This document shows positions 1 through 64,000 of a stretch of 64,000 nt of DNA, in pieces. Both the position numbers and the translations under genes were made by a program. Source of the stretch: Microthyrium microscopicum (lineage: Eukaryota); assembly GCA_010405405.1 (NCBI GenBank), contig MU004235.1:2348506-2412505 (forward strand), read 5' to 3'. How positions within the stretch are numbered: position 1 is the first letter of the stretch; every line of letters starts with the position of its first letter. The notes under the pieces were generated by a model that was not told where the DNA came from, searched no databases, and was given only the letters and a program-made list of their open reading frames with translations.

Positions 1-1197
1 CAGGAACGTTTGACGTGCTTTTCTTGTAACGGAGCTCGAAAGTATCAATCGATCGGTACATGCTGATGTTATGCTTCAAAAGACGAATCGAGACACCCTT
101 GTGGTCTGGCTCTGCATCATCCCCAATCTGGAGTTCCCTGGCGCATAGAATACCATAACCATGAGCCATACACCTAAGCATGTTATGTTCTGGCGAGGCT
201 TGAAGAGCTTTTTGAAATCCAGTGGGCGAGTCATGTAGAAGGTCATCTTGATACTTCTCGAATGCGGACTCAATATATTGAAAGACTTCCTCGCGTTTCT
301 TGTTGATCGCTCCTAAGTTAGATGGTCAGTACGGCACTGATCGTTGCTAAGATGGTTCAAAACCACGAGTGAGCTTTCAAAATCTACAGACCAAGTAGAG
401 ATTCTATCTCAACTGTCGTTCTTTCACGGCATGCACTGAGAAAAATCGAGACTTTTAAACTTACTGAGAATTTTGTCAGGAACTCGATTGGTTTGAAGGC
501 TCTCATCAATAGGCTCTGTGATCCAGAGCACTATGAAGCCAGAGAGCGCTTGGAATTGTTCACTGTCGCCAAAAACCCATGCCATCCACAACAAAGTAAG
601 AGTACTATCGTTGTATATCTTTGGGGCTCCAAACGCTTCCAACCACGCATGCGCATGCGGAGCCACGAGTTTATGCCAGCGATATTTGTCCGTGATTACG
701 GCAATCAAGTAAAGAGTTTTCCAGTCGACCTTGTCAGGAACATGGGCACTGTTATCATGCATTATTCCAAGTATGATCATCATGGCAGTTGGATCGTCAT
801 CTAGATCAATCTTGACAGACCCCTTTTCTTTGAGCTCGAGCCCTTCGCGAAATGATGGGCCGCTGAGCATAGATGACCAATACTGTGAAGACGCAATGAG
901 TCTGGCAGAGGAGACCAAGAATCGAGATTCTTTGACTTCCAGTTCAAGTAGCCCCATCTTGTGCTTTTTGAACGATTTAGGTATAGCAGGAGGGACAACT
1001 GGTGGAAGTGCTGGAGCTGCGGTTGCTCCATCCAAGTCCGCATTTACGACTTCCACGTCTTTGGCCTGACCATTGACTTCTGCTTCACTTGCTTTGGATA
1101 TGGAAGCGACCTGAGCCCCCGTGTTGATCTCCTCCCCAGCCATCGTCAATCGAACATCAGCATCAGAACAGAACTCAATGGTTATGGTGGCCATCAT
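1..1197 (-). CDS. BTB/POZ-domain protein (3' end runs off the window), paralog of the adjacent gene
   Basis: ORF 424-1218 has fungal BTB motifs (FLVSSARLIASSQYWSSML, DDDPTAMMIILGIMH, IAVITDKY). Intron 313-464 (GTAAGT...CTAAC...TAG). Exon 2 from 312 translates to RAINKKREEVF...PEHNMLRCMAHGYGILCAREL..., which matches the paralog's C-terminus and stays open to base 1. Confidence 0.8.
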
Positions 1198-1720
1198 TGC
1201 GGCTCGCGATTCACACACTGCACCGACGGAATAGAGACCTTGATGAAAGTGTAGTGGGAGGAAAAGTGCAAGGCTCTCGATGTGGAGTTTGAAGTGTGGA
1301 CGGCTACATCCGCGCCGCTGTAGTTATTGCACCATTCCTAAAACAGCGTAGCGTCGTTTTTGACTTGAAGGTTCACCCGCAATTGCTTTTCTACATTTCC
1401 TGTTCATAGGAATTGATTTAACATTGTTACATTTTCGGGATGCTCCATTTTATGACTCAGAAGAGGAATGTGTCTCTGCTTAGACTAATAGCGATACTCC
1501 CCTATCACTAATGTCATTCGAGAAGGTCGTAAAACCTAAGCATGCTTGGTTGGAGGATATAGGGAATTTGGGATGGAGGTAGCCGTGCGATTGATTGAGA
1601 AGTCTGTGTTTTTGCATTTTTAAAGAGAGCATGACTCCTTTGAATGACGAGACAGTTTGAGAGGTCAAGGACGTGATATGTTTGGAGTAGAGTAGATATC
1701 GAAGCAATCCTTGAGAGTTG

Positions 1721-3179
1721 TTACACAGTTGGCTTATAGTAATCATACTTCAAGCCCCGGTCCATCCTGAACTCTTTTACGGCCGCTTTCAATGCACTCT
1801 TTAAGTCCAAACTACCACCAGGTATAATGGAACGCGGGTTGCTCTTCTTGTCATTGGCATTAACTGCCTCAAAACCTTCCAGCGACGGATATGCTTTGAT
1901 TAGGCTTCTGATATTGCGAATAGAGATTCCACAGTGATCGGGTACAGCGAACTCTCCGAGTCTAAGTTCTTTGGCGCAGACTGTGCCATGTCCGAATGCC
2001 ATGTATCTTAGCATATTGTTTTCGGGTACATTGTCTTCGTCGGGAAATTTCATCCCCAGTAGTCCTTCTTGATGCTTTTTGAGCACATCCTCAATTTTTT
2101 GTAAAGCACTTCTACGCCTTTTATTTATAGTGTCTGAGCCGAGTTATCAATATGTGCTTCCTGGCACTCAGAAAAGAGGAAGAAACTTACCAACTATGGA
2201 ACCAGGAAGTTTGACGTTTGGATCAGTCGCATCAATGGATTTTGTGAGAGACTGCATAACATGTATGGACAATGCTCGAAATTGCTTCTCTGCCCCAAAT
2301 ACCCACGTCATCCACAAACATGACAAATGCCAGTTTGAGAATCCTTCCAGCATTTTACTGTGCTTGAGATAATCGTCCTACAAAAGTCAGCTAGGTTTCA
2401 AGTTTCAATGTGCAGGCGAACGCCTAAGTCTGCTTGTGGGTGGAAAACTGAAAGCGTGAATAGCAGTATAAGTGTAGCTACCAGTATCAAACAGTAGCCA
2501 TCAATCACTAGCCAGCAGTGTTTTTCTGATATTTGGAAAGGTAGAGTCTTACAATCCATATGCTCGCATGGGGCGCTACAACTGCATGCAGTTGATACTT
2601 GTCCGTCACAACTGCAAGATTGAATAGATCTTCAAACTCCTCGACAGTGGTAGTTGCAGCATCATTACCATGTAGTATCCCTAGGACAACCATCATAGCG
2701 GTTGGATCATCGTCTAAATCGAGCCTCACAAACCCCTTCTCTTGCAATTCAACACCTTCACGGAACGATGGCCCTTTCAGCATTGATTCAAAGACTCGTG
2801 AGGATGAAACCAGCTTGGCGGCAGAGACTCGTAAGTGGTACTTGACAACCTTGACATTTATCAATCCTATACGTCGACTGTTGAGATGCTCAAATGTGCG
2901 TTTGCGCGCAGCAGGCGAAGCTGCCACTGGATTGGAATCTTTTTCAGGAGTTCTGACAACGACCTTCTTTGGGTCTGCATCCTTATGTAAAGCCTGTTCG
3001 GCCGCAGTCGCATCGTTTTCTATCTCTTCCTCTTTAACTTCCACATCTTCTGACTGAGCATCTCCTTTATCTGACTCATCATCGGAATCAGTATCACTCT
3101 CACTGATGTAGTCGGACTCTTCTTCAAGAACTAATTCAACATCTCCTTTGGAGTCGAAATCCAGGGACAATGTGGCCAT
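1721..3179 (-). CDS. BTB/POZ-domain protein, 3 exons (3179-2553, 2377-2191, 2133-1721)
   Basis: LRVSAAKLVSSSRVFESML, DDDPTAMMVVLGILHG and LAVVTDKY motifs. GT-AG introns join ORFs 2508-3179, 2168-2353 and 1721-2086. Confidence 0.8.
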
Positions 3180-3862
3180 CTTGATAATTGCGCGATGGCT
3201 GCGATATTCAGCAATAGCGCAAAAGGATCGAACTCGATGAACAGAGTCAAGGTTTGAGAGAATCTCGCGATGTGGATAACTTGAGGTTCGACGGCAAACT
3301 CCGAAACAAAGAAAGCACGCTACGCCGCTCCAAGACTAGGACCGTTTCTTCTTCGACTTGCGTCTGCTGAAGAACATCTAAAGCAGACAATTCATACTGA
3401 TTCATCAACCAAGGAAACAAGTGAAGGCTAAACTTTCTCGCTAATGAAAATCTCCAGACACTTTTCGCCATTTACGAGTTGACTGAAAAGCTGGGTCATG
3501 CGTAGTAGCGTAATACAAGGGCGAAATATGCACACACGAAGGCAGTTTCAGAGAGTCTAAAAGGTACAAGAGCTCGTCAAGATGTGTATTTACAGCAGCT
3601 CATAGACTGTGTTCGGTTATTTAATGAACTTGATAGCGACCCGACTGGGAGAAATATATATGAGTAAGAAATCTCGATATATCTCCGCAAGCTGTCGCAC
3701 TCCATAATCTCATTGCTAGCGCCACTAGCTTCAGCGCCGGATACTTTCGAGTCTATGACACTCATATGCCTCAACTGATATTGTAAAGCTGAGGCGTTTT
3801 GATGCGCGTCTCAGTCAAGTCCAGATTCCATCTTTGTAATACTACTACTTCAAAGCATTGTT

Positions 3863-5002
3863 ATGATGATACTGCCGAGATATGCATATACGACGCTCAT
3901 CACTCGTGCTTCATACCTACCTGGTGTTCTCATTCTCGCGCATACTTTAAGAAAGCATTCAAAACTTCCTCTTATCGTTGTATATACATCCTCTCTTTCC
4001 ATCGAGGCTTTACGGGCACTAGAACTCGAGTCCAAACTGCCCAGCGTAAACTTGATTTTACGAAAAGTAAATCCGTTAGTACCATCAGAGGAGGGAAAGT
4101 TGATTGCGGAGCGCTTTCGAGACACTTGGACAAAGTTAAGAGTATTTGAACTCTGGGAGTCAAATGATGGCAAGTCTTGGGACGGAATCTGTTATCTGGA
4201 CGCGGATATCGCCATCTACGGATTCATTGACGATGTATTCACAGCAGCGGGCCTGCCTCCTGTAGGCCAGAAAGTCGACGAGAACGATCAAAGACTAGAC
4301 CGGAACCGAGCGATACTTGCAGCAACGCCAATTTGCTGCTGCAACCTAGATGGCGATTCTTGGGCGCCAGCAGACTGGACGAAAGAGAATTGTCCATACA
4401 CCGCGGCAGTTCATCCGAGTAGCTTGAAGATGACACCAAGCTGGGAACAAGGAAAACCGGAACCTTGGAAATCACTCAATGGCGGCGTTTTCGTCTTTCA
4501 ACCTTCGAAAACGCTATGGGAAAGCATGATGGCTGCATTTGACCAGTGGGGAAGAGAAGGCAAGCTCGCAAAGATGAAGTTCCCGGACCAGGATTTCCTC
4601 AGCGAGTTCTGGCGTGGGAGATGGAAAAGCTTGAGCTGGCGATACAACGCATTGAAGACCATGCGCTACTGGCATCCGGATATCTGGAGAGACAATGAGA
4701 TCGTGGCATTGCATTATATTGTTGATAAGCCCTGGACGGCTAGGATTGGTGAAGATGGGTCTGCAGGGTATTTGGGGAGAGACGGCGAGACTCACAAATG
4801 GTGGTGGCGAGAATGGAGAGAATGGGAGAGCCTTAGAGAAAAATGGGGGCAACAAGAACTGCTTGACTTGGTTCGACGCGGAGCACACGTGGCTGGATAT
4901 GAGACCGGCTGTAGTAACAACGAAGATATGATGGCCATTGGAGCCAAGGTACAGGATTTAGCAAAAGGTTTGGGAGACTCCTCAAGACTAGCACTCCTAT
5001 AG
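3863..5002 (+). CDS. Glycosyltransferase family 8 (glycogenin/galactinol-synthase-like)
   Basis: AYTTLIT..SYLPGV, WTKLRVF, YLDAD (DxD), LNGGVFV, FPDQDFL and HYIVDKPW motifs. Confidence 0.9.
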   Translation: MMILPRYAYTTLITRASYLPGVLILAHTLRKHSKLPLIVVYTSSLSIEALRALELESKLPSVNLILRKVNPLVPSEEGKLIAERFRDTWTKLRVFELWESNDGKSWDGICYLDADIAIYGFIDDVFTAAGLPPVGQKVDENDQRLDRNRAILAATPICCCNLDGDSWAPADWTKENCPYTAAVHPSSLKMTPSWEQGKPEPWKSLNGGVFVFQPSKTLWESMMAAFDQWGREGKLAKMKFPDQDFLSEFWRGRWKSLSWRYNALKTMRYWHPDIWRDNEIVALHYIVDKPWTARIGEDGSAGYLGRDGETHKWWWREWREWESLREKWGQQELLDLVRRGAHVAGYETGCSNNEDMMAIGAKVQDLAKGLGDSSRLALL

Positions 5003-5146
5003 CTTGCGGTGGGGATAGAAGAGATAAGATTAGAGGAGGATTGTGGGCTTCAGAAATTGGAACGACATGGAATAGAAGTGCGGTTCATTGACATCCATTC
5101 TGTGCTTTTGCATACTGTAATTCTTTTCCAGAAACAACCTTTGCTA

Positions 5147-6370
5147 TTAGTTCCTCTTTCGACCAAAGTCAGGAGCAGGACTCGGGGTATTAGACATGAT
5201 CTTTTCAATTTCGTCCATCACCTCAGGAGTCAACGCATCTATGAGCTTCAGCGCTTTACAGTTGTCGTGCACTTGACGTGGAGAGGAGGCGCCGAGAATC
5301 ACCTGAATAATGTAAGTTTCTTGGTTAAACATAGATTGGAGTTCTTACACTGGAGACGTTTTCATTCTTTGCAGCCCATGCCAGCGATAGTGCTGCGGTC
5401 GTTCCTCCCAGTCGCTCTGCTACATCGCCTAACTTCCTGACTTTGTCAATTTTGGCTTTTCCTGCCTCTGATTGTAGCTCTTCGATTGTCGACGAAAAGG
5501 TGGAAGCGTTTGTTTTCAGTCTTGAGTTCTCTGGGATTCCATCATTGTACTTGCCTGTTAGCAATCCGCTGGCAAGTGGACTCCAGATTGTCGACCCGTA
5601 CCCATACTTCTGAAAGATTGACGAGTACTCAACTTCAAAGGTCTCCCGATGAAAGAGGTTGTACTGCGGTTGCTCAACAACAGGCGCGATGAGACTGTAC
5701 CTCTCTGCAACCTCGATAGCTTCAGTTATCTGCGCTGCGCTCCACCCTGATGTTCCCCAATAGTAGGCCAAGTTCAAATCTCGAATGACTTGAGTAAATG
5801 CCTCGACGATCTCCTTCATAGGTGTTGCTACATCTGCTTGATGTGCAAACACAACGTCGACATACGGCGTATTCAACCGCTCGAGACTGCTCTTGAGTCC
5901 TTCCATGACATGTTTTCTGCTGAGACCTACGCTATTGGGCTCCCTACGACCAGTCCCAAAGAATATTTTGGTACTGAGGACATATTCGTCTCGAGGCCAG
6001 CCGAGTTCTTTCAAAGCTCGACCCATCTGAATCTCACTCTCTCCATTCGCATAACACTCAGCCGTGTCAACTTATAACCTTTGTTAGCGTGTTTCTCATA
6101 CGATGCAAGGAACGCTCACAGAAGTTGATCCCGTTATCCCAGGCTGCTTGTAGGCACTCCTTCACAATATCTCCCTTTTGCGTACCGCCGTAGGTAAGCC
6201 AGCCGCCAAGGGAAAATATCGACACCTTGAGGCCACTCGAGCCAATATGGCGAAATGGCTGAGTTGTCAGTACATTGGGATTCACTCTCTGCGTGTCGAA
6301 CAGAGTATATTCAGGTTTGTCAACCTACCATGTTTTCATTCCCATTGTAGGAGCTTCGTATGGTGTCCAT
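5147..6370 (-). CDS. Aldo/keto reductase, voltage-gated K+ channel beta-subunit-like, multi-exon
   Basis: [60 protein letters not shown] and VILGAS motifs. Putative ATG at 6370 ([14 protein letters not shown] followed by a GT donor). Confidence 0.9.
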
Positions 6371-7653
6371 GTCGAGAGGTAGCTTTCTGTGTATCTCTTG
6401 GGGTGGACAAATATACAACTTTCGTTCTATTTACTCGCCACTTGTTGAGGCAGCAAGAGTTGCGAATTATTTGCATCCAGACGCTGTAGAGACATTTCCA
6501 CGTTGTCGACGTGTTCTTTGGTAGCAGAGCATTATAGCAGATTTGATTAGCTAAAAGATGTTGTAGAAACAGGGAGGATGCAGCTATTCTGCCCCCCTAA
6601 ATAGTAACGAACAGGCCCTGAAACGCCCCTAGGGGCGTTCTTGCTCCATCAACGTGGAACAAGAGTCATGACGTACGCGACACCACAAGAGCAACCTCAC
6701 CTTTTCGTCGACTAAATCGTTCATCTCTTTCAATATCAGAGGTACTGAACTTTCAACAGGCCGATCTCGATGGAAGGAAGGACTTCATTCTCCATACTCT
6801 TCAAAATGTCCTCCTCATAATACTTACTCCGTATCTTCTCACTTTCTAATCTCAAGTGCCTCGACCTATTCTTGCGCTCGCTCTGAGGAGCATTGGAGAC
6901 ACAAATGCCCCATGAAGGCTAGGGTATAGGTGAGGTACAGCTGGTCTGGAATGCTCAAAGGAGCTTGTCAGATGTATTCAGATGGTCCGCCTCTGGGGCC
7001 TTTGGCCTCAGAAGGTCCCTCCTGGCAGGGCAGGACAATCGAAGATGTGATGACAGTACCATCTAATGCATCTAATGGGGGGCGTTACTGGAAGTCTGTG
7101 ATCTCTGAAAAATATTAACTTGATCTTGTTCGTACAAACAAACTTCAGGTTCACGGCCTTCCATTTCAGACGCGACTGGCGTCGTCTTATTTGGCTCGGC
7201 AAGTCCCGTCCACAGCGAATGCACTACTCCGCTTAGGGAATAGCGCCATTTCCCCAGAATCATCTCCAAAAGCGTTAGAATCAACTGCATCCCATCCCGG
7301 CCTATCACCAGATTTCTGTAGTGGCAACAAGATGATCATTACCGCTTCTGATGCGAGAACATGCAGAGTTCGCCATGGCCAAGCTCACGATGTTGCATCA
7401 TGCCATGCGACGATCCCCACAATCCCGGTGCTCACGAGCCGAGTCAAGAACTTGGGCCCTTAGACCGGGTATAGCCCACAAAATAGCCCCGGCTTAATCC
7501 CAAATCATTTGCATTGCTTACTTGCACATTGAGATATATTTATCGCGCGAGACCCCAAGCTCGGAGCTCAAGCTTTGCACTACTTGTGTTACCCTGCCCG
7601 TCAAAACCTCAAGACATTGCTTTCGGTGGTCCAACGTCATCCCGCTATCTATC

Positions 7654-9582
7654 ATGGCGACCACTCTTCCTGCCACCGAGAACGCGGGCAATGACAAATC
7701 TGCGGACATGGACGAGAAGCGCGATGTTATGCAGGATTTCGATGTTGATGGACTCGGACTGCCACCAGATCCAGATGCTCATCTTACCCCAGAAGAAAGA
7801 GCAAAGATTGTTGGTAGTTGAAACATCGTTGACATTGTGGTACTAATTGTGTGACACAGGACAAGAAACTTCTTCGCAAGCTTGACTGGCTAATTATTCC
7901 TTGGGTGAGATCTTTTGTCACTGTTTGTACAATTGATTCGTACTGACTTAATTAGCTGTCATTTCTCTATCTTATCTCGTTTCTGGACAGAACAAATATT
8001 GGAAATGTACGTCGATTCCTCGCGAACCATAATTCTAAATCGTACTTTACCATTTTCGCGGAATGCTTGCCATCAGAGCATCGGACTAACGAATTGTCAG
8101 GCGCGTATCTATGGTCTCCAAACGGACTTGGGAAATATATCGGACTCGACATACAGCGCCGCTTTGACAGTATTCTTCATCAGCTATGCTCTATTAGAGC
8201 CGTTAACAAACATTCTTATGAAGCGATTGAGGCCATCGATATTCATCCCATCGATTATCTTGGCTTGGGGCATTTGCATGACTTGTGTAAGCTCTACATC
8301 AATGCATTTTGGATATCGCTTGTCCTGACGTGAGATAGATGGGTCTTGTGTCCAATGGAGGCGGTCTTATCGCCGTACGATTTTTCCTCGGTGTCGCTGA
8401 AGCTGGTCTTTTTCCTGGTGTGAACTACTATCTCTCCTGCTGGTATAAGAGATCAGAATTTGGAGCTCGCGCGGCAGTGTTCTTTAGCGCTGCTGCATTT
8501 GCTGGTTCTTTTGGAGGTCTTCTGGCCGCTGCTATTGCAAACATGCATGGTGTTGGTGGTAAACCTGGCTGGGCATGGATTTTCATTCTCGAGGTTAGTC
8601 CAGCTTCAAGATACTACACGGCTGCTGATATCGTATTAGGGTCTTTTCACCGTACTTGTTGGCATTGCTTCATATTGGATGGTCCATGACTTTCCAGACA
8701 ATGCAAAATTTCTGTCAGAGCCAGACCGCATTCGAGTGAGACGCCGCTTGGCCTTAGATGGCCAAGCCAGCGCTCATCACGAAGAGTTTGACATGCGCTT
8801 CTTCTGGGAATCTGTAAAGGACTGGAAGACATATGCCTTTGCAATCATCTACATGGGCACGGATGGAGCGCTCTACGCTTTCAGTTTATTTACTCCGACC
8901 ATCATCAAGCAACTTGGATACACTGCTACGAAAGCAAACTTGCTTTCTGTTCCACCATATGCAGCAGCCGCCATTATGACAATCTCAGTTGGCGTATTTG
9001 CGGACAGAACGAGACAGCGCGGTCTTTGCAATATTGTCATGGCCCTTGTTGGAATGATAGGGTTTTGTATGCTTATAGGATCACAAAAAGCTGGCGTCAA
9101 GTATGCTGGCACTTTCCTTGGAGCTATGGGTATTTATCCAACCATTGCCAACACCATCGCATGGTGCAGCAACAATGTTGAGGGTGTGTTCAAGCGAGGT
9201 GTCACTCTCGGGTTTGTAATTGGGTAAGTTGCTCTCAATATGGGGATGTAATTGATTGTCTAACAACAAATCTAGATGGGGAAACCTTAATGGTATTGTC
9301 AGCAGTAACATTTACCCCACAAGTAGCGCTCCACACTTCTATCCTGGCCACGGGACTGTGTTGGGATACCTCACTGTCTTCCTGTTTGGTGGCAGCATTG
9401 TCACTTCACTTCTTCTAAGGCAGGAGAACAAGAAGCGTATCAACGGCCAACGCGACCACTGGCTAGAGGGTAAAACACCGGAAGAATTGCGAACTAGGGG
9501 CGATAAGAGGTATGATTTACACCTTCACCTTATCTCGCCGTTGCTAACTCGTCATAGACCCGATTTCCAATATGTCGTCTAA
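7654..9582 (+). CDS. MFS transporter, anion:cation symporter/allantoate permease (Dal5/Tna1-like) family, multi-exon
   Basis: DKKLLRKLDWLIIPW, FLDRTNIGNA, RFFLGVAEAGLFPG, WYKRSE, GWAWIFILEG and LLSVPPY motifs spread over GT-AG exons. Confidence 0.9.
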
Positions 9583-9675
9583 TCTAATCACCAACAGTGC
9601 CAATATATGATTGTCTAAAGTTGTAGTATAAAAGCTCCGTAATACATATAAATCATAATAAGTTGAACTTCACCT

Positions 9676-10902
9676 TCACGTCTTCCAAGTGAGCGACCAC
9701 GTCTCCTCCCCCAACCTAAACGGCACAACATCCACACTGCCCTCCACCAAATCACCCACCTTCTCCCCTTTCCTCTTCAACACAATCTTCTCCTTAGACT
9801 CTTCTACACCATAGAACTTTCGCCCATGTTTCCCCAAAAATCCTTCCAGCACCTCCATCGTCACCTGCTCCTCTTTTAGCGTGCCCTCTTTGCAGGCTCT
9901 CTCTAGTGCATCGAGTACTGTGTGTGTCGCATACGGCTGCGTAAACACACCTGCTGCAGCTTTCTTGAGATTACTGCTTTTCGCGGCACGCGGGTGCGGC
10001 GCGCTGTCAGTACCTAGAAAGAACTTTGGGTTGTTGGAGACTGCGGCTTGCAGGATGGCGGTGCGGTCGGTGTCAGTTTTAGCAACGGGTTTGCAGAAGG
10101 CGTGGGCGTCACCGACGACATCGTCGATTGTTAGGAACAGATGATGCGCTATTTGCACGGTCAATATTCATGGAGCTGATTGGAGGGAGGAGGAGATTTA
10201 CCTGTGATGGTAGCTACGACAGTTGGGCCGCATTGCTTGACGGCCTCAATGGCCGGAGCACTAGTACAGTGCTCTAGAATGATACGTAGCTTTGGAAACT
10301 TTGCGTGGATGGAGAGAAGAGTGGGCAGGAATTTCTCTTCAGCGTTGAGGACGGTTATGCCGAGCTGTTTTGGGCATTCGCCGTGCAAGTTAAGGACCAA
10401 GTCCTGGTTCTGCATTTCTTCGAAGACGCGGTAGAATTGTTCATAGTCTACTACTCCTGAAGAGGAGTTCGTCGTCACACCTAGCCGTTGGTCAGTAGAT
10501 GATTCCTAGTGGGAGCCCGAGTCACTTGCCTGCTGGATACGATTTGACTCCAGTGATGCCAGATTCTTTGGCTTCTTTGATAGTCTCAGGAGTAATATCT
10601 TCGTGCAAGTAGAGAGACATCAAGAAGGTGACTTTGGGCTCCAGCGCTTCTAACTTGGCTTTGTAGTCCAGGCATTGCTTGACTTTGGTAATGGGTGGGA
10701 TGAGATTAGGCTTTCTACGGAGTTAGATGTTTTTTGGAATAATTCAAGCCGCACGGGTTCAACTAACCATCACATATACAACATTGACGCCTCCTTTTCT
10801 GATAGTGGGGACAACGGCATCGCACAGTTCATCTTGTCGCAGATGGACGTGGAAATCCGCCGTAGCTGGTAGCTCCAGCTTTGAGAGACTCTCTAGTATC
10901 AT
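9676..10902 (-). CDS. URA4: Dihydroorotase (homodimeric type), multi-exon
   Basis: LELPATADFHVHLRQ, KSYPAGVTTNS, LNLHGE, ILEHCT, CKPVAK and FFLGTDSAPH motifs. ATG at 10902. Confidence 0.93.
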
Positions 10903-12015
10903 AGTCGTCCTCCTGGTCCAGTTTTGTCTGTTTACGGCTTAGATATTGCTCTCAGGGGCCTGTAAGTTGTGTAGTGTGAGGAAGTTATTGGTCTGAAGTT
11001 GGAAGAAATATCAATTTTTGACTAGGTCTAGGAATCTTGAATTTCATTGGTTACAATTTACTAGCCTGAACGTGAAGTGTCTACGGAAGAGTATCTGATC
11101 AAAAACTTAACCTAATTATAAGCCTTCCTCACCTGTGACATTATTGGTAGTACCAAAGGAGAGAAACTATTCGAGGTAAGTCAGCGCAGTAAACTGGTTT
11201 TAATGGGTCGCTTGCAACTGCACAAGTGAAAGACGTACTTACTGCCTTATTCAATTGACGCTAGCATCTTACGAAGAAGTGAACACATGAATATTGTCAC
11301 ATCGAACTACTTTAATTACCGAAATTGCAAAGTGCGAGATGAGGTCAATAAAGCCATCTTTGGATCCTTCAAATCAGCCAACGGCTAAATTCCTACTGAC
11401 AATTCATTCACTTATGTATACCAAGAGTTCATATTTTTGAGTTAAAAAGGTCTGAACAAGGTATGATTTTCGAAAGGGTATCCAAAGGTAATGATTTCTA
11501 CCAATATGCTATCCAAAATAGCCGCTGTTGTGTCGCTTTGGCATTACTTACCGAAGTAACTTAGTGATTATTTTGTACATCGTGCTGACAGAAACCATTG
11601 CTTTTTAATCCCAATTCTGCGAGCAAGACATGTCTAGACCATCACAAAAAATAAAGATGAACGATATTGAACTTTGGCCTCTACTAAGTCCTATGATAGA
11701 CTAAGCAAATTCGCCGTTATCTCAAACATACAATGCTCCCTTCTCTCTAGTTTTGGAACTGTGCTTAGATGGTTGAAAACTTGAATTCTAGCCCAATCGT
11801 TGCATGCTTTGGGAAAGGACTGCAGCTACGAAGCGAGAAGGCGTTGCTTTGAGCAAGTCGTAGGCCTATCGCATAGTGAGAGGATTTGGGGCTGTGTGCA
11901 TATGCATATGCATAATGACTGTAGAGGCAGTGGGATGCGGGGACGTAAAAGTGATATAGAGCTCCGATTTTCAGCTCACGATTCGCAGCTGTGAGAGCTC
12001 TCTGGAACGTTGAAT

Positions 12016-15000
12016 ATGTCAGATTCAAAGTCAGGCGGACATGCCAACCAGGAAGACGGGGCGCCCAAATCTGATGGAGGACATTGGAAACTTTTGAAGA
12101 AGCGATTCAAGAAGCGATTCAAGAAAAGCGATTCAGCAACAACCCCACAAGTTCAGCCTGATTCAGAGAATCAGACTACCGAACCTGAAGCTGAAGAGAT
12201 ACCAGCAGCCGAGTTATCGCTTCGTCTTTGGACTGGAGCATATGATGGTCTCAAACAAAAGGTAAGAGTCTTTCTTTAGGTAGTAAGGTATTGCTCTTGT
12301 GGGCATCTGAGTGATGCTTGGTTGTGCTCAAAACTCTGGTACTTTCTGTACTATTGTATGGTCATAATAATTACTCGAAGCAATTTTTCATGGCAAACAC
12401 CAAAGTCTGATGGACCTTCTGCTCAATGGCTTTGACAAAAAAGCATCGAACAGATATTGACTTCTCTTTATTAACTCTATCATTGATGTATGGTACGATA
12501 GGACCCATACAGAGGAGTCTATCTAATCTTTCCAGCAAATCACTTGCTATCGAACAGGGTCACAGTAAATGAGCTCTAATAAGCACTAACGAATTTTAGG
12601 GAGAACATTCAGACCTTGTCGAGGATTACGAAATCATATTGACCAAATTCATAAAAGGTGATTCAGCTCTCAAGAAAGAGAACATTTTCAAGGACGTGGA
12701 TGGAACTAGACGTCTACAGTTGATGAAACAAATCGTAGACAAATCCCAGGAAAAAGCCAAAGCTCACCCAAGGACGGAGGCTGTAGGAGAAACCGCGGGC
12801 CAAATAATTGAGTTCGCAAGTGAGACAGTTGGCGGCCTGCTGGAGGCGTATCCGCCAGCAGCGCTGGCTTGGTCTGGTATCTGCACACTGACACCAGTAG
12901 GTTGCTCATTGTCCCTTGTTATCGCCTTTCACTGACCGTACAGCTTTTTCTGAAACATATTCAAGCAAAGAAGAAAATGTTGGATGGCCTCACGTACGTG
13001 ATTGACCAGATTGATTTCTCTATGAAGCTGGCGCCTCTACTTCTTCGAGAAAACTGGAAGGATGATACAGACTTCAAGAACCTTCGTGACACCATGAGTA
13101 AAAGCATTCAGAACTTGTACCAGAGCATACTCCTATTTGAGATGAATGCTGTAAAAGCATGTAATAGTCACTGGGGTACTTTCTTCAAAGACTTAGTGAG
13201 CTATAACGATTGGGATGGCCAACGTAAAGCCATTGAAAGTACCAAGGCTCAGGTAACAGAGCAAATGTCCCAATACAACAAAGAGGCAGAGAAAGAGTAC
13301 TTACGCACAACCGTCGACGTACTGTCCAAGAGTCTAGACAATCAAGGAAGGAGTCTTTTGGAGCAGCAGAAAAGCATAAGCATTCAAGAAAAGGCGATGT
13401 CACGAGAAATGTCTAAGGATCACGAAAAAATGGTAGGAGAGTTCAATGTCACCCAGCATGTCAAGCCTAGTGTCGAAGAACTCAGCCCTCTTCGAGTGTC
13501 TGACACCTGTGAATGGTTCTTCGGAAACGACAAGTATTACCAACACTGGCTCAACTCGAAAGAGAACAAAGTGCTTGTTGTCTCAGCACCCCCTGGATGC
13601 GGAAAATCTGTGCTGGCCGCCACTCTGTGTCTACAGGAGCTTCCTCGTCAACAGCCAGGTACTCAAGTCTGTTACTATTTCTTCAAGAATCAGACGGAGC
13701 AACAGAAGATTACTCATGCTCTACGCATATTGCTCAATCAGCTTCTTGCCAACTCGATAGACTTGGTTGCGCATGTCGAAAGCGAAGTAAGTTGTTCTTG
13801 ACTCCTTGAAGTTCTCCATATCTCAACTGTTCCTTATTTGAGCTTTCGAGGACAAGCTTTCCTGCCACGTTATACACCCTCTGACCTAGTAGAATAAGGC
13901 TGACACTTTGTTAGATTCGCAAAGAAGGTAAAGCACTTATGGATGACTTTTATAAGTTGAAAAAGATATTCGAGCTTGCTATCAAGGCTGGTAAAACTAC
14001 AAGCGTTATCTGCGTGTTGGATGCCCTCGATGAGTGTGATCCTGCAGACTTGAAGACATTGTTGGACTGGATCACGTCCACAATATCACTGCAGGCTAAA
14101 GACGACTCCACGGGTTGTACCACTCTAAAATTCCTTCTCACTACCAGAGGCCTTCCCAAAATACTGAATCATTTCGAATTCTCTGGTAGTATTATGCAGA
14201 TATCAACAGACGGAAAAGAGAATGAGACTGCTATACAGAACGAAATTCAAATGGTAATGGAGGCTCGCTTTCACCAATTTGTCAAACGCAATAAACTCGA
14301 TACAGAAACAGCCGATGTACTCTGGAAGGGTTTACAGCAATCTGGCAAAGAAGAAAGAACTTATTTATGGGTTGAATTAATTTTTCAGGAACTCGAAACC
14401 ACGCGCAAAACCAAGAAGGCCTTCGAGTCTCTCATGAAGGCTCCACCACAAGATATCTATGACCTATATGACCGTTTGCTAGCTTCTGTGCAAGCCAAGG
14501 ACATCGAACGGGTCAGGGTCTTGCTGAGTTTGATCTTTGCTGCTCCAAAGCCTCTGACCCTTGACGAGGCCAACTTTGCAGTCACTTTGCATCTGATGGA
14601 GTCACTGCCACCAAAAAACCTCAAAGAGATTGGTGAAGAGCTCGAATCCGAGAAGCACTTCCTCGAGTGGCTTACCAACACATGTGGCTATTTTGTGACA
14701 GTCTATGGCAAAGAGCTCTATTTCATCCATCAAACAGCCAAAGACTATCTGAGCGATATGGTTCCTCTGCCCGTCACGCCGAACGACCCCAGCAAAGAAA
14801 TTGAGCCTTCGTTCATTAGGGGCAAGCTCAATGAGCGAATTGCTCACGCGGTGTCCGCGGAGTGCTATATCACCTATTTGGCCATGGATCCTGCATACGA
14901 TTGCTGGTTAGAATGGTGCACAGACAAGGCTTATAAGCTACAAGCATTGGAGGTTGAGGATACCAAACGGTGGTTCGAAAATGCTCCTATTCGAGCCAGT

Positions 15001-16028
15001 TTTCTCATGCTGGCTATGACTTCATGGATAGATCATTTCCGAGGCAAGTTCATTCTGTTACTATCTGCTTGTGGATGTCTAACAGATTTCAGGAGCTCGC
15101 GAGATCCGCAATGAAAACGCGAGGGTTGTAGCTGTTGATGTCGATGACAAATTCAGCCCAACATATTGCGCGCTATGGAAGCATCTACCGGACGGAGAGT
15201 TGAAACCTGTGCTTGGGCAATCCATCAAACTGTGGTTAAGAAAGGAAAGGAAAGACGTAAATCGTCAAGAAGAATTCTCGACGGAGCCACTCTTTCTCAG
15301 CGTCCTACTTGGGCAGAGCAAGTTATTTGAACACTATCTCAGGCCGAACGGCGAGAATCAAGAAAACTTCAAGGCAAAGCTGCGAGAACAATACTACCGA
15401 CTGCTCCAGCTAGCAGTCGAGGAACGAGATTTCGAGCTACAGCAACTCATGCTTGACCGTTTAACAGAAGTCTCACCTATTTCTTCGAGGAACAGCTCTC
15501 TGTCAGCTGCTCTGCGTACCAGCATACATTGGGTCAGAGGCAATCCACAGGTAGGCAGTGATTCTTCCTTAACACCCTTCAAATAAGTGCATCACTTCTC
15601 GAGAAAGCTTGTTCTTTGGCAAGCCTTTGGGATCACAGAGATACTGTCATATTGTCTTCTTGTTTACTGACAATGTCTAGGTCGATATGCGAACCGCGCG
15701 ATTGCTCATAGAACACGGCGCATTGATAGACGAGCCAGGCAGGGAGGATATGTCACCTCTCGCCGCAACACTGCACTTTCTAGCGGGAGCAGATAGCACT
15801 TGTGCTGGGGGTCGCGTAAAAAAGATTGAAGATTTGTTGAAACTTGGCGCTAATTGGCAAGACGCGTTGGAGGTTGTAAGGAAGCCTAAGGGGATGGAAA
15901 CCAAGTTCATCATCAAATTCAGATTCAATTTTATGAGAAAGTGGCTGGAAGAGGATGGCTTTTTCAGACGAAATCCTTGGTACAGGGAGGCCGTCCGCAA
16001 CGCAGAAAGCAGAATTGGGAAGGATTAA
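12016..16028 (+). CDS. NACHT NTPase (fungal NLR-like) with an N-terminal NACHT_N-like helical region and a degenerate ankyrin-like C-terminus, about 6 exons
   Basis: LWTGAYD and AALAWSGIC N-terminal motifs, TCEWF, Walker A APPGCGKS, CYYFFK, Walker B ICVLDALDEC, KFLLTTR, TYLWVEL, FIHQTAKDYL and an ANK-like RLLIEHGALID. Introns include 12262-12599 and a GC-AG intron at 15044-15092. Confidence 0.85.
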
Positions 16029-16773
16029 AAGTTGATACAAACTCTGAGGCATCACAAAGCTTTCGAGAGTGGTTCTCATATTGTTGTTGAACCACCATGA
16101 GTTGTGGCTAGTGATACTGCAAATTTCTTGATATAGCTTTTCTTTTGACAAGATGTGGTGCAGCATACCTCACATATATCCGCTGCTCTTAACAGGTATG
16201 AATGCAACGACATTCCGAAGCTGGCCACGTCATCTGTTCGTAGCGCAGGACCAAGGCCAAGCGATAACTTTTGGCTATGGTTGGGCCGATCGATCGACTT
16301 GCTGCGAAATTCCGTCCATGCCGTTGGCTGAGGATGGAAGCATATTATTTCTGTTCTTGATATTTCTTAGCCTCTCGCTTTATTCGCATTCCTTCCGCTT
16401 TCCGCTTTCCGCTTTCCGAGTGATCTAAATATGCTTCCCGGCGTTCTGAGTGGTCTACTGGCCATATAAAAATGACCGACCGTTCAAGACTTTTTCCGAA
16501 CCATTGGGGAGTCATATCAGAATCTTCGCAGAGCTCAATCAAGCACGTTCAAATGTAACGAATTCGGCATTTCACGATAGGTGTGTTGTTGACATTGGCG
16601 CTTCAGTGTTTCTCATTTGTGCAGGCAGGGATGTGGAGCTTCTGAGACGTGACGTCACACCAACCCTGGCCAACGTTCTCGTGCTCCTGTAAAGACACGA
16701 AGAATCAAGGATTCTTAGCAGACCTTGATAGACTTTCGAGACGCAGAGGTCTTCATCGCAGGTGAAAAAAAAG

Positions 16774-18018
16774 ATGGCAATAAACACCCACGCCAGCGGC
16801 AACGGCTTCCTAACCTCCTTCAACAGCACAACCCCCAAACTCTACATAACCGCCGAAACCGACACCGCCTCCGAATTCGACCAAATAATCCTCAAACGAT
16901 GGCGCGAAGAAGGTTTCGACATCACCTACCTCCCCTACCGCAACGGCGGAAAAGGCTACATAGCCGACCTCAAAGCCATACCCCGTAACATGTCCGTCGG
17001 CGACTCCTTTGGCATCGTCGCCTATGGCGATGCAGCAGCCGCCTGTCTAGAAACTTTTCGCAATCCCACCTCCCGTCTATGCGCACTCGTTGCTTACTAT
17101 CCGTCGTCCATACCGGATCCACAGTCAACGTTTCCGATTGGCTTGAAGGTGTTGGTGCATTTGGCGGGGCAGGATGTGGGAGTTACTAGACAGCATGAGG
17201 TGTTGGGGATACAGGGGAAGAGACGGACGACGATGAAGAAGGTGCCGGAAGGGACGGGGACGGGGGGAATGTTGAAGTTGGCGTATCCGAGTTTTACGTA
17301 TGATGGGGTGGAGCCGGGGTTTGCGGAACATGATTTGGAGGAGTATGATAAGATTAGTGAGAGGATTAGTTGGGGGAGGAGTTTGGATTGTGTGCGGAAG
17401 GCATTTCGGACGGAGACGAATTTGGAGCAGGTTTGGGAGGATCATTGTAAATGTGAGAATATCCAATATTGCGAATGTGAATTTGAGAGGCTAATTGGAG
17501 CAGTGGAGTTTAAGACGAAAGATGCGGATAAGGTCATGACTACGATGGTGGATAGACCATATGTTAACCATGTCCCGACTATGACGGGCGGTATAGGCCA
17601 GAAGGACCTGCATAGATTCTATCGCGATTATTTCATTCCTGACAACCCACCGAGTCTGAAGATGAAGCTGATATCACGCACCGTCGGCGTGGATAAAGTG
17701 GTGGACGAGCTGCTCGTCAGCTTCGACCATACACAAGATATCTCCTGGATGCTCCCCGGCGTCCCACCAACGAACAAACACGTCGAAGTCGCGCTCGTTG
17801 CCGTCGTATGTGTGCGCGGCGGCAAACTGTACCACGAACACATCTACTGGGACCAAGCGACCGTACTCGTACAGCTAGGTCTGCTCGATCCCAAGTACAT
17901 ACCGCCGAAGATGAAGCATTTGGGCATAAATCGGCTGCCGGTAGTAGGCGCGGAGGGAGCAAGGAAAGTGCTAGATGAGAGTAGTGAGCCGAGTAACAAG
18001 TTGATGGATGATTGGTAG
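16774..18018 (+). CDS. Dienelactone-hydrolase-like plus SnoaL/NTF2-like protein (carboxymethylenebutenolidase-like)
   Basis: LVAYYP, YDGVEPGFAE, VWEDH...EF, PYVNHVPTMTGGIG, SRTVGVDKVVDE and HEHIYWDQA motifs. Probable in-frame intron near 17452-17503. Confidence 0.85.
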   Translation: MAINTHASGNGFLTSFNSTTPKLYITAETDTASEFDQIILKRWREEGFDITYLPYRNGGKGYIADLKAIPRNMSVGDSFGIVAYGDAAAACLETFRNPTSRLCALVAYYPSSIPDPQSTFPIGLKVLVHLAGQDVGVTRQHEVLGIQGKRRTTMKKVPEGTGTGGMLKLAYPSFTYDGVEPGFAEHDLEEYDKISERISWGRSLDCVRKAFRTETNLEQVWEDHCKCENIQYCECEFERLIGAVEFKTKDADKVMTTMVDRPYVNHVPTMTGGIGQKDLHRFYRDYFIPDNPPSLKMKLISRTVGVDKVVDELLVSFDHTQDISWMLPGVPPTNKHVEVALVAVVCVRGGKLYHEHIYWDQATVLVQLGLLDPKYIPPKMKHLGINRLPVVGAEGARKVLDESSEPSNKLMDDW

Positions 18019-19679
18019 CTTGAAATGTGGAATGTTTGTCATATAATAGTCCCGCAAGAAACGTGAGAAATACACCGCTCATGCAGGGTGGAATAGACAC
18101 GGGCCTGCTAAGTACCCTTATTTTGTCTTCCACTGTAGAGGATTGCCATAGCGTCTTCAAAGTCATGGGAGGGCGGATGAAGTAGGCACACAGTGGGAAT
18201 TGCAAAGCTACTGGAGGTGGCAGCCGGCTGGGAAAGACATCGAATTTTGAATGCTACTTCCAGCCAGCTTAGAATATCAGCGATCTACCAAATCGAAATG
18301 ATAATGCTGCCGTGAATGGCTGACGGTGTTGGTTGTGATTCGCAAAAGAAGAGATGAAGTTGAAGAAAATTATTGAAAGCAAAAAGCAGTGACCACCAAA
18401 AATCTCGTCTGACTAAGCAGAAATTTGCAGGGCCACCCTCATTTCTTCCGCAGCTTCAAACGACGAACCTTTCTTTCCTTTCTTCACACACTTCATAATA
18501 ATGAAAAAAAGGGACGATTAATCAACCGCCAGAACGTATCCCTGCTCTGGATTGGTCATATTTGCGTTCTAGAATGAATCAATAGACACTTTTAGGCTTC
18601 TGGAGCGAGTTTTTTGCTTAGGCTTTGCCTCTATGCACCTTGAAGCCACCTGCGTGTCAAACATATTCTGTTTCTTTGAGTTTGTTGAGAAGAGGGGATG
18701 TTTCGAGGCTACTTGAGATTTGTGGCACTGTGTTTGTGAAATGTCTTCAATGCTTGAGTGCAAGACAACGTGTTCATCGTTCATCCATTCCACCTGGTTC
18801 TAGAGGCGACCTAATGCAAGACCTGGAATTGAAAGACCGGCACAAGACAGTATGCATGGATAGCTCCGTAGATCAGATACATTGAGTTGAGGTGAACCTG
18901 GGAAAAGGGAATTATGATGTGAGACGGGATAATTGTTTGGAGTCTTTGAGCCTGTTTGAGGAAGCTCGCGTTTTGAGATGAAGATGGCGTTCTCGCGAAT
19001 TGATTACAGAGACAGTAGAAGATGCGGTATATTAACTATTGTGATAATTCTCCGGGAGATACACCAAAACGTTGTCCAGCTGCACAGCAGAATATTCAAT
19101 CTGATAACACTCTTGATATCGACGGAAAAGTAAAGAAAGGCCACAAGGAAAGAGCAAACGTGATATGTGTCCCAAAACGGGAGGTGGGACGGACTCGGTT
19201 CGGGTTGTTGCTGCCATAAATGCCACAAATTGCCTTCATTTTGGGTAGGTACTCGGCTGCCCGTTCCGCCTCAAGTTACAGGGGTGGGAAGCGTGTCACC
19301 GATTGGAGCGTGGATCGTAAGCAGGTCTTGGCACCTCCCAGCGACTGAGAGCGATGAACCCAAAGAATTCCAAGGGGTCCCTTCTCCAGAAAACCTGCCA
19401 AACCTTGAAGAAGCATTAACCTTGCGCTTTTGTTCAATTACCCGCGACGCTGTGCAAGTACACCTACCTTACACCTCCACACTGTTCATCGTTGATAGTC
19501 CCCTGTTACTGCACGCCACCCGTTCTTGTGTCTTGTTGTCGTTTTCAAGCATTGCATTGAGCCTTTTACTGCGTCCTTATTCCTTTGTCCGATCGCGTCC
19601 TTGCGCTCCGGAGCCGTTCAACCATACCTCGTTCGCCGACCGCTCTCTGCCCTGGACAGACTGTCTAGCGTCTCTAATC

Positions 19680-21917
19680 ATGGCTGCTATCAACAAGCGG
19701 CAACAGGTCCGCAATGAGCGAACTCTTCAAGATTTGATCAAGTCGGTTCCGGGGAATGATCGCTGTGCCGACTGCGCTGCTAGAAATCCAGGTAAGCTCG
19801 CCTCACCATTCATGACTGATTCCGTTTATTAATTTATGCAACAGGATGGGCCAGTTGGAGCGTATGTGACCGAACATTCTGATATCGTTTGCGAGACATT
19901 GACTAACAAATGACAGCTTGGTATCTTCCTCTGCGTGCGATGCGCGTCCATACACCGGAAGTTGGGTGTACATGTATCCAAAATAAAGTCTTTGAGTATG
20001 GACTCTTGGACATCGGAACAAGTCGAAGTAGGTTCAATACTGGATATGTGGTACATGATGCTGACATGCCCCTAGTTAATGAAAAAGACTGGCAACACAA
20101 ACTCGAACCGCGTTTTCAACCCTCGCAACGTCAAACCCTCCATACCGATCGATATAGATGAAGTTGATGGCGTCATGGAACGATACATACGGCAGAAATA
20201 CGAAAGCAAGACCTTATCAAGCGAAAGCCAGCCCACTTCAAGACAACATACAGGCAGTACGGGAAGTTCGGAGGATCATGCGGCCCCTCTTCCGCCAAAA
20301 CCAAGTAAACGATTCACGTTTGGTCTCCGGTCAACATCTTCATCATTTCCACTCGGACGGTCTGAGCGCAGCCCTCCGGATTCACCAGCAAACGGAAAAA
20401 TCTCGTTTGGTAGTGCATATAAACGGCCATCGGCACCGGACAAGAAGAATAAGCCTTCCAAAATCTTCGGAACTGACATAGGAGGAAGTCGCCAAGATAA
20501 CTACGAGCTGAAACTTATTGCGCTAAGAGAGATGGGATTTCCTGATGACAAGAGAAACTTGACAATACTCAAAGGAGAGTCGGGAAATGTGGATAGAGCA
20601 GTTGCTACGTTGATACGACTTGGGGAAGGCAGTAGAATGTCATCTGGTCGGTCTTCGCCTGCTCCAGAGACACCACCGAAGGACGAATTCACGCCAGTTT
20701 CTGCGGGCGCTACAAGGTCCCTAAATCCCTTTGATAAATTGGATTTACAGGATAAAGCACTGCCACCTCCACCGATTGAAGAGCACAATCAACGACCCCA
20801 CACAGGCCTTGCAAGCCCAACTGCGTACAATCCATTCGTACAGTCCACTCCTTCATTGGAACAGAACTTTCAGGGATTGACCGTGTCACATCCATCTCAT
20901 CTCTTTCCAAATGCGACAGGTGGATACAATAATACTCAGTCGCCTGTAACCACTAATCCTTTCCTCCAAACCTACACTCCTCCTCCCACTCAACAGCCAA
21001 GCACTATGATGGGTCAGTTTAATGCGCCAGCACCCTTCGCACCGCAACAACCACAGTATTTTGCTCAACCACAGCAATATCAACAGGCTCCACAGCAGTT
21101 TCAACAACCTCCACAGCCCTCGACCTCTCCAAATCCTTTCCTATCAGCATCGCCATCCAATCAATTCCCGTCTTCCAATCCTTTCGAATCACAGCAGAAT
21201 CAATATTCTGCCACAAATAATGCCTATTATCCTGACATGAACAATCAACAACATATGTATCAAACTCAGCTGCAAAACCAAATGATACAGCACAATAATA
21301 GCTTTCCTCAACCTATGCAACAAACCTTGTACCAACAGCAATCCGCATCGTCACCTTTTGGACAACAATCCTTACAAATGGGGCAGACCAATCCTTTCCT
21401 CATGAACGCACCTCAAGTTCACGCGCAATTTACCACATCGTCAATGGTTTCATCACCCGTCACGCAATCGCCAGCGCAACAACAAGGCAATCCTTTTGAT
21501 GGCCAATACCAGCAATATCAAAACCACGCCCAAACCATCCCTGCCCCAAATCGGTTCGATAAAGCGTCTATACTGGCATTGTATAACATGCCAAACTCTA
21601 ATTCTAACCAAAATAACCTCGCGGCACCTCCAAACGAGCAGCAGCAACCTGGTGGTGCAAGAAGAAGTGTAACCATGCCACTTCCAAACACAGCACAACC
21701 TGCTATGAGTCCAGCTCCCACTAACCCATTTGCTGCATCGCTCAACCAATCCACGACTGCTCAATCTAATGTGGTGGCCAACGCTGCCATGGCAAAGCCT
21801 GGGGTACAATCGACTTTTGCCCATATGAGCCATGAGAGTGTAGACTTTTCGACGATGATGAATGGGAGACATAGCCCGGATGCATTTGCGGCACTAAGCT
21901 CAAGATTAATGAGATGA
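19680..21917 (+). CDS. GTS1: ArfGAP plus UBA domain protein (Gts1-like) with a Q/P-rich, NPF-repeat C-terminus
   Basis: GNDRCADCAARNPGWAS, LGIFLCVRCASIHRKLGVHVSKIKSLSMDSW, YIRQKYE, UBA motif LREMGF and many NPF motifs. Confidence 0.85.
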
Positions 21918-22315
21918 AGAGGAGAGCATGGGTATGCTCTAATCGTAGATGATGTAGATAGTTTTCAAAGTATTTTCTTTGGATAATGCTTAATACCGTG
22001 CTGGTCTTGGTTGTGGCCATGCGCAGAATGTACATTTAACAATCCTAAAACCTTTAATAAATGAATCAGCCTGATTCCTTTTCTACTGTGATGTTTGTAT
22101 TCAAAAGCATGAGAAGAAGCAACAACTGGAGTGTTTTGAGAAGTTGATATTGGAGACCGAATAGGGGCAAGTTTAAATAGAGGGGCTGTGGTGAGTTTCA
22201 CTTTTTGATGTCCTCCAACTTTTTGACGACGATCCCATCGAAGTCTCACAACACTTGCGCATCACAAACAATCTTTCCGTCGATAGACTCGTAATCTGCA
22301 AATACGCGAACCTTC

Positions 22316-24396
22316 ATGGCAGGCGCAGAATCCGACCGCAGCGCAAAGCGCACGCGATCCGAAATGGAAGATCCAAAACCAGAAGATGGTAAACAATCCC
22401 CTAATTCTTCCTCCACCTTCCTACGTTTACTAACAAACCCTAGACTCCTCATCAGAAGATGACTTTGGTCCCGCCCTCCCATCCGCCTCGCAACCGAAAA
22501 AGAAGAAACGCAAACTTCCCTACGAAAAACTCTATATCGCTGCGCTCCCTACATCGACCCGCTACTCCAAATCTCTTATGCACCGCGATCAATTGTTCAG
22601 CGTAGAGTTTACAAGAAATACGGACTTCCTTGTTACGAGTTCTATGGATGGTGTGGTCAAGTTCTGGAAGAAGACGAGCACTGGTGTGGAGTTTGTTAAA
22701 GAGTTTCAGGCGCATACGGGGGAGATTGTTAGTACGAGCGTTAGTGCGGATGGGAGAAGTTTTGCGAGTGCTGGCGTTGATGGGACGGTCAAGGTGTTTG
22801 ATGTTGTGACGTTTGATCTTTTGGCTATGTTGCAGCTGGGTGAGAATCCGAGATGTGTGTGCTGGGTTCATAAGCGTGGCGCGAGCTTGCCGTTGCTTGC
22901 TGTCAGTGTGGAGTCGAGCGCCGATATCCGGATATATGATGGAAGATGTACGAGTGAGGAACCGCTTCATGTTATCAAGAAACTACATCGGTCGAGTGTG
23001 GTTACGATGGCGTTCAACAATGAGTACGATTGCGTTGTGAGCGCTGATCAAGGTGGGATGCTGGAGTACTGGAGTCCGTCGAACAACTATGAGAAGCCCC
23101 TGAATGTGTTCGAGATGAAGAGCAGTACGAATCTGTTCGAGTTCAAGAAGGCGAAATCCGTACCATCGAGCATCACCATTTCGCCCGATGGGAAGCAATT
23201 TGCAACCTATTCCTTCCCAGACCGAAAAGCCCGCGTCTTCGAATTCGCAACAGGAAAACTATACCGCACATACGACGAATCCCTAGCAACACTATCCGAA
23301 ATGCAACAAGCTGGAACATCAGTCTACGCACTTGAGGCGCCAGAATTCAACAAACGACTCAACCTGGAGAAGGAGGTGGATAATCAGGCCAAGAAGATCA
23401 ATGTGCAATTTGACGAGAGTGGACATTTCATTCTCTATGGATCGCTACATGGCACGAAGGTCATCAATACGCTTACGAATCGAGTCGTCAAAGTGTACGG
23501 CAAAGACGAGGCGTTCAGGGCGTTACATTTGGCGATTTATCAAGGCGCACCGGACAAGAAGGGCGTTGTTACGGTAGCTATGGCTGCTAGTGATAATCCG
23601 CTGCTTCAGGAGGCGGAGGCCAGGGATGCGATGATTGTTGCTACTGGACTTGGCAAGGTGCGGTTTTATATGTTTACTAACGAGATGGAGTAAGTCACTG
23701 AACCGGCGTCGATGAAGAAGAGCGAGGAGGCTGACATGATTTTACAGAATCAGTAAATCCAACCGCGACGTACAAAACGAGAAACCTCGAAATCTGAACA
23801 GTCAAAAACAGTTACAGGAGAAACAAACTCAATCAGGCACTGCGGCTATCATTCATACGACATTGGGAGATATCCACGTCAAACTGTTTCCAGATGCAGC
23901 GCCGAAAACGGTGGAGAATTTTGTCACTCATGCAAGGAATGGGTATTACAACAATATCATTTTCCATCGAGTGATTCGCAAGTTTATGATCCAGGTATGT
24001 CCCACTCCACTACTTCGAAGCCATACCTAATATTTGATAGACTGGTGATCCACTCGGCGACGGCACAGGCGGAGAAAGTATATGGGGCCGAGAATTTGAA
24101 GACGAGTTTTCGAACTTGAAGCATGAGAAGTATACCTTAAGCAGTGCCAATGCTGGACCAAACACGAATGGGTCGCAATTTTTCATCACGACGGAGAAGA
24201 CGGTAAGTACTTCGGGGGCTAGGATTTTAAGGAGAGTAGGAGACTAACGTGAAGATAGACATGGCTTGATGGTAAACATAGTATCTTCGGCAGGGCAACG
24301 CAGGGATTTGACGTGGTTCATCGGATTGAGAATGCTAAGGTTTACAAGGAGAAACCGGAGGAGGATATCAAGATTATCAATGTTACTGTCTTGTAG
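22316..24396 (+). CDS. cyp15: WD40-repeat cyclophilin peptidyl-prolyl isomerase (Cyp15/PPWD1 ortholog)
   Basis: [12 protein letters not shown] region, then cyclophilin exons [61 protein letters not shown] and [10 protein letters not shown]. Stop TAG at 24394-24396. Confidence 0.92.
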
Positions 24397-25159
24397 GTTC
24401 ACTTTGAAGAAGAAGTATACCTAGATTGTATGGTAGACAAAATTGCATGAACGTTGGTTGAATGGCTGGATCTGGATCTGGTTTCTATGCAGAACATCTG
24501 TCTGATTGAGAGAATGAGAGGGAAGAATGAGAAAAGCCGAGACTGGGAGGCCCAGCAGATGCAAGAAGGTTCTTCTTTAGGTGATATACAGATATCAAAT
24601 TCAAGCGGTAGCTGAGAAAGTCATGCATATCAAGACTGATACTGAATTCTAGGACATGTTTGGGTGACGACTGACAAGGAAGATACGAAGGATTTCAAGG
24701 AAGCAGCCACCCTTCACCCCTGCCAAAGCCGCATTGATCCTTCCTTGCTTTCTCAACCCTGAACCAGCCCAGCTCAACCATCTCACCACCGCCATCAACC
24801 TCTTCTGCGACCTATTCTTCTCTTCTTTGCAAAGAAATATTCCATTTTTCTTTTTCTCTCACCACTAATATCTCCACCTCTGCATATCGCGCTTGCCACA
24901 AAATCCTCCGATCCCTCAACCTCAATTCTTCGCAACCTGACTGGTCTGCTTGACTCCGACCACTTGGCATCCTGTACCCAACAACCAATAAACATCACAG
25001 CTAGCCGCCTGTCTGCAACCACATTTGCCCAAACCATACTTGCACTTTCTAAGAATACCCGCTCCAAGCGTGTGCTGTTCCCGATTTTCTTTAGCTTGCC
25101 TGCATACAAGCATTTTTCCAGAAAGAGGAGCATGCCACCCGTAATCCACCAATACAAAT

Positions 25160-27886
25160 ATGCGCGGTAGCTCTGAATCTCGCCGCCGGCGCAAGGAGCC
25201 TGACTTGCTTCCTGTGAGAGAGGGTGACCGCGAGAGCCCAAAGCCTAGATCTGACAAAGATTCTCCATCGACTCGTCCTTCGGCCATTCGTCCCTCCACT
25301 TCGTCCTCGAGACCTACATCCCGCAAACACTCGTCATCTACGTCGACTAGAGAGAAAGGTGACCGTGAACGCGATCGTGAGCGGCGCAGAGAAAAGGATA
25401 GGCTGGAAAGAGAAAGGGATTCAAGAAGGGTGCCTGCAAGTCCACTGTCGGACCGGTCGAGTAGACGGCCGATAGTACCTGAGATGGAACGTCGAGGATC
25501 TGTTACTACGGCGGGGACCATGGCGGATGCGAAATCTATTGGCTCATATCCCTCGTTCTCAAAAGCGCATAGCAAGGAGATTCTGGGGAGTAGGGAGAAT
25601 CTGGTCAATCCTAGGCTGTCGCTTTATACACCTGACCCGACGATATTGGATAGTGAGGCCAAGGCGGCGCAGCAAAATATGGATGAACCAAGAGTGCATA
25701 ATATACCGCCTAGTCCACCGTTGACTGCACAGGATCCGGATCTTAGACGATCGAAGAGCGGGCAAAGCATACGGCTCAAATCATATCTATCAGACGAAAA
25801 GTTTGGACGAAGGCCAACGAGCATGGATGGAAGTACGTCGCCTACTAAACCGCGGCGGCGGTCTTCTTCTACGTCTACGACACCAAAGGCCAAGAAGAAG
25901 AGAGATCGGTCTGCTTCGAGTCAAATTAGACTGTCTAAAGAAAATCTTGCTCAGCCTGACTCGGAAGTGTTCTCGGATATCACATCGCAAAATCACTCGA
26001 ATGTGACCAGAAAAACCTTTGACTCGAATGCTACATCCGTTCCCAGAGGACCAAGACTGGAGCCTCATATACTTTCGAATGCCAGATCATCTCCCATCAC
26101 CGTCTCGGATCCATCCCCCAAAACTCCTATAGCAGCCGATTCACCGTTTCCTTCGATACCAGCTGGTGGTAAACACACTCCTGCTATAGACGTTGTACAC
26201 GATATACAAACTCCAATCTATGATATCCCTTCTCATGGCAACCAATTCCCTCCTCCACCACCTCCTCCGCCGCCTCCACCACCTCCTCCGCCGCCTCCAC
26301 CACCTCCGCCTCCGCCACCACCTGGTCCTGGTTCTGGACCTGTAGATACTCCTCGTGTGGACTATTTGCTTTTCAATGGCGGTTTACCATTTACTGTGCC
26401 CAGGAGTTTTCTATCAGCACCAACGGCCAATGCTGCATCTCCAACTCAACCTTTCCACAGTCCCATGTATGGGCGAACATTTGGCGCCCCGACGTCAGAT
26501 GCTTCGAAGATATTCCATCCGTTCTACAAACTATTAGATGATTACATGCAAGTCATGTCCAAAAGCGGATCAATAGCAGTCGCAACAGGATATCGCTCGG
26601 TGGCCCGTAGACTACTGGATCGCCTAGAGGCAGTTTTCAACCGCAACATATCTTCTGAAACTTGCGAGTGTATTATGTGTATGAATAGCGCAAAGGAAGC
26701 TGTCGATACTGCAAGCGAAGACGAAGAAAGCGGCCTTAGTTGGGGCGAAGTGTTAGAGTATGTCTCTGGCCGCAGAGAGTTGCCTTCTTGGCCGCCATTT
26801 TCACTTTCATCAGAAGCGATTCCACTAGCAAGTGTAGTCGAAGCTCCAATGCAGAAATTGGACGTGGATGTGCCAGATGAGTGGCGGGATCATTTTGTTC
26901 GCCAAAGCAAGAAGACGAAGTCAGTCGTTCAAGCGTGGCTTGCAAGTCAACCAGAAATGGCTTCAAGTCCGCCTCAAGAAGTCGACGATGACACCTTGGT
27001 CTTTGCCATGATCACCCACCTGGAGCCGGAGAAGAGGAGACTTTTCACGGCACTTGTGCGAGGCATGTCTTCTTTACCAAGCTCAAGAGCGCCCACACCA
27101 GGCGACAGACCTCGCTCCGAATTCATGTCCAAAACTGCTCTCGCTCTCCAACGCCTCTACCGTCTTCCTAATGTTCCCCGTGACGCCGAATGCGGTCTCT
27201 TCCTCCTCCAGAATCCCGTTCTTCACAATGTCCTGGCCACCCTCGCTGCCATCTCTGCTCAGGAATGGGACATTCTCGTCTCTGGTCGCTTCGACGGCTT
27301 CCTCTGGAGCGGGGCTGATAACTCTCAACCTCAGCCCTCACCCACTGGTGTCCCTCTACCTGCGTCTCGAACTACCACGCCATTTACTCCACCATCTACC
27401 ACAGGCACGCCCTTTTTCCCGGGCTCCATTCGCCGCACCCAAACTCCCGGTCTCCCTTCCACCGGTGCACCAGTTCAAATGGACGAAGACACTGAAATCG
27501 CCACCCTAGCCGAAATTGAACGTGAAATATACTCCGGTATGGAAGCCCTCGAAGACGCGTTTGAAACACTCCACGTCAAAGCCGAGCAAGTGCGTAACGA
27601 ACTTCAGCGGCGTTGCGCAGGTCTTACGCGTGCTGCCTCAGCAAGACGAGGCGACATTTCAGATGGACAGTCGGAGCATATTGGTATCAGAGGAAATACG
27701 CCAGCCAACTCGGGGGGCATGTGGGCAGGGAATTGGGACGATGATGAAGTTGATACGAGGAGCGAGTTGGGACCGGACGATAGCGCGAGTAACATCAGTC
27801 ATCATCATCGACGGAGAAGGACGAGGGATTTGAGGAGAGAGTTGAAGACGCCAGTCACTGTCGCCGAGGAAGATGAGGATGATTGA
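25160..27886 (+). CDS. Large proline/serine-rich fungal protein of unknown function (908 aa)
   Basis: Single long ORF with a low-complexity N-terminal half, a polyproline run, structured-looking blocks (VATGYRSVARRLLDRLE...CECIMC, EWDILVSGRFDGFLWSG) and a C-terminal coiled coil. Confidence 0.75.
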   Translation: MRGSSESRRRRKEPDLLPVREGDRESPKPRSDKDSPSTRPSAIRPSTSSSRPTSRKHSSSTSTREKGDRERDRERRREKDRLERERDSRRVPASPLSDRSSRRPIVPEMERRGSVTTAGTMADAKSIGSYPSFSKAHSKEILGSRENLVNPRLSLYTPDPTILDSEAKAAQQNMDEPRVHNIPPSPPLTAQDPDLRRSKSGQSIRLKSYLSDEKFGRRPTSMDGSTSPTKPRRRSSSTSTTPKAKKKRDRSASSQIRLSKENLAQPDSEVFSDITSQNHSNVTRKTFDSNATSVPRGPRLEPHILSNARSSPITVSDPSPKTPIAADSPFPSIPAGGKHTPAIDVVHDIQTPIYDIPSHGNQFPPPPPPPPPPPPPPPPPPPPPPPPPGPGSGPVDTPRVDYLLFNGGLPFTVPRSFLSAPTANAASPTQPFHSPMYGRTFGAPTSDASKIFHPFYKLLDDYMQVMSKSGSIAVATGYRSVARRLLDRLEAVFNRNISSETCECIMCMNSAKEAVDTASEDEESGLSWGEVLEYVSGRRELPSWPPFSLSSEAIPLASVVEAPMQKLDVDVPDEWRDHFVRQSKKTKSVVQAWLASQPEMASSPPQEVDDDTLVFAMITHLEPEKRRLFTALVRGMSSLPSSRAPTPGDRPRSEFMSKTALALQRLYRLPNVPRDAECGLFLLQNPVLHNVLATLAAISAQEWDILVSGRFDGFLWSGADNSQPQPSPTGVPLPASRTTTPFTPPSTTGTPFFPGSIRRTQTPGLPSTGAPVQMDEDTEIATLAEIEREIYSGMEALEDAFETLHVKAEQVRNELQRRCAGLTRAASARRGDISDGQSEHIGIRGNTPANSGGMWAGNWDDDEVDTRSELGPDDSASNISHHHRRRRTRDLRRELKTPVTVAEEDEDD
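26249..26323 (+). repeat. CCN trinucleotide repeat encoding 25 consecutive prolines
   Basis: cct cct cca cca cct cct ccg ccg... read directly in frame of ORF 25160-27886. Confidence 0.9.
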
Positions 27887-28910
27887 TCTTGATCTTGAGT
27901 AACTGGTTGTAGCGAGCGTATATGTGCTATAGTTTTATTCTAGGGCCATTCTTTTGCAAGGTGTTTGGGAGGCATATTGCATCAATAGTTGTTACATATT
28001 GTAGGACAGAATCAGCATGTCGATATCATTTCGTCAAGTGTAACAAGATCAATTCGCCATCAAATCTCGTTCCTGGACAGAAACGTGGTGGGACGATATG
28101 CGCGCGGTTAACGTGGGCCAGTGGATCGCGTGGTGTAGCTTCCATGTGAAACACTTAGCGTTGGTTGCCTCGCGCCTTCCTGTAATGCAATCTCCAATCA
28201 ACCTCCAATTGTTATTGCGGTTGCATTAACCACCTTTCAACCAACATCTCTATATACAGTGTACACAGAGCCTCCAGTTCACGATCTTCTTGCTCTTTCT
28301 TTTGTTGTTGTTTAACTCAGCAGTTCGGAGCAAGCGGAGTAAGCGGAGCTTTTGTATCCCCGAAGCCTGAAGGTGGAGCTATCCAAATAAACAACGCCTC
28401 CTAGTCAGTCAACAAACCACGCTACGCCTGGCGGCCGCACCAGAGCCTCTTGTCTCCAATCGCCTGCAATTATCGACTCCATTTTCCAGAGTCATTCACC
28501 TCGTCATTCTCAACAGCTCCTCGTTTCCGGTTTCTAGCTCTCTTCACGCTTTTCACGCTCGTCGTTCCACACCTTGTTGCTCGCCGCGCGCAAACCTTAC
28601 AAGGATAACATCCTTGCTTACGATCGCGCACCCCATGGCAACGAGAACCCTGCGTCCTTGTTTAACTTCCTAGATTGCTTGAGTCTTAGCAAGCTCTGAG
28701 CTGGCAACTGGCAACTGGCAGAATAACAATAACTTTTTATACTTGGTCCACGGATTTACTCAGTGCTGGGAAAAGTTGCATTCCTGGTTGAATACATTCC
28801 ACTGCATTATTGCGTTCTAGATCTACCGGCAGAGTTGAACGCAACTTTGGTAACGAATTCATACGAAAGCAATCACACCAAGCACCTCAAGCGGAGCAGC
28901 TAGTCTAACG

Positions 28911-31314
28911 ATGGCAACGATACTTGGAGGTGCAGATTCTCCTACTGGAGTCATTGATCCAGAGACTCTATACACCAAGCAGAATTGCATAGGTTTGTTA
29001 CCCAGCATCCATTGTGGTAGATGTATACTAATTAAGATCAGGTGGGGGTAGTTTTGGCAAAGTTTACAAAGGGTAAATTCGACTTTAGATTCTGTGGGAA
29101 CCATGAACTAACAATATATCCTTTAGTGTCGACAAACGAACCGGTCAAGCCGTAGCCATAAAAGTAATCGATGTCGAAAACGCTGAAGACGAAGTCGACG
29201 ATATCATCCAAGAAATCTCCATCCTCTCTGAACTCAACTCTCCTTACGTTACAAAATACCATGGCTCATTCCTCAAAGGCTCAGATCTTTGGATCGTCAT
29301 GGAATTCTGCTCGGGCGGCAGCTGTGCGGATCTCATGAAGCCAGGTCTTATCCCAGAGGACTATATCACAATCATTGTTCGCGAACTGCTCATGGGACTG
29401 GAATATTTGCATGGAGATAAGAAGTTACACCGTGATATTAAAGCGGCAAACATTCTGTTGGGTGCAAATGGACAAGTCAAGCTAGCTGATTTCGGGGTCT
29501 CTGGCCAACTCTCGCAGACGATGACGAAGAAGAACACTTTTGTGGGAACGCCATTTTGGATGGCGCCAGAAGTCATCAAACAATCGGGGTATGATCACAA
29601 GGCTGATATATGGTCCCTTGGAATCACTGCCCTGGAACTGGCCAATGGTGAACCGCCATATTCGGATATTCATCCTATGAAAGTGCTCTTTCTTATACCG
29701 AAGAATCCGGCTCCGGCGTTGGAAGGAAGCTTCAGTTCATCTTTCAAGGATTTCGTTGGGCAGTGTTTGCGGAAAGAACCAAAAGAGCGGCCGACTGCTA
29801 AGGAGCTATTGAAGCATCCATTCGTCAAACGAGCAAAGAAGACTACGTATCTTACAGAGCTCATTGAACGACATGAACGGTGGCATATTCGACATGGGAA
29901 GGATCATGAAGAGGAGGAAGAGGAGCGTCCAACGCCCGAGCGGAAACAGGCAGTCAACGAGGATCTCTGGGACTTTGGAACGATCAAACCTATGAATGGA
30001 CGGGCGCCCGGCTTGAAGACACTGAATGATGCTGCTGCAAATGCTCGAAGTGGAACGACCTCACCTGTAGAAGCAGCAGCATCACCTCGCAAGATAGTCT
30101 GGAGCACAGGGATCGAAAATGCACCTACACCAGAAGGCCGAAGGGTACCGTCGGGCAATACAATCAGACTGAAGGCTCTACCCAACCCACCACCTCCGCT
30201 ATCACCAACTCGTAAGCAGGCCACAGCTTCACCACTCCCATCACCAACCGCCGCAGCCAAAATTCCACTGCCGTTATCGCCAGAGAAGCGACACGAAAAG
30301 CCATCTCGTGCTTCATCATCGCTAAGCCGCGTAGCTCAAGGGCAGTCAACCCCAGTACAACAACTCAAATTCGACCCGGGTCCTGTTTTGCATCCACCAT
30401 CTACACCACTCAGTTCGCAAATGCAGAACATGCGTCTCGACTCCTCTACATCCACCTTTAACACCAACAACACATCTACCACATCGACATCCACAGCCAA
30501 CTCATCTATAACGGACCGCACTCCCTACGCTACCCTTCCGCCACCTTTTGATATCAATCAAACTCCCCGTCCTTCGACGGGCCATCAAGCACCTCCACCG
30601 CACAGTCCACTGCGTGCTCAACAGCCTCTACCAACCTTCTCTGTCAACGCAAACCATACAGGCCCACGTACACCGCAGCAACAACAGCGCGCAGGATTGT
30701 CTGTCATGCCAGTCCAGCCATCTCCTGAAGTTCTAGGCGGTCGCAACCATGGACTACCTGCTTCACCAAACCCTCAACGAACGAATCCCTATGAATCACA
30801 CACGCCTCAATCAAATCAACAGCTATCAAATCCCCACCCCCTACCCCCATCACCAACCCGCGCACCAAGTAGTCCTACCAAACAACAACAACTTCTACCA
30901 CCCCAACAGCCTCAGCAACCACAACTATCCCGCCGCGACCAAGTAACAGCCCTGACGTCCGTCGTAATACCCGCCCTCGACTCTGCCCTCCAACGACGCA
31001 CCTACGCCCTCAACAACATCACCCGTAACCACAACCCATCCACATCCACTTCCACCAACTCCATCTCCCACTCCACCAACCCATCAAACAACTCCCCAAA
31101 TTCCCCAGCATCTCTAGCAACCCTCCAAGAAGCCCACGACAAAATCCGCCGCCTCGTAGCACAAGTCGTCCGCAATATGGCTGAAATCGACGAACTTGAT
31201 GCTGCGCAGCCGGTTAGTTTGCTCGAAGGGCAGGCGAGGGAGGGAGATGTTGGTGGGTTCTTGGAGGGGGTGTTGGAGGAGATTTTGGTGAGGGTTGAGG
31301 CGGAGGATGTTTAG
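28911..31314 (+). CDS. STE20-family GCK-III Ser/Thr kinase (MST3/STK24-like)
   Basis: [23 protein letters not shown] across introns, [26 protein letters not shown] and [14 protein letters not shown]. The C-terminal tail is low-complexity. Confidence 0.92.
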
Positions 31315-32024
31315 TTTGCATAATGGGATGAAGGGAGAAGGTGTGGTGTAGGGCGGTAGGGGGTGGCAGTGGTGGTTGTTATGAGGGATATGGGGATGTG
31401 GAGGACGAGAGGAATGGGGAGTGTATGGTGTTGTATGCATTGAACAGGGTAATGAATATGATAATGTTTTCTGAAGGGGTGTTTGGTCTTCGGCGTCAGT
31501 GGTAAGATAAGGTATCCCTCCTGTGTCAAATCACATTTCTGGACGAAAATCTTTGGAATGAAAACGACGGTACCTGGTATCTCCCATCGTACTCGAACAG
31601 CGCAACGAGCTTCGCGAGTGTTTACACTATCGTACTTTAAAAGAGGCTTGCGCTATCAACCTCCTACAGACAGCGCCGGATGAGCAAGGCTTGGAGAGGC
31701 TGTGCCAGTTGGAACCATTACGGTCTGTTGCATGACAGCGCCACTCCTGCAGACGCAGATCGTCTCTCTACTTCTTTTGATAGGATTACTTCTAGGCACA
31801 GCAGCCCCTCTTACCTACCAACTTCACAAGCCAGAAATGTCACTTCCTACTTCATCTTTAAATTTGAGAGAAGCAAGCTCTCTTACAAACATCAAGCACC
31901 AAGCATCGCCTTCACAGATGCATACCATAATATGATGTATCCAGCCCCAGCTAGAATTCTGGGGGCCAAAAGCAATGCAGAATTATCGACCTTAGGTTCA
32001 TTCCACGACCGATGAAGAGTCGAG

Positions 32025-34676
32025 ATGCACAATGTTGGCCCTTCCGAGCCCATAGTTGGACTAGAGGACATTTTCGAAGAAGTTGACAAAGGCGGACAGC
32101 GTACAGCTGATAGAACTGATCGAGCTCTTCCAGCCAACACGGACTATTATGCTGACCTCGCCAACAAAAATGTCAGTACTGGAATATTTTCGTTCTGGAA
32201 CGAGTCCAATAAGAGAATCTATATCTCTTTGTTGCTGTTAGGTGTTGTTGTGCCAGCTGTAGGCTTATTCGGCTATGCAGATTGGGTCATTCATGGTTGG
32301 TATCATCGAGATGAGGATGATGATCAGTACCAGTCATCAACGCGAACTGGAATCGTGATTGTTGGGCTTTGCGTTGTCTCAGTTGGCGTAACAATACTGG
32401 GCGTCTGCTTACTGAAGCTCTTCATCCCCTTTCTACTCCTGCTTCATTGCGTCTACGCCTACTTCCTCGCGCCTTCATGGGTCACCACATCTTTTACTCT
32501 GGAAGCAAAGGCAGCGACCAGCAGTGAGTGCAAGCTGTGCTCTCAATGCCGCACAATCACCGAAGATCCTCTGATTTCTGGATCGCCCTGGATGTTCACT
32601 AGGTCACACAGAATGTTTCCTCATCTCAGCTTCAATGACTTCGAAATATCCTCCGAGCTATGTCACCTATGTAGCCTGCTATTACATTCAGTACCCTTAC
32701 ACCAACGAGCGAAACAAACCTTTCCCGCAAATTCTGCTGGAAATCCAAGCTCAAAGACAGCCGTGCAGAGCAATCTTCATGTTAAGGTCTGGAAGGACAC
32801 TTTCTTAACCAAGAAATCAGAAATTCGCTTGCAGCTCTGTGGAAAGTCTTTGTCAAACGCTCCACCACTCAACATTGAATGGCTACAGAAGCATGGCGAC
32901 GTTGCTGATCACAACTGTACAATTGATCAGACCACAGACGGACCAGATGTTGTTTCTTGGGCAGGTGAAATGATCGACAAATGTATTGAGACACATTCTC
33001 ATTGCGAGAGTCAATTTGTCAAGCATGAAGAAAGAAGTTATCTCCCGAAGAGACTCATAGACTTGAAAGATTACAACACAGGCGTGGTGAAAATAGTCAC
33101 TACTGCATTACTACCTGCCATTGATTTACCAATTCAGTATCTGGCATTGAGTCATTGCTGGGGTGGAGCAAGTAGCACTATGCTGAAGCAAAACAACCTC
33201 GAGGAAGCCTCTTTTAAGAAGGAGAACCTACCAAAGAACTTCAGTGATGCAGCAGAGATATCTTGTAAGTTGAATGTCAGATTCTTGTGGATAGATTCGC
33301 TATGTATTGTCCAGGATGATCCCACTGAATGGGCAACTGAGTCTATCAGCATGGGTCTTGTCTATGCCAATGCGCACTGTGTGATATCTGCCACTGCATC
33401 CGATAATTCCTTCGGAGGCTGTTCCAGACCACGAGATCTGTTTCGAAATCATTGCGTAATTCGTAAGAAGAAACAGAGCCAAAGTAAACTATCAGTTCTT
33501 TGGAATCATCGCCTGATGAACGCCTTTGAGGAAAAGGTCGAATGCGCCCCTATCTCATTACGTGGATGGACTTTTCAAGAGCGTTACTTAGCTCGCCGGA
33601 CATTGCACTTTTGCTCTGGATGCGTGATATTCGAATGCAATCAGCTTCTTGCTTCCGACAATGATACTAATGAAATCAGCCAGCATTACAAGATACGCAG
33701 GGGCTTTCAGATTGATGGTACAACCCATATTTCTGCAGACCTTGAACATGTAGCACGCAAGGTACCACCAAAAATCAGGAGATCGCAGAGGTATCCCGTG
33801 TACCGGTTGAACAAAATGGGCCGTAGATAGCTCAAAGGCTACAGAAATAGGTATTATAACGCACCCAATGATGCTTACAAAATACAACAACAGGTGGTCA
33901 AGAGCCTCGCTGATCAATCTGCTCGCCTTGGCCTTCGCGGAACGTTTGATGTCCTCTGGCGCTATGCAGGTACCACTCTTACCGAGAGAATCGGATTCCA
34001 TAACTGCTGGTTTGAGTTGATTGAAAAGTACAGCAAGCGAGCATTGACAAAGCACCAAGACAAACTCATGGCCATATCAGGAATGGCAAGTTTCATACAG
34101 AACAACTCCGGTCTAACTTATAGCTCTGGGCTTTGGGAAGAAATTCTACCTTATAATCTACTCTGGAGCCTTTCTGGAGACCCCAAAGAAAGACCAGACC
34201 GTCCGGTGCCAAGTTGGTCATGGGCTTCTGTTGATTCAACAGTTGGTAGTCGCCTCAGAGAGACTGGTTCAACAGAAAGGAACCAATTCCAGCATGGATG
34301 GGCGATTCTTACGTCCTATATTGAAGAACCTACTCAAGTGATCAAACTGGATATTGTCAACAATATGGTGTTCAATTCCAAGATTATCATGAATTGCAAT
34401 TTATGGGATTTCCGACCTGACGGACTCAATGTCATATGGGACATCACATCTCCACCACTTAATGATTTGCTGTCTTTACCAGTACTATCATTATCAAATC
34501 CACATGTACATCCTCATGATTCCAAAGTGCAACTCCATGGACTTATACTACATCCTAAGGGGGGCACAACTTATGAGAGAGTCGGGTATTTTTGGACAAG
34601 GACCAAAGATGCTATTGATAGATTGTCGTCTGGAACATCTAAAGAATACGATAATTGCACGATTGTGCTAGAGTAG
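32025..34676 (+). CDS. HET-domain protein with N-terminal hydrophobic (TM) helices; in-frame TAG at 33828-33830 (intron or premature stop)
   Basis: PKRLIDL, YLALSHCWG, LPKNFSDA, FLWIDSLCIVQDD, MGLVYANA, RGWTFQER, YSKRALT..DKLMAISG and PSWSWAS motifs. ORFs 32025-33830 and 33894-34676 are in the same frame. Confidence 0.85.
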
Positions 34677-35155
34677 TGATAAGAACTCAGTAGTAGTAGC
34701 TGCAAGATACGTGAAGATGATGAGAACAATATAGTGCTCAGAGATTTCGCGCCTCAGTCCTAACAACAGTATAACTTACCAGCTTACATCCTTATGCAGC
34801 TATATAGATTAGAGTTCAATTGTTAGACGCATTCGAACGTCCCCGCTATCAAGGTTTGGTCGTGTGTTTCTGCAGCATGCATGAAGACTTGGCCTAGCTT
34901 AATTGCGCGAGGAATTCTTATCTGCTCCTTGCCAGACTTCCAACCTCTGATATGCCTTTCAGTAATATTTCCAAAACCCTTTGAGCCATCAGATTTGAGG
35001 TTCCATCCCAGATTGGCAGTGATCGAGATACCAGACAGTGGTGCAATAGTCACATCAGGCGGCTGGATCTTTGATGGTCTATACTTGAATCGAGGAATCG
35101 ATCACATCTAGGCAATTGAGAGAGCAAATTCTAAGCAGACAATCAGCCATCCGTA

Positions 35156-37417
35156 ATGTCAATCACAATAAATGATACGCCAGCGCTTGGGGTGGAGCTA
35201 GTTGGTAATGCGGCATCCGAAACATACAACACTTTCAACGATAGTGTTCATGACATCTCATTAGAGTTCAGAAATAGCCTGTCATATTGTGCATTCTGCA
35301 GGTCCATCAATCTGGAAAGCATTAGACATGGATGGCTTGAATTACCACTTGAGCGGTATTTAACAACCTCGCACTTGTCAGCAAAGCAATTGGAATCTCA
35401 AAACGGCTGCGGATTGTGCAAGCTGATAACTCCCGCACTTCCATTCAGATCTCGTTTGAACGGCCTGGACACATTATTTTTGAGATTTTATCCTTACTAC
35501 GACGCAGTAGTGGTTGTTGCGAGTACCAGACAATTCTTGCAGGAGAGTTGTCACCTCGATTTACTTTGCGGGCCGGATGGTACTAAATGGTTGTTGGATC
35601 CAAATGAAGATCGAGAATACTTTACAGGTATATTTCTGAAGGTCAGTTGTGGTTTGGGTAAGTAGGTACCTTACAACCCGACTTCACTGAATTTCGTGTC
35701 TAATCAGATCTCAAGGCAATGAAACCGTAGTGCTCAAATCTAGGCTATCAAAACATCGAAAAACAAGCTCTAATGCTGGTTCTAATGAATGTCTAACTCT
35801 TGCCTCACGCTGGCTGGAAGAATGCGTTCAGGCGCATTCACAGGTATGCGATACTTCTAAGGGCTTCGTCCCGAATCGACTTATCGACGTGGGTCAAGGA
35901 GCTGCGCATGACATTGTCAAATTAGTCTCCTTGCAGAAGACCGGCCATCAGGACCCATCGCTGTCTATCAAATATGCGGCTCTGAGCTACTGCTGGGGAA
36001 CAACTCCCTTTCTGACTACGACATCTCTCAATGTGAATGACATGTATGACTCAATATCGATCTCTCAGCTTCCGGCAACAATACAGGACGCAATAAAGAT
36101 CACACGCTACATGAAGATTCCGTACCTCTGGATAGATTCTTTGTGTATCTTGCAAGGCTCCGATGAAGCTGCTCAAAAAGATTGGGAAAGTGAATCGCCA
36201 GAGATGGGCCAGCTATACGAATCTGCTCATGTAACGATTGCGGCCGAGAATGCTCCATCAGCAGTTACGGGCATACTCCACCGGCGACCGAAACCCGTCA
36301 TGAATTATGCGCCAATTCCTATAGCAGAGGAGGCCTCTGATGTCGTTTACTTGGGACTTTTCGAATTCAGCAACACCGCGATTGATGAACCTCTACATAC
36401 TCGAGGCTGGACCCTTCAGGAAACCGTATTATCTAAATGGCTACTCGGATTTGGAACCCGCATAAAATATCCTGGCGCTGTGAATGCGGAGAGAAAAAGG
36501 AATCTCGAATAGATACGCAACGATCGAATTCGACCGTTGAGCTACATGTTCTACCAGAAAGCTCTACAAGCCAAGACAGACAAATCGGGATCGCTGACGA
36601 TATTAATTCGCGATGGCAGAGCGTTGTGGAAGATTACAGCAGAAGACATCTCACCAAGGCATCTGATAAATTGCCGGCAATCACAGGACTGATCAGGATT
36701 GCCCAGCGAACCAGTGGTGATTATAGTACAGCAGGTGTATGGGCAAGCACTCTTCCAAAAGGTCTTCTCTGGAGACATACTCACAACAAGTCAATCTATA
36801 TTAGTAAAGACGAGTTTCGGGCTCCCTCGTGGTCCTGGGCAGCCGTGGAGGGCCTAGTTAATCACTTGGAAACAGATGCTTCCACATCGGAGCATCTCTT
36901 CACACGAATACAGTTACCAAGGCTTTCTGACACAACAGGAAGACCTAGCTGGTACAAGCTGGTCATCAAAGGCTGGATTAAGCAAATGGGCACTGTTCGT
37001 TGTAGTCAGTTCGGGACATACCATGGTGGTTATGATAACTTTCCTCCATGGATGAGTTTACCATCCAGCTTGAAGACTTATCTCGACGATTTGAACAATA
37101 TCCCCCGAGGACACCAGAAAGGGGGGAAACAAGATCCCTTGGAATTAGTCAACAGTTACTTCCTGTTTCTAATGAACTATTCAAAAGAGGAGGAATGGCC
37201 GGCGACTGGTCGGCAATATTTTGGGGCTGGACTTATCGTTATACCTGTTGGTAGAATATCTCAGTATTTTCGGCGTATCGGAATGTTTGAAGGTCTGGAA
37301 TTGTCCAAGCAAGCTTCAAGAGAAATGCAGACGGACCTGGGTGTCATTGATCATGCAAAAAGGTTCTTGCGAAAGCCGATCGACACAATTGTAACTCGTA
37401 CCATTGCGCTCATTTAG
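35156..37417 (+). pseudogene. HET-domain gene with a frameshift at about 36456
   Basis: Intron 35658-35715. PNRLIDV, YAALSYCWG, YLWIDSLCILQ and RGWTLQE are in one frame. The continuation PHKISWRC, YSRRHLT..DKLPAITG and APSWSWAA is in another frame, with no plausible intron at the switch. Confidence 0.75.
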
Positions 37418-38260
37418 AATAGATCCATATTCAGACTGTAATGCTTTATATCTGACTTAATCGCCAAGGATCTCTCTAGCAAGTTGAGCTAAGACTTCTG
37501 TCAATGTTCGTACGTTGCAGACGTGAGCCGAGACTCTTCAGTGAGTATTCTTGCTGGCAAGGCTCACCTGTATGAGGCTGACGGCGAATGTGACTATTTT
37601 GATACTGAGCTGTGCATAATCAAACAGAATCCCTCATATTTGTCAGGCAAATACATCCATGTGTATACTCTGTTAAGTTTTAGACTTCTATAGCGCACTA
37701 GATATATTGTGGTGCTGCATACCTGTGTAAGTAATGTACAGCACATGCATGGAGCTAGCTGCCTTCGCATATTGGGTCAGCCACCCGATATGAGCACTAG
37801 GTAGTTCTCCGTGAATCGCTTTCGAGCTTCCTGTTAGATGGCAATGGTTACAAAGTAGTTCCTCAATTACCCCCGAGGACTATTTACTAACCATATCCAT
37901 CTTGATGCGTAAAACCTGCAGATACGTATCGAGTGCACTGGGAAATATCACACATTTCCGTCTTATGGTGCAAAAGAGAGAATAACTTGCTCTCTTGTAG
38001 AGCGCCAGTCGAATCAGGTTGATCCTATTATAGCACAGCCCGACGAACCTTCCCTCTTTAGTCATCCTACCAGTTATGCGGTGTCCGGTCAGAATTTGCT
38101 TTATCCTCACCTTGACAGCCATCTGCCTAAATGCTCAGCATTTTCCTTCACCGAGATGAATTATACAGCCGGCATTTCAGAATAAGGACCGTACACCCTG
38201 GAGTACACCAAGATCCGCCCAATTATTGGACTCTTCTCCTTCCTTAGTGAAGCTGCAACT

Positions 38261-41200
38261 ATGTCGCGGAATCCTAACGAAAAGCTCAAAAATGAGGCGA
38301 TCGCGGAGATGGACAAGCATTTGCTAGGCCTTTACAGAAAGGATAGCTACTTCCCCAGCGAGAAACTTGATGACTTTGTCAACCACGATACCATCAAGCA
38401 CGCGTTGCCAAACGCCACTAATGTCTTGACCGATTGGTAAGATTCCACTTTGTCAAATTGCATTTGAAGAAGCCATCTGAAATATACCAACACCAGCGAT
38501 GGCTGCCAACGTGTTCGATGGCTCCCTCATAACATTCTTGATTAAGTGCTGTGGTGGCACCAGATGTATTGGCTTCTGCATCACGTTTTGGTTTGCACCG
38601 TTTTGAAGTGTACTAGCTTTGACTGAATCTTATACTGAGAGCTTTCAGGATAGTGAAACAAGCGCGGCGAACCTTTCTTATCACGTTGTTTGCTTTATCC
38701 GATCCCATCGACCTCTTTTGGGCAGTAAATTGTTTCCGGAAGCACGGGTTTGACGACTCCTGCTTGCCGATACAGAATATTACTGCCTCAGAGACTTTCA
38801 GCCAAAAAGCTCATTGTATACGAGATTGGGCAAATGACGAGTTCATGTCAGACTGCTTGCTTTGTGATGGCACCAGTAGCAGGACTTTGATTAACGAGGT
38901 GCAGTGCATTTGCAACCATAGTCAGCAATTGTATGCTTTTCACCATGAGTGCTGGAGTTTGAGTAGCGTCCGGTCTTTCTACCAAGAACAGTGGCACTTT
39001 TGCCTGCAAAGATTCGAGCTTGATGTGTTCGAACCTCGCAGCATTGAGGACGACCGAATACTACCCTTTGTCCTGAAAGATTCTGCAACGAGAAGGATCG
39101 GCGGCTTCAGCGAGGTAGTGCAAGCCTCAATACCCTCAGAGTTTGTGACGAACCATGCCTCTGAGGACATGAACTCGCGCAACCCAGGGCGCCTCGAAAT
39201 CGCCGTCAAGACCTTAAAACGCTTGCCCGATAGGTCTTACGACATCGAAGCTGAATGGAGAAGGGAAGCCATGGCCAACAAAAACATCAATTGTCTTGGG
39301 CATGCCAATATTGTGAAGTGCTTGGGCGCATTTCGCCAACGCGACGAGTATCACCTGGTGTTTGAGTGGGCAGACAGCGGCAGCTTGATAAACTACTGGG
39401 AACAAAATCGTCATCCCGAAGTGAACAGGTCAAATCTCAAAGAATTCCTGCTACAGCTACGCGGCATAGCAGATGCTCTTTATCAGATGCATAATACAGC
39501 AATTCCGCCCAGAGACACTCGACGGAGCCAAAAGGACAGTTACAATGATTCTGCGATTCCTGTCATCCAGATTGACCAAGAAACACATGGATTTCCTAGT
39601 ATTAACATTGATGCTTCCGAGCACTCCTTACATGGAAACGCGGGAGATGAAAACTGGCGACATGGTGACCTGAAGCCCGAAAACATTCTCGTTTTCTCTC
39701 CGATCGACCAGTGGCCGGGCACATGGAAGCTTGCAGATTTTGGCCGGGCGAAGCGGCATAAGGCTACAACAGCACAGCGTCAAGAAGTCACAGTCGAAAG
39801 ATGGGCCACGAGGCGATATGAACCACCTGATCTTATCATCGGCGACGGAAGTCGTAGCATATCACGACTCTACGACATTTGGTCCCTTGGATGCGTATTC
39901 TTTGAGGCTGTGATCTGGTTATTATATGGATACCAAGAAGTGGATGGCTTAGGCCGTACCACAGGCGGTATGTCAGTGGAAGAGTCACCATATTGGACTA
40001 GACGTGGTAGAGACGGTGCCACAGTCAGCCAGTTGATTAGTTTTTGGATGAGCAACATTCGGCGGAAAGATCCTGATTGTGCAGAAAATACGGCACTGGG
40101 TGATCTTTTAAGTCTGGTGCAAGCAAAAATGCTTGTCATTCAACTCCCCTCCGATTCTACGGAGAAGCCAGGGAGAGGTTATAGAGCCAATGTGCGAGAG
40201 ATTTTGAAAGATCTAGACCTCATCATACATAAGGCCGATGCCAACGAAACCTATCTATTGACAGGCCGTCCCCGGCACAACATAACGGCACCATCCTCAG
40301 GCAAAGAATTCCATCAGAATGCCCACCCAGTCGTCATCGATCCAATACCTGTAGAATCACCTCCGAGAAAGGCAAAGTCAATATATGAGGACTTGAGTAG
40401 AAATAGCCACGTTACAAGCCATCTAAACACCCAGGCCACGTACGATACGGTCACTCATATATCAGGAAGAGAGATCTCGTCTTCCGACAATGAAATCACG
40501 TTGACCTTACCCAGATGGAACAACTTCTCCCTGATAGCAACCCGCATGACAGAGGAGTACAGACACACTCTCGGGGAAACATGGTTCTACAATGACGATA
40601 ATGCGTTTGTCCAATGTTCTCTTGAAGCCATATTCAAGGATGCAACGGGGGGCCCAAATGACATCTTTCCACTTCAATCATCGCTTCTATGCAAAGAATG
40701 TTCGCAATTTGATCCAATTTGTCCAGAGTCCTATGGTAGGAGGCTAATGTCCCAAGTACGGGCGACAGCAAGGCGCTGCGAATTTTGCAAGTTGTTGGTT
40801 CAAGTTGCACAGAGAGCTGGCCTTCTAATGACCAATCCTCTGTACTTGAGGCGGCAAGGTGGCCTACTGAAAATAAATAATAGGAGTGATATGGCACTGC
40901 GGGTCTGTCGTTCGGCAGGTCAACGAAGTAATGGCACAAACTATTTGTTGAAATATCATACTAACATAACTTCAGTAGATTCTCAAGCGTACTCGACACC
41001 TGGTAATGAGCTTCCAGTTGGTTTACCAATACTTCCTTACCCAGGAGAGGAATTACACGCTCTAATTCTTCGCCAATGGTTGAATGAATGTGACCAGCAC
41101 GGATGTGTCCCAGAACAACCTCTGGGATACTGCCCCAAGAGATTGCTGTTCGTTGGTGACGAGCTTGGTCATCCAAAATGTAGAATTGTTGAAACCGAAA

Positions 41201-42629
41201 GTCTGGGCGACCAGCGGACTGATCTGAAATATATCGCACTCTCTCACCCGTGGGGAAAGCCGGAGGAGCACGAACATTTCAAAGCTACCAGACGTAATCT
41301 ACCGCTGCTACTGAACGATATCGATGTGAACGACCTTCCCGCCAACTTCTTAGACGCAATCACCGTCTGCATGGCAGTTGGAATAAGTTATTTATGGATC
41401 GATTCAATCTGCATCCTTCAGGCGGCCGACGGCGACGAAGGTGATTTCAGAGACGAAGCCGAACATATCCAAGACATATACAGCTCTGCATATTGTGTTA
41501 TTGCTGCGAGCAGCGCAGATGGTACATGCTCTGGTTTCCTGACTCCGAGAAATGAAGCACGACTCGTAACTCTGTCGCCCATCGCTACAGAAGGATCCCA
41601 ACGTGCGAGATTCTATGTCTCTGACCTCTTAGATGATTTTCAGACTGATGTTCTCAAAAGCCCACTGAGCGAGCGAGGATGGGTGCTGCAAGAACGAGCA
41701 CTTGCTCGTCGTACAATGTTCTTCACAGATAAGCAGACCTATTTCGAATGTGGGAAAGGCATACGTTGCGAAACCTTGAGTAAGCTCCAGAGGTAAGGCT
41801 ATCTCTGTGCTCCTTATTTCATAAACCAAGACTAATGAGTCATAGTGATGAAGCATCCTTCTTAGGAGATTCAAACTTTCCATCATATGGCACAAGAAAT
41901 ATGAAGATAGGAGCGCAGTTGTTTCTTATGACCTCTCTATTCGAGCAATACTCAGGATTGAAATTCACATTTCCTCCGGACAAACCAATCGCGATTTCTG
42001 GAATGGAGCAACAACTCACCAAAAACTTTGGAATTCGCAGCTGTGCTGGTGTCTTTGAGAATCACAGCGGCATGTGGCTCCTGTGGGAGCGCGCATCCAG
42101 CGTGGACAGAATATCACGTATTGTGTTCCCAGAGACAAACAATACAAGTACACCGCCCTCTTGGTCGTTTATGTCATACGAAGGGGCGGTCTCTTATATC
42201 GCACCGCCGAGCTATCAGATCTCATGGAATCGCATTCGCCTGACACTGCCTGGCGATGGAAAGACCTTATGGATGTATGCCCCAGAGAAGCCCGCAATGA
42301 CCGCCCGCATCCTTATGCTGGGAGTGGAAGAAGTAGAACAAGTGAAGTCGATCCTGAACAAAAAGTTGACCCATGCCGAGCGCTGTCAGGGCGATACATA
42401 CATCACATTTGACGATCCGAGAACGCTGACCTCGATACCTCATACGTATGTAATCTTGGGAACTTTCGGAAACACTGATGACCCAGCAGCTCGCCATTAT
42501 GTCCTAGCTGTTCAACTCACAGATCATCTTGCAGGGCGGCCAGTATACGAACGTGTTGGCGTTGGGTGGCTACCAAATTGGTTGCTGGATGCCACCGTGG
42601 AGTCCTTTGCGTTCTATTCGATATTGTGA
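38261..42629 (+). CDS. Protein kinase-HET domain fusion protein
   Basis: Exon 1 from ATG 38261. Kinase motifs GGFSEV, IAVK, HGDLKPEN, LADFG, RYEPP and DIWSLG. HET motifs PKRLL, YIALSHPWG, YLWIDSICILQ and RGWVLQER. The C-terminal exon after intron about 41793-41845 has YSGLKFT..DKPIAISG and PPSWSFMS. Confidence 0.88.
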
Positions 42630-42820
42630 TACCCCGGGAAAGCGATATGAATAGAGCTGGTGTATCTTGTCACGTTCGAAGCTATGAAAGTACTTGGCTG
42701 ATCGTCTAATTAAAATTAATGCAATATGTCTATGCACACAAAAAACGCTGACCTATCAGCCACGAAAATGCTAAACCATCGCTCAGCCACCTCCAACCTG
42801 CTCGTCCATCGGCCCTTCGT

Positions 42821-44093
42821 CTATTTCTCAGGCTTGACTGCCTTGATTAAATACATAGGCGTAAACAGCTTCTCCTTTCCACCCGCAACAAGGCAATCTG
42901 CAGCTTCAGCAAGCGAATCTGCTGTCTTTTGCACACCACGAGGAATGATACCAATGGTCTCTCCAACAGCCAAGAGCTTATGTATTGTTCCACGGCCCCA
43001 CTTGGTCATTCTCGCAATAGTCAAGACATCACCGATTGTGTTGCAGTACTTGAAGTTGCCATCAAGTGGCCAGTACCAGGGAGCTGGGTCCTCCTCACGG
43101 TCGGCCATATCCTCGTGGAATTCGAGATTGAAGCCAGCCGCACGAATCGCATCAAGAGCCACGGACACTTTCTCCATGTTGGAAATACCATCACCTTGTT
43201 CAATGCCGAGGCGGATCTTGCGATGGTGCGGGTTATCGTTGTCATAGTTCTCCGTCATGAGCCATTCGTAGACACCAAACACTCCACCAGGCTTGAGAAC
43301 GCGGAAAATTTCGGTATATATGCCTTCGAGGGAGGGCGCGTGTACGGTGGCCTCGATGGCGTAGACTGCATCGAAAGTGTTGTCTGGGAAAGACATTTGC
43401 TCAGAGAAGTCAGTTTTTGACACAGCGCAATCACTCTGTAGTGAAACTTACCATAAAGTCACCCTTGACGAAGCTGAGCTTGTGGCTTAGACCTTCCTTA
43501 GCGGCATAACGAGTAGCTCGCTCGATTTGGTAGTCGTTGTTGTTGAGCCCAACAACGTTGGCGCCAGTGAACTTGACAATCTCACGAGCAGGGCCACCGA
43601 CACCACATCCAACATCTAGAACTTTCATACCTTCGCGAACTCCCATGGTGTGTGCGAGGTAGTGTTCGTGACGGGCGATAGCCTGTCTGAAGGGTTCGCC
43701 GTAGGCAAATCGGCAGAAATGAAATGATGCGCCCCAGCCATACTCGTATAAATCGGTCGCGAGGTTGTAGTAGCTATAGATATACATCAGTACGGTGATC
43801 TAAATTGTCGCAGAGAGGTGAACATACTGTTTGGTGAGGGTGGCATATTCTGATCGTCTCGCCTCTCTTGTGTCCTCTGTTTCGTCCTCGGCGGGCTTGT
43901 TGTCCCAATGCTTGAAGTACTCGTCGACAGCAGCGTTCTGGGCCTTGCGGTCCTTGTTCAGCATGGAGGAAATTCCACCTTTGGCATCGGCGGTGTTGCC
44001 ATGCAGGGCTTTGGCGAATGCTGCATCGCGAGCGTGGTCTTCTTTCTCGAGTGCGGTGGTAGCACTGTTAATGCTGGGGGCGCTAGGAGCCAT
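42821..44093 (-). CDS. ERG6: Sterol 24-C-methyltransferase, 3 exons
   Basis: [56 protein letters not shown] and [11 protein letters not shown] motifs. Confidence 0.96.
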
Positions 44094-44576
44094 GATGAGT
44101 GTTGGAGTTGGAGACGTATATGAGAAAGAGCTTGAAGATGGAGAAGTAAGGATTAGAGGAAAGGAGAAAGGATAAATAAAAGAAATGAAGGCAATGGGAA
44201 AATCAGAGGAGCGGTAGTTGAATTTCATCGGAAAGGAGAGTTGCCATTCCACCCACGCCTTCCCTGCTCCGTCCCGGCCATTCTGACTCTGTGGTTGGCT
44301 CTTGCATCTGCACCCCTGTCGTTCCTTCCCAAAATGAGCTGATCTGGCCAGGAACCTGCGATCCCTCCAACCGGCCCGGATTTCTCGGTCTGGAACGGGA
44401 AGTCGCACATCCCGGTCCCGATAGTCGCCCTAGCCCTAGTGACGTTCCAACCCCTCCAACTTTTTGAAACCGAATTTCTCATCAACAATTTGATCTGGTC
44501 ACTTCCACGCCGCCCCTCATATAACCGCGACTTCTACCTTCAATAACTCGTATACACACACACACACACGATCAAG

Positions 44577-45650
44577 ATGCCACCACAAATCAAACAAGAT
44601 CTGAACCGATCAGGCTGGGAAACCACAGACTTTCCTTCTGTCTGTGAGACATGTCTACCTGACAACCCCTACGTCCAAATGCTGAAGGAGGACTATGGCG
44701 CAGAGTGCAAAATCTGCAACCGACCTTTCACTGTGTTTCGCTGGAAAGCCGATCGTACATCTCGTCAAAAGCGTACCAATATCTGCCTGACATGCGCGCG
44801 CCTCAAGAACTGTTGCCAGTCCTGCATGCTCGACTTGAGCTTCGGTCTGAGCATCCCAGTTCGTGATGCTGCACTTAAGATGATCGCGCCAGGACCACAA
44901 AGCGATGTCAACAAGCAGTGGTACGCACAAGAGCATGAGCACGAAATCGAAGAAGGGCGTGGTGCGGTTGAGGCATACGGAAAGACTGATGAGAAGGCAC
45001 GAGATCTGCTCCGACGACTAGCTCGGAGTGAGCCTTACCGACGGCGAGATGGAGAAGCCAGCTCAAGTGGACAAAAGGCAATAACTGGCTCGGCGACTCC
45101 AGGAGCTTCCCATACCCCAGGCCCAATACGGTCAAGAGACTCGAGAACTCCAGCTGGCAAAGGACGACCGGTTGCACAACCGCCAACACAACTTGAGATC
45201 CGGCCGCCTCAAGATCCCAATATTGCATCGCTATTTCTCACCGGTATCGAAGACGATCTACCAGAACACGAAATCCGTACCTTCTTCACGCAATACGGCG
45301 GACTGCGGTCTGTTGTAGTCTCACATCGATCACATTGCGGATATATCAATTTCATCACAAGAAAAGGAGCTGAAGCTGCAGCCGAGGCTTTGCAGGGAAA
45401 GGCAGTCATTGCAGGGTGTCCATTAAGAGTCCGCTGGGGCAAGCCAAAGAAGCTGGATTCGATGGAGACAGACGAGCGCATGATGAACCTGAAGGATGGT
45501 CGGGCAGCACATTCCGCAGCCGCGAGAGGAGAGAGACAAGCGGCCACCCAAAAATCAATTCAAGAGGCCAAGCAGGACCTCGATAGTTTCGTTCCGCAAG
45601 CTCCTCCGGGTTCAGAGGAAGTCAATTATGCTAGTCTGGCTGGCAATTAA
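44577..45650 (+). CDS. SLT11: Pre-mRNA splicing factor Slt11/Ecm2/RBM22
   Basis: WETTDFPSVCETCL, ECKICNRPFTVFRW and CARLKNCCQSCMLD zinc motifs plus a C-terminal RRM. Confidence 0.93.
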   Translation: MPPQIKQDLNRSGWETTDFPSVCETCLPDNPYVQMLKEDYGAECKICNRPFTVFRWKADRTSRQKRTNICLTCARLKNCCQSCMLDLSFGLSIPVRDAALKMIAPGPQSDVNKQWYAQEHEHEIEEGRGAVEAYGKTDEKARDLLRRLARSEPYRRRDGEASSSGQKAITGSATPGASHTPGPIRSRDSRTPAGKGRPVAQPPTQLEIRPPQDPNIASLFLTGIEDDLPEHEIRTFFTQYGGLRSVVVSHRSHCGYINFITRKGAEAAAEALQGKAVIAGCPLRVRWGKPKKLDSMETDERMMNLKDGRAAHSAAARGERQAATQKSIQEAKQDLDSFVPQAPPGSEEVNYASLAGN

Positions 45651-45770
45651 GGTCCGGGATCGCATAACTGTATCATGGGTTGTTCTTCTTGGGTAGATCT
45701 TAGCATGGCGTTTTCGAGATTATGTATAGATAGTGTGAATGGCAAAAGGATCTGCTTTGCTTCCGCATGT

Positions 45771-46215
45771 TCATATTCTGCTTGTTTTCACTCCACTAAG
45801 CTGATTCTTCGTCTTCTCTGGAGGTGACCCAAATCTAGAATCATTATCCCCCAGCTCGGTATGTTCGTGTATCCGTAGTTCTAGCGTCTGTTAGCGTCTC
45901 GTTCCTACTCCAAGTGGAACATAGCCATACTGTATGTGTTCTCCTTGCCTTCTACTGCCATTCCTTGGAGAACGTTCTCCCGTAGAATCTTGGCCACTTC
46001 TTGCGCCTCTGCTATCTTTTCTGCGGCTTCAGGACTTCCGAGGGACAGACTTCGCGCCTCCTCGAAGCTAGCTCTTGCCTTTTGTCGCGATGCGATGAGT
46101 GTTCGTGGATCGCCTGCGAGAGTCAGCTTCTAGATCTGCGAACATTGAGAGCCAGCTCACCCTGAAAAGCGATCCGCGTCGACCTCAATAAGGTCCGATA
46201 CGCTGATAATGCCAT
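45771..46215 (-). CDS. MZM1: Mitochondrial zinc maintenance protein 1 (LYR-motif Rieske chaperone), 3 exons; only partly captured by the ORF track
   Basis: Manual splicing gives MALSAYRTLLRSTRIAFQG|DPRTLIASRQKARASFE...EVAKILRENVLQG...Y|KLRIHEHTELGDNDS...*. Introns are GTGAGC..CTGAC..CAG and GTATGG..CTAAC..TAG. Confidence 0.85.
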
Positions 46216-46396
46216 AGTTTGCTCTGCAATTGGCATCATCAGTCGTTGAAGCAAGCTCAAGAACTTTTTGCGCACGGACTTTATCCAGTCCCGATTCGGA
46301 TAAGCCTTGTTCCGCGTGCGAAACATTTTTAGATGGTCCCGCCAAAACTTTTCTGGCCCAAACATCCCACTTCTCTTTTAATTCCACAAACACAAC

Positions 46397-47783
46397 ATGG
46401 CTACGAAAGTACTTCCCTTGCCGGTATTACCGGCTGACTGGACTGCGCCAAAGGATTTCAAAGTCGTTGGAGCTCTATCGAAGCCTGTAACTCGTGAAAT
46501 CGAGGCTGTCGGGCCTCATTTCCTAGCTCATGCACGAAGAAAGCGTTATAAGCGCACATTCTCTGAGGATGAGCGGATCCAGGCTGCCGAAAATGTGAAG
46601 AAGGTCGAAGATGATGATAGCGCTGAAACCAGCGAGCCTGAGGATCCTGTTATGCTGAGTCGGGATGCCAAAGACTGGAAGGTATGTTACTGCCCCTGAA
46701 TCTGCTCGTCCGACAGAATGCTAATGCACAAAGTAGAACCAAGACCACTACGCCGTCTTAGGTATCACCAAATACCGCTGGAAAGCCACCGAAGAGCAAA
46801 TCAAGCGCGCTCACCGCAAGAAGGTCCTCAAACATCACCCCGATAAGAAGACCGCCGCGGGCGGCACCGACGATGACAACTTCTTCAAGTGCATCCAAAA
46901 AGCCACCGAAGTGCTTCTCGACCCTGTCCGACGTCGTCAATATGACTCTGTCGATGAGGGCGCCAACCGCGACCCACCTTCCAAGAAAGAGAGCCAAAAG
47001 GGCAACTTTTATAAGCTATGGTCGCCCGTGTTCGCCGCAGAAGGTCGCTTCAGTACCAAGCAGCCAGTTCCCAAGTTTGGCGATGAGAACAGCAGCAAGG
47101 CTGAAGTCGAGGAATTTTACAACTTCTTCTACAAGTTCGACTCTTGGCGTACATTCGAGTACCTCGACGAGGATGTCCCAGATGACAACGAAAGCCGTGA
47201 CCAAAAACGTCACGTCGAGCGCAAAAATAACAACGCTCGTAAAAAGCGCAAGACTGAAGACTCCGCGCGTCTACGGAAACTGCTAGACACCGCCCTCGAT
47301 CTCGACGAACGCATCCGAAAATTCAAACAGGCAGAGCATGCCCAAAAGAACAAGCGCCGTCTCGACAAGGAAGCCGAACAAAAACGTGCTGCGGAAGAAG
47401 CAGCGAAAAAGAAGGAAGAGGACGCAAAGGCTGCTGCTGAGAAGGAGATTGCAGACAAGGCGGCCAAGGCGGACTCGAAGAAGGCGAAGGAGGCGGCGAA
47501 GAATGCTGTCAAGAAGAACAAACGTGTTATTCGTGCAGCTGTTAAGTATGCCAACTATTTCCATGCGGCGGGTGCAGATGCGAGTGCTAGTCAGATTGAT
47601 GCTGCGTTGAATGATGTTGATGCCATGATTGCCGCTAGTGAGCCCGAGAGTATTGCCGCTTTGACTGCGAGGCTGAATGGCAAGAAGGATCCAGCTGAGA
47701 TCAAGGCTATCTTTGCTGATGAGGCTAAGAAGCTGGTGGACGATGGGAAGGTTAAAGCGGGCGATTTGAAAACTTGCACTTGA
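46397..47783 (+). CDS. ZUO1: Zuotin (ribosome-associated J-domain chaperone), 2 exons
   Basis: EAVGPHFLAHARR, RDAKDWK|NQDHYAVLG, HHPDK J motif, FDSWRTFEYLDEDVPDD and KNAVKKNKR. Confidence 0.96.
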
Positions 47784-48063
47784 GCGGTTTTTGGTTACGA
47801 ATAGATCTTAGAATCTGCCAATACCATTTCTTCTACTAGTAGTTATAGCCCAGCTAAAGCACTGAATATATTCGAGGTCTATGAACCGTACTCAGAGGTC
47901 ATTGCAGTAGGTCGCTTGGCTGATGTGTTGTATGCACTGTCTATTCTATTAATAGAACGTACTGATATCTTCAGCCTGAGCCATATTACTGTTGCCGCTT
48001 TCTGCCATCCTATCTTCTCCCTTTTGTATCATTCTGCTAAGTTTGCAATCGTCCGTCGATGCC

Positions 48064-48930
48064 ATGTGGCTTCTCAACGCTTCCTCTTTGAAGCTCGAAT
48101 ACTTTGCCTTTGATGACGGCGAGGCTCCTCCTTACGGCATACTTTCTCACACTTGGGCGCATCCGTCCACTGAACTTACTTTTGAAGACTTGCATTCCAG
48201 AGGCCATGCTGCCTTCAGCAAAAAGAAAGAATCATACCAGAAACTGATCGGCTGCTGCTCAGTGGCTCAAAAGCACGGCTTGCAGTGGGTTTGGCTTGAC
48301 AACTGTTGCATCGATAAGTCAGATCACGCTCAGCTCAGCTATGCCGTTAGCTCGATTTTTCAGTGGTATCAAAGAGCAGAGATATGCATCACGTATCTCA
48401 GCGACGTACACGCTATGAAGGACTTCCATCGAGCGAGGTGGTTCACACGCGGATGGACCTTACAAGAGCTTCTAGCTCCCACGAGACTCGTTTTCTTCAA
48501 CCGACACTGGGAACCTCTCGGAACACGACAAGCCCTCGCCTCCTTGATTTCTCACATTACAACCATACACCCAGAGTACTTGATGCGTTCCTGGTCACCA
48601 TCTACCAACTCTTTGAGACTGTTGTACGATGCAGTTCTTACGCGCCAGACGACGAAGCCGGAGGACCAGGCTTATTGTCTTCTCGGTCTGCTCGGCATCT
48701 ATATGGAGGTTGACTACGGAGAGGGCCTGAATAGCGCGTTTGAAAGACTTTACGCAACTGTGGAGCAATACAGTGGGCGCATACCCTCTACGGCCGACGG
48801 TCATGAGTACAGTGGCTTGAGTTTTACTACTGCACAATACGGGGACTTTGTGAGGTACAAGAATGATCATGCAGCCGAGGAATATGAGGACGAGGACGAC
48901 GAGGAAGTTGAAGGTGGAAGACGACGATGA
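48064..48930 (+). CDS. Short HET-domain protein (HET-E/D-type HET subfamily) with an acidic tail and no NACHT domain
   Basis: MWLLN..SLKLEYF, PPYGILSHTW, WVWLDNCCIDKS, FQWYQRAEIC..YLSDV, WFTRGWTLQELLAP, TTKPEDQAYCLLGL and YGEG motifs. Confidence 0.88.
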   Translation: MWLLNASSLKLEYFAFDDGEAPPYGILSHTWAHPSTELTFEDLHSRGHAAFSKKKESYQKLIGCCSVAQKHGLQWVWLDNCCIDKSDHAQLSYAVSSIFQWYQRAEICITYLSDVHAMKDFHRARWFTRGWTLQELLAPTRLVFFNRHWEPLGTRQALASLISHITTIHPEYLMRSWSPSTNSLRLLYDAVLTRQTTKPEDQAYCLLGLLGIYMEVDYGEGLNSAFERLYATVEQYSGRIPSTADGHEYSGLSFTTAQYGDFVRYKNDHAAEEYEDEDDEEVEGGRRR

Positions 48931-49442
48931 CGAGGAAGAAGACGAGGTGCAGGAGGAAGATGACAAAGTCAATGCCTTGCATGGTACACTGGTTTGCGAA
49001 ATGTGGTGCGCTCTCACCCTCCCCCTACTATGTGTAAATTGCTAGAATTTTTAGGATCCTACCAATCACACGTAGAATAGCCTGTGGACTTGGAGTATGT
49101 GAAACTCTGGTTATCAAGAGTACTATTTACTAACTAGGAATTTTAGTGCTGAATTTGATTGTTAGTATACCAAACGTTGGGTGGTTTGTTATATTCTTCT
49201 ACCAAAATCGTCACACTAAATCTTCTATATCGCTTTATAATTTGGAATACTTAATGTAATAGTTAAAAATAGTGCGCCTTTTCTACCTCCCAAAGCTATA
49301 GGCAGTTTTACGTGTGATTGGTGGAATTCTGTTAAAAGTAACATAGTAGGGGGAGGGTGAGCGCGCACCACATTTCGCAAACCAGTGTAGAACCAACCGC
49401 AGAATTGCCTGAAACAGCACCGCATAGTTTTCTACCTTCCAT

Positions 49443-49527
49443 TGATGAAGCTAAAAAGTTGGTGGAGGACGGGAAGGTTAAAGCCGGCGATTTAAAGACT
49501 TGCAATTCAGCGGTTGTTGCTGCCTAA
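49443..49527 (+). repeat. Diverged direct-repeat copy of the ZUO1 3' coding end (47717-47789)
   Basis: Encodes DEAKKLVEDGKVKAGDLKTCNSAVVAA* versus ZUO1 DEAKKLVDDGKVKAGDLKTCT*. Hand alignment gives 63 of 73 identical bases. Confidence 0.9.
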
Positions 49528-49787
49528 ACAGTCCTCGAATTTGTTGATGCAATTCTCTGATTGTGTCTTTTCATCAAAGTTTCATAACGACCACTAGATC
49601 TCCCCTTAGGTGTTGTAAGAATCTTAGGCCCTTTACATGTACCGTTGAGGGGAGCACATCTATCAAGATGGCAGTGTTCAGGGACAAACGGCAAAACCGC
49701 ATAGAAGTTTGTATCCATATGTTCGTAACTACAGTATCTCAAGACTTTAAAACTACATCGGCTCCAACCGTTCCCAGCGAGTAAGCT

Positions 49788-50105
49788 TCACCAGCCTCCG
49801 TCGAGTTCAGTAGATATCGGTTGATAGTTGATACCCTTATCTCCATTACCACATCCTTCAAAGTAGTCTATACTGACCATGCACCCATTTCCAAAGGTTT
49901 TAGTTCCGCACTGCTTGCAACCGCCCAGTGCTGGAGCGTGTATGTCTTGGTACGCGAGCCAGATCTCATCCCCAGTCATTTGGCAGCTATTGCCACCTTG
50001 GGCAAATGTTCCAGATGTCGCTCTGCCCGTGAGAAGAGTTTGACCAGAAATGACAGGCATCGATTGACTGTCTAAGCAAATAAATACCTGTGTAGCTATT
50101 GCCAT
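49788..50105 (-). pseudogene. KP4 killer-toxin-like Cys-rich domain fragment; 5' end lost or degenerate
   Basis: GNSCQMTGDEIWLAYQDI...GGCKQCGTKTFGNGCMVSIDY resembles the KP4-family C-terminal GCxxCG...GC..xY pattern. No signal-peptide exon is visible and the upstream sequence is TAG/TAA-rich. Confidence 0.55.
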
Positions 50106-50236
50106 TCATAAACTTAGCCTTAAGTACCACCTAGCTAGATCTCTAGGTACCTACCTAGCCTCTAGGTATGTAGCTCCTAATCTAAGTATCAGCATACTTG
50201 AATAGACAGGATTTCTTTCTTGGGATGACTCGCGCA

Positions 50237-51664
50237 TCATATATCCTTGCCATAATATCCTGAAGAGCCGAATAAAACTTCAGCCTTCACGCCATACTCA
50301 TGAGCTAAATACCCCAACTGCTGTCTGGCGTCCAGAGGCCAATCCATGTAGAATGGGTTCTCTGGATCTCCTACCAATGTAAATTGTATATCTCGAAGTG
50401 CGGAATTTGTCGCCGCGCCGTCTTGTAACCAGTCTGAGATTGAATCATAAAGTGCCCAGCCATCCCATTCGTCGAATTCTTGATCTGCCAGGTCGTCTGT
50501 CAAAACCAAAGTTTCAATATGATTCGGTACTACGAGTTTGAGAGGTAGTGCAGACTCTATTGACAAACTAGCAAATAGGAATTCTGGAGGAATTTTGAGA
50601 ACTGTTAGACGAGGAAGTGTTGTGAGACTTCGAAGCGTCCCATTCAGTCGAAGATTCGGGGCCTCTAGGTAACTTTCAATGTGCTGGACTTCAACTGCTA
50701 TCTCCAAATCCTGTAATGTATCTCTCACCTGTTCCAAAGCCGCACTCACTTTGTCGAGCTCAACCAACAGTGTATTTGTTGGCTGTATCGGATGCTTCCG
50801 TCTTCTCGTGTCGCAGAAGAACAGTGTCCATTTGAGATACTTTAGCTTTGGAGTCATACTTAGCAGACCAAGTAGGTGTGATTCCCGTACCAGGTGCAGA
50901 TCGAGCGATGTTAACATCGATGGATTAGACGTTGAAAGAATGGGCCAGTCTAAGCTTTCTGGATTGTCCAGAGAAATTGACAAACGAGTTATGCTTGATA
51001 AGCAAAAGAACGGTAGAGTATCTGCCGCTCCTTGGCCGCAAACACATCGGTACTGGGTAGCAAGTCGGCGGTATCTGCCGCGAATTTTATAGGTGACTTC
51101 GCTGAGATTTTGGAAAGCGGCCGGTCCACAGGTGCCTGGCACACACAGAGCGGCTCTCAGGAACAAACTAAGAACTTCACTCGTGAAGTATCTGGTACTG
51201 ATGACGAGATGCTTCAGACCATGAAGTTTCAGAAGTAGTAATGCAAGAAAAGCATCTCCTTCACCACCGAATAGCTGCTGAATCCACTGCTGGATAAAGG
51301 GAAGTCCAGACCCGCTGATGGTCTGGACCGCAAGAGAAAGATTGAACCCATCAACTGGAATTGATATAGGTATATGCTCTTCATGTAACCAGTCAAGAGA
51401 GTTGTCAGAGGAGAATTCCAAGCTTGAAATACAATTAGCCAACGCTGGTTTGCGAAGAACATTGTTCAGCAGAGAAATAACGCGTCGCCTTGTGTTTCTC
51501 GACCACATTAATTTTACTTTCGAGTAAAGAAAAGGTTCCGCGGTTTTGTTGAACGCCTTATCGACGAGACACAATGCATGGAAGTCTGCCTAAGACGTTA
51601 TATAACCACATATCAAATATGTGATATCGTATCCAAGACGGTCTTGCAAAGAAACGCGTTCCAT
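50237..51664 (-). pseudogene. F-box/LRR-like protein with a premature TAG at codon 25 (51590-51592)
   Basis: Reads MERVSLQDRLGYDITYLICGYITS*ADFHALCLVDKAFNKTAEPFLYSKV. The F-box-like N-terminus is in frame with ORF 50237-51574, and LRR-like segments follow (LKHLVI, ITRLSI, LTSLDL, LKYLKW, LQDLEI, LTVLKI). Confidence 0.75.
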
Positions 51665-52099
51665 CTTAAAGAGTTTAGTCCGTGGTGCATGATAGACAAT
51701 CAATCCACTACCGCAGAGAATTTTCAGGATGCAACATTAATTAGCCTCTTTTAGTTTAGTACAATAATAATTTTCATTAATTATAGATCATAGTACTACT
51801 CTTTATAATCATATATTAGTTTTACAAAAGGGACAATTATATCCTATAACTAGTACACTAAATTTAGTAACTTACTTAGCTATACTAAATTACTAGTAAA
51901 AGGGTAATATAAAGAGAAAAGCTATAGAAAAAGCTACTAATAAATTAAAGACTTTATAGCTTTAATTAAACTATAAATTTAACTATATATATAGAAAATA
52001 TATATAAATTACTAGTAAAAGAACTTAATTAACTAAAGATAATATAGTAAGAACTAATTCTAAGGCAAAATCTATTAATAAATACTAAAAAGGCTAACC

Positions 52100-54040
52100 T
52101 TTAAGTAAGGCAAAGTTGCTTTATTAAATATAAAAAAACTACTAAAGAATTTAGTAGTTAGAATAGTAAGATTAACTACTCTACCTTAAAAAAAAGAGCT
52201 TTTAAGATATATAATATTACTATATAGACTAAAATCCTAAAATAGATAATTTATAAATACTACGTCTTTTAGCTATATAAAAAGTAAATTTTATATTTAT
52301 ATCTAAAGCTTAGATACTTTAAAGATCTAGTAACTAGGCAATTATAATAATATATAACGTTTAAAGAAGTAAGTAACTACTTTTTAGTTAATAAATCTAT
52401 AATCTCTTATTAGTAGAAAAAGTAAGATAAGACTAAATTTATTACTAATAACTAGAGGAAGATAGAACTTAATATAGAACGAGAATACTTTCTAGACTTA
52501 AAATCTATAATCTATTACTAGTTTATTATTTAGCTTATAGAGAACTAAGAGATTTTATTTAGCTAGTTCTTTAGAAAGGCTACTTAATAATAGCCTCTAG
52601 TATATACTTCCCTTATAGTATTTAAATAAGCTATTCCTTAAAGACTTTACTTTTTAAGAAGCTAGCTTATAAGGTTTTAAAAACGCTATTAGATTTCTTA
52701 TTAAAAAATAACCTATATAGGCTAAAACTTTCCTTAAGATTAGAAATAATTTATTAATTATTTTATTTCTTTTTATTAGTAATACTATACTAGGTTAGTT
52801 ACTTCTATAAGCTATAAGGTAGAGATATATACCTAAATTCCTACTTATTTTATTATAAATAGTAATAAAACTCCTTACGTATATAAAACTATACCTAGCT
52901 ATACCTATTACTTAGTAGGATTAAATAATATATCTTATACTATTTCTAAAAGTAAATAAGAGAAACAATTAATAATAGTATATTTAAGAGTCTTTACTAA
53001 CGAGAAGATAGTTATAAAACTATTAATTATATTCTATAAATTACCTACTAAATATTACGGTTAAAACGAAGTTACTAAGAGATTTCTTTATAATAAATAC
53101 GTTATTATAAAGTTTAATAAAACTACCTAGATAAATTTATTCCTAATTATTCTATAGATTAAAGATTAATAAGTTCTTTATATAGATTCTAAGTAGTATT
53201 AACTTAAGTAAGAATAATATTACTAATAAGCTTAAGGTAAGAATACTTTTCTTTAAATTTATTTTTATTCTAACTTATCCTTTAGAACGTAGTATAAGCT
53301 TTAATTTTTAAGATAATAAAGCTTATACCTTTACTATTACTAAACTTATAAAGTTTAATAGTAGTCCTACTAGCTAAATTTACCTACTAATATAGCCTAT
53401 ACCTCCTTAGCTAATATTAAAGGTTATTATTAACTCTATAGCATTTTATATAACTAAAGAAGTTAAGGCTTACTATTATATATATAGTATTATTCTTATA
53501 GTTATTATCTCTAGACTAATAACTAAGATCTAACCTTTAGATATTAGTATTAACTAAGTTATTAAGAAGTACCTTTAGGAATATTAAGATAAAATTACTT
53601 TTAAAGCGTATCTAAATAAGGATTTTTATAATCTTATTATAAGTAAAAAACGTATTATTTTAACTAAAATAGTTACTTATATATAGAAAAAGGCTTATAC
53701 TTAGCAAACTTACTAAAAATATAATATTATAAAGTATTCTTTTACTTATATTAAAATTAATATTACTCTAGATAGCTTAGAAGATTATCTTATATTAGTA
53801 AAAGGAATAGCTACTAGTAATATTAATTTATTAGATTAGAGATTAATACTACTACTAAGAAATAATTCTAATAATTTAAATCCTTCTAAGAAAATAAAGA
53901 TTAAAAAAGAAAAAAGTATTCCTTTATTTTATGCTAACTAGGCTAATAAAGAAAAAGTTAATAATTACTTAAATTAATAAGAAAAAGAAGCTAATTCTTC
54001 TTCTAATTCTAAATCTAACTCTAAGTATATAGAATTAAAG
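52100..54040 (+). pseudogene. RIP-destroyed pogo/Tigger-type DDE_1 transposase with CENP-B-like HTH (boundaries approximate)
   Basis: Reverting TA to CA/TG restores ..SWL.RF.KRY.IS, N-G-D-E-T-P (52858-52875), FNETAWM, ID-S-V-A-F-H (about 53429-53449), IQPLDIGIN (53528-53554) and LDGSEDHLI.VKG. Frames are consistent across a 49-bp GTAAG..CTAAC..TAG intron at 53237-53285. Confidence 0.75.
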
Positions 54041-56647
54041 CCTTTATAATATATAGATTCTTCTATAGCTATAGCTCTAGTTTAGACTCTATTTTAGCTT
54101 CTATTTTAGCCTCTATTTTAGACTACTTATCCTTAATCTCTACTTCTATCTTAATTTTATTCTTCGTCTTAAAATTAATATTAGACTATTTATACTTAAT
54201 CTATTTTTACTTTTCTAACTTAGTATAAAGCTTAATTAACGAATTAAACTTAGAAAGAGTAGTACTAATCTATTCCTTAATATTAGAGTTAAGTAAACTT
54301 TAACTATTAGAATAGACTTTCTCTCCTTATAAATCACTATCCTCCTATTTAGGTTTTAAAAAAAAGCTATAGTAAGAAAAAAGATAATTAGTCTTAGAAA
54401 CTTAATCCTTCTTAGTAATAAAATCCTTAACTAGTAAGTTCTATTAATTAGGTAAAGTTTAATCTAAATCTTTAGCCTATTATAAAAGTTATTTAGAAGA
54501 GAGAACTAAGAGGACCTTATAAAAAGAAGGATCCTTAAGCTATAAAGATGCCTATAATAAAGAAGTTAATTATAAAGAAGCCTATTCTAAAAAAGTAATT
54601 AATAAAAGTAAAGAAATAGATTTTATATACTAATAACTACTACTAAAAGTTAGAGTTCTCTATACGTTAAGTCTTTTATCTTATCTTTATAAAGTATAAG
54701 AATCTTTTTTAGTTATCTATAGAATAACTTATATATTTACCTTTAAAGCTAGTTTAATTCGTTACTAATTATATTAATAAACCTATCTATAGTATACTAT
54801 ATCTCTATTTATAAAAGAAATTATAGAAAGTAATATATTATCTTAAAATAAACTTCTTTTATTAATAGTAGCTTTAAGAACTAAGTAATACTCTTCTCTA
54901 ACTAAGAAATTATATAAGAAGATATAATTATAAGTTATATCTAGTATATACTATTAATAAATTATTTTTTTAGTATAGCTAAGTATACCTATAAATAGTA
55001 CTATAAGATCCTATAGTCTATATTTTATAGTTTAACTACTAGTAAATCTATAAAGAATAATAGAAGATAGAGAGGCTAGGAAAGAAAAAGGAAAGAAAGA
55101 GCTAAGAAATAAGGTAAAGCTAAAGAGAATAGCTAAAGAAGAATAGCTAAAGAGGAATAGCTAAAGGAAAGCTAGGAGGAAATAGCTAAGGAAAAAGTAA
55201 AGATAAGAAATCTATAAAAAAGAAAGATATCTAAAAGCTATTTAAGATAATAATTAATAGTAAATCTAGTCTAGAATATAAAGCTTTAGAAATTAAAGGA
55301 GCATATATAATAATCTAGCATTTAAGAATCTAAGCCTAACCTAGATAGGCTAGTTACTTTAAGAGAGCTAATTAATAGTCTAGAAAATCTCTAGAGTTAA
55401 TAAACTCTACTAAAATCTAACTTTATCTACTATTACTAGCAATAGAAATTAGTTATATAGTTATTTTTATTAACTTTTTAACTTACTAAGGATATAAGAA
55501 TAATTTAAAGTAAGCATAGTATAACTATTCTTAAAGATATAAGTTAGCTTAAGCTATCTTAGGCTTTTATCTTATTCTATAAAGACTTATACCTTAGCCT
55601 ATTATACTAAATAAATTATTATTTAAGAAGAGCTTATTAAATTAATTCTAGAGTTAGTAAATATCTTAGTATACTTATATATAAGTCTTATTTATTATAA
55701 TACTCCTAAGTTAATATATATTATAGGTCCTAGATAGATTAAAGTAATAATTTATACCTAACTTATAAAAGAATTTAAAGTAGCAAAGTTTAAGAGTAAA
55801 AAGAAATAAAGGTACTTATAGCCTCTAAAATAATAATTATATAGTATTTATTACTAAGCTTAATAAAAAGGGCCTTTATATTATTAACTTCTACGCGTAA
55901 GACCTTAAGATTAGCTTTATTACTACTAATATAAAGTACTACGTAGTAGTAATAAATACTAAATAGATATATTATTAAAAGACTAGATATCTTTTTTCTC
56001 TAAGTATAATACTTCTCTTTTAGAAAGTAGCTTACCCTTATATTAAAACTAGCTTTACTTTATAGAAGATAAGTTAATAAGGAGCTTACTACTCTCCTAC
56101 TTAATCTATAAAAGCTTTTATATTAAAGATTAATATATTTACTAATAGGCTAAAAGCTATATAGACTAGTTCTTCTAATAATAATAATATATATTTATTA
56201 TCTATATATTTTTATTAAAAGGTACTTAATATAGAAAGTATATATCTAGTAACTAATAAGATAAATAAAAATAGATAATTAAACTATATTTCTTAAAAAA
56301 TAGGCTACTCTAATCCTTATTACTATTTTAGTAAAGATAAGTAAGATATTCTTATAAAAGCTATAAATAACGTCTAGTAACTACTTTAGCTCTAATTTAT
56401 TATCTTTTATAGTAAATATATATAAATTAGATTAATATACTACTTTATATACTATGCTGCCTTAATAACGCTTTTTATTTAATTTTAGCTTAGTATTATA
56501 TTCTATTAGTTTCTCTTATTTAGAAATATTTACCTATATTTTAATATAAAATAAATATTACCTAACATAAATAGAAAGGACTAAAATATAATTTATTAAA
56601 GTTCTACTTTATAAAATATATAAAGTTTATCTAAAACAAAGTATTTA

Positions 56648-57154
56648 CTATCTAAGTAGAACTAAACTACTTTAAACTATCTAAGTAGAACTAAACTACT
56701 TTAACCTTCTAATAGTTTTACTACTTNNNNNNNNNNNNNNNNNNNNNNNNNNNNNNNNNNNNNNNNNNNNNNNNNNNNNNNNNNNNNNNNNNNNNNNNNN
56801 NNNNNNNNNNNNNNNNNNNNNNNNNNNNNNNNNNNNNNNNNNNNNNNNNNNNNNNNNNNNNNNNNNCCTTCTAGCAGTTTTACTACTTACTTAGGTAGAC
56901 TAACTATCTAAGTAGAACTAAACTACTTTAAACTATCTAAGTAGAACTAAACTACTTTAACTTTCTAGTAGTTTTACTACTTACTTAGATAGACTAACTA
57001 TCTAAGTAGAACTAAACTACTTTAAACTATCTAAGTAGAACTAAACTACTTTAATCTTCTAGCAGTTTTACTACTTGCTTAGGTAGACTAACTATCTAAG
57101 TAGAACTAAACTACTTTATAAAACCTTCTAGTAGTTTTACTACTTACTTAGGTA
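56648..57154. repeat. Tandem array of a 94-bp unit (two copies of a roughly 29-bp subunit plus an imperfect inverted copy), interrupted by an assembly gap
   Basis: ctatctaagtagaactaaactactttaa repeated. Units start at 56867, 56961 and 57055. Confidence 0.9.
56727..56866. other. Assembly gap (140 N)
   Basis: Run of N inside the 94-bp tandem array. Confidence 1.
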
Positions 57155-57700
57155 GTAAATTAATATTTATTATATTATCTAATAATATAATAAAAAAAAT
57201 AGAATAAAGATAGATTAATTTAATAAAGAGAAAATAACTTTTTAATATAAAAAGTATTTTCTTAAAAATATATAAATATTCGTTTCTAAGCTACCCTAAA
57301 AGAGTAAACTAAGAAATATATTATATTCTTTACTAAAGACTTTAAAAGAGTTTTAGAAGTAATCTAGTAACTAATATTATTAGGCTAGCTAGATAGTAGA
57401 TTCTTATCTACTTCTTATATAAAGCTTTATAATTATACTAACTATAAGCTATATATAAAATCTAACTTAATAATAAACTATTCTAAACTTAGGTCTAATT
57501 TATAGTAACTAGTCTAGCTAATGCTAGATTTAGTAGAAATATATCTAATCTCTAAAAATTTAAGACTTAGTAAATATATTTCTAAACTATAGCTAAGAAT
57601 AGAATTTACTTAAGAATTAACTAGAATTACTATAAGAATTAGTAGGTATAATTACTAATCTTATAGAATCTAAGCTAAATTCTTATCTTTTTTATAAAGT

Positions 57701-58930
57701 AGCTAAAAATACAATTCCTTAAAGCCCTTATAGCTTAGAAATTAGCTATAGCAAAATACTAAAATGTGCTCCTACTACTATACATTCTACTATAAAGTAG
57801 CTTAGGACTTAAGAGCCTTAAGTCTATAAAGCTAGATTAATCTAGAACTAGCTTTAAATCTAGCTCTTTATATCTAAAAGGCTAGATTATCCTATAGTAG
57901 CTACTTAAGCTATTTAAATCTATAGTATTTAATACGTAATATTAAGATCTAGGAATTACTAGATCTTAATATTATAATTACGTACTATTACGTACTCTAT
58001 TACGTAATAATTACGTACTAGATTATATTATCTAACCCTTTATATTTTTAAAGAGCTAGATTATTTTATAGTAGCTAAAAATAATACATTTTTAGATAGT
58101 AGCTATTTTAGCTACTAATAGCTAATATTAGCTATTAGTAACTAATATTATAGCTACTATTAGCCTAAAATCCCCTTTTTAAAAAAGCTAAAAATACAAT
58201 CCCCTAAAGCCTTTATAGCTTAGGGATTAGCTATAGCGAAATACTAAAATATGCCCCTACTACTATACATTCTACTACAAAGTAGCTTAGGACTTAAGAG
58301 CCTTAAGTCCGTAGAGCTAGACCAATTTAGGACTAGCTTTAAATCTAGCCCTTTATATTCAAAGGGCTAGATTATCTTATAGTAGCTACTTAAGCTATTT
58401 AAATCTATAGTATTTAATACATAATATTAAGATCTAGGAATTACTAGATCTTAATATTGTAATTACGTACTATGTTACGTAATAGTTACGTGCTAGATTA
58501 CGTAATTTAGCCCTTTATATTTAAAGAGCTAGATTATCCTATAGTAGCTACTTAAGCTATTTAAATCTATAGTATTTAATACGTAATATTAAGATCTAAG
58601 AATTACTAGATCTTAATATTATAATTACGTACTAGATTACGTACTAGATTACGTTATCTAACTCTTTATATTTTTAAAGAGCTAGATTATCTTATAGTAG
58701 CTAAAAATAATACATTTTTAGATAGTAGCTATTTTAATTACTAATAGCTAATATTAGCTATTAGTAGCTAATATTATAACTAATATTAGGGGGACGCCCC
58801 TAATCCTCTTTATTAAATAGCTAAAAATACTATTTTTTAAAGCCCTTACAGCTTAGGGATTAGCTATAGCGAAATACTAAAATATGCCCCTACTACTATA
58901 TATTTTACTACGAACTAGCTTAGGATTTAA
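57701..58930. repeat. Long tandem repeat (copies start at about 57701, 58186 and 58819) with internal hairpins and palindromes
   Basis: agctaaaaatacaat..cctaaagccc.tatagcttag..attagctatagc.aaatactaaaat.tgc.cctactac recurs three times. It contains taatattaagatctag-gaatta-ctagatcttaatatta and the palindrome tactaatagctaatattagctattagta. Confidence 0.9.
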
Positions 58931-59369
58931 TACGCGTTATTTCCGTGTATATTATCTCCTTTAATTAGCGCCTATTTGTCCCTTTTAATTAGCATTGTCT
59001 CCTTCGTTAGTATTATCCCCTTCGCTCGTAGTACTATCCCTTTGTATCTTGCGCTATAGAAAGGACATATCTACCCGCAGGATCCCGCAGCCATTCCGTT
59101 CCCTTTTAGGTTAGATTGAGTCCGCTAGTACTAAAAAACGCCTCGCTCTTTAAGTGCACCTAAATATATAATTCTTAGTTGCTCTTAATAAAAATATATA
59201 TATATTAAAGCTGCTATTCTATATTACTAATCCTGAAATTTTAGTGTTAATTAAATAAGATTTAGGTAAGATACTTTATAGTAACGAACTTTAAAGATTT
59301 TAAGATCTAGATAGCTACGTGAGCTCTAATTTTCGTGTTTTTAGATCTCTAACACTAATCTTAGCGCTT

Positions 59370-61660
59370 ATAATAGAAGAAACTAACTTTACCTTTACTG
59401 TTACAACTATAGCTATAGATAGGCCCTTACCTAAAGAAGTAGCTCCTTCTAATCCTTAGATGTAGACAAACTTAATCGTCTTATTTCTAAATAAAAAGGA
59501 TGAAGAAATGCAATCTACCTAAGTACCTAAAGATTTAGTAATCTATGCTCCCTTGTCTAACGATATTAATCCGTAAGTACTTTATATCGCTAAGAAGGGT
59601 TAGAAGATAGTAGTTGTAGGGCGTGATTAGTCTAAATATACTACTCTACTTTAAGAAGACTACTAAAAGATACGCGTTCTTTATAAACCTTTTATAATTA
59701 TTAATTCCTTTATGTGTTTTATAAATATATACTTTATTAATACTAGAAACAATCTTATTAATATTAGACCGCTTCTAGAGGACTGTATATTATAACATTT
59801 TAAAGAGCTCTTTAAGTGATTTAATATACCGTATATCTTCTTTACTAAGCTGTAGAAAGATGAAGACTTTGAAATAATTATAATAAATACTAATTTTTAT
59901 ATATAAGAATAATTCTAAAGTAGTCCTCTTGATTCTTTACTAATTAAACCTATTTTAGTGCTTAAAATCTAAATATTTGTTACAATGTTAATTTATATAG
60001 GCTCTAAGCATTTAGTAGATATTAATATTATCTAGAGAACTAATACTTTAAAATCTTAATATGCAATCTAAATGTTTATAAGCAAAACACGATAGTAGAT
60101 TATTAAAAAATATATATACCTAAGTCTTCTAGATTATAGTAATCTAAATCTAATACCTGCGCAAAGAAAAGAAGTAGTTTTTATAAAGGTAGAGCCCTTA
60201 TTCTTAACTCTCTACGCTTGCTTTAAGGAATCCGTATATCCTACTAATTACGTCGCTATTAATAAGATAATAATATAATTTAAGGGTTAGTCCGTAGCTA
60301 TAATATAGCTAAAGGATAAACTAATTAATTACGAGTATAAAATACTAGGAATTAGCTTTTAGGGATATCTTTAAGACTTCCTTTATACTGTACCTAGTAG
60401 ATTCTTAGTAACTAACGAGATGCAAGATATTTCTACTTATAGGTATTCTTAGATACCTAAAAGCATAGATCCTAATTAGTATAAACTGTTAAATCTAAGC
60501 TTGCGTATAGTTCTTTAGATAGCGCTTACTTTATTGTTTAAAGAGCAAAAATAGTATATCTTTATAAATAACTTCTTTAGTAATATATGCCTGTTTGAAA
60601 TCTTATAGAATTATAATATCGGCGCTATAGAAACTGCGCGTCCTACCTCTATAGAGTATCCTTTATAACATATAGATTTAAAGAAGGTAGGAAACACGTA
60701 GGATTAGAGTAGAATTAAAGCTTTAGTAGTTTGTAGAGTACTTAGTATTATTTAGTACGATTGAGTACTTGTTTGATTCTAAACGACCTGTTTTGATACT
60801 AAAGAGACTACAATTGCTATACGTTATAAACTATATGCTAGTACTAAGAGAGATAAAGACTAGATCTAACGAATTTAGGGTAATAAAGGCATTAAGAAGC
60901 TCTTATAGCTTGCCGTCGTAATTCTGTATAATATTTATATAGGTATAATTGATTAGGCTAACTAGCGGCGCTCTTACTATACATACTATTATATAGGTAA
61001 GTAATTTTAATATTCTTTTAGATTAGAAGGACGATTTTATTATTTTAACTCTAATTGTTTAAAAACCTATACTATTTAATTCGTTTTATTAAGAGTTATC
61101 TCCTTATATAAGTTTTAGGTATTAAAAATTAGTTACTAATTTTCTATTAGCTTATTAACGTTACTATTATAAATGTATATATTTTAGTATTATAAACACT
61201 TTAGGCTAAGCTTCCTAGAGAAGCTTAAGATATATATAGATATACTAACTATTTATATTCTTATATATTTTATAACTATTTAGTATAGTGTTTGTACCTA
61301 AAGGCATTTAATTAGATACACGAAGTTAAGAGGATTATAATAATATTTAATTTACGTAAAAATGTTGTATTGCTATTAGTTAGGCAAATAATTAGTATAA
61401 AACGTTAATATAGAGGTGAATCGCTACCTATAGATTAATTCTTCTTAGGACTTTACGTAATAGTATATCTACCTTATAAATAGCGACAATACTACTAGTA
61501 TTATACGTAGAAGAAGCTTAATACTAGTTGTACTAATAAAGCAAGAAAGATAGGATTTTGCTGTTTTTAGTATAGTAATAATTTACCTCTTTATTACTAG
61601 TGCTTTTATGAATTCTATTAGGATTATAAGTACAGAGATCTCTAGCGTTTAAGGTTAAAT
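59370..61660 (+). pseudogene. RIP-degraded piggyBac-type transposase (DDE_Tnp_1_7-like) with C-terminal Cys-rich domain
   Basis: One frame gives VAI(D)(E)(M)(M)I.FKG(R)S...KDK(P)I...YK at 60252, IF(M)(D)NFFSN..LFEIL..YNIGA..TAR at 60558, and LYN..(M)G.ID.A(D).RR.YY at about 60925-60980. After a GTAAGT donor at about 60997 comes CCF.(C)..NLPL(C)..CF.EF(H) at about 61555-61620. Confidence 0.8.
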
Positions 61661-62523
61661 ACTAATAATTTTGGTAGGAATAGGCTCTAATCCTAGAATG
61701 TAGATTCCGTAGTGAGAGATTAGGCTGAAATCTGTTCATAGAACTAGACGGGATAGAGCCCTTAGTTCAACTTTATAATACTAGAATACGTGCATGTAGA
61801 TAGGATTATTTAGGCGTAGGAATTTAAGAAGTGCTTTACGTTGAATAGGATTTAGCGGAGCCCTAGTAGGTAGAGCCCCATAATCTAGATCTACTTAAAG
61901 GGCGTAAACCATTTCCTATTTGGGCCTTAGCGTATAGCTATAACGCCAATATGTCCTTGTTGAGATACGAAGGGATAGCTGTTTAAGTGTTTAATAGGCT
62001 TAATATAAACGCTAAGACAAAGGGAACAATTCGTAGTAAGCTAGAGCCCCTAAAATTAGTGACCCTATGGTACGCTACACCCTCTAAAATTAGTTAGCGC
62101 TATGTAGGGTCCCCTAAAATTAGTAAGTAGTAAGCACCTGTTTTGGGGTCCCAAAAAGGCTTAATTAATGTTGCATCCTGAAAATTCTCTGCGGTAACTG
62201 GTTGGGATAGAGCTTGGATCCAGTAATTGAATCAACCAGGAAACTTGTATATCTCAAAACAGCTTGACAATCCACCTAGGTAGGTACTTAGAAGGTATGC
62301 TAATCTTGTATTATGTGTGTCACTGTTTGAAAGGTGAGGATCAGATGAGGAAGAAGTGGGAGTCATGATTTATTCAACGGCATGACCATTTATTTCGTCC
62401 ATCGGTTGTCGCTATTGGCCGAGGCTACTAGAGGATCCATCGCTGAGGCCCAGGAGGTTCAGGATATGATTGGAATTTTGGCTCCATTCATACAACTGGA
62501 AACTTGCTATATTTGTTCTTCTC

Positions 62524-63258
62524 TCAGCAGTTATCATGATCTTGGCGTACGATAACATTATATAAAGCGTCCTGACTGAAAGCTTGACCACCAACCCCCC
62601 ATCCAAGACATGCCTTGTAGATGGCTGTCGCCCCTTGAGCAATGAACACATAGCCAGAGATTGTGAGCGTTCTCACGCTCTAGTCACACCATTTAATGAA
62701 TTATAAATTTACTGAGATCGAAAGAGCTTACATCATTGCACCACCAGATTGCAGAATCCCAGGAGCAACTTACTCGCGCGCAAGTTCTGGGCCCGGGGCC
62801 TAGTGAAGGTCTGCCATGTAGCTGCTCCAGATAGTGAATTCCGTCTAGAATTGCATATTGGTTGGCGGCTATCCAGCCGAATTGTCCGAACAAGCAAACA
62901 ACTCTGAATAAATCATTGGATGCTTTGTTTGATACTTGATTTTCTTCTATTGGGATCGATGGAGCGGTGATGTTGAGATCCTTTCGCCAGCTTGGCTTGA
63001 TAAGGTCAAGTTGAGCCATGACGGCCTGTATTGTGCCATTCAAGCTTTCCGCTTGACTGCCCAAGATGTCTGGAAAATCCCATTTCAAGACCTCAACTCC
63101 ATATCCTGGAATAGGTGCTTTAATATCTTGTTCCAGAGCCACTGCCTGTTTAAGAAACTGGTTAGATTTAGTATGATTTAATACAACTACCAATGGCTAC
63201 GTACTAGTGTAGAAGTAATGGACAACAGTAGTGACAAAGCGCGAGTGAAGGCAATCAT
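62524..63258 (-). CDS. Small secreted Cys-containing protein (effector-like), 3 exons
   Basis: Signal-peptide-like MIAFTRALSLLLSITSTL|AVA, then APIPGYGV, LNGTIQAV, GIHYL, PGPRTCARVSCSWDSAIWWCND| and final exon ...GGQAFSQDALYNVIVRQDHDNC*. This is a recurrent fungal secreted family. Confidence 0.75.
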
Positions 63259-64000
63259 TTTGCTAAGAACTTAGATTGTATTGTGTTCATGCAATCATGA
63301 AGACTTCAATGTGACCCGTTAAAGTCGTTCGAAATTCACTTCATATCGAGTGCTAGTCATTCTTTTATAATTACTACACACCCAAACGTTGCCACAAGGT
63401 AGTGACAGTGCTATAATAGTACTCAGACACAAACATCTGGGAAGATAATACCACGTGTGCTTAGCATAGTGATATAGTCTCTGGGACTGTTGTACCAAAA
63501 ACGATACTTAGTAGTACAGCTAGTAGCTTTGTAGCTCCGATGAGATTTAGTTCAAGGATCACCTTTTCAACGTAGTTAAGAAGCGAACAGTCTGGAGTAG
63601 CACTATTAGACGGTCGCAACAGTGCAATCAGCCAGTTTTGCCAAGTGATGGATATATTGGATTGTTGGAGCCTGAAGCATAAAGAGTAGTAATATTGCCA
63701 CAAGCTTTTTGACTTTACACAAGCCGGACGTAATCATGGGATCAATTATTCGGAGTACAAATCACAATATTATCAATAGTGCTACAACTACCTCACTTTA
63801 GCTACTCACACAAAGGCTTGATTCACTATAAACGGAGAAAAACGGAACTAGTCAAGGCAACTCGCATGAAGACTCGCTCTTATTCAGTGTTGTATTTCGA
63901 CGAGTTATACACCAAGTTTTCTTCAACTCAGCTAGGGGTTCGTGTTGCTCGAACAAACTCTACATCGGCCATTGAAATTCTCTCCAAAGGAACGGTAATC

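Follow-up and report, generated by a model that had tools for sequence, protein, structure and literature searches.

A mostly silently diverged second copy of the zuotin gene end lies beyond a HET-domain gene in Microthyrium microscopicum

Bacterial integrative elements, which insert at tRNA genes, may carry a replacement 3' end for the gene that they target. Among fungi, the account for Grosmannia and Ophiostoma describes a truncated MAT1-1-1 gene inside the MAT1-2 idiomorph, left there by unequal recombination between MAT idiomorphs (PMC3583454). At the MAT locus of Valsa mali, the housekeeping flanks COX13 and APN2 are reported to have been drawn into the idiomorphs and to diverge there (PMC5386874). 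In Neurospora crassa, the un-24/het-6 region combines a HET-domain gene with a tightly linked essential housekeeping gene that occurs in two allelic C-terminal forms, and these UN-24 C-termini (~120 aa) are strikingly different, evolve under diversifying selection and carry specificity (PMC3618301). Here we describe a locus of the leaf-litter fungus Microthyrium microscopicum, contained in a 64-kb window (the whole stretch of DNA analyzed), in which a HET-domain gene and a miniature element (MITE) lie between the end of the zuotin gene ZUO1 and a second copy of that end (Table 1).

Table 1. Features of the ZUO1–HET locus (positions counted from the first letter of the window)
Feature	Position	Strand	Description
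ZUO1 (zuotin)	46397..47783	+	exon 1 46397-46681, intron 46682-46736, exon 2 46737-47783
Repeat copy 1	47717..47828	+	ZUO1 last 22 codons including stop (47718-47783) and ~45 nt of 3' UTR
HET-domain gene	48064..48930	+	intact, 288 aa, intronless; Pfam PF06985
MITE	48985..49389		element 48987-49387 (401 bp) and TA duplications
Intron in MITE	49095..49146	+	52 nt, GT..AG; joint 49094>49147, run X5
Repeat copy 2	49443..49554	+	ZUO1-end relic; UTR-like portion to ~49554

ZUO1 encodes a protein of 443 aa (stop TGA at 47781-47783) that unites a J domain, a zuotin homology domain and a RAC-head domain and is thereby a zuotin, the ribosome-associated J-protein and housekeeping chaperone also called DNAJC2 (Pfam matches of exon 2: DnaJ 2e-18, ZUO1-like_ZHD 7e-43 and RAC_head 7e-29, all past their cut-offs); over exon 2 it is 100% identical to P0001, a 443-aa zuotin entry of M. 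microscopicum that is the one member of its cluster. The 55-nt GT..AG intron is absent from the corresponding contig of run X5, a guessed RNA run without RNA on record, which we take to be RNA in view of the GT..AG introns spliced out of its contigs. The HET-domain gene, which the sequence-only reading of this DNA had placed between the two ZUO1 ends, is indeed there: it matches PF06985 above the gathering score (43 bits vs. a cut-off of 22.5, with profile positions 1-89 of 146 covered) and keeps the conserved motifs, all 58 invariant columns being present in an alignment with seven relatives. Almost every candidate homolog scored (7998/8000) has E <= 1e-5, and the best relatives are 39-48% identical; since the closest is at most 48% identical, nothing marks the gene as foreign. 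No other ORF of the insert hits a protein family, and none encodes a recombinase. Its acidic C-terminal tail continues in the +1 frame to 48985 and then into the MITE. An RNA contig (48041-49006) covers the gene unspliced, with 0 differences and 0 gaps relative to the window.

The recurrence of the ZUO1 end at 49443-49554 is real and far above chance. Gapless alignment of 47717-47789 with 49443-49515 reproduces the 73-bp match reported in the sequence-only reading, with exactly 10 mismatches, all of them within 66 coding bases (47718-47783 / 49444-49509). Seven leave the amino acid unchanged (six third-position changes and one CTG/TTG), two are replacements (copy 1 vs. copy 2: D>E, GAC/GAG, and T>N, ACT/AAT) and one turns the stop into Ser in copy 2 (TGA/TCA), so that copy 2 comprises 21 sense codons (49444-49506), the former stop TCA (49507-49509) and a read-through to a TAA at 49525-49527 (...KTCNSAVVAA*). 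The mismatches divide into six transitions and four transversions, and the longest exact run common to both copies is 14 nt. A 67-nt core query finds 57/67 identities at 49443, the runner-up on either strand of the window reaching 36/67 and the chance level across the window being 16.8 identities on average (sd 3.7). Past the stop and in register, 28 of 45 positions at 47784-47828 are identical and 17 differ (P = 1.8e-6 at a background of 28%), and the 380 background windows at the same offset reach 22/45 at most and 11.8/45 on average; in a free local alignment, the UTR regions alone do not rise above shuffles (score 23 vs. a null of 22.8). A repeat search delimits the pair at 112 nt with 76% identity (family D2) and a sharp left edge, identity being only 22% over 47600-47716. 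Apart from the gene itself, tblastn places ZUO1-like sequence in the window at copy 2 alone (19/20 residues identical, E = 2e-6); the next tblastn E-value is 2.2, and there are no further ZUO1 fragments in the 64 kb. Searches for inverted and direct repeats detected neither TIRs nor LTRs at the ends of the intervening insert (47829-49442), and there is no poly(A) remnant ahead of 49443. Repeat-induced point mutation (RIP) was considered as the source of the mismatches and discarded: one of the four G:C>A:T transitions (copy 2 relative to copy 1) stands in a TpG/CpA context, and four of the 10 mismatches are transversions.

The divergence of the two tails is concentrated at silent sites, with seven differences at 13 synonymous sites and two at 50 non-synonymous ones, giving a synonymous distance of ~0.9 and a free omega of 0.045, while omega = 0.5 is rejected by a likelihood-ratio test (p = 0.0014). 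We simulated the probability of at most two replacements given nine sense-codon differences over kappa values of 1-8: with copy 1 constrained and copy 2 neutral it was 0.0016, 0.008, 0.0135 and ~0.026 at kappa 1, 2, 4 and 8, respectively, whereas with both copies constrained the same outcome arose in 60-77% of simulations. A three-class likelihood (synonymous, non-synonymous, UTR), which draws on the in-register UTR whose homology is not significant as a free local alignment, gave lnL -4.92 when both copies were constrained and -11.18 when one was neutral, a gap of 6.3 lnL units in favor of the former. These simulations and likelihoods disfavor a duplication followed by neutral decay of copy 2, and the earlier argument that a neutral duplicate would not diverge in this way has held up (0.16-2.7% vs. 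60-77% of simulations). The case for constraint is built on 9-10 substitutions in one genome, and the nominal P values overstate the evidence because the finding was picked for its substitution pattern. Copy 2 was probably a working zuotin end through most of the divergence and died only recently; the most plausible view of its TCA is that the stop was lost once the copy had been inactivated, not that a working allele ended in this way.

Comparison with other zuotins bears on this last point. The sequence-only reading had expected alleles ending in ...NSAVVAA, and none came to light: relatives' zuotins end 0-3 residues after K-[ST]-x, copy 2 runs 7 residues beyond the copy 1 stop, and such an extension (Ser plus SAVVAA) occurs in 0 of 119 relatives, the nearest other zuotin in the protein collection being 77% identical. 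The two tails share 19/21 residues, while of the 119 relatives the best has 15/21 in common with copy 2 and the majority 8-11, so both tails are of the Microthyrium type. The relatives are equally close to both tails in 94 cases, nearer to copy 1 in 15 and nearer to copy 2 in 10; this distribution gives the changes no polarity, and no donor, empty-site allele or close relative appears in any collection searched. At the level of loci, no second ZUO1 is found in the flanks (<=8 kb per side) of 80 related loci (81 HSPs), and the tail duplicate is present in 0 of 66 related ZUO1 loci (best 38/66), all of these relatives being distant. SLT11-ZUO1 synteny is kept upstream in 28/80 loci and breaks off at the ZUO1 end, with no homolog of HET, MU117 or ORF423 in the flanks of any of the 80. 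Across 33 related loci, certain downstream neighbors recur in 9, 6 and 3 of them, and the one locus that matches the window does so upstream of ZUO1, at 42.9-44.1 kb.

The MITE changes the dimensions of the insert. It has TIRs of ~47 nt (inverted repeat I1, with 49-nt arms including the TA, 98% complementary) and TA target duplications at 48985-48986 and 49388-49389; its TIR pattern has two matches in the window, exactly at these ends. DNA contigs from runs X1 and X2 contain further copies, diverged by 3-14 differences and bordered by different flanking letters beginning at 48981-48985. With its long TIRs, its TA duplication, its small non-coding body and these additional diverged copies, the element belongs to the TA-flanked MITEs, presumably of the Tc1/mariner-derived type. 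It accounts for a quarter of what had been taken for a cassette of ~1.7 kb. The MITE is later than the HET segment, so that the original insert was ~1.2 kb: the HET gene and ZUO1 tail of the proposed cassette are present, and the size was overestimated by the 401-bp element. A contig of run X5 that matches the window with 0 differences over 49147-49547 joins the right half of the MITE to copy 2 and skips the intron in the MITE, which begins with GTATGT and has CTAAC 12 nt ahead of its AG; the contig end at 49547 and the contig depths do not mark RNA ends or expression level. This spliced plus-strand transcript of the relic, coming out of the MITE, is probably HET 3' UTR or read-through. Use of copy 2 as an alternative terminal exon of ZUO1, a further suggestion of the sequence-only reading, found no backing, with no ZUO1-to-copy-2 junction among the seven listed RNA joints; splicing between the closest potential donor, at 47638, and acceptor, at 49426-49427, would not preserve phase, and in the RNA contig 47638 is left unspliced. 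Between the X5 contig of ZUO1, whose last position (47736) falls within copy 1, and that of HET, whose first is 48041, cover is absent (47737-48040), a gap that says nothing about the ZUO1 3' end; a splice across it was dismissed, because it would need GT..AA or TG..AG borders and no ZUO1 letters occur in the HET contig.

How the two ends came to flank the HET gene can be explained in several ways. Structurally the simplest is a duplication in situ, in which 80-112 nt of the ZUO1 end would have been doubled when the HET segment inserted (by a long target duplication or by repair synthesis at a staggered break), copy 2 decaying neutrally ever since and the silent excess being due to chance. Direct repeats of equal extent do exactly flank the insert, the lost stop and the T>N change in copy 2 are what a dead copy would be expected to show, none of the relatives has the extended end, and a P of ~0.01 is weak after multiple looks at a finding selected for its pattern. 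The replacement count (P = 0.0016-0.027), the likelihood-ratio test and the three-class likelihood nevertheless argue against it, as do the insert ends devoid of TIRs, LTRs and poly(A); a transposon insertion with target-site duplication would place termini just inside the direct repeats, where there are none, and to our knowledge no transposon class fits a target duplication of 112 nt. We consider such a duplication rather unlikely. Constraint on both tails would be accounted for, without foreign DNA, if a tandem ZUO1 duplicate had long been functional and was then lost save for the final 66 bases of its coding sequence and its UTR, with the HET gene now inside, or in place of, the body of this downstream ZUO1; the sharp left edge at 49443 would fit a deletion or insertion breakpoint. 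This appears improbable in view of the window holding no other ZUO1 fragment and of the related loci showing neither a second ZUO1 nor a tail duplicate. RIP works against long survival of a 1.4-kb duplicate, and AT-rich DNA of strongly RIP-like composition (TpA/ApT 1.67, (CpA+TpG)/(ApC+GpT) 0.19) lies 2.5 kb away, which would make a long-lived duplicate here unlikely.

Two further explanations concern the relic itself or the insert as an element. Copy 2 could have been kept by selection in another gene, e.g., as a former C-terminal exon of HET that became non-coding after the MITE insertion and a frameshift. Its frame is open for 46 codons counted from the MITE edge, it lies in the plus-strand spliced transcript downstream of HET, and the acidic tail of HET shows a +1 frame change; against this, the RNA contig over HET is unspliced and zuotin-like ends are absent from all aligned HET relatives; once the MITE is taken out, the copy-2 frame fits neither HET frame and meets a stop 27 codons upstream, so that a fusion of copy 2 with the HET ORF was rejected and we hold the exon origin to be very improbable. 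The insert would be a site-specific integrative cassette if a small non-autonomous element had been aimed at the ZUO1 3' end and brought a replacement for it. The layout (attL, cargo, attR, with the target gene restored) and the succession of gene body, element-borne end, cargo and displaced native end as a direct repeat are those of bacterial integrative elements. The likeness drawn earlier to such elements did not hold further: at this eukaryotic nuclear locus there is no integrase or other recombinase ORF, no identical att core, no element termini, no tRNA gene in the 40-64 kb part of the window and no recurrence at the 66 related loci, and we give this origin hardly any credence.

We tentatively prefer, at somewhat less than an even chance, an account in which the locus recombined with a diverged haplotype or species carrying ZUO1 and HET, by homology within ZUO1 and by an illegitimate junction on the right side. 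A segment from a diverged ZUO1-bearing chromosome, which may have been an old alternative haplotype or that of a related species with HET downstream of ZUO1, would have recombined into the locus through a homologous, and hence invisible, left crossover inside or upstream of ZUO1 and an illegitimate right junction at 49442/49443. It would have brought its own ZUO1 end (copy 1, now used) and the intronless HET-domain gene, displacing the resident ZUO1 end by ~1.3 kb downstream, or 1.7 kb today after the later MITE insertion. The two ends would long have diverged as working protein ends (omega ~0.04); the changes in the relic after the event (T>N, perhaps D/E, and the stop loss) would be few and unconstrained, so that the event would be recent relative to the split, with ZUO1 now terminating at copy 1 and RNA covering HET. 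The repeat, its substitution pattern, the identities of the genes, the MITE and the RNA cover are observations, and from them we infer a foreign or allelic source, recombination as the mechanism and the sequence of events. Counting against this recombination is the synonymous distance itself, which is very old for haplotypes of one species; an old tandem ZUO1 paralogue, or chance in nine substitutions singled out for their pattern, would be less probable alternatives, and overall the interpretation given in the sequence-only reading is partly supported.

The preferred recombination has partial parallels in the described fungal systems. As in Grosmannia and Ophiostoma, a partial gene from the "other" haplotype would lie beside the residents of a non-homologous recognition-type locus as the outcome of a rare crossover, unequal or illegitimate, between long-diverged haplotypes; unlike there, where populations contain both haplotypes and the relic derives from a mating-type gene, we have one genome and the end of a housekeeping gene at a non-MAT locus (PMC3583454). 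With Valsa mali the locus would share two diverged functional versions of a housekeeping sequence beside a recognition locus, which would account for the mostly silent divergence of the two tails, while in that case whole genes rather than a 22-codon end are concerned, both versions occur in living isolates and no HET gene is involved (PMC5386874). The un-24/het-6 region likewise links a HET-domain gene to an essential housekeeping gene with two end forms; in contrast to UN-24, the zuotin tails diverge at silent sites and are 19/21 identical (PMC3618301). Protein-level hypervariability of the C-termini, as at un-24/het-6, is thus lacking in this pair (seven silent changes vs. two replacements), and the earlier designation as an allorecognition-type locus is not borne out by the tails, which differ at 2/21 residues and do not resemble allorecognition specificities. 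More far-reaching versions, in which ZUO1-HET forms an idiomorph-like allorecognition haplotype or HET belongs to a mobile cassette with a replacement end, would be a long shot: the former would call for two ancient classes, with and without HET, each with its own working zuotin end and with the present chromosome as a recombinant, and the latter for HET moving between lineages together with a new end for its target gene, as a eukaryotic counterpart of bacterial integrative elements.

If recombination with a diverged chromosome did occur, the 66-base relic records that a HET haplotype entered, or recombined at, the end of an essential gene whose setting is otherwise syntenic, and that its source was as far removed as another species; it would be a trace, open to dating, of introgression at a fungal locus of the non-self-recognition type, or of an ancient balanced haplotype there. 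If the repeat merely reflects a local duplication, it is ordinary structural variation beside a transposon-rich, RIP-mutated region. The silent/replacement pattern of a gene fragment can tell a sequence that was duplicated in place and decayed from one that arrived already diverged.

Regarding the underlying assembly, DNA contigs of two runs are identical to the window (0 differences) over 45800-49011 and 49300-50400 and give no sign of a second haplotype or of a merged assembly, so that the haplotype-merging artefact raised at the outset as a possible objection finds no support in them. The repeated MITE is not spanned by any one Logan DNA contig, so the evidence that HET and copy 2 are physically linked comes from the window assembly and partial RNA contigs. 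Runs X1-X4 represent one sample, and the data one strain. Run X6 contains a distant ZUO1, 79-84% identical in three patches with the match ending at 47633, along with three small contigs identical to the window.

The end of the working ZUO1 gene (copy 1, 47717-47828, including ~45 nt of 3' UTR) is repeated downstream as copy 2. Per-site comparison of 47717-47789 with 49443-49515 revealed 10 differences, every one inside 66 coding bases, of which seven are silent and the rest are D>E, T>N and TGA>TCA, exactly the mostly silent divergence described by the sequence-only reading; the core matches at 57/67 positions, vs. 36/67 at the runner-up site on either strand of the window. The 3' UTRs are also similar in register over ~45 nt (28/45 identical, P ~2e-6, against a same-offset background averaging 11.8 and never exceeding 22 of 45), and the left edge of the repeat is abrupt, with 22% identity immediately upstream. 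The UTR parts alone, in a free local alignment, do not score above shuffles, and their homology thus depends on the register with the coding repeat.

The window sequence is of fungal origin. ZUO1 encodes DnaJ, zuotin-homology and RAC-head domains. Sequencing run X5 has a contig lacking the gene's 55-nt intron (46682-46736) and is therefore treated as RNA. The AT-rich island has strongly RIP-like dinucleotide indices (TpA/ApT 1.67; (CpA+TpG)/(ApC+GpT) 0.19). SLT11 and ZUO1 are separated by a small unannotated gene on the minus strand (45850-46340), where RNA contigs skip short CT..AC introns (GT..AG on the minus strand) at ~45881-45930 and ~46113-46160.

Features of the ZUO1-HET locus and its surroundings (coordinates within the window)
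Feature	Position	Strand	Description
HET-domain ORF, 601 aa	32025-33830		Pfam
983-aa ORF	38845-41796		protein-kinase domain and C-terminal HET domain (Pfam)
ZUO1 (zuotin)	46397-47783	+	exon 2 100% identical to 443-aa "zuotin [Microthyrium microscopicum]"
HET-domain ORF, 288 aa	48064-48930		downstream of ZUO1, between the copies
TA-flanked element (MITE), 401 bp	48985-49389		terminal repeats 98% complementary, TA on either side
Second putative MITE intron, 49 nt	~49006-49054		only 28 letters on shorter side; may stem from other copies
Intron inside this MITE copy, 52 nt	49095-49146		GT..AG; GTATGT start, CTAAC before AG; removed in RNA contig
Second ZUO1-end copy (copy 2)	49443-49554	+	repeat of ZUO1 end
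MU117-like ORF	49788-50105	-	downstream of ZUO1
423-aa ORF		-	downstream of ZUO1, without family hit
AT-rich island, 10 kb	~51.8-62 kb (51800-62000)		G+C ~20%; starts 2.3 kb past copy 2

The differences between the two copies occupy 7 of 13 synonymous and 2 of 50 non-synonymous sites (free omega 0.045); one copy neutral throughout would be expected to give an omega of at least 0.5, and 0.5 is rejected (p = 0.0014). Simulations in which copy 2 evolved neutrally and copy 1 under constraint yielded two or fewer replacements among nine differences in 0.16%, 0.8%, 1.35% and 2.6% of cases (kappa 1, 2, 4 and 8; the observed transition:transversion ratio is 6:4), and those with both copies constrained in 60-77%. 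A likelihood with the UTR as a third class gave lnL -11.18 for one neutral copy vs. -4.92 for two constrained ones at equal parameter number. The agreement of these three approaches upholds the argument that a neutral duplicate is unlikely to diverge mainly at silent sites, on the basis of nine or ten substitutions in all, simple models, and an apparent significance inflated by the selection of this finding for its silent-change pattern. The fitted synonymous distance of ~0.9 between the ends, with only 2-3 unconstrained changes, suggests that copy 2 functioned as a protein end for the greater part of the divergence and was inactivated recently.

The NSAVVAA extension of copy 2 had been proposed to serve as a zuotin end in other alleles or lineages, a proposal that finds no match among 119 related zuotin proteins, all of which stop 0-3 residues past the K-[ST]-x motif; the TCA of copy 2 most plausibly reflects loss of the stop codon. 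The two tails share 19 of 21 residues, and identity to copy 2 among these relatives is mostly 8-11/21. The best (P0093, 15/21), ending in ...LVEGGKAKEGDLKTLN*, has the E and the final N of copy 2 with a stop directly after N, no more than a hint that E and N may be the older states and that copy 2 may once have stopped at the stop position of copy 1.

The TA-flanked element between the HET gene and copy 2 is a MITE, with diverged copies in X1 and X2 DNA contigs and a left end adjoining several different sequences. It is a later insertion than the separating segment, so that the segment first parting the tails measured ~1.2 kb (47829-48984 plus 49390-49442); the ~1.7 kb assigned to the original cassette includes the MITE. 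As a mobile element with built-in spliceosomal introns, which RNA contigs lack, it resembles the introner-like elements of Dothideomycetes. To the left and right of the MITE, DNA contigs from one sample (two runs) match the window and give no hint of a second haplotype; no single contig spans the element. One RNA contig runs from the right half of the MITE into copy 2 with intron 49095-49146 spliced out, which places copy 2 in a plus-strand transcript downstream of HET; its use as an alternative ZUO1 terminal exon finds no support among the listed RNA joints, none of the seven connecting ZUO1 with copy 2. The X5 contig of ZUO1 reaches 20 nt into copy 1, to 47736, followed by 3 non-matching letters, and cover is absent from there to 48040, possibly through tip-clipping in contig assembly; this hole before 48041 is a contig gap and carries no evidential weight. 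Run X6, labelled as another organism, contains that organism's own diverged ZUO1 as well as three small contigs of low depth that match the window without a difference (45882-46161, 47170-47356 and 48522-48853), and hence a trace of M. microscopicum DNA.

The HET protein retains all invariant columns in an alignment with seven relatives. It has no close relative (best 39-48% identical; one same-species paralogue, 41%). An RNA contig matches 48041-49006 with no gap and no difference, so the gene is intronless and represented in RNA. Its acidic tail (48863-48986) shifts frame, frame 1 stopping at 48930 and the acidic run going on in +1 to the MITE; given the identical RNA letters, this is not an assembly or sequencing error and is either a real frameshift or the natural gene end. 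With the MITE removed the frames do not fit, which speaks against copy 2 having been taken into the HET open reading frame.

Among the histories weighed, the best explanation, which we hold tentatively and at slightly short of an even chance, is recombination with a diverged ZUO1-HET chromosome. A segment of it would have entered the locus by a homologous crossover on the left and an illegitimate junction at 49442/49443 on the right, its source being either a related species or an alternative haplotype of long standing; the lineage-specific residues shared by the tails point to a probable Microthyrium-type lineage. Local duplication with an excess of silent changes arising by chance appears rather unlikely. 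A tandem ZUO1 paralogue, lost except for its end, would likewise leave both ends constrained, but is disfavored on several grounds: the 64-kb window holds no further ZUO1 fragment, none of 80 related metagenome loci (flanks up to 8 kb each side) has a second ZUO1, and none of 66 related loci duplicates its own tail (best 38/66). RIP is expected to work against long-lived duplicates, and the adjacent RIP-like DNA speaks against long survival of one of 1.4 kb.

The proposed likeness to integrative elements is not supported, there being no recombinase, element ends, tRNA gene or recurrence at related loci and a longest exact core of 14 nt. SLT11, the upstream neighbor, is kept in 28 of the 80 loci and homologues of HET, MU117 or the 423-aa ORF in none, which supports a synteny boundary where ZUO1 ends; the related loci, however, also share little synteny with one another on the downstream side. 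In the collections searched, neither another strain nor an empty site nor any close relative turned up (closest other zuotin protein, 77% identical; best segment of the best metagenome locus, 79%). Overall, the repeat described by the sequence-only reading is confirmed, and the interpretation of a HET cassette carrying its own ZUO1 tail is partly supported: the silent-site pattern holds and recombination from a diverged source is favored, and the NSAVVAA end and a ZUO1-copy 2 joint find no support in the data searched.

We class the finding as a gene-end relic that marks the proposed recombination junction of a recognition-type accessory gene. Its closest parallels are relics of unequal recombination between idiomorphs (PMC3583454) and housekeeping flanks pulled into idiomorphs (PMC5386874). 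The un-24/het-6 complex also couples an essential gene's C-terminus to a HET gene; the C-termini there are hypervariable and carry specificity (PMC3618301), in contrast to the 19/21-identical ZUO1 tails here. Three HET genes occur inside one 17-kb stretch of the window, with conserved housekeeping genes in between.

Follow-up and report, generated by a model that had tools for sequence, protein, structure and literature searches.

A 10.5-kb two-transposase block in Microthyrium microscopicum is probably a nest of two RIP-inactivated DNA transposons

Does a single transposon carry two transposases from different superfamilies, or has one element landed inside another? This question is raised by a block of about 10.5 kb in a stretch of 64,000 nucleotides of the Microthyrium microscopicum genome (the window), in which a pogo-type and a piggyBac-type transposase lie between one pair of terminal inverted repeats. 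The original prediction considered both a composite and a nested structure and preferred a stable composite because no piggyBac ends had been seen. According to our analysis, the nested alternative is the better supported of the two: with a probability of roughly 0.6, the block consists of two dead cut-and-paste DNA transposons of a filamentous ascomycete, a piggyBac-like unit nested inside a pogo-type element. Both were inactivated by repeat-induced point mutation (RIP), a fungal defence that changes C to T and G to A and whose signature is typical of filamentous ascomycetes. Transposon nests of this kind are ordinary, and the block probably does not represent a new transposon with two engines.

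The outer block comprises 10,488 bp (51709-62196; 7,545 bp without the nested unit) and is, as predicted, enclosed by perfect inverted repeats with TA at either end, the two ends being identical over 35 nt counted from the outermost TA (TA plus 33 nt). An inverted-repeat search gave arms of 44 nt with 91% identity (51709-51752 and 62153-62196). The flanks read ...caatccac-TA on the left and TA-actggttg on the right, and a duplication of TAA is compatible with the right side only. When the window was searched on both strands in purine/pyrimidine space with up to four mismatches, the 32-nt outer repeat was located at two places only, the two outer ends. Neither a second copy of the outer repeat nor the ends of a compact pogo element emerged convincingly from transition-blind searches; in gapped purine/pyrimidine alignments of the ends, all matches but the outer repeat stayed within shuffle noise, and the exact 25-nt core of the repeat had no match in metagenome contigs and none in prokaryote genome contigs. 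The GC content is 0.18-0.29 within the block and 0.43-0.52 around it, and the empty ORF track remarked upon earlier is borne out by the absence of any open frame of at least 100 amino acids between 51589 and 62693. A HET-domain gene is located near the block. Of the words of the region 50300-56700, a fraction of 0.46-0.70 was contained in four sequencing runs of one sample and 0.21 in one run of another organism, values which have no bearing on presence, absence or an empty site. The features of the block are compiled in Table 1.

Table 1. Features of the block, with positions given in the window
Feature	Position	Strand	Description
Left end of host element	51709..51752	+	TA, perfect 33-nt inverted repeat, then imperfect extension to about 44 nt
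pogo-type transposase relic	52330..53990	+	HTH_Tnp_Tc5-like motif 52618-52710; DDE_1 core with D1 52864, D2 53432, D3 53540
pogo D1 motif	52858-52875		read as NSNKTP; aspartate codon AAT (52864)
pogo D2 motif	53429-53449		read as INSIAFY; aspartate codon AAC (53432)
pogo D3 motif	53531-53542		read as *PLD; aspartate codon GAT (53540)
RIP-mutated host DNA	53991..56612	.	heavy RIP mutation; coding relic not recognisable
Tandem array	56613..57155	.	29-nt / 94-nt units; includes 140-N assembly gap at 56727-56866
485-nt repeat, about 2.5 copies	57684..58930	.	162-nt sub-repeats and short palindromes; intermediate RIP load
Nested piggyBac-like unit, 2,943 bp	59035..61977	+	inverted ends beginning TATCCCTT at 59035 (+) and 61977 (-), TA outermost on each
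piggyBac-type (PF13843) transposase relic	59751..61630	+	triad codons 60261, 60567, 60759; frame change between 60983 and 61106
C-terminal Cys-rich tail relic	61400..61630	+	several Cys positions read Tyr, as G>A in TGT/TGC would give
Right end of host element	61978..62196	-	14-nt subterminal motif three times (62047, 62081, 62111), then 33-nt repeat and TA

The pogo-type relic was recognised with a RIP-aware profile, an affine-gap model built from 136 PF03184 proteins, mostly of the Tigger type. The profile scored 109.8 on the + strand in a colinear match (columns 26-397 of 540) that was obtained with our own aligner only. The - strand reached 42, the reversed profile 50 and 46, and four natural control stretches 29-41; 60 dinucleotide shuffles gave 47.0±8.5 (maximum 69.8) and 40 triplet shuffles 54.8±8.4 (maximum 76.9). 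The D2-D3 spacing is 35 residues, with D1 and D2 read as N and D3 as D, and the three catalytic motifs which had been proposed at 52.1-54.0 kb coincide with D1, D2 and D3 of the RIP-aware alignment. In contrast to the profile, plain Pfam searches of the pogo half with stops translated as X identified no family in six whole frames, 12 pieces of 800 amino acids or 66 tiles of 200 amino acids; the sole row of the tile scan, Fijivirus_P9-2, was a chance match (E 8.3) and was discarded. Similarly, none of 11 single pogo proteins, when aligned under a log-odds RIP-aware model, exceeded the reversed-protein controls, among them P0151, which is identical (100%) to the product of the pogo gene at metagenome locus L029. 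This log-odds model had replaced a first RIP-aware scorer based on the best ancestral residue, which aligned everything with 10-15 frameshifts. We infer that the pogo relic and the outer repeats are parts of one element, whose own transposase the relic would represent.

A phmmer search with the piggyBac-like part against 1.84 billion representatives returned 172 proteins at E<=1e-3 (best 5.5e-27), and PF13843 was present in all 11 of the top matches that were scanned (E 5e-31 to 6.6e-64). The RIP-aware piggyBac profile scored 616.8 over columns 49-581 of 586, compared to 58.2±6.4 (maximum 77.1) for 30 shuffles, while PF13843 on the raw stop-as-X translation remained just below its cut-off (22.0 vs 22.4 bits, E 1.1e-4). 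The codons aligned with the predicted piggyBac triad were located, as was the Cys-rich tail, both having been placed at 59.4-61.7 kb. The triad codons read AAT (N), AAT (N) and GAT (D); both N codons are what G>A would make of GAT, suggesting an ancestral DDD state. The tail scored 62.1 in RIP-aware alignment, as compared to 26.1±4.3 (maximum 41.5) in 100 shuffles, and zf-Tnp_2 (PF13842) was identified in three of the 11 scanned relatives at E <= 1.4e-4, with P0021 alone passing the 24-bit cut-off. The RIP-aware profile alignments place both relics on the + strand, as had been stated. With 41 stop codons in 366 aligned codons of the pogo relic and 51 in 531 of the piggyBac relic, neither transposase is able to work now.

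The piggyBac-like unit possesses ends of its own. At 59035 the sequence reads TA followed by TCCCTTTGTATCT, with an inverted partner at 61977 (form TA-TCCCTT.GTATCT), and all 16 positions after TATCC agree between 59035 (+) and 61977 (-), one of them being a C/T transition. This match was equalled by 4 of 2000 shuffle pairs in a motif-anchored test, and the pair was also listed by the inverted-repeat search (59034-59049 / 61963-61978, 94%). Only two + strand copies of TATCCC are present within the element (59014 and 59035), and three lie on the - strand (60362, 61750 and 61972). When the whole element was scanned against the right end without anchor or gaps, the pair fell within noise (15.8, shuffles 16.2-19.2); it owes its significance to the motif-anchored test and to its resemblance to related elements. 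The left inner terminus is blurred by more TATCCC-like motifs just outside 59035 (58953-59033), and beyond the inner ends on both sides there is a 19-nt inverted match (at about 58993 and 62031). The unit is flanked by GTAC-TA-TCCC and GGGA-TA-GCTG, without the TTAA duplication of the piggyBac superfamily; this TA may have arisen by duplication or may belong to the repeat. The clean pair of piggyBac ends that could not be found in the original prediction had been sought in the TTAA/CCC form, and the ends identified here are of the TA type. Once these inner ends had been found, the idea that the outer repeats are those of the piggyBac-like element, the left end of which would have been split by 7 kb of inserted DNA, was dropped; in addition, RIP ends abruptly at the inner border of the left outer repeat.

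Ends of the same type delimit free-standing relatives. Among 51 metagenome loci examined, 13 have clear ends and represent free-standing units of 2,035-2,939 bp with inverted repeats of 15-156 nt, which begin with TATCC, TATCT or TATTC (TA-T(A/C)TCC-type ends), and in none of the 13 does TTAA adjoin the repeat. A comparable element has been described from Tuber indicum, where Ti-tr1 encodes a PF13843 transposase and has 52-bp inverted repeats and TA duplications (PMC3864998). According to that description, Ti-tr1 and the unit in the window share a piggyBac-family transposase, long inverted repeats, TA instead of TTAA, an ascomycete host and a compact size; unlike Ti-tr1, the copy in the window is RIP-dead (51 stops) and resides inside another transposon. 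As the inner ends are present and are of the type found in the free-standing relatives and in Ti-tr1, the nested structure is supported and the composite is not.

The mutation load along the block adds a further line of evidence. TA/AT is 1.45-2.6 inside the block, and (CA+TG)/(AC+GT) is 0.02-0.6 inside as compared to 0.9-1.8 outside. The load is unequal: CA+TG dinucleotides number 3-5 per kb in the host interior (52330-57683), 15 in the intermediate region 57684-58930, 38-41 in each of three thirds of the insert, 78 in the 219 bp of the host right end, which is much less mutated than the left end, and 141-151 in the flanks. There is no sharp step at 59035, since the adjacent region is intermediate. 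The roughly tenfold difference between host interior and insert argues that the parts of the block were not always duplicated together.

We therefore favour the following course of events, of which the order and the copy numbers are reconstructed from these patterns. The outer element, with TA and 33-nt perfect inverted repeats, would have been a pogo-type (Fot-like, DD35D) transposon whose transposase relic lies about 0.6 kb from the left end. A compact piggyBac-like element of 2.9 kb, a putative member of an ascomycete clade with long inverted repeats and TA, not TTAA, flanks, would then have landed at a TA close to the right end of the host, with 219 bp remaining beyond it. RIP would have destroyed both elements afterwards. 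The long host arm would have been hit near saturation, presumably owing to a higher copy number of the host family, the insert about ten times less, and the 219-bp host arm cut off by the insert least of all.

A double nesting, in which the outer repeats come from a third, non-autonomous element into which the pogo relic, too, had inserted as a unit of about 3.1 kb, appears rather unlikely. An exact 17-nt inverted match (51873-51889 / 54969-54985), beginning with TA, would enclose the pogo relic, but such a match was reached in 9 of 400 shuffles, the direct-orientation control gives 16, and the match has no extension in either direction. The start of the outer repeat, TA-CCGC, loosely resembles the ends of the piggyBac relatives at loci L008 (TA-CCCC) and L063 (TA-TCCGC), and a host of 7.5 kb without the piggyBac-like unit is too long for a usual pogo element, for which 1.2-5.2 kb is reported (PMC7386202). 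Against this, transition-blind searches revealed no other internal inverted pairs, and the RIP load is equal inside and outside the putative 3.1-kb unit.

It is quite improbable that the 10.5-kb unit with both transposases forms a true composite family moved as one by the outer repeats, as the original prediction preferred. In its favour, the outer repeats match perfectly for 33 nt and are each bordered by TA, both relics share one strand, and locus L029 has a pogo gene and, 7.6 kb downstream of it in the same orientation, a piggyBac relative. However, the piggyBac module in the window retains its own ends, the L029 pogo gene lies outside the 79-nt inverted repeats which, by repeat search and reading of the sequence, bound the piggyBac relative at 9442-11792, any match to the pogo profile was obtained at only two of 80 loci, and the 13 clear-ended relatives, at 2.0-2.9 kb, offer no room for a second transposase. 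The non-uniform mutation load likewise speaks against a composite. As the outer repeats are perfect and have TA on both sides, the whole block could have been mobilised in trans after nesting, and there is a slight chance that, once the piggyBac-like element had landed, the pogo-type host was moved in this way and the block spread as a new composite family with both layers targeting TA. Finally, a misjoin of two loci or of two host-family copies at the 140-N gap, so that the halves never formed one element, is highly improbable: the gap does separate the two halves, and the DNA in which it sits is repetitive, of low complexity and not to be bridged by short reads, but the 29-nt unit and, at 70% identity, the 94-nt unit of the tandem array occur on both of its sides, and the outer repeats are identical, TA-flanked and adjoin unique non-RIP flanks of normal composition.

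The nest of two transposons has counterparts among known systems. The pogo superfamily is described as having TA flanks; in most Fot elements the inverted repeats measure 40-60 nt, and the triad of Fot/Passer is DD35D (PMC7386202). With Fot and Fot-like elements (Fot1, Pot2, Tan1, Flipper), as portrayed there, the host shares TA flanks, an inverted repeat of about 44 nt in the 40-60 nt class and an HTH_Tnp_Tc5-like motif followed by a DDE_1 core with 35 residues between D2 and D3, but it differs in its length and in about 200 nt of extra DNA between D1 and D2 (PMC7386202); its placement in Fot rests on a profile mostly of Tigger-type proteins, and it may belong to another pogo family. Transposons within transposons, RIP-mutated and with no open frame left, are also described for the AT-rich mosaics of Leptosphaeria maculans; in contrast to these, the window harbours a single 10.5-kb island in gene-dense DNA, and both layers are class II (PMC3105345). 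Teratorn of medaka, which is described as uniting a piggyBac-like transposon with a herpesvirus, likewise has a piggyBac-family transposase in a far larger mobile unit, yet it moves as a unit by its piggyBac ends, whereas the piggyBac-like part in the window is an inner passenger with its own ends (PMC10175614).

The locus matters chiefly as a correction: an apparent giant two-transposase element is, in the reading favoured here, a nested insertion of a common kind within an island mutated by RIP. It illustrates that a codon-level aligner which models C>T/G>A decay finds transposase relics that are invisible to Pfam scans of raw translations, and that the relative order of events in a transposon nest may be read from unequal RIP load. 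Moreover, ascomycete piggyBac-family elements with TA instead of TTAA flanks, previously noted once, in Tuber, appear to be widespread, and searches requiring TTAA would therefore miss their ends.

The single AT-rich island of the window, at 51.7-62.2 kb, is a nest of transposons inactivated by RIP, in which a piggyBac-like unit of a TA-flanked ascomycete clade resides within a TA-flanked host that is probably of the pogo type. RIP, repeat-induced point mutation, is a fungal defence which converts C to T and G to A. The GC content of the island is 0.18-0.29 compared to 0.43-0.52 around it, and its dinucleotides carry the RIP signature, with TA/AT at 1.45-2.6 and (CA+TG)/(AC+GT) at 0.02-0.6 within the island versus 0.9-1.8 outside. 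The edges are sharp: both ends share the same 35 nt, starting with the outermost TA, corresponding to the predicted TA plus a perfect 33-nt inverted repeat, and the likeness continues imperfectly to about 44 nt. After purine/pyrimidine recoding, which is blind to the transitions produced by RIP, a 32-nt outer repeat occurs at just two sites in the 64-kb window, both of which are the ends of the element. Open frames of at least 100 aa are absent between 51589 and 62693. The neighbouring genes are ordinary, and the start of a 450-aa frame is about 120 bp away from the left end, indicating an insertion just upstream of a likely gene. Together with the RIP signature, the HET domain encoded nearby is indicative of a filamentous ascomycete. 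A GGGATA hexamer, the piggyBac-clade terminal motif reversed, is located in unique flanking DNA 8 nt beyond the outer right end; as the window contains 24 such hexamers with 26 expected, this occurrence is probably due to chance.

Positions of the features discussed (window coordinates unless a metagenome locus is named)
Feature	Position	Strand	Remark
Zuotin-type DnaJ gene	46737-47783		neighbour
HET-domain gene	47980-48930		neighbour
450-aa open frame	50237-51589	-	no Pfam match at E<=1e-3
Element	51709-62196		
Pogo relic, aligned part	52330-53990	+	
Pogo D1	52864	+	AAT
Extra DNA between D1 and D2	53228-53429		
Pogo D2	53432	+	AAC
Pogo D3	53540	+	GAT
Tandem array, left	56613-57155		
Tandem array, right	57684-58930		
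Four TATCCC-like motifs	58953-59033		
PiggyBac relic	59751-61630	+	
Frame change of piggyBac relic	between 60983 and 61106		
Cys-rich tail	61400-61630	+	
Single TATCCC-like motif	~62031		
GGGATA hexamer	62204-62209		
L029 pogo-type gene	36-1835		
L029 piggyBac relative	9442-11792		compact element
L045 pogo-type gene or fragment	260-2117		
L045 piggyBac relative	3792-4820		
L062 piggyBac relative	504-3209		compact element
L071 piggyBac relative	953-3018		compact element

Frame +3 of 59400-61700, translated with stops as X, matches PF13843 at E 1.1e-4 (22.0 bits, just below the cut-off of 22.4), and a phmmer search with the piggyBac part against 1.84 billion representatives returned 172 proteins at E<=1e-3, of which 37 have E<=1e-10 and the top one reaches 5.5e-27. 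PF13843 is present in all 11 top matches that were scanned, three of which also match zf-Tnp_2 (E<=1.4e-4), one above the cut-off of that family. The region was further read with a codon-level aligner written for RIP-decayed DNA, in which the log-odds of an observed codon versus a protein or profile column is summed over every ancestral codon convertible to it by C>T or G>A; reversed proteins give a baseline of about 40 half-bits. Against a profile of 57 full-length phmmer matches (586 columns, affine gaps), the piggyBac relic scores 616.8, compared to 58.2±6.4 (maximum 77.1) in 30 dinucleotide shuffles. It spans columns 49-581, with 51 stops in 531 codons and one frame change, and its catalytic positions read AAT, AAT and GAT. 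The Cys-rich tail, in which several Cys positions read as Tyr, scores 62.1 versus 26.1±4.3 (maximum 41.5) in 100 shuffles.

In the pogo half, plain Pfam searches identified no transposase family, whether run on the six frames in full, on 12 pieces (800 aa each) or on 66 tiles (200 aa each). References were obtained from 80 metagenome loci holding relatives of the window's PF13843 transposase: one of their 62 non-piggyBac frames of at least 250 aa, located in L029, combines DDE_1 with HTH_Tnp_Tc5, and two protein searches starting from it led to 136 PF03184 proteins, mostly of the Tigger type. Individual pogo proteins gave no significant RIP-aware score on this half. The pogo profile (540 columns, affine gaps) scores 109.8 on the + strand, compared to 42 on the - strand, 50 and 46 with the profile reversed, 47.0±8.5 (maximum 69.8) in 60 dinucleotide shuffles, 54.8±8.4 (maximum 76.9) in 40 triplet shuffles and 29-41 on four natural control stretches. 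The alignment runs colinearly through columns 26-397, nearly all in one frame up to column 270, and includes 41 stops in 366 codons. Its path places the catalytic positions D1, D2 and D3 on all three motifs of the original prediction. The observation behind that prediction is confirmed in full, the pogo part being based on our own aligner and controls. D2 and D3 are separated by 35 residues. Compared to the Tigger-type profile, about 200 nt of additional DNA with a frame change separate D1 from D2; an intron, a stretch specific to the family or a small insertion could account for this. The outer repeats may be those of the pogo relic: the TA flanks, the repeat length of about 44 nt and the DD35D arrangement fit the features of pogo elements as outlined in PMC7386202. 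Without the insert, the host still measures 7.5 kb. It harbors two tandem arrays, together about 1.8 kb, with units of 485/162 nt with short palindromes in the right array and of 29/94 nt in the left, which may have arisen by amplification of subterminal repeats or constitute a distinct satellite. The pogo relic could itself be a nested 3.1-kb unit, which a weak 17-nt inverted match would mark.

The piggyBac relic is flanked, at the expected distances, by the end motif of its relatives. The left inner end reads TA followed by TCCCTTTGTATCT (start 59035) and the right one, on the other strand, TA followed by TCCCTTCGTATCT (start 61977), delimiting an insert of 2,943 bp. The two agree at 16 of 16 positions, one being a C/T transition, which was equalled in only 4 of 2000 shuffle pairs, and share another 10-mer about 20 nt further in. 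An inverted-repeat search recovers the pair (59034-59049/61963-61978), and TATCCC occurs on the + strand of the element only at 59014 and 59035; in an unanchored scan the pair falls within noise (15.8 versus shuffle maxima of 16.2-19.2). Four more T(A/G)TC(C/T)CCTT-like motifs, spaced by about 20 nt, lie just outside the left inner end and a similar one outside the right; these could be subterminal binding sites, be left over from an older insertion or have arisen by chance. A 19-nt inverted match is also located just outside both inner ends. Thus, the true left terminus could be a few tens of nucleotides further out. The original prediction had favored a composite, with both transposases in one moving unit, because no clean piggyBac ends had been found. 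Such ends do exist, although not of the TTAA/CCC type, and as the piggyBac part has termini of its own, a composite appears unlikely. The outer repeat core found no match in the two collections scanned, metagenome contigs and genome contigs. A misjoin at the N gap is argued against by the position of the gap inside a tandem array found on both of its sides.

An even RIP load would be expected of a block whose parts had been duplicated together throughout. CA+TG per kb amounts to 141-151 in the flanks, 3-5 in the host interior (52330-57683), 15 in the right tandem array, 38-41 in each third of the insert and 78 in the 219-bp right end of the host; inward of the outer repeats, the GC content is 0.22 in the leftmost and 0.41 in the rightmost 175 nt. 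RIP requires a minimum length of duplicated DNA. For the nested insertion, it might be hypothesized that the host family was higher in copy number or underwent more sexual cycles, that the insert was already in place and severed a right host arm too short for good RIP recognition, and that the insert went through its own, milder RIP history.

For 51 of the 80 loci, the surroundings of the transposase match were searched for inverted repeats. Thirteen (L022, L025, L027, L028, L029, L039, L044, L047, L056, L062, L063, L071 and L074) have repeats of 15-156 nt starting with TATCC, TATCT or TATTC (e.g. TA-TCCC, TA-TCCG), which enclose units of 2,035-2,939 bp; TTAA is found beside the repeat in none of these 13. 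Repeats starting with ATCC occur at four loci, no repeat was found at 11, and 23 gave short or low-complexity matches only, which were left uninterpreted. The L029 arms were confirmed by a separate inverted-repeat search (79 nt, 94%) and by sequence reading. In two of the 80 loci, L029 and L045, a pogo-type (DDE_1) gene or fragment is located 2-8 kb from the piggyBac relative; that of L029 lies outside the repeats of the piggyBac unit, and at L045 no inverted repeats were found. Elements of the piggyBac family are also known from Pezizomycotina, as described in PMC5751038, and a survey of 157 piggyBac-like elements states that TTAA is the rule and exceptions are rare (PMC5381638). One PF13843 element, at the mating-type locus of Tuber indicum, is described in PMC3864998 as having 52-bp inverted repeats and TA rather than TTAA. 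The nest is ordinary biology, both of its parts belonging to known kinds. The relatives at the 13 loci, TA-flanked and devoid of TTAA, match this single published case, suggesting that a whole TA-flanked clade of fungal PF13843 elements exists.
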